Assembly: GCA_964019335.1 (NCBI GenBank)
Contig: OZ025658.1
Coordinates: 124,001-188,000, forward strand
Direction: 5' to 3'
Length of the DNA stretch: 64,000 bases
From: Diplonema japonicum
Lineage: Eukaryota; Protista; Euglenozoa: Diplonemea
Of the stretch, positions 1-64,000 are shown one piece after another (positions within the stretch are counted from its first letter, which is position 1; the number at the start of each line of letters is the position of its first letter). The notes beneath the pieces are model-generated. The model worked only from the letters and a program-made list of their open reading frames with translations, had not been told where the DNA came from and did not search any database. The translations under genes were made by a program, and so were the position numbers.

Positions 1-751
1 GACGGCAAACCTCAAGATGCCCACAGGACGCAGCCAACATAAGCGCTGTATACCCATGAGTAGACCGCATATTTATGTCAGCACTGTGACTAACCAAACA
101 CCGGCAAGTATTATACCTCCCCAACGAAGCAGCGTGCATCAAGGGGGACTTCCCTTCTGAAAGCGTGTTTGGACTGCTTCCTGCATCTAATAAAAACCCG
201 CAGATTTGATCAAATCCGTTCCAAGCTGCGATCGACAGTGCTGTCCACCCGCACCGGGATCCGATATCTATGTCCGCGCCTGCTGAGACCAGAACTTCGA
301 TGACGGGGAGTGCTGCTGATTCCGCAGCAATGTGCAAAGCTGTTTTTCTGTTCGACCCCCGTGTTATGTCTAGATTCACGCCCACGGTGATCAACAGTTT
401 CAGCAACCGCGTGTTCCCCTCAAAAACGGCTATCCAGTATTGTCTTTGCCATTCTGCTGGTGCGATTCCCATTTTTCGGAGTTCTGTCAAGGCCATCTCC
501 CTCCCCGACAGGCACACGTCCACCGTGTCCTCGGCCACAAGGTTTAAGACCGCTGCGTCCAAGTTTTCGTCGATGAGCTCCTCGCCGTGCAGCCACAGGC
601 ACTGCTTGCCCTGTTCGATGCCTGTCGCCTTTTCGACGGCTTCCTTCAAGTCCACCACCTTGTCATCGACCCCAACCTCAATTGTGGTCAGTGACCCGTC
701 GGCCGTCCGGGCAAAAACTTGCATACGACCATCATGCCGTTCAACAGTCAT
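1..751 (-). CDS. Ubiquitin-like domain + ankyrin-repeat protein (3' end runs off the window)
   Basis: Manual translation from ATG 751: MQVFARTADGSLTTIEVGVDDKVVDLKEAVEKATGIEQGKQCLWLHGEEL (Ubl-like), then ankyrin repeats KTALHIAAE, WTALSIAAWNG, KSPLMHAASLG, YTALMLAASCG. Open to position 1; absent from the ORF track. Confidence 0.85.
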   Translation of the reverse strand, partial: MTVERHDGRMQVFARTADGSLTTIEVGVDDKVVDLKEAVEKATGIEQGKQCLWLHGEELIDENLDAAVLNLVAEDTVDVCLSGREMALTELRKMGIAPAEWQRQYWIAVFEGNTRLLKLLITVGVNLDITRGSNRKTALHIAAESAALPVIEVLVSAGADIDIGSRCGWTALSIAAWNGFDQICGFLLDAGSSPNTLSEGKSPLMHAASLGRYNTCRCLVSHSADINMRSTHGYTALMLAASCGHLEVCR

Positions 752-856
752 GTGTAGATGATCCTTGGGGGGGGGGGGGGGGGGGGGGTAGGTGGCAGAG
801 TTAAAAAAGAAAAAGGAAGTCGAAAAAAAAAAGGAAAGATTTTTTTTTTTTTCTCT

Positions 857-1889
857 TTATACGGCCACCAACCGCAACTCTGAATCACTCTCATAATCGT
901 CTCTCTGCTTCACTCCGGTCGGGTTTGTGACAAATGCCTCTTCGCCGAAAATCTGTGGAGGGGTTTTCTTTTTCCCAAAAAAGTTTTGGAAACACACACA
1001 CCGTTCTAAACGAATGCCCATTCATGTGCAAAGGCGCGACGCTCGGCATCAGCATCATCCAGATTTGGGGGTAGTTACCGTAAGTCTGCTGCAGGTTGGG
1101 AAGCCAGCCGAGGTCGAAGGGCGGACTCCAGGAACGTCCTGCTGTGCTTGCGTCCGCCGCCGACTGGCAGTTCCCGTAGAACTCGATCACCGTTTGATTG
1201 GTGAGTATGAGGTAACCGTTCCAAACCACAAACAACGTGATCATAACGAAGAGGACACCACACAACATGAGCTCAAGGAGCACCGTCTTCTCCAACGCCA
1301 GTAGCTTTTCCGGGTGGACTGGCCTCAGCTTCCCTAACCAGTACAGACTAAGGAAGGTGGTGATCTGTGCAGTCGCACACCATATGTACAAAAGCATGTT
1401 GAAAAAATACCGTTGATTATAGTGCCCTACACAGTTGTTGATCCAAGGGCAGTGGTGGTCCATCTTCAAGACACACCCCCCGCAGAAATGGCAATGGTGT
1501 GCTCTTGGAGGTTTCCACTTCCAGCAGGTCTTGCAGAACCTGGCCCACATTTCCCCGTGTTTCTTCTTCAGATCGGTTTCCTTCGGTTCTATAGGTGGAA
1601 GGTGCTCGTCGCAAGGCTCTCCAGGAGGGGTTACCGAAGCATGATAATGGTTGAAAAGACAGTTGAAGCTCAGCCAGCACCCCATCATAAACTGCATTCT
1701 TCCTTCAAGGCTGTCGATATCTAACAAGCAGGGTAGCAACACGCCCACCCAAGTGTAGGCAAGGAACATAATCAACGCGGTTGCGAGGCCCACACACCCG
1801 ACACCTATGGCCCACATAACCGCGGTGCCCCCCGTCAGGAGCACGGTGTAGAGCTTCAGCTGCAACCTTTTCATTGTTGTTGTTTGCAT
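857..1889 (-). CDS. DHHC (zf-DHHC) palmitoyltransferase, 2 exons
   Basis: [37 protein letters not shown] motif, TM helices, NQTVIE. Predicted GT-AG intron 953-1001 gives C-terminus IFGEEAFV...RLVAV*. Confidence 0.93.
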
Positions 1890-2317
1890 TTTTGCATTCT
1901 CTATTTTTTTTTTTCTTTTTTCTTTTTTTTTTAGATCTTTTACTTTGTTCCCTTTGGGGGGTTTCTTTTTATATTGTGTGCACCCCTTGCCCCAATGCAC
2001 ACTGAAAGTGTATCGAGTTTTTTTTTTTTTTTTTTTTTTTTTTTGGGACTAAAGACCCTCGTCTTTAAACGACAGACGAGGTCAGTGACGACAACGCTAA
2101 TTAAAAGGAGACGAGAAAGACATGTCATGGCGCTCGAGGCGGGAACAGAAGAAAAAAAAAGAATGTTACTAGTGTATGTGGGGGGGGGGGGGGGGGGGGG
2201 AAGCCCCCAACAAGTAACCTCTTGTATCTAATCTAATTGTCTCGGTTCATCATTCTGAGCAGCTTTCTCCGTGAGTATCGGCTTGGTGCCTCCGTCCGTA
2301 CTTGAAAAAAGAAAATA

Positions 2318-2698
2318 TTATTCTGCATCAAGTAAATATTCTATCAAATCGTCTACATTTTCCGGGTTGTGTTTCTTTTTCAACCTCAATACGGCCTCTT
2401 CCTGGAAGCCCATTGCCTTCAACTTCTCGACCATGTCCAGGCACGCAGGCACATGTTCCTCAAGAGAGGGTTCTGGGAGTTTTTGGCCGCAGATGATGCA
2501 GGCGGTTAGTGTAACACCGTCTGCGTCTGCTTGAGCCAGCTTTACTGCATCGCCATGTGTCATGCCTTCATTTCTATACTTCTCGTAAGCAATGCAGCGC
2601 CGCTTTCCTCTGGCCATTAACGCATCAGCTTTTGCATTCATCTCCTCGTTTCTCTCATCCCTAGCAAATCGTGTTTCCACTTCATACTGTCGCTTCAT
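2318..2698 (-). CDS. Small protein with UBZ-like zinc finger and C-terminal UBA-like domain
   Basis: CIICGQKLPEPSLEEHVPAC (CxxC..H..C) followed by VEKLKAMGFQEEAVLRL...IEYLL (UBA MGF motif). The 3' end is uncertain. Confidence 0.6.
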   Translation of the reverse strand: MKRQYEVETRFARDERNEEMNAKADALMARGKRRCIAYEKYRNEGMTHGDAVKLAQADADGVTLTACIICGQKLPEPSLEEHVPACLDMVEKLKAMGFQEEAVLRLKKKHNPENVDDLIEYLLDAE

Positions 2699-2999
2699 GT
2701 TAAGGGAGAAGGTGTCCTTGATGTAATAACACGAGTTCAAAAAGGGTAAAAGAGAACAGAACACCACTGGACAAAGGGGGTTGCGGGTCTTCCTCCCCTT
2801 TAAATAAAGAAACGGGAAAGGGGGGTGGGTGGGGTGGGTGGGGGCTTCAAAAAAAAAAGAAGAAGACTCACAAAGAGATATTGGTGAAAGATATCGAATC
2901 TTTTATATATATTTTTTTGTTTGTTTTTTTTTTTTTTTTTTTCTTCGTTGTGTATTTTTTAATATATTAGTACACACGGAATGGGACGGGAGAGAGAGA

Positions 3000-4678
3000 T
3001 CACAGGCTCGGTACCATCGCAGTTTCCTCCCCTCCCTTAAAGCTCTGCAGGAGCTCCAGAAGGGAGAAGTAGGTAGAGAAGCAACCACCCATCACACCGA
3101 AAATAAACACCAAGCAGTCCTTGACGATGACAAGGTTTGTGTACCGACTGCACTGGTTCGCATTTTTCCCGAACACGATGATCTTTAGATGCAACAAAGG
3201 GGGCAGGATCACGGCCAGAGCGCTCCCACCCATGCCGCCTATAAGCGCAAGAAATAAGCTCATTTGATCACCAACCTGTGTTTTTCTTTTCCCCACAATT
3301 TCATAAGACGTACCAAAATTGCCAGCAACGCGAGTGCTATGCTTATCACGACACGGATAGACAAATTGTGCCACACCTTTTTTTTTTTTTTTTTTTGTAT
3401 TTTTCCCCCTCCCATACAAGCATGAACTTATCCTTGAACAAAATCGTACTCCTAAAAGAAGGCTGCAATGCCTGATAACGGAACTTGCGTTCGAACATCC
3501 AACCCTCAATGATCTAGTTATTATTATTTTTATATTTTTATATTTTTTCTTCACTTTTCTCCCCCACAAACCTGAGCAGCGGGGAAGAACTGCAACGGGT
3601 ACGTAAGAAGAATCGCAACAGCCATCCCCAACCGCACGACCCCAGAGAGCCACCCGTCTGGCGTTACATCGGTAATGGAATTTGTAAGCGACGCCGAATA
3701 AGCAAGGTATCCTACCAAACCGAAGGACACGTACAGCGATGAGATGAAAACAAAGGTGACGATGAGAAGGTTGGGGAAGGCAGCCTTGTCCCGCACGGAG
3801 TTCTCGATGGGGAGAACGAGACCAATCCCTTCAAACGCAGATATCGTATTACCAAGACAGACAGGCATGGTCCAGATAGATGCGGTGGGCGCAACGCTTT
3901 CATCGAGCCCGTCTGAAGCCAGTTTCGAGAATGAAAACCCGTACAGGATAACCAACGACAACAACGTCGCAAACGTGGCGAAAATCGCAGCTGGGATCAG
4001 TTTTTTCATGTTTGGGAGAAACGTCAGAAATACCGCAATAGGGACCATAGCCAGCACCCATGCTGTAACAGACACTCCAGGCACTACATTGTGAAGCATT
4101 CCAGCCGCGAATTGAAAATACACGCAGCAAAAACCAAGCTGCGTAATGACAACAAAGACATCGACAAGATGCTTTCCCCGACGGCCGAAGGCAGCGCATG
4201 CTACCTGACCATATGTTTGAACAGACGGGTCGTTGATGGTTTGCTTGCATTGAACAAGTAATAACATGCAATGGACACATATAACAGCAAGGACTGTTAA
4301 GATTATGGTGCCCATGATGTAGCCTGCCTTAACGTAGGCAGATGCTAGGGAGAAGATAGCCGCACCGACGTTTCCCTTGAAGATGTGGAATGCCGCCTTG
4401 GTGGCGGTGTACTCTGTTGTCCTGTCGAGCTCCGAGTTTTTCCGTTTCACGCTTTGTTGCAGTCCGGAGGTGCTGTGCATTGATTCCACATTGACTTCTT
4501 CCGCGTCGGGTTCGTCTTCGTCCTCTTGCACAAATGGGACCATCGCTAGGTCAACATCATCGAAAATAGACGCCAAGCCCATGGACTGCTCGCCTCCTTC
4601 TACAGACGGTTCTTCCTTCTGCGCAACCACCTCTTCGTCCAGCTCTATTTCTACCACGTCCATGTCATTTTCTGGCAT
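3000..4678 (-). CDS. Amino acid/auxin permease (Aa_trans family) transporter, 4 exons
   Basis: FHIFKGNVGAAIFSL, AFEGIGLVLPIEN and LTYPLQFFPA motifs. Predicted introns 3514-3571, 3377-3417 and 3276-3313 join in frame to ...LALIGGMGGSALAVILPPLLHL. Confidence 0.9.
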
Positions 4679-5139
4679 ATGGCAGGTCCCTCCCTCCTCC
4701 TTGCCTTTTCCTCCCCCTTTTGTTTTTGTGGAAGTTCGGGAAGGGAAAACTTAAAAAAAAAAAATAATAAAATAGGTGTAAATAAAATAAGATAACAGAA
4801 TCCGGACTAGGAAAAAAAAAAAAAAAAAAGGAAGGGAATAAAAAAAAAAGAAGAAATGTTTTATAAAAAAAAAATAAAAAAAGGGAAGGGTATGTAAAAA
4901 AAAAAAAGAAAAGGAGACATTTAAAGGTACCTGCGGTATGTGGCAGGGCGCCTGATGAGAAAAAAAAGTAGAATAGAATACCCTTTCCCTCCTTCGAGCA
5001 CGACTTTTTTAGGAAGGAAAAAAAAAATACAATAAAAAAGAAACTAGTTTGGCACTTTTAATTTGTGTGTGCGCACGAGCCGTATAGGTAAATAAAAAAA
5101 GAAATAACTCATTACGTAACCGACTCGACAACAGTAATT

Positions 5140-5170
<31 letters not shown>

Positions 5171-5185
5171 CACAAAAAAAAAAAA

Positions 5186-6817
5186 TTAATTTTCCACCAT
5201 TATCCTGGCTGCTTTGAGAACTGTTTTCCAAGAGTGGAGGGGGAGCGTGAAGTTGATGGCCTGCCTCCGCCAAGATATATTGTTGTTGTATTTGACAGTC
5301 CCATTGAACTGCTTCTCGGCCTCTCGCTCACGCCACTCGGGGATCGACGACGCAGGAAGGGTCCACCTTACCGTGCTGAGAGTCGCTCCGTTTGCCTGAA
5401 AAACGTAAAAGGGATCCTCCCTCCTCGCATGCTCCAGCAGTATTTCAACAATTGCAGTCTTCTTCTTCATAAATGTCTGCGCCAGGGCAAGATCTGCCCC
5501 GTGCATACTCACTATAACAGAGCTCTCCTGCACCACTTTTAAAATTTCATTATACGCCCCTGAAGCCTTCCACATCGGTAGTGTCCTGCCCATCCACGAT
5601 TCACCCAGCACTTCTACGACCATATCAGCCATTTTCTCATGATTTGCAATATATCTCGATCCACCAGGCTGCCTGGTTAGAATCGTGATAATCCGCTTCT
5701 TTGGAAGTGTGGGCGTGTAGGAAAGTGCGTATTCGGTTCCCAAAAAATGTTGGTAAAATGGCATGATCGACGCCAGGTATTTAGGTGTCGGGCAGGCCTT
5801 TGGAGTTGGGCATCCCCATATAACCTTTTTAAAGCATACGACAGCGTCTGGGTTCTTTGGCAACGGCCGTGTTACAGTCGTATCGACAATCCATGGTATC
5901 CCGTACCGCCTCGCCAAGGCGAAGACCCAGTCCGTCCCGTCTGAAAACGGTGTTGCCTTCAAATGCGGGGAATAATCTAACTCATCGAACTGGACCGGGA
6001 ACGTCTTGCACTGCTTCGTGGGTCCCGGCCGGGAGATGGGACAGTTCGGAATTAAAAGCTGAACCTTCTTCACATTGTAAGTGTGCAGCGCACCTAATAT
6101 AACACCCATTATCTCTCCAAGCCAATGCGCTACGTTTGAGGAGGTTCCTCTTGTCCAGTCTCCATTTTTGAGAAGGAGGAGAGGCTCTTCATGGTACACA
6201 GTGCAGTTCTCTGGATTGATAAAATGGCGAAGATCGCTTGCTGGAATACCCGATAGTTTCATTCCGGTGCGAGGGAGGTACGTGTTGTTGATGCTGTAGA
6301 ACTCGCCCTTGTACAATGCTGCGGGGAAGAAGTTTGTAACCTGCCGTCTGAACCGTCGGTTCCATTTCTTGACGTCGAAATGCCCCGCGCAGCTCATCAT
6401 TTTCCCGTCGCAGCAACTGCTGCAAACCATCATGTTGTCATCACCCCAGCATGGGGTTGTTACAGTCGCTTTCGGGTTTAATGTTATGAGCTTTTCTTTG
6501 TACATGTTTATCAGACTACCGTTCCAAGGGTATACTTCTATGTCGCCCGTTGGGGTGTCGTTGTTGTCGGGGAACGCGACAGCCTTTAAGGGGCATGGGC
6601 CGTGCAGCCATTCGCCTTGTTTCACCCCTTCCCATATACCGGTGTTGTTTTTCACACTTTTTTGTAAAGGTGTTGCGGCGGTCGATTCAAAACGCTGCTC
6701 CTCTGTGTCATTCGCCACCATTGGTACCTCGCTGATGTCTACTCTGCTGACCATCAAGCTCAGCGCACCGAACACGACGAGGCCTACCACAAGCAGTCTT
6801 AGGGCTAAGGTCATCAT
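5186..6817 (-). CDS. Type II membrane glycosyltransferase, GT61-like
   Basis: N-terminal signal anchor; NVAHWLGE, RYIANHEKM, VSMHGADLA and AIVEI motifs typical of GT61/DUF563. Confidence 0.7.
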   Translation of the reverse strand: MMTLALRLLVVGLVVFGALSLMVSRVDISEVPMVANDTEEQRFESTAATPLQKSVKNNTGIWEGVKQGEWLHGPCPLKAVAFPDNNDTPTGDIEVYPWNGSLINMYKEKLITLNPKATVTTPCWGDDNMMVCSSCCDGKMMSCAGHFDVKKWNRRFRRQVTNFFPAALYKGEFYSINNTYLPRTGMKLSGIPASDLRHFINPENCTVYHEEPLLLLKNGDWTRGTSSNVAHWLGEIMGVILGALHTYNVKKVQLLIPNCPISRPGPTKQCKTFPVQFDELDYSPHLKATPFSDGTDWVFALARRYGIPWIVDTTVTRPLPKNPDAVVCFKKVIWGCPTPKACPTPKYLASIMPFYQHFLGTEYALSYTPTLPKKRIITILTRQPGGSRYIANHEKMADMVVEVLGESWMGRTLPMWKASGAYNEILKVVQESSVIVSMHGADLALAQTFMKKKTAIVEILLEHARREDPFYVFQANGATLSTVRWTLPASSIPEWREREAEKQFNGTVKYNNNISWRRQAINFTLPLHSWKTVLKAARIMVEN

Positions 6818-6993
6818 TTGCAGATTTTGAAAATATGTGTAAATAAAAAATTTGCTTTTTGTTTTTTTGGGGGGGGGGTACCGAATAATAATAAAAAACA
6901 AAAACAATAACTTTTTTTTTCTTCTTTTTCCTCCCTTCTTCGTTCATGTCACTGATCCCCCCCCCCCCCCCCCCCCCCGTTTTTCTCTCTCTT

Positions 6994-8179
6994 TTAGTTT
7001 TCCTTTTCCGCCGCTTCCGCCGGTTGTTCATCCTTCTGTCTGAACTGCGCGAGAAGAGATTGCGCTCTGTTATTAAGGCCTGCTTGCTTGGCCTGCGTCT
7101 CCGCCTGTCGTTGGGAAAGAACCTGGTGCGCACGCGATCTTTTTTTTTTTTTTTTTTTTTTTTTTTTGTTGTTTCCCCCCAAACAACATACTTCCTGTGG
7201 TTTTGATAATCCTGTTTCCTTGCCAAAGACAGTTGGCATGTATCGCACTGGTAGTTGAACCCTTCTTGGTTGAGGCCTTGCTTGCAGTGGAGCCACCTGC
7301 AGCCGGAACGGAAGGAGCAGTCACCCCTTGTTGCGAAGTGCATACAGGTGTCTGAGGGGAGGTGCCGCATGTTGCAAAACTCACTGCATCGCCGCCCACT
7401 CTTTGCACAAGGGTGCAGACCGTCAGGGGTCTCTCTGCTAGATGGACCTGTCTGATCTTGCCAAGATTGTTCTTCGCCTCTTCCAGCATGACTAGGTTCA
7501 GTATGGGTAGGATGCGCATAGGCCGTCTGCGAAGGTGCAAAACGAGACTGAACAGGCCTGTCCCTGTCTTGAGGGTGGTGCACAGCATGTCGCTTTCTTG
7601 GGGGTGCCCAGAAGTCTTGCTCTTCATCGCTAATATCGGACTTAAAGGGATTTTTAAATTCTTTTTTTACCCCCTCATACGTTGTAGTCACTCGGTTCAG
7701 AATCATATCCTCCCACAGGCTGCTTGAATTGAAGTCCTTTGTAGGCCGGCAGTCTTTTCACTCCGGATGGCTGTTCTTTTGTGAGGTCCGTCACCTCTGT
7801 GGCGTTGGGGTCGTAGGCATCCTCCTCGTCTTCTTCCTCTTCCGCCTTGATGGTTCCCTCGACTGTTTTCCACCACTCCGCCAAGCTCTCGTCCTGCGGC
7901 TTCAGCGTCACTACTATCGACGAAGCTGTCTGCAGCCCGCTGAGCTTTTCTTTGACATCGTTATGAGACTCAACCTTGCCCCCGTTTATGTGTGTCAGCA
8001 CCACGCTTTGCGGCACCCCGGCTTTGTAGCAAGGCGAGGTTTCCGGGATGTCTGTTATCAATAGCTCAGGGCTGTGTGGAGTTGGGTTTTTTTTTTTTTT
8101 TTTTTTTTTTTTTTCCATACGTCAGCCCAATCCCCAGTCTGCCCATAAATTCGTTCACCACGAAATGCTTTGGCTCCAT
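6994..8179 (-). CDS. PDZ + CCCH + C2H2 (U1/JAZ-type) zinc-finger protein, 4 exons
   Basis: Introns 8072-8120, 7641-7680 and 7139-7191 join three ORF-track fragments. PDZ: GRLGIGLTPELLITDIPETSPCYKAG...THING. CCCH: CMHFATRGDCSFRSGCRWLH. C2H2: CDTCQLSLARKQDYQNHRKSRAH. Confidence 0.75.
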
Positions 8180-8428
8180 TGGTATTATATTTTTTGAATA
8201 AGGGCTACTTTTTTTTTTTTTTTTAAAATATGGAGGGGAGGGGAAATATTTCCCTCCCCCCTTCAAATTTCCGCGGTCTAGCTAGCTGTCGTCAACAAAC
8301 AGTGGGGTTGAAGGTAAGGGGGGGGAAGAGGTCGAAATATTTCTTTCCGTTTCTTTTTTTTTTTTTTTTTCCTTTTTTTTCTCCTTTTTTTTCCCCCTTC
8401 CCTTCTTTCTTTCCAAAATGAGATGCGC

Positions 8429-8794
8429 TCAATCCAAAGTTGGTGTCCGGTAATGCACCTCAGTCTTCCCTTGTGCTTCTCTATACCGTGACTTTACGTC
8501 TTTCGTCTCTCGGTGGGTGTTGAGCCCCTTTTGGGCATAAGAACTGGCGATGATGATGACAATGATGAACACCGCATTCAGGGTGATGTTTGGATAGATA
8601 CTCTTTGCTATTCCCTGCGAACCCCAAACGAGCATAAACAGCACAAAACAACACAGGAACCCACCGACGAAGGCAGGCAGCATCTTGACAAAGCCTAACA
8701 GAAGCGGAAGGCTGTTGAACCACATCTCCATTCTACTGCCGCCGGACGGAGGGAGGTCGTGGTGCAGACCTTTTTGCGGCATTGGGGGCGGCAT
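8429..8794 (-). CDS. Small hypothetical membrane protein (2-3 TM)
   Basis: Homopolymer-free 121-aa ORF with hydrophobic segments, same strand as its neighbours. Confidence 0.55.
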   Translation of the reverse strand: MPPPMPQKGLHHDLPPSGGSRMEMWFNSLPLLLGFVKMLPAFVGGFLCCFVLFMLVWGSQGIAKSIYPNITLNAVFIIVIIIASSYAQKGLNTHRETKDVKSRYREAQGKTEVHYRTPTLD

Positions 8795-8926
8795 TTTTTT
8801 TATTTATTTTTATATATATATATATCTCCACACCCCCCCCCCCCCCCACCCCTCTCCTGATGGGCATTTTTTTTTTCCCTTTTTTTTTTTTTTTTTTTTT
8901 TTTTTCCTCTTTTTTTTTCTCCAATA

Positions 8927-9334
8927 TCAACTGTATAAAATCATAAAATTCAACACCACTGCAAGGATAGGCACGGCGAGTCGCAGCGTGGCACATGAAG
9001 CGGGGTCACACACTAATGTGTAAGCCACTGTGCTATTCTCATCCATGGCAATATCAGAGCAGTTACAGGTCAAGTTAACCGTCAGGACTGGGCTGTCCTC
9101 ACACACAGATGACACGTCCCAGTACTGCCAGGCAACAACCTGAGAAAGGCCACCAAGTGTGGCAAATCTCTGGCTCCCCGTCCCTAATGCGGGGTTCTGC
9201 ACCACGTTACATTCATCCGTGGGGAAATCGATTACAGCCTGAGTGCTGTTGCTCAAGTCACAAAGACCAACCTTAACCGCGTCACCTACCCAAGCACAGT
9301 ACAGTACTGAAATGCATAACTTAAGCCAGTGCAT
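8927..9334 (-). CDS. Small Cys-rich secreted or GPI-anchored surface protein
   Basis: MHWLKLCISVLYCAWVGDA signal-like N-terminus, several Cys, hydrophobic C-terminal tail RLAVPILAVVLNFMILYS. Confidence 0.55.
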   Translation of the reverse strand: MHWLKLCISVLYCAWVGDAVKVGLCDLSNSTQAVIDFPTDECNVVQNPALGTGSQRFATLGGLSQVVAWQYWDVSSVCEDSPVLTVNLTCNCSDIAMDENSTVAYTLVCDPASCATLRLAVPILAVVLNFMILYS

Positions 9335-9398
9335 GTAACTTACCCCCTTTCCAGATGAGTGGGTTGTGAAAAATGAATTGGAAACAAAAAAAAAAAGA

Positions 9399-9401
<3 letters not shown>

Positions 9402-9437
<36 letters not shown>
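9402..9437. repeat. (GA)n microsatellite
   Basis: Direct reading of an uninterrupted GA run. Confidence 0.9.
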
Positions 9438-9439
<2 letters not shown>

Positions 9440-10160
9440 CAAAAACTGACAAACTTATTTTGGCTGTGAATTAATTTTAAAAAAAAATGGTCGCTTTTTT
9501 TTCCCCTTTCTTCTTTCTTTCTTTCTTTTCTTTTTTTTTTAGAAAACAGATTTCTATTATTATGTTTCTTTGCAAAAAAAAAGGGGGGAGAGGGGAAGAA
9601 GCTTTTTCGCTTTCCTTTTTTTTTTTTTTCTTTTTTTTTTTTTTGCTCTAATCGGTTTGTTTGTGCACCCGTCCAGCTAGAGGTGATACGTAAAAAAAGA
9701 AAAAAAGAGGAACTGGCCGTTATTTGTACGTGCCAACCTTGACAAAAAACTTTTTTTTGTATCACTTTTTTTTCAAAAAAAACTTTTCTTTGGTGCTTTG
9801 TTAGAACGCCTGCCAAGTCTTCGGCCAGGGTGAAAAAAGACATATAAAAGGTCAATAAACCATCACTATGCAAAAGGGGGGAGGGGCGTCTGGTAAAACT
9901 GTTGCGCGCATATGGGAAGCCTGACGCCAAGAGACAAGTAAAAAAAGTAAGTTACTCACGTGGAAACGCCAGTTGCAATAATAAGAGGAAAAGCTTTTTT
10001 TATTTATCTTTTTGCCCCCCCTCCCTAGTGTTTTTGGCTGGGGACCCCATAATTAAAGTAGACTTTATTTCCCGGCGGCATATAAAACGTCCCCAGCCAA
10101 AAAAAAACACTAGGTCGGAGGGCAAAAACGATAAATAAAATCACAAAAAGATTCTGCTAT

Positions 10161-10292
10161 TAAAGTGGACTTTATTTTTCCCTTGGTCTCATTTTCTGTC
10201 CCTTGGGGTCATGATTTTCCCTCGCTACGCTCGGGGGAATCAAACCCCCCGCGGGACAGAAAAAACGCCCGCGGGAAATAAAGTCCACTTTA
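10161..10292. repeat. 132-nt imperfect palindrome (MITE-like hairpin)
   Basis: Nested arms taaagtggactttattt/aaataaagtccacttta, ttttctgtccc/gggacagaaaa and tgattttccc/ggggaatca around a central tcgctacgctcg. Partial arm copy near 10054-10073. Confidence 0.8.
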
Positions 10293-10427
10293 TTTTACCA
10301 AAATCAATAGTTATTTTTTTTTCCCTTTTTTCTTTTCTTTTTTTTTTTTTTTTTGCTCAACAGTATTGAGACAACAATGGGAAATAAAAGAGGGGAAAAA
10401 AAAAAGAAAGAAATTGAAGGACTTTAA

Positions 10428-12140
10428 TCAAAGCCACGCGTCTGTCCCGTCAAACGAGGCAAGCTGCTTCCCCTGCTCCTTTTCTTGAAGCCTCGCCTTC
10501 GCAAAGAAGAGCCGCACCTCCACCGCCTTATCCACATATGTGACGGTGGTGAGAGAGGCACACTCCTGCAAAAACTCAACAGACCGCACGTAGTCACCTT
10601 CTATATACGCTTGGAATCCCATTTCAAACGGCTTTTGAATAACGATCTTGTAAGACCGCACAGCCAGAACATCGCCGGCGAACGAGTCGTAAATAACAAC
10701 AGGGTCAGCAATGTGCCTTATAGGGATCTTGGCGATTGGCCGGATGAAAAGAACACCGGGGGAAAGGCGGTCCTTAACCTGTTGGCTTATAAGCGTCCTG
10801 CACCCGTACGACTTCGTGTAGTACTCAAGGGTGTTTGCTATGTTGACAGCATCGCCTATCATTGTGGTGTCGAGTCGTTCGGCGTCGCCGAGAATACCGA
10901 GAATTGCGTTTCCATAATGGATTCCAATGCCCATTTCTACGCGCCGTGTGGTGTTGACTTCATGTGTCCTAGCTTCGTTGTGCGCGTCAAGAGCTTGCTG
11001 CATTTCACTAGCTGCTTGAAGAGCATCATCAGCAGTCTTGAAAATACACCGTGTTCCATCTCCTAAATATTTATTCACAAACCCGTTCCACTTCCGTATC
11101 ACCGGTGTCAACCGTCCTGTGATGTTGTTTAGCCAGTCGAATGCCTCCATGTTGTCGAAGGCTTGCGATAAAAACGTGAAATCTCGGATATCGGAGAACA
11201 GAATAGCAACTTCCGAGATTTTTCGATCGCCCGCGGTTGTCGTGTTGACAGAGGTGTGTCCTAAAAGGGTTAAAAACTCGTGCGGGACGAACCGATTAGC
11301 AGCTTCTTCCATTTTTTTTCGAAGCTGGACCTCCTCGGTAATAAGCTCCGTTGTGAACGTGACCGATTCCTGAACCATTTTCAAAGTCATGCATGATAAT
11401 AAACTAGCTATTATCAACCCGAAGACCCCGCCCACTATGTGCGACCCTCCATTTGTCTCGATGAGGAACGCCAACACGACAATCGAAAAAATCCAAACGG
11501 GCGACGTGACAACGAGTATTTTTGTTTTAATACTGACGTCCTTGTCGGAGAACCACCTTCCCATGGGGGTGTCTGATACAATGGAAATGGACCGTTCGGA
11601 CTGCGATCCTGAGAGTTGAACCGGTTGGGCTAGGATAGATAATGCATTGTTGCCTCGCTTTTCCTCGGGAGAGGTTCCACCGTGGGCTAACTCGTACAAC
11701 GAATCTTGTGAACAATCAGAATTTCTGTCACGTTTGTTGTTTCGCCTTGCTAGTATTCTCCGTGTGCTGCTGCTTGTTCGATGAGTGTCCATTGAGACCA
11801 GACTGCTGCCCTTAAGTGACCCTATGTGCCCTACGCTAATGGGTGATGTCAGGCATGAGGAACGGGATAAGGTTGAGGCGCGGGCGGTTGTCATTGTCGT
11901 GGATGTCTCGTCACGGCTTCCAGCTAGTTCGATGACTTCGAGGCAGTCGTTGGAGCCTCGCCTGCATAGGTCCGTGTTGTCCTCGCTCACCCGACAGAAT
12001 TTGCTGCTTTCCACAGGGATCTCGAAGCTCGCCTGCGATTTTTTACTATTTGTCGATTCCGATTGGCTTAAACCCACGCCCATATACTCAATATCGTCAG
12101 AGTCGCTGTGGTTGTAGCCCCCATCGCTGTTTCCGCTCAT
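10428..12140 (-). CDS. Class III adenylate/guanylate cyclase with 2 TM helices
   Basis: RFVPHEFL, ILFSDIRDFT, KYLGDG, GIGIHYG and IGDAVNIA motifs. Disordered Ser-rich N-terminus. Confidence 0.9.
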   Translation of the reverse strand: MSGNSDGGYNHSDSDDIEYMGVGLSQSESTNSKKSQASFEIPVESSKFCRVSEDNTDLCRRGSNDCLEVIELAGSRDETSTTMTTARASTLSRSSCLTSPISVGHIGSLKGSSLVSMDTHRTSSSTRRILARRNNKRDRNSDCSQDSLYELAHGGTSPEEKRGNNALSILAQPVQLSGSQSERSISIVSDTPMGRWFSDKDVSIKTKILVVTSPVWIFSIVVLAFLIETNGGSHIVGGVFGLIIASLLSCMTLKMVQESVTFTTELITEEVQLRKKMEEAANRFVPHEFLTLLGHTSVNTTTAGDRKISEVAILFSDIRDFTFLSQAFDNMEAFDWLNNITGRLTPVIRKWNGFVNKYLGDGTRCIFKTADDALQAASEMQQALDAHNEARTHEVNTTRRVEMGIGIHYGNAILGILGDAERLDTTMIGDAVNIANTLEYYTKSYGCRTLISQQVKDRLSPGVLFIRPIAKIPIRHIADPVVIYDSFAGDVLAVRSYKIVIQKPFEMGFQAYIEGDYVRSVEFLQECASLTTVTYVDKAVEVRLFFAKARLQEKEQGKQLASFDGTDAWL

Positions 12141-12825
12141 TTTCTTTTGGTTTTTTTTGTGGGAGGTGGTGGTGTTACTTTTTTTTTTTATGCGGGTTCA
12201 ATATAAGTTCAGGGGGGGGGGGGGAATCTTTAAAGGAAAGGGGGAAGAATAAGAATAAATAAAAAAACAGAGAGGGAAATCAAATAAAATAAAAGAATAG
12301 GATTTTTTCTTCTTTTTTTTTTTTTTTTTTTCGTCAGCCCTCAATTTTTTTTTGAGGGGATAGGCTTTTTTTTTTTTTTTTTTTTCTTTCTTTTTTTTCG
12401 GAGAAGAAAAAAAAGGGGGAAAAAAAAAAACATAAAAAATAAAATAAAAAGTACCCCTTGCCCCTGTTTTGTGTGTGATTTTTTTAAAGCCTAAAAACCA
12501 CCACACAAAAAAAAAAAAAAAAAACCTCTCCTAATCGGAGGCGCCCCCACCTAGCCCCATACTCGCAATTAATAAGAGAAATGAACGGGAAAAAAAAAAA
12601 AACAGACCCCCCCTCTTGCCCTCATCCCCTCCGTGAACCTCCACAATCTGGTTTTAGCTAGCCACCACATTGCCGAGAGGAAAACGGAAAAAAAAAAAAA
12701 AAAAAAAAAAAATAGAATAAAATAAGAACAAAAAACAAAAACAAAAACCCTCCGAGGGGAGAGGGATCGGATCAATCGAGAAAAAAAAAAAAAAAAAAAA
12801 GGAAAAACCAAATCTCTTTTTCAAG

Positions 12826-13506
12826 TTATGTAGGCATGGGTGGTGCAGTTCCGCGTTGTTCTCTTCTATTTGAACGTGACTTCTTATGTCCATAAGATGT
12901 AGGGGGAGGGGGAGGGGTGTTTGGGGCAGGGTGGATAGCATGATCGGTAAGGAAAAGACAAGGAGCGGCTTGTGGGAACATAGGCTGACCAAACTCCTCC
13001 GGGTGGAGGGGAGCCGAAGGAATTTGCATGGCAGTGATCTCCTCAATTGGCATTAATGCCATACAACTCAGACAAACATCATAAGGACACGATTCACAAC
13101 CAAGCATTTTGGCATTCTTGGGTACGCTGACTCCACACCCACCACACTTGTAGTTCCCGTCACGTGCTGTAAAGGGTTGAAACGTATGTGGGCCACTACA
13201 TCTCTGGACTGCTACAGCGTCCTCAGGTGGTACCTGCTCTCCTTCAACAGGTATGCCCAAGCAACAGAAGGCTTCGCAACCACAGTCTACACAGTCTGAA
13301 GTGTCCCAATCTTCCTCAGGCCATCCACTGCAACACACCACCTCTGGGATCAACGGCTCCTGCACTTTCTCCTCTCTCCTCTCTTCCTCACTACTATAAT
13401 CATCTGCCCAGCATGCAATGGGCTCTATAGAGCACGGTGTCTTGACACCGGATGAGTTGTCAAGATACCCTCTATCCTGTTCCTCCTCATCACTGAAGTA
13501 CATCAT
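12826..13506 (-). CDS. Hypothetical protein with Cys-rich (ZZ/C1-like) zinc finger
   Basis: CSGPH...YKCGGCGVSVPKNAKMLGCESCPYDVCLSC. Real start is probably MMYFSDEEE at 13506. Confidence 0.6.
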   Translation of the reverse strand: MMYFSDEEEQDRGYLDNSSGVKTPCSIEPIACWADDYSSEEERREEKVQEPLIPEVVCCSGWPEEDWDTSDCVDCGCEAFCCLGIPVEGEQVPPEDAVAVQRCSGPHTFQPFTARDGNYKCGGCGVSVPKNAKMLGCESCPYDVCLSCMALMPIEEITAMQIPSAPLHPEEFGQPMFPQAAPCLFLTDHAIHPAPNTPPPPPTSYGHKKSRSNRREQRGTAPPMPT

Positions 13507-13663
13507 ATTTTTTACCTTTGTAGGCTGCAATAAAAAAAAAAAAAAAAAAAAAAAAAAGAGGGGAATAATAAAAAAAAATATCCGGCCTTCTTCATTTGTT
13601 TCACACGGGCTGAATCGGTTTTTTTTTAAAAAAAAGTAAACAATCCATTTTGTTTTCCCACCC

Positions 13664-14686
13664 CTATTCCCAATTTTTCCGGCTTCGAAGCTTATTGAGT
13701 ACAACGGATTGTAGAGGAAAAGGGAGGTGGTCGAGGGTGGGTTGGAGCTCGGACAGAAGAGTGTGCCGTGCGGCGTCTCCCTCAGAAAACCCGCGAGACC
13801 GAAGGAAGTGGACCGCGGACACCGATAGCTGCCCAATGGTAGACCCGTGCTCCGCAGACCCAACCGAAGCTGGCTTTATATTAAGTTGCGGCCGTTGAAC
13901 GGTACTAGATGACGAGTCAGTAAGGTGGGTCTTAAGCCGCTGCAGAGCATGCGCTGATGTGGCTGGCTTTTCGATATCAGTGCGAACCCCGCAGCTGTAC
14001 TTCCCTTTAACAGGCGCATTGGAGAGAAACACCTCGCTCCGAGTACCTTTTGCTTCATGCTTCACCTTTACATCAATACTGTGAATCGTTTCTTCAGGAA
14101 GAGACACACCGGCCACTTTGAAATACGAGTTTTCCCCGTTCAGCGCAATGTTGAAGGAGTCTCTTTGAACCTCTGCAACAGCGCCTCCGGGGTGAACGAG
14201 GTTTGAGTAGAGGATTGAGTTTTTATCCATTGTGCCGTTGGTGGTCATTGAAACCATGTTTCGTTTCTTTTGTTTCGACCGGCGAAGGAGCGCTGAAAGT
14301 ATCGCGGCCCATACGGGGCTTCTGCCTCCTGGTGACGTTACCAGAGCAACCGCTGATTCTTGGCCGCCTGTCACGTTGATTGTCAGGTCTGTGTAGTCGG
14401 GTTGGAGGCATTTCGGTTGAGTTTTGATCCAGATTTCTAAACCTCCACCGTTCCCTACTTCCACGTCGATGATCGCGTTCTTCCCTTCGGGGTGTTTTGA
14501 TAGCCAGTTTTTTCTGCCTGGTAATTCGATTTCTACGGGCTTTGGGACTTGGTAACCTTCTGGTACGACAATTCTCGCCCTTTCAGCAGTCATTTTAAAT
14601 TGTCGAGAGGAAAGCTGCTGATTGAACACCCTTTGTGCTTCGTCCAGTGTTCGTTTTGTTTTCATTGCTGCGGGGATGGCAGCCAT
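13664..14686 (-). CDS. sufD: SufD-like (SufBD family) Fe-S assembly protein
   Basis: C-terminal SufBD signature RPQLNIKPASVGSAEHGSTIGQLSVSAVHFLRSRGFSEGDA; VKHEAKGTRSE beta-helix segment. Confidence 0.75.
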   Translation of the reverse strand: MAAIPAAMKTKRTLDEAQRVFNQQLSSRQFKMTAERARIVVPEGYQVPKPVEIELPGRKNWLSKHPEGKNAIIDVEVGNGGGLEIWIKTQPKCLQPDYTDLTINVTGGQESAVALVTSPGGRSPVWAAILSALLRRSKQKKRNMVSMTTNGTMDKNSILYSNLVHPGGAVAEVQRDSFNIALNGENSYFKVAGVSLPEETIHSIDVKVKHEAKGTRSEVFLSNAPVKGKYSCGVRTDIEKPATSAHALQRLKTHLTDSSSSTVQRPQLNIKPASVGSAEHGSTIGQLSVSAVHFLRSRGFSEGDAARHTLLSELQPTLDHLPFPLQSVVLNKLRSRKNWE

Positions 14687-16765
14687 TTCTTTTTTTTTTT
14701 TGTTTCGCTGTGAAGAAATGAGGAATGTGAGGGGGGGGGGGGGGGGAAGAAAAAATCAGTGGAGAAAAGAAGGGAAAAAAAAAAATGAACATAAAGAAAA
14801 AAAAAAAGAAATGATCAAAAGAAAAAAAAGAAAGAAATGACGCTTCCCCCCCCCGTTTTTTTTTCTTTTATTCTTTTTTTTGGAACACTTTGTGTGCAAA
14901 CAACACCCGCCGCCTCTAGACCTGCGCTTTTAATTTGAAAACAAAAAAGGCATTCTTAGGGGGGGGGGGGGGGGGGCTGTCAGCTCTGTGCCACATAAAA
15001 CCTAATTCATTCCGGGCGCCAGTATGATGCGATAAAAAAAAGAAAAGAAAAGAGGGAGGAAAAAGGGAAAAATTTTGTGTATAGCTACCACCCCCCTTTT
15101 TTTTGTGCTTTCCACTTTACACTTCAAAAAAAAAAAAAATACCTACCTTGATTTCTTCTTGCCAACTGGGGTCGTTGGGGAGGGGGAGAAGAAAACCTTA
15201 AACAAGTAAAGAAGTATTATTAAAAAAAAAAAGAAAAGGCGAAAAAGAAAAGGTGTGGATGATTCATTTGGTGGCTTTTGGAAACCCTTGAGCCTGTAGT
15301 GATGGGGGGGGGAAGAATTGTTACCAAGGACCCCCACCACAGAAAAAAAGATAAAAAATACCCCCCCCTCCCAAAGAAAGAACGATAAATGAAAAGGAAG
15401 CATCATGTGATAAAGAAAAAAAAAAGAAAAAAAAAGAAAAACAAACACTCCTACTTTGTTCCGCGGTAAAAAATCTTTTCCCCATAATAACTGGGAAACG
15501 CGAACAAAGGAAAAAGGGGGGAACGAGGGATGACAATGAGTGCAACAAAAAAAAAAAAAAAAACGGAAAGACGGCAGGGAACAAAAAAAAAAAAAAAAAA
15601 AAAAAAGGGAGGGAAGGGAAGGTTTACACGCGCACACCACTTCCATCCCTAAGTTTGTTGGAATTGCTTTTTTTTTTTTCTTTTTTTTCTTTTTCTTTTT
15701 TTTTTTTTTTTTGTGGCACATTTTCGTCCACATAGTAATGTCAGTCATTACTTGTCAGTAGTCAGATCGCTTTTCTTTTTCTCAAGTTTGTTTACACTCA
15801 TCAGAGCAGTGAAGAACAACAGAGGAGGGGAGGGGAAGGGGAAGGAATAATAAAGGGGAAGCAACTAAAGCTTCGTTTCGTGTGTGTGCATGGTTGTGTG
15901 TGTGTGTTTTTTTTTTTTGCCTTGAATAAAATCCATCAGGGAGCAGTAAAAATGTACCCCCCCCCCCCATCAACACTAAATAAATGGAAAAAAAAAATAA
16001 TGTGTGGAACTTTAAAAAAGAAGGCCACTACGCAGCAGCAGGACAATGAACACTGGGGGGGAGGGGGATAGGGAATGTTTTACTTTTATTTATTTATGGA
16101 TGGAGTGCTAACTGTGACCCCGGGCTATATTTTGTTTCACTAATACTCAACAAGGTTGTGCCCACAGGACCTTGGATCTGAACATTCTGAAAACCAAGTC
16201 CGAAGCTAAGCTCTTTAAAACATCTCGGGGGACCAGGTTAGCAGTTTTTCTCTTTAGTTAGATTATTTATTTTATTTCACTCTTCTCAGTTGCTTTTTTT
16301 TTATTTTTTCTTTTTTTTTTTTTTCCTTCTCGTGGCGTGTAAAAGTTGAAAATATTCTTTTTTTTTTTTAAAAAAAAAAAAAGAAGAAAATATTTTTAAG
16401 TTTTCTTTTCTTCTTCATTGTGTGTAAAAAAAGTTTTTATTTTTCTCTCAATTTTGCGGATTTTGGTCATGATAAATAGAAAAATGCAGAAACCGAACAC
16501 ATGTTTCTTGTGTTATCGTCTTTTCACCCCCCCCCCCCACCCCCATCATTTTTTTTAATTCCTTTTAAACGTCTGCTCGTTTGCTAGGAGTGGAATTTCG
16601 TTCTGTTTTAAAAAGAAAATTGAATCGACAATAATATTGTTAAAACAAAAAAAAAATATAATAGAGAGTTTCTACTCTCATTTGTGGATACACCCTCCTT
16701 TTTTTTCCCCCATTCTTCGGTGAGAGGTGGCATTGGGCACCAGTGCGTCGCAAAAGCGAAAGAAG

Positions 16766-16809
<44 letters not shown>

Positions 16810-17247
16810 ACTTTACAACTGTCTCACTTTTTTTTTCTCCTTTTTTTTTTTTTTTTTTTTTTTGCTTTTACAAGTGTTCTCCAACAACACTCGACAATAT
16901 GATTGCATGATTAAACTATGGGGGAAAAGAAAGAAAAATCAAAAAGAGGGAAGAAGATCACCCCCCCCCTTATTTTTTTGGTGTGTACTTTTGATGGTTA
17001 AAAATTCTTTTTTTCGGGGGGGGGAGAAGCGGGAAAGAAAGAAGAAAAGGGGGGGGGGATGCTGTACATGAGTTACGGAGGAAAGAAAGAAAAAACAGAG
17101 AAGGAGGGGGGGGGGGGGGGAGAAAGAAGGAGAGGCTTCTGATACAAAAAAAAAGAGAAATAGCCTAGGTGGTTTAATTATAGTAGCTATAAACCATCTC
17201 CTTTTTTTTTTTTTTTTTTTTTTGCTGCCCAGTGTTTGCTTCTTTAA

Positions 17248-17594
17248 CCCTTATGCAGCCAGAGGCAAGTTTTTTTTTCTTCTTTTTTCTTATTGGTCTC
17301 AGTCTGGGCGAAAAACCAACAAAAAAAAAAGAGGCTGTAGTTCGTTGCCAACGTTCCCCCCTTTTGTTTCGACAAGTCAAAGACTCGTTTAAAAAAAAAA
17401 AAAAAAGAGAGAGAGGAACTGGCCGTTGTTTGTACGTGCCGGGTAAAACCTGGGAGAAGTTTGTCAACCCGAAACACGTTGCCAACGTTCCCCTTTTGTT
17501 TAGACAAGTCAAAGATTCGTTCTTGCAAAAAAAAAAAACCTTACCACATTTATGAACTGCTTCTACAGAAGCAGCTGGTTGGCTGCATTCAGGG
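17248..17594. mobile_element. Non-autonomous piggyBac-like MITE, family A
   Basis: TTAA at 17244-17247 and 17595-17598. Imperfect TIRs cccttatgcagcca / tggctgcattcaggg. Internal direct repeat (cgttgccaacgttcccc...gacaagtcaaaga) at about 17343 and 17477. Confidence 0.7.
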
Positions 17595-17808
17595 TTAAAG
17601 CGGGAAAAAAAAAAAAAAAAAGAAAAAAAAAAAAAAAAAGGGAAAGAAAATTGAATCTAGGCATAAAGAAAGAAAGAAAGAAAAAGGAAAAGCTTGATCA
17701 AACGTGTGTGTGCGGAGGAGGGGTGTGTGCTGATCTGATCTCGTATTGCAGGGAGGGAGAATGGGGGAAAAAAAAAAAAAAAAGATAAAAAAAAAAAATA
17801 CCCCTTCC

Positions 17809-18942
17809 TCACGCCCTAACGGAATACGTCGCCCACGGAGCATTGGTCCTGGCTGACATTCCTGTAGATCCAGAAGGGCTGGTACAGGGCGATGACTCAG
17901 CAGTGGAGGGTAACGAAGAAGAATGCGCAGAAGAAGTAGACGCAAAAAGTGTACCGTGCGTGAAACGCCTCCCCTTATGCTGCTGCTGCTGCTGCTGTAG
18001 ACAAAATATTTTCCACCCCCCCAAACCACATACCCCGTTCCCACTCATCTCTGCTATGCCCATACGCGTTTTAGCAGGCCCCACTTTGGTCATTTTCTGC
18101 TTCCCACCAATACGGCCATCGGAAGTGTCGCTTCCAACGGTAACACCCTCTGAGAAAAAAAAAAAAAACATTTTTTTTTTGTTTTTTTTTTTTTAATTTT
18201 CCCCCAAATCCATACGGAAGATCGGGTTTTTCGCCATGGCGCACTGCAAGATGTTGGCGCCGAACGACTTCAGGTGAAGGTGCGAAACGCACGCCAGCGC
18301 GTCCTGTCGGTCCTCCATCTCGATGAAGGCGAAACGGGTGGTCCTCCTCTCGTTGACCTCGCCGCAGAATCGGTACATCCTCATGGGCCGCTCGCCGTTA
18401 GACGTCACGAGGTCGAAAAGAGACTTTCGCGGCTGCGATGCATCGATGCCCATAAGGTGAATGGTACGCGACAGCCGAAGCTGGTCAGCGGGAGACAGTT
18501 CACTCCGCTTAGATGTCATTGGTGGTGCGGAGAAAGGCGCCGGGACGGCTGTCGGCGTGGCAGTCTGGACGACATTGTTTGCCGTCTCGTTGCTGCTACT
18601 CTGCTGGTGAGGTTTGAAATGCTGGAACATCGGGAGGCTGCAGTTCTCGGGCGGCTGCCTCCAGCTCACCGCAATGCACTCGGGGATCCCCACGGCCATG
18701 CCCCTGCTCTTCCCCCATATCTCGTGGAGCTCCTTCTCGGAGTACCTCTTCCCCTCAACTCCTTCAAAGCTGCTCCCCTCGTCTTCGCTGGTCAACGCGT
18801 TCTTCTGCTTGGACGACACCTCGATGTCCTCCATGATGTGCTGCAGATCGTTCAAGAACAGGTCCTCCGTCCCGGGGCTCAGCGAGACATCCTTGTCGGC
18901 CTCAGAAGTCGCCGGCAGCCTTCCGTACCTCGACCGAAGCAT
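17809..18942 (-). CDS. RRM RNA-binding protein, probably 3 exons
   Basis: RNP2-like RTIHLMGID and RNP1-like RFAFIEM. Predicted introns 18150-18215 and 17995-18033 extend the frame to the stop at 17809. Confidence 0.75.
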
Positions 18943-19131
18943 TTTATTTTTTGATATGGGTGTAGAAAAATTTAAAAAAAAAAAAGATGTGGATTGGTGT
19001 CTTCGATGCCTGTATGGTGATTTTGGAAACAGGAAAAAAAACTAAAAAAATAAATAAAAATAAAAAACATGGGGAGGGCTTTTAACAACATAAACAAGGG
19101 GTAAAATTCTAAAGGGGTGTGAGGGGACATT

Positions 19132-22100
19132 CTAAACAATTGTCCCAGTAGACTTATCAAACAGCCCGATTTGAACCTCTAGCATCCCGCTTCGGGAGGC
19201 GAGCATTCGGGCGTGGCGGACGTCATTACTCGAACGGACCTTTAGAAAAAATTAAGTTTTACCCTCCCTCCCCCACAAACATACAGGGTAGTTAATTATA
19301 GTTGTGATGATCTCGCCGGGAGCGATCCCCGACCGTGCGGCAGGGCTGGAGTCGGCGACAGAAGCAACGACCATCCCTTCGGGGCAAGGGTTGAGCCGCA
19401 TCCCGAACGGTTCGTCCAACGAGTTCAACAGCAGAGTCCGTGACTGCAAGAACCCAGGAGGCGAAGGGGATCGGAACGTTGATCGGGGCGGCGATCTGTG
19501 TGCAGACTGCACCTGCCCCGTTCTGCTCTTCGCCATAGACAGCGCATCGTTAATCCCCTGCTGGATCTGCCTCATGTTGTAATCCAACTCGTCCCTAGAC
19601 ACTGGGCTCTGCCGGTAAGAATGGTAAGGTATTCTCTGTTGCAGCGGTGTCACAGGCGAGGCAGGCGAGGCGGCGCGTGTTTCCGGCTTTTTCGCGTTTA
19701 TCGCGAATACATCTGTCTCGCTGAACTTCCTACTGCTGATCAACCGAGGGAGGTGCCCCGAGTCCCTGACCATCCCGCCAAGCATCGAGTTGACCCCGTA
19801 CATCAACTGTGTGCATGACGGAGGGTGCCCGTAGCCTGCTAGCGTCCTCACGAACACAGAGGTTAAGACCCCGCTCAACGCTGACACCTTCGGCGCCCTG
19901 ACATCCGGTGTTGTTGTGATGAAAAACGTGTTCCCGGGGTGCTCCGAGCTGGGAAGGTGTGCGTAGGATGTACCGCCGTCACGTTCGCAGGTCAGCATGT
20001 AAGGCAGGTCCACAGGGGACGTGCAGTACACCGTGTCGAACAGGCCCATGATGTTGACACCATGAGGCGCGGGGGCAATCAGATCCCTCGTGATCTCTTG
20101 CGGTGTGACGACACCATGCGTCATCCAATCGACGGGCGCGATGCCTTGCAGCTGCTTTGGCGGGATGCCTTTCCCCTCGTCGGTGGGAGGCTCTCCGCCA
20201 TATCCCACGAAGTATAAAAACAAATTATCACCAGGGTCACAAGAGTTTATAAGCCATCTCAGAGACGCTAAGATGTTCCCTTTCGTGGGCTGCGGTGTGC
20301 CAGGGGCGGTGTCGGAGAGCACCCTGATGCAACCAGAGGGGTAACCCTGGCGGAGGAGCAGGTTCTTGATGTCATGCAACGCAGCATCAGCGTTGGGGAG
20401 CTTGTTGTTGTACGACACTGAGATCAGCACGGCTCGAGCGGTTCCCTCCCCACGGGTGGAGTCGGCGAGGGTGGTGTGTACGCCTGTTACAAGCGGTCGC
20501 TGCCGTGCGCCCATTCCGTACACGTCGGCGGGGTGTACCTTTTGTGTAGTCGCAAGGCCCACACCGCATGAGTCGTCGCCTAGCCGCTGCCTCGCCACGT
20601 CTCGCATCTTTGTCAACAGCATCTCCGCAGCCCCCTCGCCACCTACTTGGTTCATCACTGTCATGTACGCCGTCCCCAGCGCACCGCACCCTCCAGTCCC
20701 ACCGCCTGTCAGGTAGAACATTAGCACTTCAGCCTCGCCTAGCCCTGGACGCTCCTTGCTGCTGAAGCCCCCATTTCCCATCGCGACAAGGTGGTACGGA
20801 AGGTCCACCACTTCACCCCTTTCTTCGATGTCCCACAGAACGGTGAGCTTCACGCCTGCTGGAAGCTGTGACACAAGGGTCCGCCGCAGTGTCTCGGTGT
20901 CGATACCACCAGTGTGGTGGTAGTCGCACGGTGCAAGCCCATCAAAGCACATTCTGGCAGAGACTACAAGGTACAAGGCGTCTCCTGGTACAGGGTTCGA
21001 TACCAACCATCGCAGCGAGGACATGATGTTTGATCTGGTTGGCATGCTCTGCGTGCTCTCATCGGCTAGGACCCTCGTTTCGGCACCGAACCCTTGCCGC
21101 TGCAAGAACCGCAACATGGTCTTGTCGTATGCAGGCGACACGACTTCCAAGTCTGTCCCACGGTACCTGCAGCTGATCAGCAGTGTCTTCGCCGCCCCGA
21201 GGATGTGCTGCTGTGCCTTCTTTGCAGGTACATCATGGGTGTCCGCCATTCCAGGGTCGCTTGCGAGGCTTGGGGGTTCGGCAGGGCCAGCACCGCCGCC
21301 TTGCTTCACCCATACCGTCCCGTCAGGGAATCTCAGCTTTCCGTCCTTTGCGTCGTAGGCCACAATGCCGGGCTCTGTGGGGTCGCCCTCGTCTAGTGCG
21401 ACACCTTTTTCCGTAACAACTCCCTTGCGCTCTCCCATCTCCGTGCTAAACAGTATCGCTGCGGTGCCATCCACTGCTACTGCAGCAGGCGCCGAGGTGC
21501 TTTCAACTTTGTAGATTCCCGCAATGCCTGCGCCTGTGCCCCTCATCTGGTCCTCGGCGGCTGACCTCGTTGGGGCGATTTTTGCGTGCTCTGGATCAGG
21601 TCGCTTTCTCGGCTTCAGATTCTGGGGTGCACTCCCAAGGTAGAACAGCGATCTCTCGTCCAGGCGTTTAGAGGACTGCACCACAGGGGACAGCCCTGCC
21701 ACGGAGTTGTCCATCTGCACTTTGATGCTTTTCAGTAACGGGAGCAGCTTTTGCTGCGGGTTAGCCTCCAGGACGTTGATGAAGCTGCTAGTGAGCACGC
21801 CGGGGTGCGCAGGGTCTTCGCCGCCCTCCCCCGGCACCTCCGGCGGGGTAGAGAAGACAAGCACATCTGCAGAACTGTCATCAGTGGAGTCATATGCCTC
21901 ATGCTGGTACACCATGGAGTCGCCATGCATGCTTATCTTGTAGGGAGGCTTAACAAGGGTACCCCCCTTCGCACAATCAGCCACGATGAGCACCTTAACA
22001 CCCTCAGGGAGGTCGCGCAGCAGTACCGAGTGCAGCTCGTCGCCTGTGATGAACCCTTTCGTCTCGAAGTCGGTGGGGGCGAGTGCATCCGCCAAAGCAA

Positions 22101-23547
22101 CTTCGTACCCAGGTATCACACTCCCGTAGCCGCTGAAATAAAGGAACAGAACATCGCCAGGCGTTGCGTCCTTAGCGAGCCACTTGAGGGAGGTGATGAT
22201 GTTGGCCCTCGTGGGGAACAGGTGCGCGGCCTGTGTGTCGTCGGTGAGTGCCTGCATCCTGGCGTTGAAGCCCAGGTCCATGAGCAAGCTCTGCATTTTC
22301 CTAACATTATCAGTGCTGCAGGCCAGCTCAGCACCGTACGACACACCTACAAGCAGGGCTTTCGACGCCCCAAGCACTTCGTCGTCTACGGCACTCGTAT
22401 CGCGGGGGACGGGCACGGGCTTCACAGGTGTGTGTCTTTGCTGTGACCGTCTGGCGGGCTTTTCTGAGAGCTGCTTTTCAAGTTGTTCGAGCCGTCTTGC
22501 CAGCTCCTGTTCCTTTCTGGTGGGAGGGGTGGAGGGTGCGGGCGTGCTTTCTTCGGGAACGGCGGCCAGCACAAAGGGCTCGTTCATCTCGAAGGCTCTC
22601 GACGACGACAGGCGGGGGATGGGCGCGTTGGCACCGTGCTGCTGCTTCATCACGGCTAGCATGTCCGTGATGAGGTGTCTGTAGGAAAGGTTCGGGTTGG
22701 CGTTGCAGGCGGCGATGAACGAAGTGGTGAGCGCATTGACACGCCCCTCACTGCCGTGGCTCAGCAGGACGATCTGCGCAGGGATGGGGTGCTGAGGCGA
22801 CTCCGTCAGCGTGAAACCAGCGTCGGAAGCAAGTAGCTTGTAAGGTAGATCCAGAGGGCACGCTCCAGGCTTCACACAATCAAATATACACGTCAGTCGC
22901 ACACCAGCAGGAAGCCCGCCTGCCAAGATGTCGAATAGCTCCTCGGAATAAATAAGTCCTGCGGACTTGTAGTCGACAGGCGCGATGGCTTCACCTTCCT
23001 CAAGGCCTGTGTGGTGCTGGTCTTCGTAATGGACGGACGAGACACCATGGCCGGCGAAGTGCAGGAAAAGAGCGTCGCCGCTGACCGCGCCTCTAACAAG
23101 CCATCGAAGAGAAGAGAGAATATTAGTACGGGTAGGGATGCTGTCTGGGTGGTCCTCGGTGAGAACGCGTCTCTCACGGGGTGTGAACCCGGCACGTGTG
23201 AGGTACTGCTGCATGGAACGTGTCTCGTGCACTGCAGAGGGAAGGCTCATGGCCGCGTCGTCACGGTAGCTGATCCCTATTAGCAACACCTTGCTTGCTC
23301 CCTTCACACCCCGCTCCACAGGCGTTCTAAGTACTGTGCTGTAGTACGGGCTCATAGGGCTAGCTGTCACTGCCGGGGTGAACCGGTGGGGTGAGAGTGT
23401 CCTTTCCTCTCTGGCGGGGCTCATGGTGCCCCTTTGTCCCTTTTGAAACTTTCTAGGAAGCGGTGCACCCCGGACACCCGACGTTGCCCATGCTTGCAGA
23501 TCTATCTCATTCCCCCCTGTGCCATTTCGCTTAGGGGACAGTACCAT
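19132..23547 (-). CDS. Multidomain metacaspase: four tandem peptidase C14 domains + C-terminal PDZ, 2 exons
   Basis: Four repeats of K/R-A-L-L-I/V-G/S-x-S-Y...PT(R/K)xNI...L(R/K)WL...GDxLF/YL. PDZ: PFGMRL...VVASVADSSPAARSGIAPGEIITTIINYP; intron 19240-19284 completes it. Confidence 0.9.
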
Positions 23548-24214
23548 AACACCTTGTTGTGTGGTATGACAAGTGTAAAGATGTAAAGAAATAATTAAGA
23601 AAGAAATAGTAGAAAAGGAAGATTCCAGTGGGTGGGGGGGGGGGGGGGGGGTGAGTTCCTTTTTTCTTCTTTTCCTCATTTCTTTCTTTTTTTTTTCCCT
23701 TTCTTTATTCTATTCAGGGGAGGGGGGGGGGGGGGTTCTGTTTTGCCAATAAAAAGAAATTTGAAAGAGTTTGAAATGTGGTGGAGCACCAGGGGGAGGG
23801 GGAAGAGGAATGGGGGTGAATTCGGAGTAGTAAACAAAAAAAAAGAAAGGAGAGATAGAAAAAAGAAATGGAGGGTACTGGAGGGGGGAGGGGGGGACTT
23901 TTTGTGGTACAAAACAACGGTACCGTTCCAACTTTACGACAGATAAGTTTTTTTTTTTGCCCACGACCCCAGCTTTATTTTCGTATCACAAAACCATAAA
24001 AAAGGACGGTTTTCAGACCGCAAAACAAAGCAAAATGAAAATGGCGTCTAGCCGAGAAGTGCAATTGTCGTCACGAAGAAATGAAGTGGTTCACAGTGCA
24101 TTTTTCTTTCTTTTTTTTTTTCATTCATTTGGAACAAGTTCTTTTTTTAATAAAAATAATGTTTGCCAGTTCTTTTATGACGAGGAATAGGGTGGGGGGG
24201 GGGGGGGGGGAGAG

Positions 24215-24621
24215 AGCGATGTTTAAGGGCAAATCCCACTTGAGGACCGCCCTTAAAATAAAATAAAATAAAATAAAAAATAGAAGGGGAAAAAAAAAAA
24301 AAGAAAAAAGTGAAACAGATATTTCGAAGGTGCCGACTGCACCGGCAAATTTTTGATTTTCTAGATCAAAAAAAAAAAAGTGGGGGAGGGGCTTCTAGGT
24401 ACAGGATGTGTGAAAGTAAAAGATAACGAAAGTAATGTGAGTACACGACGCAACACCCTTTATTGATCCTTTGTTACAACCGCTCTACCCCTCTTCCTTC
24501 CCCTCCCTCACAAGAAATATCGCTTACCAGAGTACCAATCAGCAATACCGTAAAACGGATTAATTACAACTTTTTTTTCAAAAATGCGGAAATTAGTTGT
24601 GGATTGTATTTATGAACACGG

Positions 24622-24678
<57 letters not shown>

Positions 24679-25265
24679 TTTAGAAAGGGGAGAAGGGGGT
24701 CCACCGGTTTTTCATTTGTCAACCACTTGATGGAGTGTATAAAGTGGCACCGTCTACGTAATGTGAAAACTAGGATAAGCAAAAAAAAGGGGGGGTTTAT
24801 TCACTGAAACATGGATGTTTTATATGCAACTTGAGTCGTAGAAAAAAAGGGGGGGTATCACGAGAGACCGGAGGTCTCCAGCGAGCTGTCGTTGTTTCAA
24901 AGAACCATACAAAAGTTCATGGGGGGGGGGGGGGGGGGTGAACAAGAGGTTTTTTTTTTTTACTCTCCTTAGTTTTACATTCAATCATTGCCCATTTAAA
25001 GAAAAAAAGAGAAAAGAAAATGTGGCACTTTGGCGCCTTTGAAATGGGCCCACAGAAGCAATTTGCACCAACTGGAGAAGATATGTTGCAGGTACAAGGC
25101 TACCTGCCAAGACCTGGAAAAAAAAAATGAGCCAAACTAGTTGATGTGCAGGACTTAAAGATCATCCATTAATTGCAAAAAAAAGAAGAAGAAAAAAAAA
25201 TAGCGCTAGTAAGTAAAAAAGTAAAAAAGACTGGGGGACAAAAAAAAAAAAAAAAGGGAATCATG

Positions 25266-25298
<33 letters not shown>

Positions 25299-25317
25299 CA
25301 GAAGTGGAGGGGATGGA

Positions 25318-25366
<49 letters not shown>

Positions 25367-25404
25367 CGATGGGCAAATCCTACTTGAGGACTACCCCTAT
25401 AAAA
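24215..25404 (+). repeat. Two copies of a ~40-nt dispersed repeat (24215-24258 and 25365-25404)
   Basis: agcgat..gggcaaatcc(c/t)acttgaggac(c/t) occurs twice. Confidence 0.7.
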
Positions 25405-25868
25405 AAAGGATAACAAAGGCATGATTCAATAACGCAAAAAGAACGGCCATGTTGTATAAAGACCTCCTTTTGTATTTTTTTTTTAACCTTATTGCTTTTT
25501 CTTGATGAATAATATGGCGTTATATACAGGAAAATATTTTCCAGGGATGAGAAGAGGGAGGAGGGAAGTAAATGTGACAAACACATGGGAGAAAAAAAAA
25601 AGGAAAAAGAAAAGAGAAAAAAATCTCCCCCCCCCACTCTTTTTCTTTCTTTCAGAGTTTGTACGTGCAGGGAATAGAAACCTGGAGAAGTTAAAATTCG
25701 TAACCACATTTCGAAGTACTTTCCTTTTTGTTAGACAAGCTTGTTGGCTTGTTATTATTCTTTTAGGGAGGGAAGGGGGGAGAGAGGGAGGGAGGGGGGT
25801 ATATTCTTTTATAACTTTTTATTTCTATTTTCCCCATTTCTTTTTCCCGAGAGCAAAGATACTATAGC

Positions 25869-25904
<36 letters not shown>

Positions 25905-26397
25905 AAATCCCTGATTTGGGACGTCCTGTTGAAAAAAAAAAAAAAAAAAAAAAAAAAGAGAGAGAGAGTTTAGAAAAAGCAAGAAACCACAGAAATGTAT
26001 TTTTATTTTTCTTTTATTTTTCTTTTTGGTGGGAATTAAAGAAGGAAAAAAAAAAAAGAGACGGGGAAAATCTTTTCTCCCCTCCCCCTTTTTTTCCCCT
26101 ACTATCCCGCCGTTCTTATTTTGTTTTCACTTCTGTGAAAAAACGGTGTTTTTTTTTCCCCCATACTCTTCTTCTTTTTTTTTTTTTTTATTATTCGTCA
26201 AGAAAAAAAAGGTTATGAATTTTTTTCCCCCCCCTTTTTTTTTCTCTTCCTCTCAAGGTTTATCTTTACTTTTCTTTTCTTTTCCATTTGTTTTTTTTCT
26301 TTATTTCCAACAAGAAAGAAAAAGGAATATTACCGCATTGCATGACTCTCATTGAAAATAATATTTAAAAAAAGAGAATAGCAGTGCCAATTTTTTA

Positions 26398-26600
26398 CAT
26401 CGAGATGCAGGAGAACCCTTTGCTTGTCTCCAGCTCTCTTTTTTTCCCCCCACCTGTGCTGCTGTCAATCATCAAGCACCCCCCCCCCCCCCCCCCCCAT
26501 CGAGATGCAGGAGAACCCTTTGCTTGTCTCCAGCTCTCTTTTTTTCCCCCCACCTGTGCTGCTGTCAATCATCAAGCACCCCCCCCCCCCCCCCCCCCCC
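26398..26600 (+). repeat. Near-perfect tandem duplication of a ~100-nt unit ending in poly-C
   Basis: catcgagatgcaggagaaccctttgcttgtctccagctctc...tgctgtcaatcatcaagca(C)n occurs twice. Confidence 0.9.
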
Positions 26601-27870
26601 TCGATTCTACTAAAAAAAAGAGATTCTTTGAAATATTTTCCAAACTGAAAAAAAAAGAAGTGATTTTTTTTTTTTTGAAAATTAACCCCAATTTTCTGGC
26701 ACCCTGTCAGTGCTAAATTTAATTAGAGGAAAACAAAACAATCACATTCGTTGGGGCATTGAAAAAAAAATAAAAGGGAAGGGGGTAATGGGCGGAAACT
26801 TATCTCTTTTTTTCAAAAAAATAATGCTACAGTAGAAAGGTACCACATGGGGGAGAATAAAAACCTTTCTAAAAAAAGAAAAAAAAACTGTTCTTACCTC
26901 TTTTTAATTATTTTTAAAAAAAAGACTGGGGGGGGGGGGGGGGGGACTCAAGCAAAAAGAAATTCATGTTAGAGCCACAGGTACTTTGTGTTTATAAGGG
27001 AATAGCTGTACCTTGCATTCCTCCAGGGCACCCAAGCGGCTCCACCCAGCAGTTTGGAGAGTACGGCTCCCGACCAACCGCAAAATCTTTCACCCCCCCC
27101 CTACTTTTAGTACTTCCTTTCATTGCGTGCAAGAATGGGGAGGGAGAACGGGGGAGGAGGGGAGAAGAAAAGAAGTCTGTAGCAGTTTTGGGGTGGGAAG
27201 GGGTTGAAAACCTTCCGCCAGCGAAAGGGAAGAGAGTACACAGAAAAGAAGAAGAAGAAAAAAACAAATAAGAAAAATACTTTGAAAAAGAAGAAAAAAA
27301 AAACGGGGGGGGGGAAAAAACCCTTACAGGTGTGCATTTGGTAGTGGATCTTTATTTCCCCTTTTTTTTTTGTTTTGGTCGAAAAATGATCCCCTTAACC
27401 CTAGGGACACACGGTAAGGTATAAAGAGAGGTGGGCCCTTCCCAATTCCCCCCTGTCCTCTATTGCTGACTAACTGGCTTTCCAAACATAGGGCAAGATA
27501 GACTCAACACAGGGGGGGAGAAGAGGGATAATGATGATGGGCGCTGGTTTTTTTTTTTTTTTCCCCTTCTTGTCTTCTTTTTTTTTGTGGGGAAAAAAAA
27601 AAAAAAAAATCGACGACGCAAAAGGCTGTCGCCAGGTCAGTCTTGCTCTGAGCATGCACCTTTTTCTTTTTATTTTTGTTGTTTGCTTGAAACATTAACA
27701 AGAGTGGGGCGCGGAAAAATAAACTGCATGTCAGAGCAGCGAGGGGGAAAAAAGGAGGTGGTGGGGGGGAGGAAATTCGATCTTTTAACGTCAACGTTAC
27801 ACAAGTCAACCGGTGCTCAGCACGACAACTACAGTCGCTCCAAGTGCACCATTTAATACATGGAAAATAA

Positions 27871-27907
27871 ACTCGACAAAATTTCAGTGTGCATGGGGTG
27901 CTCACTG
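27871..27907 (+). repeat. Dispersed 37-nt repeat (second copy 34754-34791)
   Basis: actcga(c/t)aaaatttcagtgtgcatgggg(g)tgctcactg at both sites. Confidence 0.8.
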
Positions 27908-28341
27908 CTTTTTTTAAAAAAAATAAAAAACGAGTACCCCCATCCCTCCTTTTTCTATTTCTTTTTTTTCTATTTCTCCTAAAGACAATTTGGCATTTAG
28001 CCCCTTTCAGATGGCATTTAGCCATGTGCGGGTGTGGGGAGGGGAAGAGAGGGAAAAAAAAAAGGGGGGAGGAAAGTTACCCCCCTCTTTTCTTTTTTTT
28101 TTTTATTCTTTCTTTTTTTTATTCGGTGTCCCTCTTTCAACAGGGGGCTTCTCAAAATTCCGGTCGTTCTTCATCTTCTTTTTTTATTTTTATTTTTTTT
28201 TTTTAAATTTTCTTTTTTTTTTATATATATCTGAACAGACGTCTAAGCCTAGGCCCGCATCGAGCGCAGCCACAAGAACATCCGCACCACCCGTTGAATT
28301 GAAGATTTTTATTTTTATTTATTATTTTTTTTTTTCAAAAA

Positions 28342-28375
<34 letters not shown>

Positions 28376-28398
28376 TCCACTCATTCTCCTTTCCCCCT

Positions 28399-29070
28399 TC
28401 ATTTTCCTTCAGACGAATCAGAGGACGAAACATAGCTATTCGTCCTCATGAGCTTGCGGGGGAACGAGGAGTCGAGTTTCAACAAGGCGGAGGCTCCAAG
28501 CTTTGACTTCTGTGCATCTCCACCAGCAAAGAAAGAAAGGTACGCAACTAACGCAGTTAGGAGAGACCCAGGATACAAGATCGCCGGTTCCGTAATAAGA
28601 GTGATAGAGAGAATGGCACACACAAGGCCTATGCTAAATGTGCTTACAAGGAGGAGGTTTTCTACAGATGCGAAGAGAGAGTTTTGCGACGATGACGTAG
28701 AAGTGTCGGTCAAGGCCCATTCTAGGAAAATAGACCCGCAGTCGGCTTTGGTTTTTTTGTCTGTCAGTGGCAACCACCTTCCGCCTTGTGCTGCGTTCAT
28801 GTTATTGAAAACAAGGGCACACACACCCAGGCTCACAGGCCGGCCTTCCTTTGCCTGCCGCATGATCTGCACCCTGACAGTCACACCCTCTTCCAAGTTA
28901 ACCTCTCCTTCAGGTACTATCCACTCGGGCCACCCAACCCCACCCTCGCACATGTCAACGCCCTTGGTCCTCGCGGCTCTCTGCACCCCAAACCGGACCT
29001 TAGCATAGACAAGCCCGTTGCCTTCGCAGAGACCCTTCGACTGCGAAATTTTCAACTTCAAACCGCTCAT
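28399..29070 (-). CDS. C2-domain protein with two C-terminal TM helices
   Basis: LKLKISQSKGL...YAKVRFG...RTK...SLG...WLPL...GSIFLEW C2 pattern, then hydrophobic helices. Confidence 0.65.
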   Translation of the reverse strand: MSGLKLKISQSKGLCEGNGLVYAKVRFGVQRAARTKGVDMCEGGVGWPEWIVPEGEVNLEEGVTVRVQIMRQAKEGRPVSLGVCALVFNNMNAAQGGRWLPLTDKKTKADCGSIFLEWALTDTSTSSSQNSLFASVENLLLVSTFSIGLVCAILSITLITEPAILYPGSLLTALVAYLSFFAGGDAQKSKLGASALLKLDSSFPRKLMRTNSYVSSSDSSEGK

Positions 29071-29256
29071 TATTATTTTTCAGTTTTTTTCTTTTTTTTT
29101 TTTTTTTCCCCGGTTGCTCGCGCTGTTCTTTTTTTTTTCTTTTTTTTTTTTTTTTTCTTTTGTTTCTCCCCACAGAAATAAAAGAAAAAAAAAAAGAAGA
29201 AAAAAAAAAAAGAAGGTAAAACTTGTTGTAAAACAAATTCCCCCTTTTTTTTTTTG

Positions 29257-30261
29257 TCACGGTTTCCAATGTGTGTGCATGTCCGTCCACCTGGGCCGCC
29301 CGGACTCAGCCTCCAGGGTGTCGTGGATCGGGTTTCTGTACCCTGTCTCCGCCCTCCCTCCAACGTTTCCGGGGGCTTGGTGCCCGCTGAAATTGAAGAA
29401 CATCCCGTCCCCACGTGCACGCGCCCGGACAATGATAATCTGCGTCTCGTGAGGGTAGAGCGAGAAAACAGCCTCTGGGAAGGACGTGAACCCACCACGC
29501 GACTTGTAAAAATCACCTTTTTGAAAGAAAGTCACCAAGTGTGAGGTATCACATATGACAACCCCACCGTTGATGAAGTACAGCATTTCCGAAAATTCCG
29601 TTTCGTTGGTAACAGGGTGGTGGGCTGTGTAGTGGGCGTGCGCGCGCCTGAGAAGATACAACTTCTTGTTCTGAGAACGGGAGGCTATGTCAATAGTGGT
29701 CAGCAAGAGGAACTCGTTCCATCTGATACAGCCTTCAATCTGAAGAAACACTAGAACCTTCCTCAGCTTTTCAAACGTCAGCTTCTGGAGTAAAGGCTTG
29801 CCGTGTAGCCGTCGGTGGTTGTTTACCACCCTTCTTGCTGTCTCGAATATGAACAACAAATCGTCGCCTTGCAATTTCAATTCGTAAAAAATATTTACCC
29901 CAACAGGTTCCTTCTCCGCGTGTTTCATGAATATTCTCTTCAGCTCCAGGACCTCTTCCGTGCACTCGATGAACGACTCTGGAGCGACCTGTTGTTTTTG
30001 CTCCCCGGTTTGCTTCCGTTTCTTTTTCTTTCTTTTTTTCTCCAAGTATTTCTTGAGGTGCGGGTCGCACCATGCCTCGTACCCTGGGATTATGGTCTGC
30101 CGCCGCCTTGTTCTGTTCGTGTGCTGGTTCTCCAGCTTCTCCGAATGACTCCCTCCAAGGTTTCTCGTGCACAAGTTAAACCCGTTTTCAAGCATCTCTT
30201 TGTCCACATTTCCCCACTTTCCTTGAGCCGACCATTGTACTAAATCCCGTATTCTGCCCAT
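29257..30261 (-). CDS. Hypothetical protein
   Basis: 334-aa ORF with coding-like composition. No motif recognised. Confidence 0.6.
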   Translation of the reverse strand: MGRIRDLVQWSAQGKWGNVDKEMLENGFNLCTRNLGGSHSEKLENQHTNRTRRRQTIIPGYEAWCDPHLKKYLEKKRKKKKRKQTGEQKQQVAPESFIECTEEVLELKRIFMKHAEKEPVGVNIFYELKLQGDDLLFIFETARRVVNNHRRLHGKPLLQKLTFEKLRKVLVFLQIEGCIRWNEFLLLTTIDIASRSQNKKLYLLRRAHAHYTAHHPVTNETEFSEMLYFINGGVVICDTSHLVTFFQKGDFYKSRGGFTSFPEAVFSLYPHETQIIIVRARARGDGMFFNFSGHQAPGNVGGRAETGYRNPIHDTLEAESGRPRWTDMHTHWKP

Positions 30262-30345
30262 TTTTTTGGGGGGGGTACCCTTTTTTTCCCTTCTTTTTTT
30301 TTAAATACACAAAGAAGGGGGGAACAAAAAAAAACAAAACAAAGA

Positions 30346-30396
<51 letters not shown>

Positions 30397-30716
30397 GAAA
30401 GCGCAGGCGCACACGGGGTAGGGGGCAAAAGGTCGCTTACAAATGTTTTTTTTGGGGGGGGGGCATCCGGATGAGTAGTTTGACTTTTTTACAACCTCTG
30501 GCCAGAATCTCACTCCCGACACCCTAAAAGGGAATAAAAACCGGGGGGGGAATACCGCTTGTTAACCCTGTTGAGACCCCCTATGGTGAAACGAAGGGTG
30601 GGGATAAGACAGAACGTGTTTTTTTGTTGTTGTTGCACCACTCGGACAAGTTAAATAAGAAAAAAAAAAGAAACCCCCCCCCCTTTTTCCTTGAGTGTTC
30701 ATCCCCCCGCCCGCTC

Positions 30717-33193
30717 TCACGCAGTGAACTCAGTCTGTATTTTTTTTTTCTTCTTCTTTTTTCCAATTTCCCCATATCACACACCGTTGTTGGCGCTTTC
30801 CTCCCCGCCCGCTTCTTCGGCTTTCTTTTAGTCGGCTGAGGTAATGGCACATGCTCGGTCCCCAACCCGCCATCAAGACACTCTGAATCAGGACTGCGTC
30901 CCTCTCGCGGTTCGCTTACAAGTGCAGCCTGTACAGGCGTTCCACTCGCGGGTTTAACAAGACCGTCTTCATCCAAAGGTTTTTCAATCGGCGTCCGCGT
31001 CTTTTTCTGCAGCTCGCCCATGAGCGCGGTTTGCATAGGAGACCCCCCATGCGGCACCTTGGCTGGCTTTATAAGACCATCAACGGACTTCTCAACTGGT
31101 GTGCTAGTCTTCTGCACAGGAGGGACTTTTCCAGGCAGAATAAGATCATCAGTCGGTGTTCGTATTTTTTGTTGAAGCTCGCCCATGAGCGCGGTTTGCA
31201 TAGGAGACCCAAGGGGCACCTTGGTTGGCTTTATAAGACCATCAATGGACTTCTCAACTGGTGTGCTAGTCTTCTGCATGGGAGGGACTTTTCCAGGCAG
31301 AATAAGATCATCCGTTGGTGTTCGTATCTTTTGTTGAAGCTCGCCCATGAGCGCAGTTTGCATTGGAGATCCCCTAAGGGGCACTTTGGCTGGTTTTATG
31401 AGACCGTCACCGTTGTTGCGCTGCTCCAGTTCGCTGATGATGGCGGAGTGCATGGGGTTTCCGCCGCCAAGCGGGACCTTTGCAGGCTTGCACACAACGT
31501 CAGCTTCGTACACCTCCTGCGCCTGGCGTTTCACGATTGCCTCCAGTTCTAAACGCTCTTCTTCCCGTCTCTTGCGGTCTTCCTCACGTTGCCGGTTCTG
31601 TTCCATGTACTGCTCCCTTGCTTGGAGTTGCTCTCTGAAGGTGTCGCTTGTGCGGGTGTCGAAGTCGCTACGTGGTGGGAGAAGGGCAGCCTGCTCTTCA
31701 ATGGCCCGCCGCTTTTCATTCTCTTTCTTGACCCTCTCTGCATCGCCATACAAGTCCAACGGTTTGGTGTACGTTGCAAGCCACACCCTGTCCCATGTCA
31801 TCTCGTCAAAGGCAGGCACCTTCACGACCGGCCCGTCGGGTGTCACTGTGGCAACAATACCATCGAACACTGCGGTGTCTTGGTTGGACCCATCCATTGC
31901 TGCTTTCACCCGCATCCCCCTTTTAAGGTCCTGCCTAGGGCACTGCCCGCATACGTCTTCTATTCTGTTGTGTTTGCATTTTTGCATTGTGGCCGGCACC
32001 GGCATCTGCTTGACCTTTGCCTCCATCGGCCCCACGAAGTCCCACCCGAAACCCACGGTCTGTCCCTTCAACGCCACCTTCGGTGCCCCGTTGTACGCGC
32101 GTCCCACTACAATGCCGTCCGACCAGTTCTCACCGTCCACTGAGACTTTCACTGCTTCATTGAGCGCCAGGTCTTCTCGTGAACACCGTCCGCAGAGTTC
32201 CTCAACAAGCTTGTGAGGGCAGCCCAGGTCTGCTTTCGTCACGTGTTTCTTGACACGGTCCCACACGGCTTCCCCAGAGAAGTTGTCCACACGCAACGTT
32301 GGGTACCCGAACTCATGCATCTGCGTGACGACACCCTTGAACCACACATCTGTGTTCCTCTCTGCAGCGCATATCTTGTCGCCTACCTTGAGTTCCAAGC
32401 GGGGACACTTCCCGCACTCCGTCCGCAGGTTGCCATGCCCGCAGTTGTCTATGCTCCCCTCGGGGGTGGTGTACAGCTCTGCTGCAGAGTTCGCTGCAGC
32501 GAGTGCGTCTTCGACCTCAGCACGTACCTCCTTCCGCACCTCGGGGGTGAAGTTGGGGTTCTGTGCACTGCCGTCGGAGATCTTCTCCTGCACCACTGCC
32601 TTGAAGCTCTCGATGCGCTCTGCTTGTTCCTTACCCTCGTCGGTGGTCACGGCGACTGCTTCGAAGGGCCACCACTGCCCGACGATCCCACCGTCGACGA
32701 AGGTGAGCTTCACCGTACGGTCGGCCTTGTCGACAGAGGTGATGGTCGCCTGCTGCCCGATGCGCCCTTGCGCCTCCCGCGACACGGTCCAGCCGTGCTT
32801 CCGGAAGATGTCGTTCACGATATCTGCGGAGGCGACGGTGACCTTCGTGCCAACCTCGAGAGGTGCGGCAAGGGGGATGAGAGAAGTGGGAGCAGCAGTG
32901 GACGGCTGCGATTGCTTGGTATCCCCGCTTCCCTGGACAACAGGTTGCGACATGACACGTATGACGTCAGTGTATATGGGTTTTACCCTGTCCCATACCC
33001 CAGCCCCGAAGGGCTCTGCGTCCACCACCACCCGCCCGTTCTCCACATCCGTCACCACCCCGTCAAACCACGTCACCTGCGACCCTGTCCCGTCATCGGC
33101 CACCTGCACGTTGCTCCCCATCTGGATGTCTCGTCTTTCGCATTCCCCGCACTCCCCGACGTACCGGCGGTGCACGCAACATGTTTGGCTCAT
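30717..33193 (-). CDS. Repeat protein: 4x (CxH-x6-CxxC + SH3/Tudor-like barrel), MIB-type SH3-like repeat, coiled coil, WH2-like repeats
   Basis: Four internal repeats ending W-D-R/F-V; repeated MQTALMGELQQK. A likely terminal intron near 30734-30784 gives ...TTTEFTA*. Confidence 0.75.
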
Positions 33194-33318
33194 GGCCCCT
33201 GCGCCCTGTGCTGTATGGCGGGTTAGGAAAACCAAACGACTTAGAAAAAAAAATACTGTTAAAAAATGTTAATGGGGGGGGGAGGGGGAAAGGAAAAGTT
33301 TCCCTCATTTTCATTTCT

Positions 33319-34512
33319 TCATTTCCTTTGTGAAGGCTGCTTGCGCTCCATGTCGGCAGCCTCGTCGACGAGGACTTGGAACCCGTTCAGAGGGAGGTCC
33401 CCGACGGGCCATATACGGTGGTCCTTGTACAGCCGCTCGCTGTCGGGCATTCCCGGCGGGACCACAACATCGATAGTATCAGAGAGAACAGAACATTTGA
33501 GCATTCTGTCAGAAGGGGTGGTGAAGGAGAGGGATGGAGATGCATTAACCTCAATGAGCCAAGGGCGGAGGGAACTGTCAACAAGAAGGTCGTACCCGTA
33601 AAGCTCGAAGCAGTGACGGTCGTTCGTGATGACGGTCTGGCACGCCTTTAGAGAGTGCGCGATGACGAAATTAATGGTGTTGAACAGTTTCTCGCTTTTC
33701 TCTTTCCCGAGGCTGCTCTCGAGGTACAACCTCAGATTGTTCACGTTCCACTTCCCACCATGCTTATCGTTGTACTCATCGCCTTGCTTTTGAACAGCAA
33801 CGTTCGTTAAATGAACGAATAAATTATCCAGATCACCAACATCGGTGTTATATGCTACCGTGCAGAACCTTGCAAACCCTTCCCTGTGTATATAAGCACG
33901 CAAGGGCCGGTAGGAGGTCACTAAGACGTAAAATCTGAGATCGAACTTCTTCCCCCCGATGAGAAGCGGGTTCTCAATGTACTTAGATATAATGTACTGT
34001 TCCTTGGAGATGCCGGACTCGCCTTGAAGCCATTTTTGTTTCGCCCATTTTGTTATCTGGCCGAGCTTTGTTACGATGAAGATGCCCTTGCCCTGGGCGC
34101 GGTTCGCGGGTTTCACAATCCACAGGGAATTGGTTTTCTTGTACTCTTCTATGAATAACGCGTAGTCTGAGGGAAGAGAGTATGTCAGTGGAACAAAGTC
34201 TGCCACAGTTTCCACATCTTGGTTGTAGATAGATTGGTTTTTTTCGTTGTCTTTTTTGTATCGTTTTACGTTCTTGACCATGCAGTCCTTTCTGGTCAGT
34301 TCGTGGTGGTTCGGGAAGTGATTGATGATCTGAGCCTCGCCGAGCCTGACGGAGGCCTCCGGTGAGAAGATCATCTTGACCGTCCAAACCGTAGTCCAAA
34401 ACACGTTCCAATCCTCCTCATGTGTCCGCGCCCAACCCCGCCTTTCAAAATTGCTCACCAGCACACCCTTGTCTGCTTCGATCCGGTATTTTACTCGGGT
34501 TTCTCTCGACAT
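33319..34512 (-). CDS. TTLL1: Tubulin polyglutamylase TTLL1-like
   Basis: INHFPNHHELTRKD, WIVKP, AQGKGIF, KYIENPLLIGGKKFDLR, HLTNVAVQK, CFELYGYD and WLIEVNASPS motifs. Confidence 0.93.
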   Translation of the reverse strand: MSRETRVKYRIEADKGVLVSNFERRGWARTHEEDWNVFWTTVWTVKMIFSPEASVRLGEAQIINHFPNHHELTRKDCMVKNVKRYKKDNEKNQSIYNQDVETVADFVPLTYSLPSDYALFIEEYKKTNSLWIVKPANRAQGKGIFIVTKLGQITKWAKQKWLQGESGISKEQYIISKYIENPLLIGGKKFDLRFYVLVTSYRPLRAYIHREGFARFCTVAYNTDVGDLDNLFVHLTNVAVQKQGDEYNDKHGGKWNVNNLRLYLESSLGKEKSEKLFNTINFVIAHSLKACQTVITNDRHCFELYGYDLLVDSSLRPWLIEVNASPSLSFTTPSDRMLKCSVLSDTIDVVVPPGMPDSERLYKDHRIWPVGDLPLNGFQVLVDEAADMERKQPSQRK

Positions 34513-34968
34513 TTTTTTCCCCCTATTTCTTTTTTTTTTTTTTTTTTTTTTTTGTGTGGACTTTTTTTTTTTTTTTTGGGAGGGGAAAGAGAGAAAATGA
34601 CAAAGAATCCGTAGACATACACAGAGGGGAGGAGGGGTGTGATGAAAAAAAAAAAGAAAAAAAAACAGGGATAGACTGGAGAGTGGAGGGGAATCTTTTT
34701 TTTTTTATTTGGTTTCTTCCCTTTTCTTTTTATTCTAAAAAAAAAAAAAAAAAACTCGATAAAATTTCAGTGTGCATGGGGGTGCTCACTGAAAAAAAAA
34801 AAAAAACCCGCAAAAAAGTGGGGGAAAGGTTCGCGTTTCCGCGTTCACCCAAAAAAAAGGGGGGGTGGTGAGTCCGTGAGTTGCAAGCTACCAGTAATCT
34901 CTGCCATCATCAGCTTAGCTGGGGTCTGCCTCTGCCTCTGCTTCTGACTTTGCTGCTTCTGTTGCTGC

Positions 34969-34999
<31 letters not shown>

Positions 35000-35284
35000 A
35001 AGGAAGCCAGACATTTAAAATGGTTTGAAATATTTTCAGTGATATTTGGGATGGAAGACGTCAGCCAGCTTCTTGCTTGACCTCGGCTAGATGAGGAGCG
35101 TAGAGGCCGCACACTTAGGAGCAAAACATGCCCGTTTCTCCTTAACCGTCATCCCGAGACCCCAAAAAACCGGGTTTTGGGTAGTATGCGAATTATGCCC
35201 CCAAAAGCTCTTCCAGTGGTTATTTAAGAAAAATCTCGCCGGAAAAAAAAACCTTTTTCATTTACAGTACGGGACTTTTCTTAA

Positions 35285-35799
35285 CCATCTACCAACGAGC
35301 GTCTTTATAGAGACGATTTGAAAAAAAATCTTTTGCGCAAAGGGCTTTCAATGCAATACAGCCCGGCCACTTCTCGCATCCGGGGTCCTGCGCGGAAAAT
35401 ATGAAAAATATAAACTAAATGATGCCCTAACTTTGCAAGAAAATGAAAAAATAAAAAAAAACGCCAGCCCAAATTTACCCTTAAAAATCACTTCAAAAAA
35501 GGGCTCCCCCAGCCCTGGGGCACGTACGAACCGCGTCAGGAAGGCCGTGAATAGCTTTTTATAGAATTTTACAGTCGATTTTTTTTTGACTTGTTTTTGT
35601 ACCCCCTCTCGAGCACTTCGGGAACGATATTTTTGACAATGTTGTGGGGGTGGGCCCTGCTGTGGGCACCCTCTCTCTAGAATTGGGACATCTGGAGGCA
35701 TTTCCGGGGGCATATAGCCCCGGCGTTGCGCTAGAATAGCTTTTTTGAAGTTTTGAAAATTTACCCCCTGGTGAGCAAAAATGGTCCGTTGGTAGATGG
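35285..35799. mobile_element. Non-autonomous piggyBac-like MITE, family B (515 bp)
   Basis: Perfect 13-bp TIRs ccatctaccaacg / cgttggtagatgg flanked by TTAA on both sides (35281-35284 and 35800-35803). Confidence 0.85.
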
Positions 35800-36430
35800 T
35801 TAAAGCGGTTTAAAAAAAAAAAAAAAAAGAATGTGATTTTGTTCTGCAGTTTCTTCAGAGGCGGTGATATGTTTCTTCTTATAATATATCTCGAAGAGGA
35901 AAAAAAAAAAAAGGTTCATAAGAGGTCCCATTTTAGTTTCTTTCCCCCCCCTTTTTTTTAATATTTCTTTTTTGCTTTTTGATATGTTTCCCACCCGTAC
36001 TTCAAAAGAAAATGATAAACAGCTAGAGGAAGGGAGAAAGGGGAAAGAGGAAAGAGAAGAAGACCAAAATCAAACACCCTTCTCCGCCCCCCCTTTTTTT
36101 TTCTTTACGTATATAAAAGTTTTTTTTTCAATGTCAATGACCCTATCTACTTAAAGTGTTGACAAGGCAAACAATATATGTTCTGCCTAAAGTATCACTT
36201 TCTCAGCTTCGACAAGGGCCATATATGAGAATTTTGAAACGCCTTTGGTACCTTCTTTGCGGCTAAAAAAAAAAGTGTTTTGGGGGGTTTTGTGAGGTAA
36301 ACAAAAAACTGAATATTTATGTGTAACATTTAGACCCCCCCCCCCCATCCCTATCCATACGAATTGATGATACAAAGGGAAAAGTACACAAAAAAAGAGG
36401 AAAGAAAAATAGTAAAGTAGGATGGGATTG

Positions 36431-36462
<32 letters not shown>

Positions 36463-36742
36463 TCCTTTCTTCCGTACTCCACGTCTTTCCATTTTTTATT
36501 TGTTTGTCTATTTTCATCTTTGTTTCTTTTTTTTGGGGGGGAAGGGAAGAGAAGTACATGTGACATATTTTTGTCGCTCGTACCTCTTAAACCACGAGAA
36601 AATCTTTTTCGTCTCTTTTTTTTCTTTTTTTTTTAAAATACAAAACGATGGGGAGGGTACAGAATAAGACTTTTTTTTGTTTGCATGGTTGTATTTTTTT
36701 TTTTTCTTTCACCGGTCCCGTTCTTTCCCCCCCCTCTTTCAA

Positions 36743-36777
36743 GAGTGAAAGTACAGAAACTGTAACTTTAGAATGGT
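36743..36777 (-). pseudogene. Degenerate spliced-leader relic or decayed retroelement 5' end
   Basis: Minus strand accattctaaagttacagtttctgtactttcactc matches the SL copy at 55640-55676 plus its downstream tttcactc. Confidence 0.7.
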
Positions 36778-37192
36778 AAAAAAAAAAAAATATTTTTAAA
36801 AAAATAGATTCTGCTGGATGAAACTATCCCCCCCCCCCCCCCCCCAAGTTCTTTCTTTCCCGCCTCAAGAGCTTCCTCTCGGGGGGGTAAAAAAAAGAAG
36901 AAAAAATATTTTAAAAAAAAGGAAACAGAACCATTGCTAAGGGAGGTAAGGCAGCAGAAAGAACAAAAAGGTTAAAATCGTGAGGTGGTGCTTGGCTTTA
37001 CGTTAATATTAGACCCATCACTTGGTCCACCCATTGCCTTCCTCCACAGTTTCCTCTCACCCATGACTCGTGTAACAAAGGAGGTGTCATCACACACCTG
37101 AAGACCTGTACCCGAGGAAAGAAGAATGTTTCTACTCAAAAAAAAAAGACCGCCAAGCACCACGAGGGGCCTATTATCTTTCCCGGATTCTT

Positions 37193-37237
<45 letters not shown>

Positions 37238-37507
37238 AACGTTTCGTCTACCGAGAAAATATGTTGTCTTTTTTTTTTTTTTTTTTCGTTCTTCTTTTCT
37301 CATTTTTTTTTCTTTTAAAAAACCAACACACAAAGACATGAAGGAGAAAAAAAAATAGGAACACGGGTTTACATCGTCTACAAGAGGAAAAAAAAGGGGG
37401 GGGGGAAAGGAGGAGTGGGGGCGTACACATAAGATCAGCCCCCACCTCACTCCTTTTTTTTCCCTTTTTTTTTTTCCCCCATCTACTTTTTTTTTTTTTT
37501 TAAACTT

Positions 37508-38305
37508 TCAAGAAATAATACAGCAACTATGCTTCTCCTTTTCTTCGGGTGGGTTAACCATGACTTGCGACAGGGCTTCGACGCCGTTAGCGGTGGCCTT
37601 GGGGTTAGTGTGGAGGTACCAAAAGGTGATTGCTTTCGTGAATTCGTACCTATTAAGGTACCCAGACTGATCGATGTCGTTAGCCCACATGATCATCTTT
37701 AACTCTGTGGCTGTGGGCGGGATTCCACCATTCAGATCGGTCATCATTTTCCGCAGCTCTTTCGAGGAAATAGAACCCGAGCGGTCGGTGTCGTAGTTTT
37801 CAAATATTTTGTTGCAGAGTACCTCCTCGTCTTTTCCGAGTTCTCCTTCAGCGGTGCTGCTATTTCGCTTGGCGGCGGCTACAGCCTTCATGCGCCGATC
37901 ATGGACAGTGGCACCAGCGAAAATATGATTTTTCTCATGTGTGTTTTGGTACCACCACAACATTGCCTCTGTGAACCCTGAAAACGAGAGCCCCTTCGAT
38001 CCCGGGATTTTATGTTGCTGTAGTACCTTCTGCACTTCCGCCGGTTCTGGTTCTATACCATCGTTCAAAGCCGCCATCAGTTCCTTCAGTTGTTCCCAGT
38101 CTAGTTCGTCGGTGCCATCCTTGTCGTAGAGGTCGAAGACCTCTCTCATTTCCAATGCTTCCTTCGGTGGGAGTGTTCCCATTATTTTCACCTTCTCTGC
38201 TATTTCCAGCCTCCTCGTCGTCACCCCGCGGTGCTGCGTCTCAGGCCATCCTTGCTTCCTCTGCGCCAAAACCGCGGGGGCTAGTCCAAACTGCCATCCT
38301 GGCAT
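37508..38305 (-). CDS. Calmodulin-like EF-hand protein with C-terminal CaaX-like motif
   Basis: EF loops DKDGTDELDWEQL, DTDRSGSISSKEL and DIDQSGYLNRYEF. Ends CCIIS*. Confidence 0.85.
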   Translation of the reverse strand: MPGWQFGLAPAVLAQRKQGWPETQHRGVTTRRLEIAEKVKIMGTLPPKEALEMREVFDLYDKDGTDELDWEQLKELMAALNDGIEPEPAEVQKVLQQHKIPGSKGLSFSGFTEAMLWWYQNTHEKNHIFAGATVHDRRMKAVAAAKRNSSTAEGELGKDEEVLCNKIFENYDTDRSGSISSKELRKMMTDLNGGIPPTATELKMIMWANDIDQSGYLNRYEFTKAITFWYLHTNPKATANGVEALSQVMVNPPEEKEKHSCCIIS

Positions 38306-38453
38306 TCAAACCTGTTGTTGATTGTTATAATCTAGTAAGAACAAAAAAAAGGAGGGGGGGAAAAAAAAGGGTGGTGCCGAATTCCAAAAAAAAAAAAGGT
38401 TAGGGAAAAAAAAAATAGAAATTGGCGCCAAGAAAAAAAAAAAATCTTTTTTT

Positions 38454-39758
38454 TTAAATATTCTCGTGGTGTGGGTAGCCGTACCCTTCCAGCTCGGCTG
38501 CCGTGGCACGCTTCTGGTGTAGATCGTACCCGTCTTGCTTTGTGAGGTGGTATTTCCCCTCGGATGCGACATATGCTCGGACCCACCACCCGTCCTTGCT
38601 CTTTCCGATGTGCTCCAAGTGGTCCTCCACGGTGAATGACACTTCAGTACAATCGATCAAACGTCCGGTAACGATACTAGAAGAAGGCGTCAGCGTGAGG
38701 TTGAAAACGGCAGGGTCCCGACGGTTCGGGGCCTTGGCATTGGACATGGAAGTGTCCATGCTGAAGAGGATGGCTCCTGAAGGGGACAAGGGTGATATCA
38801 AAGGTGTGTCCCCAACAGGCTTGTGACCCGTGCAGACACGTGTTATGTTATTCTCGGAGAAAAATTTAACAACATCACTATGGGGCGGCGAGAGAGCTCC
38901 TCTAGAGTACCACGACTCGACCACTATGTTCTTCCCGACTGTTCCTGTAGTGATTTGAAAGGTCATCAGAGCTCTACCGAGGTTGCCTTGGTTTGTTTTG
39001 TACTCGTTCAGTGCTTTTTGCTTGAAATCTTCAAGTGCAGCGCACCATTCCGAAAGCGTACCATAGTGCTTCCCCGGTACCTTTGAAGCATCGCCCCCTT
39101 TGTGGCTGAACTCCAATTTCAGGTCCGGTACGAAACCAAGCCCCGCCTTGGGGACACACCCGTGTACGAAGAGCGTGTTCTGCAGTGTCAGTATTAAACA
39201 CCCCTTTTCAAGGTACTCTATTAGAAATTGGTTCTTCACAGTGAAGGATTCGGATACAGCCTCGTCGGTGGGTGTGAGGGTTGGGTTGTTACTTATAATC
39301 CTCATTTCTTCCCTTCTGTATTCAAAGCTTTTCGGTGCGTTCATTGTGTACTGTAGTATGTACTTTACCTTTTCCACGCGGGTGTCAGGTCGATCTTCCA
39401 GGAAGGTTCTGTAGTCTATCTGTTTCGGGTCCCAAAATGGTTTTGGGGGATCGGTACCGTCAGTTACTTCTAGTTTGAACCTGAGCTTGTTGACGTCACG
39501 GTTGCCCAGTACCCAGAACACCCTGTCCGGGTGGCGGTCCTTGAAGTCGACGAACATCCTTGCTAGGCGGATGTCCCCCGGGCCCTTGTCAAAAAGATCC
39601 CCCCCAAAGACAAAATACAAATCCTGCGTGACAGGGTTTTCTGTGAAGCACAGGTGTTCACCGTCATCCTCTGAGAAGGAGAGAATGGAGGAGCGGTCCA
39701 CACACGTTTTAAAATACTGCAGATCGCCTTCAATGTCTGTCAGGTATTCTATCTTCAT
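38454..39758 (-). CDS. Calcineurin-like metallophosphoesterase
   Basis: TDIEG, GGDLFDKG, LGNRD, FVHG and GHKP motifs in the expected order. Confidence 0.8.
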   Translation of the reverse strand: MKIEYLTDIEGDLQYFKTCVDRSSILSFSEDDGEHLCFTENPVTQDLYFVFGGDLFDKGPGDIRLARMFVDFKDRHPDRVFWVLGNRDVNKLRFKLEVTDGTDPPKPFWDPKQIDYRTFLEDRPDTRVEKVKYILQYTMNAPKSFEYRREEMRIISNNPTLTPTDEAVSESFTVKNQFLIEYLEKGCLILTLQNTLFVHGCVPKAGLGFVPDLKLEFSHKGGDASKVPGKHYGTLSEWCAALEDFKQKALNEYKTNQGNLGRALMTFQITTGTVGKNIVVESWYSRGALSPPHSDVVKFFSENNITRVCTGHKPVGDTPLISPLSPSGAILFSMDTSMSNAKAPNRRDPAVFNLTLTPSSSIVTGRLIDCTEVSFTVEDHLEHIGKSKDGWWVRAYVASEGKYHLTKQDGYDLHQKRATAAELEGYGYPHHENI

Positions 39759-40664
39759 AGTTTTTTTTTTGTTTTTTGTTTCCCCCCCCCCCCTCCTTCA
39801 GTATGTTGATGGCGTGAGGTTTCTTTTAAAAAAAAAAAGAAAAAGAAAGGGATGGGAACGTGGGGGGCGAAGGAAAAAAAAAAAGAAAATGGGGAAAGGC
39901 CCGTCGGGAGAGGGGGGGAGTAAAGAGTGAAAAAAAAAGGGGGTATTTTCTTTTTTGGGGGTTGTGGGAAGCATGAATAAAAGAACTAGAATAAAGAATA
40001 AGGAAAAAAAAAAAAAAAAAAAAAGAAGAAGAAAATAGCTTATTAGTGTGGGATAGATTGCACCAACCCTCTCTCTCTCTCTCTCCCCCCCCCCCTTTTT
40101 TTTTCCCCTCCCTCTTTTTTTTTCTCAAGGAAAAAAACTTTTACTGAAGAAAAGTCGGGGGAAATTCAATAGAAACCGTAACAACGGTCTATTAAAAAAA
40201 GGGGGGGGGGGCAGGGTGAATCAATCCAACTAACGAACAACTAAGTAGTTGTATGCAGGGTCAAAGAAAAGAAAAATCCCTTTTTTTTGTTTCTTTTTTT
40301 CACCCCCCCTGTTAGTTTTCTTCTTTTTTTTAAGGAGAAACAGAGAGAAGGAAAGGGCTAATGGTGGAAGTGGTAGATAAATCACTTTTTTGACAAAAAG
40401 AAGGGGGAAGTGAAACACGAACTTCAAAAAAAAAAAAAAAAAGAAATAGAGGGGAAACAAAATGAATAACATATGATACCCTTTTCTTCTTCTCATTATT
40501 TTCTTTCTTTCCCCTCAACCTTCTTCCAATAGTGACCGCAATAATTATAATTTCTTTCAAGAAAAAAAATAAAATAAAAAAGGTTTTTTTTATCAATGAA
40601 AAAATAAAAAATAAGAGATGAGATAAAGGAGGTTCCTGTTTTGGAACGTCCCCCTTGTCTCTAC

Positions 40665-43600
40665 TTATCTACCCCTTTCTCCCTTCTGGGGCCTCGGCCT
40701 TTCTTTCTTTTTTGGCTGTGTTGCCTTCCTCAAAGTATCCTCCCTTTCTTCTTGCCACTTTCTGCCCAGTTTCTTAAGGTCCTTCTTGGTTTTCTCTGAT
40801 GCAAAAACTGGCCTTCTGTTCCATCCCAGACTCTTCTTCGCACCTATGGTTCTAAGCGCGTGGTTCTTCTGGCTCTCCGCTGGGAAGATCCGTTTGCCTC
40901 TGACCTTCTTCTGTATGCGTGCTGTGTCCCACCCCTCTTGGATTCTTTCCAGGAGGCCGTGGAAACTCCGCGCTTTCTTCTGTATCATGTCTAGATCACC
41001 CTTCTTCCCCGTGATCGGCTCGACGCCCAGCGTGTTCTCGAAGTCTAGTACGAGTTCCATTGTGGTGACTGTCGTCTTCCTCGGTCCATCGTACCACTTC
41101 AGCTTTTTGAGCCACTTGACGATGTCTTCACCGTGCTTCATCATCAGGCTCCCGCTCACATGCTTCCTCAGCTCCTTCCATTCAGGTGGCGCATGAGCGT
41201 TTCCTTCCGTTACCTGTTCCCAGGGGTGCGTCGTGTACGTTTCTAGCTTTCTCTTGTCCTGGAGAAGCTGGTCCCGTTTTGCCACCACTTCCAGCAGGTA
41301 GTATTGCGTCTTCCTCAGCCGGTGTTGGTGTGTTCGGTGACCACGCGGGAGCGTTCCATGTAGCTGCATGCAGATTGGCATTTCCGTCTTGCTGGCCACT
41401 ACTTCTGCATGTACTTCCTTCTGTTGCACCTCCTTCGCCACACTGCATTCCCATAATGCGTGTCGCAGCATGTTGCTCTCGTCCTCCTCCGCACCGCACG
41501 CGTCGCATGTGACTTCGTCTGTTGTTGGTCTCTTGTTCACACGCTCGTGTGTCTCGTCCCCTTCCTCTTCCGAGCTGTCCTCGCTTTCGCTCTGCTCGCC
41601 CTCTGGGGGTGGTACCCGTCTGGTGATTTTGTCCTGGTACCACGCCTTTGGGTGGGTGTAGAAAACCCCTCCCGCCACGATCCTCCGGAGGTCTCTCGCT
41701 GCCATTGCTCCTTGTGGTCCGAGTCTCATCAGCTCTCGCCACAGGTCGTTCGTGCGTGGGTCTGCGCCCCGGTCTAACCCCTCCATCGAGCGTCTTCTGT
41801 CCTGTATGTGTTCCGCACGTCCCGACCTTAGCTTTTCTCGCACTACATGTGCGAATTTGTCCTTGTTCTCAGCTAGCATTTCGGTGAACTGCCCCCAGTT
41901 TGTGCTGATCTTCGGGAGCCACCGCTTCATCGCGTTGCCTATCGGGCCCAAAGGTGTCGTTCTTGTCGGGTCTTGGTACCCTTTGGCAAGTCTCTGGCAC
42001 CGCTCCCACACCTCTCCCAATTTTCGTCTCGTTCTGTATATGGCTGCTAGTGCTCTGTAGGGCGCTGCTACCTCTGGGTCGTGTGTGTGTCCGCTGAACA
42101 GGTTTGACAGCACCGCCGCTGGTGATCTTGTTCTGTACCTCGGTCCCCACAAGGCGTATGTCGCGGTTGATGTGAGCGATTTGAGGTATCCTTCCGACGG
42201 CGGCGCGAATGCAACATCATACAGACAGCTGGGTAGCACCGTTGTTCGCAGGACTTCCGCTTTCTGCCAGAAAGAGAGCTGAGTGGTCGCGAGCCTCCGT
42301 AGCGTGTCGCCCGCCGCCCTGGCCCTGGTGTTGTCCGTCTGCGTCTGACCATCCGTGCGTATCCTCGCCCCCAGGACCTTGATCTTGTTCGTGGACCGCA
42401 GCTGCCTTCCTGCTACCTCTATCCCTGGTGCCTTCGCTCCTGCTGCGAACACTTCGGACTTCTTCGTGTTGAGCTCCATGCCAACTATGTCGCAGAATGC
42501 GGATGCACTGTCCGTGGCTTTTTGTAGTACTTCTGCTAGTTTCGCCAATAGGTATGCGTCGTCCGCATACGACAGAGTCTCCGCTCCCGTTCGTTCCTCC
42601 ACACTCCTCATCAAGACCGCTAGTAGAGCGTTGATCATGATGATGGAGATCGGGCACCCTTGCAGGATTCCGTTTGTGGTTGTGAACTCCTCGCCTACTC
42701 CTGTCGCGTATCTGAATCTCCTTCTGAGACCCTTGTACATCCCTTCTAACGCTCTCAGGATACCTTTGTCCATTCCCATCCGTTCCATCAGCTTCAGCAC
42801 CAGTTGTTGTGGAACTGTGTCAAAACACTTGGCGAAGTCTAGTGCGACACCCAACAACGGTGTCTTGTCCATCGCTGCTTCCTCTATCCTGGTGCAGATG
42901 TCCATGAGAACGTCCTCTGTCCCATGTCTGGCCCTAAACCCGTGTTGAGTTTTGTGGATCCAGGATTCTTGCCATTCGAGAATATCACCAAGCCTTGTGC
43001 ACGCCCATAATCTGTACACTGCCGACGTGACTGTTATGGGCCGATGCTCGAGTGGTCCTGCGTTCTTGGTCTTCGGGATAAGGGTCACCAGAGCTGTCAA
43101 CGCCGACTCCGGCCATTTTCCTGTCTCCTCTACCTCATTGAGGAAAACAGCCCATGCGTCCAATATGGATACTGGTAGCCTTCGTAGCTCTGCCATCCGC
43201 CAGCCGTCTACCCCCGCTGCGCTTCTGGCCGTCTTTTTCTTCAGCACCTGCTTCAGGCGTATCCCAGTGATCGGTGTCCACACCATGTCTCTTTTTTCGA
43301 TGTACGCACCGTACTCCTTCTCGAATGTTGCGTACGCGGGCTGGGGCTTGTCTCTGTATTTCGCAAAGACATGTTCCCAATGTTCCCTCATTGTCCTGTC
43401 CAATTCCTGCGGGTTTGCAATCGTGTCCTTTTCCATCTCCACAGTTGCTGTCCCCCGCTTGTCCTCGATTCCTTTCGCGCTGTCCACGAGCTCCTTCGTC
43501 TCTTTTCCTTGTTCGACTGAGTCAAGGTAGCTCCTGTGCCTTGCCGTGCGCTGTTCCTTCACCATCTCCCGTTCGCGTCTCTCCACCGCCTCTGACATGA

Positions 43601-45506
43601 TCTCTGCATCCGCCACCATGTCCTCGATGTTGGCCTGCGTCGGGTCAATGGGTAGGCACTTCACGCGCGTGTGTTCGAGCTCCCCGTTCAGGTTGTGGAT
43701 TGTGTTCACCGTAACCTTACTGAGCTGCCCTCCTCCTCTTTTCTGCAACATGTTGAGCTGCGTCTGAATGGCTCTCAGCCTGCCTCGCATTTTCTCCAGC
43801 CGTACTTGCATGATCGACGCTGCCCCACACGAGCCAGTTGTTGTTGGTGCACATAGTTGTCTCTGTTGCGGTTGTCTCACCTTGCCGCGGCCCCTATAAG
43901 GTGCCGTGCCGACGGTCTCGTCCCCCAGAAGTATCTTCTCGCTCGCCTCAGCTAGCGCGAGGTACGCCGCCTCCGGGTCTTTTCGCATGTGTTCCCTGAA
44001 ATTGCTCTCCTGGAGTGCCTTACTCCCCTCTTCTTCTGCTGGTTCCACGCCTCCTGGGATTTCTCGGGGTATCATGTATCTCTTCACAGTCTGCTGGAAT
44101 CTCGCAAGTCTCAGCTCTACCGTCAGAGTCATATGGTCCGCCCCCTTTACATCCCTGCTTGTTCTGCAGCCCTGTAGCGCCTGTGCTGCGAAAGCGTTCA
44201 GGAGGATGTAGTCGATCCTCGATGCACAGTTCTTCCGAGTGAAGGTTGGCATCGGGTCTTCTCCTTTTCCCGCTGCGCATGCTCCTGCCGCATCAGTCCA
44301 TCCGTTCATCAGCGCGTGACGAAGCTCATACGATCTTTTCTCGTCCGTGTTGAGGTCGCCTGCCACAATCACGGGGACGTTCCCGAGCTCCATCGCCTTC
44401 TTCCTGAGGACGTGCTGCAAGAGTCGTTCTCGTTGCCTCCTTGGTTCCTCTCCCTCCCCTGCTGGGCAGTACACGGTGATGATGTGCAGCCACATATTTT
44501 CCCCGTCTATGCTGACCCTTGTGTGTTGCCACCTACTGTTGATGTCTTGCTTAGCGTCATCCCTCTCGAGTGATGTTCCCAGAGCTGTTCGTGGCTCGCG
44601 TACAAAAGTCGCCAGGCCTCCTCGTCTTGCGATATCTATAGATATCAGACCTTCCTTGATCCTTCCCTGTTGCGGGTCTGCCCACATAGGTCTGTATTTT
44701 CGCTTCTTGTTCTTCTCTGTCGCGGATTTCATTGCGTGTGCCACCTCTTTCTGTCCTGCTGCCGTAAGTGCAGTCTCTTGTAGGCAGATCACGTCGACGT
44801 CGAGCTGCATGACGCTTTCCAGCCTGTTCCTCAGAGACGCTACATTTGCAGTTGCGAGATGGAAAACCTGTGTCGGTGGCTTCTTGGTACTGCCTGTTTG
44901 TTCACCCTCACTACTTAGGACTTTAAGTGTGCGGTTACCAGCCTTCTCATAGGGGGTATGGCGCCCCTGACTCGCCCCCGTCCCAGTGGTCAGGACACCC
45001 CTTCGTTCAGGGCCGGGTAGATTTCCCCGTTGTTGTAGAGTCGAAGTCTGGCCAGGTGCTGTAGCCTTCTTGTTCCGAGTACCAAGTGCCACCTTCAGCA
45101 GGTCCTCCATCTGCACTACCGTGGCCTCCGTCTTGCCCAACCAATCCATCATGTGTAGCGGCGCGAGTACAGCGTCGTAGTGCTGGGAGTCGTAAGCAAC
45201 TATAATCGTCTGCTTCGCCCCGTCTGGCTTCGTGGCTCGCACCATTCTCTTTTTGTGGAGGATCCAGATACATGTCTGGGTTGCCCATCCTGCCGCTCCG
45301 AGGGTGTAGTAGTCCCCCCACTCTCCGTCATGCTCAATCCTTCTGAGAGAAAGGGAGTGTTTCCTTGCTTCTTTGTAAAACTCCGGGTTCGTCGCGATGT
45401 ACTCTGCTGCCTGTGCGCGTACTGTGCTGGCGTTCCCTGCTCCTCGCGCCCTAGCAATTGCAGCGAACTGGCAATTTCCGTCCCCTTCCACTGGCATGTA
45501 TCTCAT
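40665..45506 (-). CDS. Retrotransposon 1 ORF2: OTU protease - APE endonuclease - reverse transcriptase - CCHC - C-terminal domain
   Basis: OTU: GDGNCQF...GEWG...QHY. APE: NVASL, CLQET, GDLN, RIDY, DH. RT: RPIT, QHGFR, DFAKCFD, GILQGCPIS, YADD. Zinc finger: CDAC...HALWEC. Confidence 0.95.
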   Translation of the reverse strand: MRYMPVEGDGNCQFAAIARARGAGNASTVRAQAAEYIATNPEFYKEARKHSLSLRRIEHDGEWGDYYTLGAAGWATQTCIWILHKKRMVRATKPDGAKQTIIVAYDSQHYDAVLAPLHMMDWLGKTEATVVQMEDLLKVALGTRNKKATAPGQTSTLQQRGNLPGPERRGVLTTGTGASQGRHTPYEKAGNRTLKVLSSEGEQTGSTKKPPTQVFHLATANVASLRNRLESVMQLDVDVICLQETALTAAGQKEVAHAMKSATEKNKKRKYRPMWADPQQGRIKEGLISIDIARRGGLATFVREPRTALGTSLERDDAKQDINSRWQHTRVSIDGENMWLHIITVYCPAGEGEEPRRQRERLLQHVLRKKAMELGNVPVIVAGDLNTDEKRSYELRHALMNGWTDAAGACAAGKGEDPMPTFTRKNCASRIDYILLNAFAAQALQGCRTSRDVKGADHMTLTVELRLARFQQTVKRYMIPREIPGGVEPAEEEGSKALQESNFREHMRKDPEAAYLALAEASEKILLGDETVGTAPYRGRGKVRQPQQRQLCAPTTTGSCGAASIMQVRLEKMRGRLRAIQTQLNMLQKRGGGQLSKVTVNTIHNLNGELEHTRVKCLPIDPTQANIEDMVADAEIMSEAVERREREMVKEQRTARHRSYLDSVEQGKETKELVDSAKGIEDKRGTATVEMEKDTIANPQELDRTMREHWEHVFAKYRDKPQPAYATFEKEYGAYIEKRDMVWTPITGIRLKQVLKKKTARSAAGVDGWRMAELRRLPVSILDAWAVFLNEVEETGKWPESALTALVTLIPKTKNAGPLEHRPITVTSAVYRLWACTRLGDILEWQESWIHKTQHGFRARHGTEDVLMDICTRIEEAAMDKTPLLGVALDFAKCFDTVPQQLVLKLMERMGMDKGILRALEGMYKGLRRRFRYATGVGEEFTTTNGILQGCPISIIMINALLAVLMRSVEERTGAETLSYADDAYLLAKLAEVLQKATDSASAFCDIVGMELNTKKSEVFAAGAKAPGIEVAGRQLRSTNKIKVLGARIRTDGQTQTDNTRARAAGDTLRRLATTQLSFWQKAEVLRTTVLPSCLYDVAFAPPSEGYLKSLTSTATYALWGPRYRTRSPAAVLSNLFSGHTHDPEVAAPYRALAAIYRTRRKLGEVWERCQRLAKGYQDPTRTTPLGPIGNAMKRWLPKISTNWGQFTEMLAENKDKFAHVVREKLRSGRAEHIQDRRRSMEGLDRGADPRTNDLWRELMRLGPQGAMAARDLRRIVAGGVFYTHPKAWYQDKITRRVPPPEGEQSESEDSSEEEGDETHERVNKRPTTDEVTCDACGAEEDESNMLRHALWECSVAKEVQQKEVHAEVVASKTEMPICMQLHGTLPRGHRTHQHRLRKTQYYLLEVVAKRDQLLQDKRKLETYTTHPWEQVTEGNAHAPPEWKELRKHVSGSLMMKHGEDIVKWLKKLKWYDGPRKTTVTTMELVLDFENTLGVEPITGKKGDLDMIQKKARSFHGLLERIQEGWDTARIQKKVRGKRIFPAESQKNHALRTIGAKKSLGWNRRPVFASEKTKKDLKKLGRKWQEEREDTLRKATQPKKKERPRPQKGERGR

Positions 45507-45587
45507 GAGCAGCTGTTCGGCTGTGCTTCGCAGGAGTTGCCTCTCCGTTCCCTCTGTCCTCCCGCCGCCCCTCCATGCTCCTGCGTT

Positions 45588-47270
45588 TCATCGCCTCACG
45601 CACGCGCGGCATACCTTGCGGCTGCATCCGTCAACCTGGCACCTAAGCTGGTACCGCTTCTTCGGCTGCTGCTTCTCGCAACCGTCGCACCACCACCTCC
45701 CCTGCTTCTTCTCGCCCTCGTCGCGGTCTGGGTAGATGTGGGCGTGCCTGTCCGTGTCCCTCTCCCTCCGCCTTCGCTCGGTGTCCCTCGCTAGGCTCCG
45801 GCTCTTCGACTTCGACGACGCCCTCGACTTCGTCTTGGCCCTCGAGGTCGTCGTCTCCGCCGCGTATCCTGCCGTGGCCTGTTCCTCGGGCTCCACCGAC
45901 ATCCTCACCCCAGACGGGGATCTCATCCTCGGCTTCGGTGATGGTGATCGTGATGCCGATTGTGTGGGGGGTGTCGTCTCCCTTGTTGACTTCCCTCCAA
46001 CCTTCCGTTTCTTCTCTGTTGGCTTCCCAGAGAGCTTCTCCAGCATTGCCTTCAGTTCTTGCACTTCCTTTCTGAGAGCTACCACCTCCTGTTCGAGCAT
46101 CTCTTCTTTTTTCGTAGGGCCTTGCAGTTGCTGCTGCTCCTTCTGTTGTTGTTCCCGCGTGTGCTGCTTTCCTTGTTGCTGTTGTTTTTCTTGCTGCGGG
46201 TGCTGTTGCTCAGGTGCTACCTTCCCAGCTTCGACCCACGCCTTCTGCCCGTGTGTCTTCCCGTATAGCGCCAGGAACTGGCGCTTCGTGTACGTGCGCC
46301 CCGCGTACTCTTCCGGGTCTGCGGGGTCCGTCCTCTTCTCCTCCTCCTGCTTTCGCACTGCCTTCGGCGGCGGCTTCCCTGCCTCCCACACCTCCGCCGT
46401 TCCTCCCTGCCATTTTATCTCCCCGAAACTTGGGGGTGCCTCCGCCTGCAACACAGCCACTGTGCCCCCCTGCTTCGGGATGGTGCGGATGACCACCGCT
46501 TTCCACCCTGCTTCTTTGACAACCTCCTCGATGGTGGTTGTGTCCGCGCCCTTCGGGAGACCTCGGATGTCGTAGGTGGTCTTTCTGACAACCCCGAGGC
46601 CTTCCTTCAGGAGGTACTCCTGCACTTCCTCCCTTCTCTCGCTGACCTGCAGGCCCCATCCCTTGCCGTTCAGCGTCAGTGTCGCCGAGGGGGTGATCCG
46701 TGTCATCACTGCCCCAAGTACGTTTTGTGCCAGCCAGTGCTGCCTTGTGGACATCCACAAGGCCCCCCTTTCCCTCCTCTCGATCTTCCAGGGACCGTCC
46801 TCGTTCCCTAGCGCGGTCCCCTCCTGTTCCGGTGCCATCCAGATTAGGAAATCCATGACAGATTCCCCCTTCTTGCCTTCCCTCTCCATGTGTGGCCCTA
46901 CGTGCACTCCCGTCAGGCCCGCCTTGCCGAGAAAAGCCATCACACTCTTTCTCGGGTCTTCCTTCGCCGCTTTCCATGCCTCGTCTCCTGCCGCCCACTC
47001 AGCCATGATGGCCCTGCAGGCGACCTCCTCCTTTGCGCCCTTCACCGGCGCCTTCTTCCTTTCCCCTCCTTTCCCGCTGGCCGCCTCCCTTGGCGCCACC
47101 AGCCGCTGCACCGTCACCGTCCCGCCACTCACCTTCTTCCCCACCCTCTCCGCCCAGTTTGGGCCCTGCCCGTCCCGGCGCGTCTGCACCGAGCTTTGCT
47201 CGGTCCCAGGGGCACCGCTTGGAGGTGCGCCGGGTTTGCTTGCTGATTGCTCTGATTGATGTTCGCTCAT
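45588..47270 (-). CDS. Retrotransposon 1 ORF1 (gag-like; coiled coil, basic region, terminal Cys finger)
   Basis: Long ORF directly upstream of ORF2, with coiled coil LEQEVVALRKEVQELK and terminal WCDGC...CQVDGCSRKVCRAC. ATG at 47270. Confidence 0.85.
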   Translation of the reverse strand: MSEHQSEQSASKPGAPPSGAPGTEQSSVQTRRDGQGPNWAERVGKKVSGGTVTVQRLVAPREAASGKGGERKKAPVKGAKEEVACRAIMAEWAAGDEAWKAAKEDPRKSVMAFLGKAGLTGVHVGPHMEREGKKGESVMDFLIWMAPEQEGTALGNEDGPWKIERRERGALWMSTRQHWLAQNVLGAVMTRITPSATLTLNGKGWGLQVSERREEVQEYLLKEGLGVVRKTTYDIRGLPKGADTTTIEEVVKEAGWKAVVIRTIPKQGGTVAVLQAEAPPSFGEIKWQGGTAEVWEAGKPPPKAVRKQEEEKRTDPADPEEYAGRTYTKRQFLALYGKTHGQKAWVEAGKVAPEQQHPQQEKQQQQGKQHTREQQQKEQQQLQGPTKKEEMLEQEVVALRKEVQELKAMLEKLSGKPTEKKRKVGGKSTRETTPPTQSASRSPSPKPRMRSPSGVRMSVEPEEQATAGYAAETTTSRAKTKSRASSKSKSRSLARDTERRRRERDTDRHAHIYPDRDEGEKKQGRWWCDGCEKQQPKKRYQLRCQVDGCSRKVCRACVRR

Positions 47271-48252
47271 GTTAGTTCCGCCCCCTGGAAAAAATAAAAA
47301 TTCTCTATGAATGGGAAAGGGCTTTGTTGAATTTAAAACAAAAAAAAAAAGGAGAAAAAAAAAAGTTGTCTCGATTTTTTTTTTTTTTTTTTTTTGCACC
47401 CTGCCCAAGTTTAGGGACCGGAGGGGACTTCTTTTTCAATTCCTTTTCTATGGAATCCAGAATAAATGCTCCTATGATGGAAATAAAAGCCCTCCCCTTT
47501 TTTCCTTTGCCGGAAAGTTCTCTCGTCAGATATGAACTTTCGGGACAGCTGCAAAAATATCATGAAAATGGGTACTTCGAGGTACGAGGGTCGGGAAGAA
47601 GGGAAACAAAGAAACAAAAACCCGATAAATTTAAAAAAAATTCACTATGATAGGAACGAAGTGGTTAGCAACGGCCCGCCAAAAAAAAAAAAGAAGGAGA
47701 AGGGGTCAGGGGGGGGAAGAGCAGCAGGTTTCCCCCCCCCAAAAAAAAAACGTGTCCCGCCTTAACATCATTGATTGGTTCCTTACCCATTTTGTATATT
47801 TTCTTTTTTTTTTGAGCGACAGAGCAAAGTGTATCAAAAAAAAAAAGTAAAAAAGCGAGAGAGAAAAAAAAAAGAATCGCCTACAGAAGATATGCATTGT
47901 GTCCCGTGCAGTGCCTGGGACTGACACTGTGTTTTGTTGGCTCTTGCTAGGAAGAAAAGAAAAATAAAGCTTTTTTTTTTCCTCTTTTTTATTTTATTTT
48001 GCTTCGGTCTCTTATTCTGTCGCTGCTAAAAAAAAAAAAAAAAAAAAAAAACCCACTCAGGAACCATTAGAAGGGGGACAGATACAGGGGAAAGATATGC
48101 CTGTCTCCTCCTCCCCTCTTTCCTTAGAAAAACAGAGAGAAAAAAAAAAAGATCTTTTAGAATACCCTATGCCCCAAGGAAAGCAACATGTCTTTTCTTT
48201 ATGCTGGAGGGGAGGAGGGAACAACAGGGTACATACCCGCCAAAGAAGGGCA

Positions 48253-48283
<31 letters not shown>

Positions 48284-49096
48284 CTTTTCGTGTAGCAAAA
48301 CTACTTTATCTATTAAAAACCTGATGCGCTTGATTTCCACTCTGTAGGCCTGTAGTTTAACGAGAGTTGTAGGTTCGCTTCACTTTTCACCCCGTCAACC
48401 GAAAGATCGGTACCGGTTCTTAAATGGAAGCAACAAAATTCACTCTTAATAAAGTAGGTAGCATCAATCTTGAGTTATAACACTGCTGTTCTGCTAATGC
48501 TGATTCTGAACAGCTTGTTAATCCAGTATTATTATTATTTTTTTTAAAAAAAAAAAAAAGTAAAGTCCCCAACATTATCACATATCATTCGCCAATACAA
48601 TGGACAGTAAAGAAAAAAAAAAAAAAAAAAAAAAAACAATTCACGATGATGGGGGAGGAAGAAACCTTCCTTGTCTATATCATAAACCCAAAGTACAGCT
48701 TCCTGAATGTATGACTGCAGCAAATCATCGAACTATATAAAACCCTTTATATTTTAAAATATATGGCAGATTACCCCCCCCAACCCTTTTCCCAGAAACA
48801 ACAAAAAAAATGCCGAATGGAGGGGGAAAAAAAGAAATCTTGGAAAGGAGGAGAGGGGAAAATAAGAACCTTAAAAGGGAGCACCAAAAAAAAAAAAAAA
48901 AAAAAAAAAAAAAACAAGAGGACGGGCAAAAAAAATTAAAAAAAATTCTTTTTCTTTTGTGAACCTTACCTTATTCTTGTGTATTCGTAGATTGCTTGTC
49001 AACCTTAGGAGAAATAAAAAAAAAAAAAAAAAAAAAAAAAACTCAAAGTACAGGACAAGCCCCCCGCTAGAGGGCCGCCCTATGGGAGGGGGGGGT

Positions 49097-52000
49097 CTAT
49101 CTGTTAATACTCCCCTTCTGGAGCATTGCTTTCATCCCGATTGTGGCTGCGAGCGTCTTGCGGAGTCGTGTGATGCGATCCCGCTTGTAGGCGGCCTTCA
49201 AATCCATCAGCTTGTCGTGCGTGGACTGGGTAGCAAAAATGGGCCTCCTGGAGAAGCCTATAGCTGCCTTTCCTCCTATGGCGATGAGGGATTTCACCCT
49301 TTTCTGCTCATCCGCTGGGAAGGGGCGTCGCTTCTTCCGTGCCCTGCACGCTGCGTTTATCTTTACGATTAGGGCCTTGATTCTGCGTGCCCTATCTTCC
49401 AGCAGGCCTCCTGATGATTTACCGGTCGTCCATTCGAAGTCAATGGCTAGCTCCACCGCCGACACCTCCGAGGCATTGTCCTTCTCCACCCAGCGCAGCT
49501 GTGACAACCAGGGTTCAGGTACTGGGACAGGACCCCACCCACTCCCTCGAGCTCGCCTGCTATCGGAACGGGGCATCTCTTTCCTACTACATTTCGTTCC
49601 CACGGTAGCGGCTGTGTGTTGACGTCCTCCTTCTGCACGAGCTCCACGTCCCGCTTCTCAACCACCACGGCCAAGTATCGTTGCAGTTTTTCCAGGTATG
49701 CAAAGGCATGTCCTCTCGGCAGTATTGCGTGTAGCTCAAGACACAGGGGCCATCCCGTCCTGTCGCGCAGCGGTTCCAAACCGTCCTGTGCCAGCTCGTC
49801 CCGTGCGCAGGCACACTCGTAAAGCTGATGGCGGAGTAAGGTTACCGTGTCCGGGTGTGGTGACTCACACAGGTCACACCTGAACCCTTGTGTGCGTGGT
49901 ACTTCCGTCGTTGGGACGTGGTCTATGCTGTCCCCGTCTTCCTCGGTGCCATCTCCTTCTGGTGCCAGGGGGACGCTCCTTTGACTCGTACCTGCATGCG
50001 GGCTAAGGTAGGGGACCCCTCCGGCGATCACCCGTCTCAGGCAGTAGGACATGAGTGGGTCCTTGGCTGTCTTCCACAGTTGGTTGGTTTTGGGATCCGC
50101 TCCCGCCTCCATCCCCTTCACTGTGCTTCTTTCGTTCGCCAGTGACCTGCTCCGGGCTTTCCTCACCGCGTCCCTAAAGGCGTGCCCGCGCTCGGCCCAG
50201 GGTTTGTTCCTACAGTCTAGCAGCTGCGTCCAGTTCCACCCTATGTAGGGGAGCCACCGACATATCAGGTTGCCTACTGGCCCCATTGGGATGGACCCCG
50301 TGCCGCACCCCGCAGCGATCCGTGTGCATCTCTGTCGCAGTCTCTCGTCGTCAAACGCTCTGGACACTACCTTCAGGGAGTGGTATATCACATAGGAGAG
50401 GGGGTCGCTGGTGTGCCCCTTCAAGAGGACCGTGTTGACCGCGGTTGGAGATCGTCCACGATGATGCGGGCCCCACAGATTGCATGTTACCCTCGTTGAC
50501 AACTTCTTGAGTGTCTCGTCACATGGGGGAGAGAACGGCCCGCTGTAGAGGCATGACGGGAGTACTGTCGTGCTGACCATGTGTGCTTTGGTCTCGAAAG
50601 CTAATCTCGTGCACCCTAGCCGGTTTAGTGAGTCAAGTGCATCCGTGGATGGTCTGTTCCATTTCGTTCCTGTCCTGCGCGTGTTGATCTTCACGCCAAG
50701 CCCTTTGAAGTCCGTCACTGTCTTGTAAGGTACAGCAACTACCGAGCCTTTCCTAATCGCCGTACGGTCTCCTACGACTCTCGACTTGTAACCCTCTGCG
50801 GTGCCAAAGCCAACCGTCTTTTCCTCGTTGACCTTCATGCCAGTCAGGTCGCAGAACTCCAGAGTCCCTTCGACCGCTGCTTGTAGGGAGTCGCGTAGCT
50901 TCGCTAACAGGTAAGCGTCGTCGGCATATGCTAGCACCTCGGCGTCCGGCGCTACTTGCTCGATGGCCCGTATCATGATGGAGAGCAGGGCGTTGATGAC
51001 AATGACCGACAACGGGCACCCTTGGAGGATTCCGTTTGTGGCCTCAAATGTGTCACCTACTCCTATGGGGTACTTGAACCTCCTTGTGATCTGGGAATAC
51101 ATCCCCTGGAGTGCTTTCCCTATGGACTCGTCCATCCCCAGGGCGTTCATGAGGTCAAGTGACAGCTGTTGTGGGACTAGGTCGAAGCACTTTCGAAAAT
51201 CCAGGGCTAGTCCCTCCAGAGGCTCTCCTTCCACCAAAGCCAGCTCCAGCTTGGTACACAGTTCTATGAGGGCTGTTGTCGTACTGTGCTTGGGCCTAAA
51301 CCCGTGCTGTCTCGGCGTGATCCAACGTTCCTGCCAGTCAAGGACATCCTTCAGCCTCGTACACGCCCACAAGCGGTAGATGGTGCTGGTCACTGTGATG
51401 GGTCGGTGGTTCAGCGGTGCTGACCCTTCACCCTTTGGTATCAGTGACACCCTTCTCCGGCTTCTTTTTGACCACTTCTCTTAGCCGCTCTGCTGTGATC
51501 GGGGTCCGCGTCATTGGGGTTTTCTTGATTAAGTCCCTGTAGCGTTGTGCGAATCGTTCGTACTGCGGCTCGTCTTCTGGTGTCCGCGCAGAAAAGATGC
51601 CCGACCAAGCATCCCGCACCACCTCGTCCATCTTCCGTAGGTTTGCGGTCACCCCGCCGTCTGCTGTCTCAACCACATCTGTCTTCTGGTTTGGGCGGTC
51701 TCTGACCCAGGCCGTGATGTGTCTGCGCTCCTTCCCAAAGTCTGAGCGTATTGAACGTTCGTATGCTTTCGCCTGCATGTTCTTGCGTTGTAGGAGCAGC
51801 TCCGATAACATTCCCTGGGCGTGGTCTTCAGCTATTTCCAGCTCTCCCCTGATGCTATCAATACTCCCTGCCGCGTCGGTCTTGCAGGACTCGACCTTCA
51901 GCTCTTCCCCCAACGTTGTAATGTTCCTGAGTGTGTTCCGTACCTCTACTGGGAGCGGCCCGCAGTGCCCGCCCTCATAGAGCTTTAACATTTGCTGTTT

Positions 52001-53085
52001 TGCGCTTCGGATTTTGAGCTTCAACTTCTCAAGTCGTTGTTGTCGATTTGTTGCCGCCCCAACTGTCGACTCCGTAGACCTCGCACTCAGCTCCGACTTC
52101 GTAGGCTCCCGAACCTTGCCTCTCCCGGTGTATACGCTGCGCACCGGACCCACGTATCCATGTAGTAGGTACTGCTCCGCGAGGTCTGCTATCTCCGAGA
52201 ACGCTTCGGTGGGCTTCTGCGCCGTAATGAACTCACGGTATTTCGACTTCTGCATCAGTGTCTCCGCTACTCCGGTGGGTGCCCTCTTGGTCTTCAGTAT
52301 CTCCTGCGGGACGGTGTATCTTAGGACTTCTTGTCGGAAGGCTGGGATGTTGAGTGTTACCGACAGGCATCGGTGGTCCGACCCGGAGATAGCCTCGTTT
52401 ACTCCACAGTGTTCGAGCCCCTGGGCCGCGATGTTGTTCAACAGTACCCTATCCACCCGCGTACTGCAGTTGGTTCTGACAAGCGTGCTCTCTACCTGCA
52501 CTCCATCCCTCCGAGCACAGAACGCAGCGGCGTCTACCCAGTCCGTCTGTAGAGCCCTCCTTAGCGTGGCGGAACGGGTTTCGTCCGTGTTGAAGTCACC
52601 CATCACGGCCACCGGCACGTCTCCCAGCTCGAACTTGAGTCGGTGTAGTAGGTAATGGAGAAGCTCCTCACGGTACTTCGCCTTCGTCGGGTCTTGTCCT
52701 GAGTGGCAGTATACATTCACCAGATGAAGCCATCGCTTGTTCCCATCAAGTGAGATTTTCACGTGTGACCATCTGTCCTTGTGCGGCCCAGCCGTTTCAC
52801 AGACCACCGCTGTCCGTGGTTTTTTCACAAAGGTTCCTAGTCCGCCCCGCTTCGCTATCGTCAGAGACGTGACACCCTTGGTCTCCCTCCCCGGCTGAGG
52901 TTTGCTCCAGAATCTGGTGTATTGTTTGCCCCAAACATCATCTCTCAGCACGTGTTCAATCTCCATCTGAGTCTGTGCTGTGAGGGCAGTTTCTTGGATG
53001 CAGAATGCGTCCGGGAGGACAGTAGAGTACTCACCCAGCCGGTTGTTTAGTGCTGAGCCGTTGTGTGTGAAAATGGTGAAGAATG
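49097..53085 (-). pseudogene. Retrotransposon 2 ORF2 (APE-RT-CCHC-CTD), broken
   Basis: FTHNGSAL, CIQET, GDFN, RVD, SDH, QHGFR, GILQGCPLS and YADD. Frameshifts near 51450 (about 48 codons deleted relative to element 1) and near 49600. Confidence 0.9.
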
Positions 53086-53220
53086 GTGGGGTTCGACACC
53101 TTGTTCGATGAGGCGTTCAAATTTCTTGTCAGATAGGCGTATCGGATTGTATTTGGATGGACGGGAAAGGGGGGGAGGGAATGGGTTTGAAGGGTGGGTT
53201 TGGGGGGAGTTCCCCTGTAG

Positions 53221-55323
53221 TCACTGCTCGCTTTGCTCGCATCCGCGGCACTTTACCCTATTGCAGTCTAATATTATGCAGGACTGTGCTGGGTTGTTTT
53301 TCGTGATATTCCCGTTGCAGTAGTGGCACACCCCCTTCCAGTATTGGTATGTCCCGTTGTAGACGTGGCATATGCCTTTGCCCAGGCAGTCGTTGATGTC
53401 GGTGCCCTCATCTAGGTCGATGTCGGTGTCATCGTCAGTCGGGGGGGGACCCAAGTCATCCTCCGTCTCCATGTCGTCGTTTTCTCCCTCCTCGGTTAGC
53501 GAACGGGGCTGGTCCTTGTCCAGTCTCGAGATCGTCGCCTCCGTGAGGGCTTTTATCTGCTCGGTGAGAGCTGCCATCTGGGTGCGCATCTGCTGGACCT
53601 CCCCTCGCAGCTGCGCGTTCTCTCTCCGCAGTTCGATCACTTCCGCAGATGGCTCGTCGTCTCTGCTCGGTTCCCCCGCCAGCTTGCGGATCGCATTTTC
53701 GATTGCTGTGAGGCGGTCTGTGGCGGTTTGTGGCCGGGCTGGGTGGACCCCGTCACTGCGCCTAGGTAGGATTTGCCTGTGGCTGTGGTCCCTGTCTTCG
53801 GTCTTCCCCAGGACTGTGCAGTCGGTGTCTTTTTAGTGGGCGGGCCCCCCATGTCGGGTGCTATCCTGCAGTGGAGGATCAGCCCTGTCGGGGATGTGAT
53901 TCTCAGCGTCGTGGTAGGGGGTTTGCCTCCCCGAATGTACCAGCACCTCCCGTCGTTGCTCCAGCCGCCGTGTAGAGGAACGGCATCCCATTTCATGGTG
54001 CGGAGTATCAGTTCCACGTGCTCCACACCGCACTGTCCGTACAGGCCCGTCAGACGCCACCTCGGCTCCCCATGTTGTCCGCGCTGTCGTTCATCCTCGC
54101 CCAACACCTTGTCAAGGAGCGCGGTCTTCTCCCCCTCCGACGTCCTCACACCGAGGCGGCAGTCCGACTCACGAATCGCTAACCCCTGCTTTTCCGCTTC
54201 TGCCAATTCGAGCGCTTCCTTTAAAGTGGTTTCCTTCGGGAGCCAAGCGACGGGGGATCTCGGCACATCCTTCGGTCTAACGAAGATCCCTCCCCTTCCG
54301 GACGTGTTCACGAATCTGTCGAGGCTGCTTTTCGGGACCGTCACCAGTACGTCTACCCTCGGGGTCGGACCCTCCACGATCTTGTCGATCCTGTGGATTG
54401 TCTTGCAGTTCAAGTCCCGGAGGAGCTTTCGGGGTTGGGAGGTTATATTCTCCCACGTCTGGGCCGAGGCGTGCGCTTTCGAGAAGATAATCGCGACCCG
54501 CGCGAATCTTGCCCCCAGGTTGATGTCCACTGTGTCACTTGATGTGCGCATGGCAATCCTCCCGCCAGTAGGAACATCTTCCTGTTCGTGAACTCTCCTT
54601 CCGCCTTGAGTACAACGTCGTACTCATCCCGGCGCTTCAGGATGAGCGCTTTGTTCCCGTCCCATGCCATCTTCTCGGCCTCCTTCACGTTCTCCTCGGT
54701 TGGATGGCAACGCCGTCCTTTCCCGCCACCAGCTCATCCCACGTCACGAAGGGCTGGTCAAACTGCCCTTGCTCCAGGGACCAGCGTTTCGCTGCCTGCG
54801 GTTGTTTCTGCGGCGGTTTGCTGCTCGGCCCTCTCCAGGCTCTCGCCTCGCCGTCTGAGGTCGGGATGCCTACCCGTGGCAGCTTGAACTCCTGCACTAC
54901 TTTCTTCAGAACGTTCACGTTGAACGGTTCTGACGCGTTGAGGTAAGCCCGGCCGTCGAAGGCGACGTGGATGGGCAGCTTTTTGGACTCTCCCGAGATA
55001 GGGGAGACTGTGAGGGCGCCGTTTTCGACTGCCATTAAGCGGATGTCGATCTTCCATGCGCGGGCGGTGGCCTGGATGGTGACCAGGTCGGCGGCGGTGC
55101 CTTCCTTCGCGTGCTGGGTGCAGTAGGCATCGTAGTCCCCGGTGACGTTCACCCGGTATTCTTCGCTCCCTCGCAACTCCTGTACCATGCGGCGTCTAAT
55201 GTCGCTCCCCTTCTTCCCCGTCTTCTCCCCGACCACTCCGTAGAAGGAGTTCCCGTTCCCGTTCCCGTACGCCCTCCTGTGCGCCGTCATCCCGAAGCCC
55301 TTCATTGCTTTAAAGATGTCCAT
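53221..55323 (-). pseudogene. Retrotransposon 2 ORF1 with N-terminal inactive OTU-like domain, broken
   Basis: Four overlapping ORF fragments (frameshifts near 54690, 54560 and 53740). Coiled coil IELRRENAQLRGEVQQM; terminal CHYC...CIILDCNRVKCRGC. Confidence 0.8.
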
Positions 55324-55430
55324 GGCTGATGCGTCTGGATCGCTGATGTTGATGTTTACGATGCAGATACTGATGTGATGCTTGCGTTCTCCTCTCCTTT
55401 CTTTTCCTTCACTCCTTTGCACTAATCCCG

Positions 55431-55557
55431 AAACTTTTACACTTCTTAAACCTATGCACTTCCGTTAAACCTTACACTTCCGTTGAACTCCGTTAACTTT
55501 TATACTTCCTTCAAACCTTTACACTTCTTTTAAACGTCTACACTTCCGTTGAACCTT
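55431..55557 (-). repeat. Degenerate tandem repeat in the retroelement 5' UTR (~18-20-nt unit, ~6-7 copies)
   Basis: Minus-strand consensus AACGGAAGTGTAAAGGTTT (plus strand aaacctt(t)acacttccgtt). Confidence 0.8.
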
Positions 55558-55639
55558 GATGTCGCGTTCTTTACTTCCAATATTTGTATTTTCTTTTCAA
55601 ACCGTTACTGAGTGAAACTTTATTGGCACGGTCGGACAC

Positions 55640-55676
55640 CAATAAAGTACAGAAACTGTAGCTTTAGAATCGTTGG
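55640..55676 (-). ncRNA. Spliced-leader exon copy (37 nt of the 39-nt diplonemid-type SL)
   Basis: Minus strand CCAACGATTCTAAAGCTACAGTTTCTGTACTTTATTG. It carries the euglenozoan SL core CAGTTTCTGTACT.TATTG and differs at only about 2 positions from the Diplonema SL as I recall it. Confidence 0.88.
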
Positions 55677-57313
55677 GGAAAAAAAAACCAGAGAAATAAA
55701 ATAAAAAATGAAAAACATAAATAAGCCTGAGTAATTCCGTATCCTTCACATTTTCACAATGCCTCTAGTGAAAAGTAAGAATGATCTTTTTTTTTTATTT
55801 TTTTTAAATATATTCTTCTTTCTTTTCTTTTTTTTTGTGTAAAGATATAAATCAATTCTTTTCACCTTCAGAAAACACAACGAGGAAGAAAAAAGCAGGG
55901 GGAAACGGTGTATATATTCAATGGGGAAGAAAAGAAAAAAAAAAGAGGGAAAAAAAAAAAAGGAACTGGCAAAAACAAGCACTCTAACCGACCCATGGGT
56001 AAGCAACTAACATGATTTGTCAAAAAAAAAGTATTACGGTTCACTTTTTTCTCCCCCCCCCCTGAAGTATTCGAATCTCGAGCCACTTTGCTCGGGGTAA
56101 AACCTTAAAGCAAAAAAAAAAGAAAAAAGAAAAGAGAGAGAAGAAAGAAAGAAGAGTGTTGCGGTTTTATTGTTTGTGCAAAGTAGGTTTTAGCTTAAAA
56201 GCCGTAACAAAGCTGGGCCCCCCGGCTTTTTTTTTTTTTTAAAGCCGTAACAATTCACTTACAATTGTTGCTTTTTTTTTCCCCTCTTTTTTTTTTCCCT
56301 TCTCAAGAGAGAGAAAAAAAAAGAATTTTGACAATCGTTTAACAATTCAGGCAGCAAGGTTAAAGAAATAAATAATGTTATTATTGCTATTTGGGTGTGA
56401 GAACTGAGTAAAAAGCGCATATGGGGGGGGGAGTCCATAATTTTCAATCGGGAAAAAAAGATTATTTTAGGGAAGGGAGGGGAAGGGGGGGTGGGGTGCT
56501 GCACCCTCTCTCTACCTCTCTACCAGCCCTAGTTCTTATCAGGGTTCTGGTCTTGCCCCCCCCCCCCCCCCCCCCCCCCCAAAGAAAAAAAGAATACTGT
56601 GAAGTGATAACCCCCAGGACCGACAAACTGTGAGGGAGTGTTCTTCCGGAAACCTTTCTTACAGCCGTTTTGGTACAACCCTGGATGCGGTTGCGAAGAA
56701 ATCCTATCTGTTATTCTCGCCTGGATTCTTCACTTTGCAGTAGGAAAAAAAAAAAAAGAAACTACACAATAAGAATGTAAAGAATTGACAGAATATCGTT
56801 TTTTTTTTTTTTTTTTCTTCTTCTTCTTTTTTTTAAACAACTATGCTGCAATTTCCCCTGTTTTTATTGATCTAAAGAAAGAGAGAGAGACAGAGAGACC
56901 ACATATGTTTGTGTAGGTTTCTCCATGTTTTTCTTTTTTTTTTTTTTTTTTTTTAGCAATTAAGAACCAGCACCGAGGCTGCTCGCTTTTTAAAAAAAAG
57001 GGGGGGGAGGGGTGATCACCAATAAAAAATGGGAGGTAGTGTCTAGTTTAACGACCTAAAATATTTTTTTTTTAAAAAAAAAACCCATATCTGTACTGAT
57101 TTATTTTGGTTGCTGTTGGTTGCTGACTTTCTTTTGCTTGGGGGGTTTTTTTTTGTTTTTTTTTTACTTTAGATTAGATTTCTTTTCTTCTTTAAAAAGA
57201 AGTTCGTTTTTGTTTTTTTTTGTTTTTTTGTTTTTTTTTTCTTTTTGTTCAAAATTGCGTTGACAGTGCAGCTGGTGTGCAGTCTTTCTATCCCGCTGTA
57301 CTAAAAATAAATA

Positions 57314-57552
57314 CTGTAAAGCGAAAAAATCCGGGGGGGTTTTTTTTCCGGGAGTTTGTCACTCCGGCATTTTTCTCCATACAGAAAACGGGAGGAATAC
57401 TTCCTGACCCGATCCTATCCTATCCTCACCCCCTCCCCCAAGCCGAAAATGCCGGCTAGGGAAAAATATCCGAGCTTTTTTCGCTTCCGGGAGTTTGTCA
57501 CTCCGGTATTCTCTTTCGGCATTTTTTCTCTCCAGAATTTTTTCGCTTACAG
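57314..57552. mobile_element. Tc1/mariner-type MITE (TA target duplication)
   Basis: TA|ctgtaaagcgaaaaaatccgg ... ccagaattttttcgcttacag|TA. Internal direct repeat ttccgggagtttgtcactccgg occurs twice. Confidence 0.7.
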
Positions 57553-57698
57553 TAATAAAATTCTATTTTCCATTTTTTTTTTTTTTTCTTCTTTTTGTTG
57601 GAGCAAAAATCTTGCCCGAATGGGTTTCCTCTCCTCCCTTTTTGCTACTTGATGCATAGAAAGATTTAAAAAAAAAAAAAAAAAAAAAAAAATCGTTT

Positions 57699-57785
57699 AT
57701 GCGCACGAGCGCGATTTTACCTAATAAAATAGCTCATTACGCTGCCATCAACTAGTATTTAGTCTCGACAATAATATTGTTAACA
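57699..57785 (+). repeat. Dispersed repeat, also at ~5069-5145 and partly at 16625-16645
   Basis: Shared blocks tgcgcacgagc, aata(a/g)ctcattacg and ctcgacaa.a.ta.ttgtt in the same order. Confidence 0.6.
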
Positions 57786-58230
57786 AAAAAAAACAAAAAC
57801 AAAAAAAAGCATCATCAAAGTTTCAGGGAATAAAAGGGAAAGTGAGGATCTTTTTTTTTTGACAGGAAATAAAGAGTCAGCAGTTGTTGTTTGTGGAAAA
57901 AAAAGAAGAGGGGGGATAAATAAAGAACAACGAAAGGTGTTTGCACAACCCCACATTAAAGTCTTGGAATTGAAGAGAGGTCTTTTCGTCCACTCTTCCC
58001 CCCCCCCCCCCCCCACCCCCCTCTGAATACAGCTTACAAGTTTCTAAATTGGATCTTTTTAAAAACCAAATTGCATTCGAAATAGATAAGGCATTCACTA
58101 TGATGGGGGGGGGGGGGGAGAAAGTTTTGGACAACGATCCAGTGGGCCAAAAAAAAAAATTTTTTTTTTTCATCATGATAACGAGGGGTGGGGCGGGGAG
58201 AGAAGAAAACCTGCCGAACAGCGGCTCAAA

Positions 58231-58262
<32 letters not shown>

Positions 58263-58944
58263 GAAAAAAAAAAAAAGAAAGGATTGCAAGCAGCTAAAAA
58301 TAGCCGATGCCTTTTTTTTTCTTTTTCTTTTTTTTTCCCCTCTTTCTGTAGTTCATCATTATTATCCCACCGTAGCCTTCAGCGCTTGAAGGGAAGAAGA
58401 AGAAAAAGGTGGCTTTGAAGGGAACCTGCAGTATGTGACAGGATCGCTTAACGACGATCACCTCATCTTGTGTCTAGTCCGTAGTGTCTATTCAGCAGCT
58501 TGAGCGTGAAACCAACTAGCGAGTAGCTGAGGATGCAAAAAGTTCGCAGTTGCTCCTCTAGGATGGGGTGGATGGCCTTCGGGTTCACGAAGACTGTACG
58601 AGTGGAATAAAAAAAAAACAAAAAATAAAAATTAAAATATGGCTGTTCACATAAATTTCTTCATTTTTTTTATTGACGGGAATAGGGGTAGAATATAAAA
58701 AAAAAAATCATTTTTGAGTATCAGATAAAAAAAAATCCAGAACAAAAAAAAAAGAAAGGGAAAGGAGGGCATGGGCGGACCTTTGGGAGGGAGGTGGGGG
58801 GGGGGGGGGGGGGGGGGAAGCTCATAGTACACACCAAACATATTTTCATTAATGAAATATAATGAAATGTATTACGCATCCTATGTAAAGGGTAAAATAA
58901 AAAAAACTCTGATAAAAAAAAAAAAAAAAAAAAAAAAACGTATA

Positions 58945-60590
58945 TCATGCCCAGACCTCCAACCTATGAGTCACCAATCCCTTACACATGGGACATGATT
59001 GCAGCTCCGGAGCACAACTATCGCAGACGCTCAGGTGCCGACATGGCATTAAAACCGTGTTCTTGACCGCGATTTTACACACTATGCAATTCTTCTTCAA
59101 ATTCTTCCGGTCCCGAGTACGAGGGGACGCCGGGGGGGAAAGACCCTCCTCATCCGAGGTAATGTCTTCAGTGTCATAATCTTCATCACCCGTGAAGCTC
59201 GATTCCGATTCACAATCCTATTTTTTTTTTTTTTTTTTTCCCCTTCCCCACATACATCATCAGAATCGTCTGTCGTTTCATCACCCCAAGTATACTGGCC
59301 GGAGACCCTTCCTGAAGGAGGATGTGTTGGTGAGGTATGGGTACTGCCTGGCAACGGTGGCAACGCGACACTTGTGGCTTTTTTCGTTTCGACAACACGC
59401 CTTCTCGGCGATGCTGGTGAGGAACTTCTCGTAGATCGGAAACTACTCCGAGTTGACGATGAGCGCGTCTTCAGCCCGTCCCCTTGCGCGAGAAGATCAG
59501 GACGGCACGCTCCGCACACCGCACATACCTCTCTGTCGCTGTTCCTGAAAAGACAAGCGGGACACGCCCAAATTCGTATTTTACAAGCAGCACCACCCCA
59601 TAAGTTATGGTTCACACAAGCTGCGTCGCATAGAATACCGATTTTAGGGATGATGTCTTTGAAATCCTCGCCGAGCTGTGCTTCGTAAGCGGCGCCCTTG
59701 GCGGATGTCAAGCGGAGGAGTTTGTCACGATCGGTGACAAGCTCAATGTTGAGGATGGAGCTCACCCACGTCGCGCTGCTGTACAGCTCCAAACGCGACG
59801 TTTGTGACAACGACAACGAAAGCGCCTCACCGTCCGCAGTCGTGAAATGAACAAGCGTATCACCGCTTGATTCAATATCTTCAAGCGACAACGATGCCGG
59901 TGCCCTCATAGAATACCGCCTGATGGCTTGGGAAAGCGCGGGTTGCGGCGTTCCCGCCGGTAGCCGAGTCGCGTCAGTCCAAGAAGGATGCTGGTACCCA
60001 ATGGCAGGGGACTGTGGTATCCATAGTTGAGGAGGGTGGATACGCCCTGTTATGTCGCAGAATGGCGGTGCGGATCTGATGACCATCCCGCAGTCCTCGC
60101 ATCGTGCCTCGCTAGGGGGTTGGGGTTCAACCTCTCTTACGTATAACCATATATCGTGTTTGACTGCCGCTAAGTCAGCGAGTCGGGCAGTGAATAGTAG
60201 GGTGGCGTTTAGTGCAGTGGTCCATTCGGCTTCTGATATCACAAGGCCTCTTGAGGTTTTGACGGTGATGTACTCGTCATCACTTACCGCTACCTTGAGG
60301 CCTGTGATGGCCTTCTTCCATGTTCCGTCTACGGTGTACTCTAGCCTGCTTCGTTTGCAGAGGAATAGTTTTACTTCTTCGCCTTCGGGGCCTCTGAGGC
60401 GGACCATGTCGCCGCGTGTCTCGGCGGCTTGTAGTGCTGCTGCGGGGGGCTCCTCTTTCAGTTCTCGCCGCCGTTTTCTTCTGTTCATTCTGTGTTGCTT
60501 CCTCCTCGCCCGCCGCCTCTCTTTTTTCTCTTTCCTGCGCTCCCTTGATACCGACGTCATCGTCTTGCCTGTGCTGCCCCCCGCGCCCAT
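58945..60590 (-). CDS. N-myristoylated RING (C3HC4) E3 ligase with RanBP2-type zinc finger, 2 exons
   Basis: MGAGGS start; WACPACLFRNSDREVCAVC. Intron 59218-59255 joins to CIVCKIAVKNTVLMPCRHLSVCDSCAPELQSCPMC...EVWA*. Confidence 0.85.
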
Positions 60591-61589
60591 TATTTTTCTT
60601 TTTTTCCTTTTTTTTTTTTTGTAATGCAGTTATGTGGCACAGCGGAGTCTTTCTTTGAATGAATGAATGAAATAAAAAAAATAAAATAAACAACGGTGTT
60701 TTCAAAAAAAAAAATAATAATAATAATGAAAAGAAAATAGATTAAATAATAGCAGATGTTTCAGAGAAGCACCTTTTTTAAAGAAAAAAGCCCCCCCCCT
60801 TAATTCCTATTTGTATTCTTTTTTTCTTTTTTTTTCTTTCTCAGCCAATATTCTCTCCTACCTTAGAGGGTGATCGGGTGTAACATTAAAGGCGATATCA
60901 CCATCGGCAAAGTGAACACACCTTGGAACGAGATAAGATTGAATAAAAGCTGTCTCGCTTGCTCCCCCCATTTTCTTTCTTTCGACAAAAGAAGAGGGGG
61001 AGAAAAAAAAAGGAGGGAGCGCTTATTTTTTTTCCCCCTTCCTTCTTTTTTTTCGTGTCATCCCTATTTCGTTTGAGCTCAGCCTGCTAGAGGGTTTATC
61101 TATAAAAAAAAAAAGAAGAAAAGGCTTAAAACACCATTGCTGACCAACACTCCCCCCCCCCTTTTTTTCTTCTTATTTCTCGGTTGAAATAATTTAAATT
61201 CAACAAATTTCTTTTTTGTAATCCATGAACCAAGATTGGCATATGGCGGCGGGGGGGGGGGGGGGGGGGGGAGAAGAAAAAAACGAAAAAATCTTGCGAA
61301 GTAGATTTTTTTTTTTTTTTTTTTTGCTTCCCACCTTAAGCTTCTTCTCCAAAGGGTGGAGGGATCACATTTACCATTTTATTCAAATTTCTTTTTAGTG
61401 ATCCCCGTGTATAGCTTCCTCTCTCTCTCTCTCTTTTTTTTTTACTCATACCTTCCTCTCCGGGAGAAATGAGAATGGATGGAAAAAAAAAGGGTGGGAG
61501 GGCGGGGGAATCGTAATTTTACTGACCTGAAAAAAAAAAAAAAAAAAAAAAAAAAAAGGAGAAAAACCCCGCCAATGTCGTCCTTTCTT

Positions 61590-63036
61590 TTAAAAAACCT
61601 CAAATCTGTGCACCACAGCAAACCTGCAAAGCGGGCATTGTGTAAGGATCTGGGCACAGCCACCACAGACGCACAGGTGCCTGCAAGGCATAAGAACGGT
61701 GTTCTTGGGCTCCTTTTTTTTTTTTTTTAATTCCCATAAAATCCACACAACACACCTCAAGACAAACACAGCACTCGTCACTGGCAGTCCCCATGACGTG
61801 TTCAACTGTGTCTTCATCTCTCTCAACGGGCTCGGCAGCACCGTCCTGCTGGGGTGCGTCCACGTCGTGTGTTGACATAGGAAGAGGCATGGTGGGCACA
61901 TCACGGTCAACCCCGTCCACTAGGTCCACTGGGTCTGGGGATAAAGGCATGACTTGCGGTGTGTGTGGATTTTCCGACGGTCCCGAAAGCCTCCTTCGCA
62001 CACGCAGTGCCCCGCCATCTTGAGGGGGGCTCAATGGTGGCAGTACTGGGGTGCTAGCCACAAGGTGCTGCCTATTTGTCGCGGAGCACACGGGGTCCAG
62101 GTGAAGCGCCCGTCCGCATTCTGTGCACATCGGTGCGGGGTTGCCGTGTTCCCACAGGTTGTGGTCGATGCCTGCCCTGTCCGCGATGATCGCCACCTTG
62201 GACAGCGTCTCCTTGATCGCCTCAGCATCGCCCTGCAACATGCACCCCGCAGGCATCGAGACGTGGTAGTCCCGCAGCGTGCGCGCCCCCATGTGCGGCA
62301 CCTCCAGACGCACCACAGGCCGCTTCCACTCCCCGTCGACGATCTTCTCCAGCCGACCGGTGTTCACGAAAATGAACTTTTGTACGACGCTTGCTTCTGT
62401 TTGGAACTCAACACAGTCGCCGCGATCCTCCGCTGCACGCAGTGCTTCTGCTGGAGGGCATGGTTCCCAACCTTGGAAAGGGGGAACGGGGTGCAGGCGG
62501 CCGGTAGCTTGACAGAAGGCAGGCGCGGTGGCAAGCTGACGGCCGCAATAAAAACAGGTTTCAGATGTGGTTTGGGAGACTTCGATACCGGCTTCCCGAA
62601 TATCCTTCCAAAGGTCGTGCGGCACGGAGGCACGGGTGGCAAGGCGGGCGAGGCCGCCGAGGACGCGGAGGAGCGCCGCGTCGCGCTGAGGGAGCTCCGC
62701 AAGCACATCATCATCAGCGTGCAGCACAACAGAGTCGTTAGCAATGGTGACGGCAAGGGATTCCACTGCACGTGTCCAGGCACCATCAACTATATATTCA
62801 AGCCGCCTGGGCTTGCACAAGCACAAGGTCACCCTTTGCCGGTTGAGGTTCTCACAGTACATCACGTCGCCTCGCGACTGAGCTGCCAGCACCGCTGCTG
62901 ACGGAGGTGCCTCCAGAGCATCTCTTGTGCTCCTTCTCGATCTCCTCCTTCGTCTATCATGCGGGCTACCACTATGCACTACCTCACTGCTCCTCCTCCC
63001 GCTCTGCCTCGGGGACGACGAGGACCCCGCGCCCAT
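61590..63036 (-). CDS. N-myristoylated RING (C3HC4) E3 ligase, paralogue of the neighbouring gene, 2 exons
   Basis: MGAGSSS start. Intron 61713-61755 splits the RING: CCVCLE|EPKNTVLMPCRHLCVCGGCAQILTQCPLC...EVF*. Confidence 0.85.
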
Positions 63037-63501
63037 GGTGCCGCCTGTTGAGGTAGACGTGGTGATAGAATGTAAAAAAAAAAGAGGAAGGTGCACTATT
63101 TTCTTTTATTTTACGAGAGCGAAGCAAAGCACACCGTAAGGAACAAAGAAGAAGAAGAAGAAGAAAAATGGAGAAATCTTATTGAGAGAGCGATCATTGT
63201 TTCTATTTCTGTCGTCGACTTTGCATGAAAACCCAGGGGGGGGGGGATATTTTGAGACACTAAGATAACTTAGAAAAGAAAATGTTGATGACGTCACACC
63301 ACACCACAGCAGGGAGGGTACTATTTTGATTCTAGAGGAGCGAGAAAAAAAAAAAAAGAAAAAAAGAGGGGGAAAGATAGGTCATCCTCCTCCTCCTCCC
63401 CTGTTCCTCATGCAAGCAACTGGAATCAATTCATAAGTAAAATACCAAAGTTTTTTCTTACTTTTTTTTTAATGGGGGAACATAAAAAAACGTTGACTGG
63501 A

Positions 63502-63532
<31 letters not shown>

Positions 63533-63537
63533 GCCCC

Positions 63538-64000
63538 TCACCCTCTAGGAGGTGCTCGCAACCCTGTGATGGATAAAACCTTCTCAGGAGAACGGAGAAG
63601 ATTAATCAGGTGGTAGTAAAGCTCCTCTTCAAGCCTGAAGTTGCCCTCCCCTCGCGCAAGATGAACATGGTCCGCCATCCTCGCTATAAACGAGGGATCC
63701 TCCATGTCCTGAATCACAACGGCGGCAGCAGAACCCGAAATAATACCCCTGATAACCCGTCCGATGGCCAGGACGAAGGTGACATACAGCGCAACGATCC
63801 CAACATTGAAAAGCCCTGCCAGTGGATTATCATCGTTCTGTGCCAGATCGCTGATGGCGACGTAGTACAAGGGAACAAGCCCGGATCCTGTTGTGCAAGG
63901 GTCCAAAGGATCAACATCATAATTGGGGCAGCGGGTATCCCCGCTGAGGCAGCCCTCTTCCGCCGGGCCTGGGTAATTTCCGCATGAGAACAAACCGCGG
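63538..64000 (-). CDS. PIEZO: Piezo-type mechanosensitive channel, C-terminal part (5' end outside the window)
   Basis: GIVALYVTFVLAIGRVIR inner helix, then LARGEGNFRLEEELYYHLINLLRSPEKVLSIT C-terminal signature. Confidence 0.9.
   Translation of the reverse strand, partial: RGLFSCGNYPGPAEEGCLSGDTRCPNYDVDPLDPCTTGSGLVPLYYVAISDLAQNDDNPLAGLFNVGIVALYVTFVLAIGRVIRGIISGSAAAVVIQDMEDPSFIARMADHVHLARGEGNFRLEEELYYHLINLLRSPEKVLSITGLRAPPRG

Follow-up and report, generated by a model that had tools for sequence, protein, structure and literature searches.

How do LINEs with two open reading frames translate the second one when a stop codon stands between them? The question is raised by a window of 64,000 nucleotides of Diplonema japonicum DNA (contig OZ025658.1), which contains two diverged minus-strand APE-RT LINEs, here called element 1 and element 2. 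An earlier note on the window proposed that UGA readthrough joins ORF1 to ORF2 in both, and that the polymerase is then freed by an OTU domain in element 1 and by a 2A-like peptide in element 2.

In both elements Pfam matches an APE domain (PF03372) and then an RT domain (PF00078), and L1 ORF2p comes out as the top solved relative. On their ORF2 domains both are therefore APE-type non-LTR retrotransposons (LINEs). The two ORF2s are 33–42% identical, and the best named relatives of both elements are from Diplonema. No RNase H domain was found by Pfam in either. A look for a 3' tail and a target-site duplication showed that both ends run into T/A tracts and that the words they share are of low complexity only. 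Contig depth far exceeds that of the inter-element DNA and climbs steeply toward both 3' ends, as for dispersed and often 5'-truncated copies, summed depth not being the same as copy number. Rfam gave no match near its gathering score over positions 40000–57000 and flagged no SECIS or ribozyme there, no tRNA was found in the whole window, and viral-contig scans returned nothing useful.

Element 1 is organised as follows.

45591..47267, minus strand: ORF1, starting at ATG 47267, 559 aa
45588..45590, minus strand: the single in-frame TGA (45590-45588), context CGA TGA AAC
45507..45587, minus strand: ATG-free stretch of 27 codons, with WRGGG at codons 5–9 and the N-terminal helix of the OTU domain at codons 11–25
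45150..45557, minus strand: OTU domain, catalytic residues intact (Cys at codon 39, His at codon 136)
40665..45149, minus strand: rest of ORF2, with linker, APE, RT (YADD) and a C-terminal Cys/His motif, uninterrupted

ORF1 contains a Gln-rich and coiled-coil stretch, a Ser/Arg-rich tail and a C-terminal six-Cys finger (45689-45600). Every Pfam family scored below cut-off against it, and a homologue search among proteins of up to 979 aa returned only the protein itself; among proteins of 886–2821 aa, no fused form of ORF1 and ORF2 was found. Past the TGA no further stop occurs in this frame for 1640 codons, as far as 40665, and the first ATG in it (45506, codon 28, in frame with 45590) lies inside the OTU fold. 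The continuity described in the earlier note is thus real.

Element 2, whose copy in the window is damaged, is laid out as follows.

55640..55676, minus strand: 5' end of the element, which we take to be a spliced-leader-like stretch
54889..55323, minus strand: pseudo-OTU that opens ORF1, beginning at the first ATG past the leader
53224..55323, minus strand: ORF1, in three frames in the window copy, with a six-Cys finger (53328-53239) at its end
53218..53223, minus strand: TGA-CTA, the TGA at 53223-53221
53086..53220, minus strand: spacer of 45 ATG-free codons, a Pro-rich linker and then a 2A-like peptide
49097..53085, minus strand: ORF2, with APE, RT and a Cys/His motif, frameshifted in the window copy

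Rfam does not flag the spliced-leader-like stretch. An extra base at 54702, within ORF1, is present in all the listed depth there of X4, X8 and X14. The TGA-CTA, the 45 open codons and the LIEQGVEPH at their end are as the earlier note gave them, but in the window copy a private 22-nt deletion has removed the PGP end of the 2A-like peptide and put the spacer out of frame with APE. In the pseudo-OTU of the window copy the catalytic Cys is replaced by Ser and the His by Ala, with the fold retained. In this copy the OTU is dead, as the earlier note said; the connection that the note proposed with the 2A-like peptide is unsupported, because this domain opens ORF1, beginning at 55323 and some 2 kb ahead of the junction, and is not part of the junction itself.

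The two junctions resemble each other closely. Both ORF1s end in the same type of finger, C-x2-C-x12-C-x4-C-x4-C-x2-C, and the TGA follows the last Cys after three codons in element 1 and five in element 2, which agrees with the earlier description. The elements have in common a single frame for both ORFs, a stop in the same position behind homologous fingers, and a coding signal before the first ATG. The open spacers alone are unremarkable, since shuffled spacers are often stop-free (50% for element 1, 28% for element 2), and what speaks for the proposal is the coding signal that they contain.

On the basis of these observations we hypothesise, with a probability of roughly 0.55, that these are two families of two-ORF LINEs in which ORF2 is made by occasional UGA readthrough, giving an ORF1–ORF2 fusion that is later split. 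Ribosomes would now and then read through the single UGA between the same-frame ORFs. The fusion would be split in the element 2 family by a 2A-like skip immediately ahead of APE, and possibly, in the element 1 family, by a cut after the Gly-Gly that precedes the OTU domain. From the sequences we infer that such readthrough would set a high ratio of ORF1 to ORF2.

Other copies of element 2 were compared as contigs from X1, X4 and X14; X8, which spans the region in a wider contig comparison, contributed none here. They fall into four lineages, differing by 2–22 substitutions each. The TGA and the two bases after it are invariant (X1, 3/3 contigs; X14, 1/1; X4, all 3 of its 7 contigs that cover the junction), although this invariance on its own has a chance probability of 0.4–0.6 and is not significant. 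As the TGA is present in all four other lineages, the private nonsense mutation that the earlier note named as a possible refutation does not apply. The sixth base of TGA-CTA varies, synonymously. The indels near the stop are of +6 in the spacer and -9 in the ORF1 tail, and the multiples of three that the earlier note predicted for the spacer are thus seen across the other lineages. In two lineages an intact ...VEPHPGP is in frame with APE, a net +22 nt relative to the window, and a loose end in X14 agrees with this restored form. Substitutions in the spacer fall at codon position 3 in 12/21 cases (P 0.02). The excess lies in the last 25 codons (7/9, P 0.008) and is absent from the first 20 (5/12, P 0.37). 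Judged by this pattern, the 3' half of the spacer is under synonymous-biased selection. Set against the 2A core (D)(V/I)ExNPGP, the end found in these copies, ...GVEPHPGP, has the PGP and the Glu but carries Gly in the Asp position and His in the Asn position; a peptide with this non-canonical motif may have 2A activity.

Programmed readthrough is recognised by a conserved single in-frame stop followed by a coding extension. This is what is found here, with limited copy-level data for element 1, whose junction is compared in near-identical contigs and one transcript-derived protein only. One of the contig records (X12 record 3) has a net +4 nt somewhere in 45371-46061; another (X8 record 25) shows a -6 nt indel in the contig comparison. 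A leaky context or a stimulatory structure is the second mark of readthrough. UGA-CUA is a leaky type of stop context, as the earlier note observed, and element 2 retains UGA-CU while varying at the sixth base; the UGA-A of element 1 (TGA-AAC) is a non-leaky context. No RNA structure beyond that of shuffled sequences follows either stop (z -0.6 and 0.0), nor does the linker between OTU and APE have any exceeding shuffles. The best single window, 1 of 34, has z -2.7 and ends just past the element 1 stop.

The alternative that survives best, though we consider it improbable, is that translation ends at the ORF1 UGA and ribosomes reinitiate a few codons further on without an AUG. The 2A-like peptide or the Gly-Gly would then trim an N-terminus that varies, and it would be incidental that the two ORFs share a frame. 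Initiation of L1 ORF2 is regarded as AUG-independent (PMC5009743, PMC5972666), and relatives with no usable ATG occur with junctions in frame 0 as well as -1 (L002, L014). In element 2 the first in-frame ATG lies past APE motifs I–II, after the QET motif, so that a start of ORF2 at its own ATG fails there. Because the first 20 codons of the spacer have no third-position excess, a non-AUG start within it is possible, and the missing stimulatory structure points the same way. Against this, the spacer has no in-frame CTG, GTG, TTG or ACG, and in its C-rich 5' part the sole indel across four lineages is in-frame. In element 1 the Gly-Gly is only 7–8 codons past the stop, a position that would be understandable chiefly with a large protein attached upstream.

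For element 1 a more conventional start can be envisaged, which we regard as distinctly unlikely: reinitiation 81 nt past the stop at ATG 45506, with the OTU an ordinary deubiquitinase and recoding, if any, confined to the element 2 family. This ATG is in frame just ahead of the OTU core. The ORF called for P0001, a transcript-derived protein, is complete and begins there, and the siblings P0067, P0003 and P0083 likewise begin near the catalytic loop; however, gene callers choose the first Met automatically. Among sibling OTU-ORF2s this Met varies in position (13, 11 and 6 residues ahead of the Cys), and in P0003 a start there would cut off the strand preceding the catalytic loop. The non-leaky stop context also favours a conventional start.

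The structure of the domain argues otherwise. The Pfam match to OTU is just under the Pfam cut-off (E 2e-4), and the model has an OTU fold with the Cys-His-Asp residues present; it superimposes on OTUD1 with Z 17.0 and rmsd 2.5 over 135 aligned residues. Residues 1–8 of the model are unstructured, and codons 11–25, ahead of the ATG, form a confident helix in the AlphaFold model (pLDDT 84–96). Structural alignments to OTUD1, DUBA and Otu2 begin at model residues 4–9, whereas several other solved OTU domains align only from residue 21–26, a point in favour of the start at the ATG. The 19 residues before the ATG fit five OTU-ORF2 homologues, picked through APE/RT, better than shuffles do (P 0.015), and only 22/1982 background windows exceed them. 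A Gly-Gly lies 30–36 residues before the Cys of the active site in each of element 1, P0055, P0109 and P0118, against a background of 5–14%; in P0127 it is 61 residues away. It is thus upstream of the OTU in 3/4 of the relatives that extend far enough, in a post hoc test on three homologues. Since the codons before the ATG encode an OTU helix and a shared Gly-Gly, ribosomes probably enter element 1 ORF2 ahead of any AUG; the start at its own ATG that the earlier note set against readthrough is weakened here also.

Relatives of the elements bear on a further alternative, that the working junction of the clade is -1 (a frameshift or an overlapping stop-start) and that the same-frame state of both elements is derived or damaged. 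The ORF2 of P0004/P0005, which fall in the clade of element 1 itself (100/100), is in frame -1 relative to ORF1 (score 263 vs a shuffle maximum of 236). The eight readable distant junctions, 3 same-frame, 4 in -1 (L009, L012, L014 and L046, two of the four decayed) and 1 in +1, are at chance level. In element 1 an ATG overlaps the TGA in the -1 frame, but it opens a short ORF without similarity to OTU; in other respects the element is intact, and identical contigs have several times the depth of the inter-element DNA. The element 2 lineages are all in frame 0, with an overlapping ATG in just one of them. We consider a -1 junction very unlikely. As in the two elements, one in-frame TGA is found at the distant loci L002, L005 and L006. 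An association of same-frame junctions with TGA (5/5 vs 1/5, Fisher P 0.024) was set aside as post hoc, and is weakened further by TGA making up 52–84% of stop triplets in these sequences. The D. papillatum ORF1-2A/APE fusion proteins P0021 and P0022 were left out, as gene models may splice out stops.

It is scarcely credible that ORF2 has a subgenomic mRNA of its own, separately trans-spliced, or that the host has reassigned UGA. Euglenozoan mRNAs are trans-spliced (PMC10161547) and the element 2 spacer is pyrimidine-rich with an AG next, but no ATG of element 2 would yield an intact APE and the element 1 spacer is purine-rich, while reassignment is rejected because no internal TGA occurs in host ORFs as long as 1485 codons, some of which, several in number, terminate in TGA.

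If readthrough makes a fusion, the modules at the front of ORF2 are candidates for splitting it. Among 82 proteins, 43 have a 2A-like peptide only, 12 an OTU only, 27 neither and none both, and so the two are mutually exclusive, as expected for the alternative devices of the earlier note. They interleave in supported clades of a tree of relatives that contained no reference LINE clade elements (L1, RTE, CR1 etc.). The WRGGG of element 1 may be a site of cleavage or a linker, and the conserved Gly-Gly hints that the OTU might process its own polyprotein; it may instead be a plain deubiquitinase riding on ORF2. Viral OTU-like proteases cleave their own polyprotein, and to our knowledge a self-processing cellular OTU would be new, the known related cases being viral. 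A broader proposal, which we hold only tentatively and think doubtful, is of a LINE clade with a retrovirus-like plan, in which a leaky UGA gives a polyprotein and Pol would be freed by a self-cleaving OTU or a 2A, swappable modules repeatedly exchanged among close relatives.

In gammaretroviral gag-pol readthrough a leaky stop fixes the ratio of structural to enzymatic protein and a processing step frees the enzyme. The likeness to this system, and to viral OTU proteases, is an analogy of working; LTRs, integrase and aspartic protease are absent here, and no downstream stimulatory structure was found. Elements of the Ingi/L1Tc clade have a single ORF, no ORF1 and a C-terminal RNase H, and the present elements, with an ORF1 and no RNase H match, are not members. 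L1Tc/Ingi and other APE-type elements do carry, like element 2, a 2A-like peptide directly ahead of APE (PMC3708506). L1Tc has a natural Asn-to-His variant, comparable to the His of element 2, which reduces 2A activity; it retains the Asp where element 2 has Gly, and most 2A-bearing APE-type elements lack ORF1, three CR1 exceptions being named (PMC3708506). Readthrough was not found mentioned in the part of that paper available. An N-terminal deubiquitinase domain, as at the front of element 1 ORF2, occurs in Symbiodinium (OTU-ORF2p) and Haematococcus (Josephin-ORF2p), in proteins from a 2A-selected set, so that both modules can co-occur there; in two pseudoscorpion proteins a single open frame runs from ORF1p through a 2A into ORF2p (PMC13405545). 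Stop readthrough, a self-cleavage site and an exchange of OTU for 2A are not described in the portion of that account available.

The closest parallel is Group 3 of the Paramecium tetraurelia non-LTR elements, where readthrough was suggested from the consensus sequences of 12 families: an APE-RT ORF2 lies in the same frame as ORF1 with one in-frame stop between, most families have a zinc finger close to the end of ORF1, and sister groups use another frame (PMC5405496). Those elements differ in belonging to a ciliate clade, in their finger types, and in annotated domains that include no 2A or OTU (PMC5405496). Mammalian L1 (63-nt spacer and AUG) and silkworm SART1 (overlapping stop-start) also translate ORF2 unconventionally from a bicistronic RNA, by reinitiation models and without a release module (PMC5972666, PMC5009743). 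Each part of the present proposal thus has a precedent, and the combination of readthrough with OTU or 2A release was not found in the literature searched; the supplements of the bioRxiv 2A preprints, outside that search, may list diplonemid peptides. It would give a purpose to two unexplained additions to ORF2, the 2A peptide and the deubiquitinase domain, namely freeing Pol from an upstream fusion. Beside the reinitiation models for L1 and SART1 and the sequence-based proposal for Paramecium Group 3, the elements described here are a testable case of ORF2 translation in two-ORF LINEs, and their lineage includes a model species, Diplonema papillatum, with many relatives in its genome.

Elements 1 and 2, two LINE-like retroelements, lie in tandem on the minus strand, among eukaryotic genes that are poor in introns and have long A/T tracts between them. 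ORF2 of each contains APE and RT domains. The two ORF2 are 33–42% identical; the best named relatives of both elements are Diplonema papillatum retroelement proteins (about 41–44% identity), and transcript-derived proteins without names are closer (46–59%). This makes a diplonemid host likely. Contig depth over both elements is much greater than over the DNA between them and increases towards the 3' ends, the pattern expected for 5'-truncated LINE copies. It is very high at 40600–41100 and 49050–49550, the 3' ends of elements 1 and 2, and one contig joins 40709 to 47270, the 3' end of element 1 to its 5' end; non-autonomous short derivatives likely account for both observations. The ORF1 region of element 1 is also deeper in contigs than ORF2. 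Element 2 begins with what we take to be a spliced-leader-like sequence:

55640–55676, minus strand, putative spliced-leader-like stretch, element 2 5' end

This suggests a full-length, trans-spliced transcript as the source of the copy in the window. In element 1, by contrast, the pyrimidine tract with its CAG is retained, about 14 nt upstream of the ORF1 ATG.

Elsewhere in the window, the translation of a host gene at 19252–23709 (minus) shows, by eye, four metacaspase-like repeats in tandem. Two adjoining paralog-like genes (59097–60629 and 61600–63105, minus) have Cys-containing repeats and start with MGAG, a possible myristoylation start. A tandem duplication of about 100 nt at homopolymer runs (26454–26601) is possibly an assembly artefact.

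Element 1 is intact. Its ORF1 spans 47267 to a TGA at 45590–45588, and 1640 codons are open past it in the same frame. In element 2, ORF1 stops at TGA-CTA (53223–53218). The earlier note's description of 45 ATG-free codons after this stop, ending LIEQGVEPH, holds, but several frameshifts break the window copy and its spacer frame is not joined to APE. Both ORF1s end in a C-x2-C-x12-C-x4-C-x4-C-x2-C finger, three (element 1) or five (element 2) codons before the stop, which places the stop at a homologous position in two distant families. The openness of the spacer (from the ORF1 stop to the first in-frame ATG in element 1, or to the APE boundary in element 2) by itself proves little, as 50% and 28% of shuffled spacers, respectively, also lack a stop. 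The element 1 context, TGA-A, is presumably non-leaky, and no RNA structure was found after either stop. The same-frame, stop-split junction is a real feature. We propose that ribosomes would reach ORF2 of both elements by passing through the ORF1 UGA, with a probability of roughly 0.55: in both there is coding sequence in the ORF1 frame upstream of any usable ATG, which makes entry through the stop most likely.

For element 2, the comparison covers 11 contigs (three from contig set X1, seven from X4, one from X14 and none from X8; all rows shown), where X1 is possibly from the same source as the window. Sorted by hand, they form four lineages with 2, 17, 22 and 17 substitutions. In every contig that reaches the stop (3/3 of X1, 3/7 of X4, 1/1 of X14), the TGA is constant, as are the two bases that follow it. 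The reading as a private nonsense mutation fails here; invariance of the stop taken alone could be due to chance (P 0.4–0.6). The sixth base varies, with Leu retained. Two lineages have a net 22 nt more, by which a 2A-like end, ...VEPHPGP, is restored and read in the APE frame; the loose end of X14 is consistent with this up to its end, and the remaining lineage stops short of the region. The deletion in the window is present in no other lineage examined. Apart from these, the spacer shows an indel of +6 and the ORF1 tail one of −9. Spacer substitutions fall at codon position 3 in 12 of 21 cases (P 0.02), in 7 of 9 within the last 25 codons (P 0.008), and in only 5 of 12 within the first 20 (P 0.37), so that translation may enter within the spacer. 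In either element, AUG-independent reinitiation after the ORF1 stop is a less likely route. An ORF2 start at its own ATG fails for element 2, as the first in-frame ATG lies past the APE QET motif.

An ordinary ORF2 start in element 1 is less likely still. The first in-frame ATG is codon 28 (45506), from which P0001, a transcript-derived protein, is called. An AlphaFold model built on a 14-row alignment shows an OTU domain at high confidence (mean pLDDT 88), in which codons 11–25, upstream of this ATG, form a helix. The best structural matches are OTUD1 (Z 17.0, rmsd 2.5, 135 aligned, model range 8–142), OTUD3, DUBA and Otu2; viral OTUs align only from residue 18–21. The 19 pre-ATG residues match five OTU-ORF2 homologues that had been selected via APE/RT (shuffle P 0.015; 22 of 1982 background windows reach the score). 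Two unrelated OTUs had been removed from an earlier comparison set because they were selected by the query itself. Element 1, P0055, P0109 and P0118 have a Gly-Gly 30–36 residues upstream of their catalytic Cys, and P0127 has one 61 residues before it; four homologues are too short to judge, and two unrelated OTUs have none. Copy-level evidence on the stop is thin: among the matches listed, it is spanned by X8 record 25 (2 substitutions, unplaced net indel −6) and X12 record 3 (0 substitutions, +4). Conservation of the OTU–APE linker (44880–45070, minus) between element 1 and P0067 looks unusually high. The linker includes a motif that ends in PGP but is out of step with the 2A core, and a search for RNA structure in it gave nothing.

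A release module makes most sense when ORF2 is part of a fusion. The predicted 2A-like peptide has a non-canonical motif, and a skipping role is plausible. Self-cleavage by the OTU would be the weakest link in the proposal, since such domains usually act as deubiquitinases and occur in other transposons as well (PMC2836005). In the window copy of element 2 the OTU fold is present with catalytic Cys replaced by Ser and His by Ala. This domain opens ORF1, at the first ATG downstream of the leader, and so is not the positional counterpart of the element 1 OTU; the suggested link between a dead OTU and the 2A of element 2 is not supported.

Of 207 proteins fetched, 82 could be scored, in that their APE start was recognisable and was preceded by 12 residues or more. 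A 2A-like motif without an OTU is present in 43, an OTU without a 2A-like motif in 12 and neither in 27; no protein has both. The P value for exclusion is too favourable, because relatives have labels in common. In an RT tree (35 rows, one removed as too short; no reference clades included), element 1 groups with one OTU and two 2A siblings (support 100/100), and the modules are also mixed in a second supported clade. The N-terminus of P0004, a 2A sibling, matches the −1 frame of element 1 ORF1 (score 263 against 159 ± 21 for shuffles), which counts against a universal readthrough rule. Of 55 loci fetched, eight have a readable junction: a single in-frame TGA in L002, L005 and L006 (ORF1 identity in L002 and L006 being based on short tails), −1 in L009, L012, L014 and L046 (the last two decayed), and +1 in L001. 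As read from these sequences, same-frame junctions (3/8) are at chance level.

Several observations on these relatives may be added. In L009 (111–6650) and P0004 the ORF2 frame is open in −1 through most or all of ORF1 (about 510–780 codons), and in L009 a second in-frame TGA comes soon after the ORF1 TAG and shares bases with the ORF2 ATG. In ORF1 of L014 (3221–4786), a distant relative, an LRGG motif follows a segment that on visual inspection resembles ubiquitin, a hint that sites for Gly-Gly processing may recur in this group. P0022, P0043 and L046 have two tandem 2A-like motifs ahead of APE, and in many distant relatives the motif is a variant of the GEAxNPGP type, with a hydrophobic leader in front of it.

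A literature search, with Repbase and most subscription papers outside its scope, did not find readthrough combined with exchangeable OTU/2A modules. The separate parts have been described: 2A ahead of APE, mainly in elements without ORF1 (PMC3708506); OTU-ORF2p and ORF1-2A-ORF2, in a 2026 preprint (PMC13405545); and active 2As, widespread among retroelements (10.64898/2026.09.24.754024). The D. papillatum genome paper postpones analysis of its elements (PMC10161547). The closest parallel to the junction is in Paramecium Group 3, where readthrough has been proposed for 12 families with same-frame ORF1–ORF2 (PMC5405496), an arrangement and a proposal that elements 1 and 2 have in common with them.
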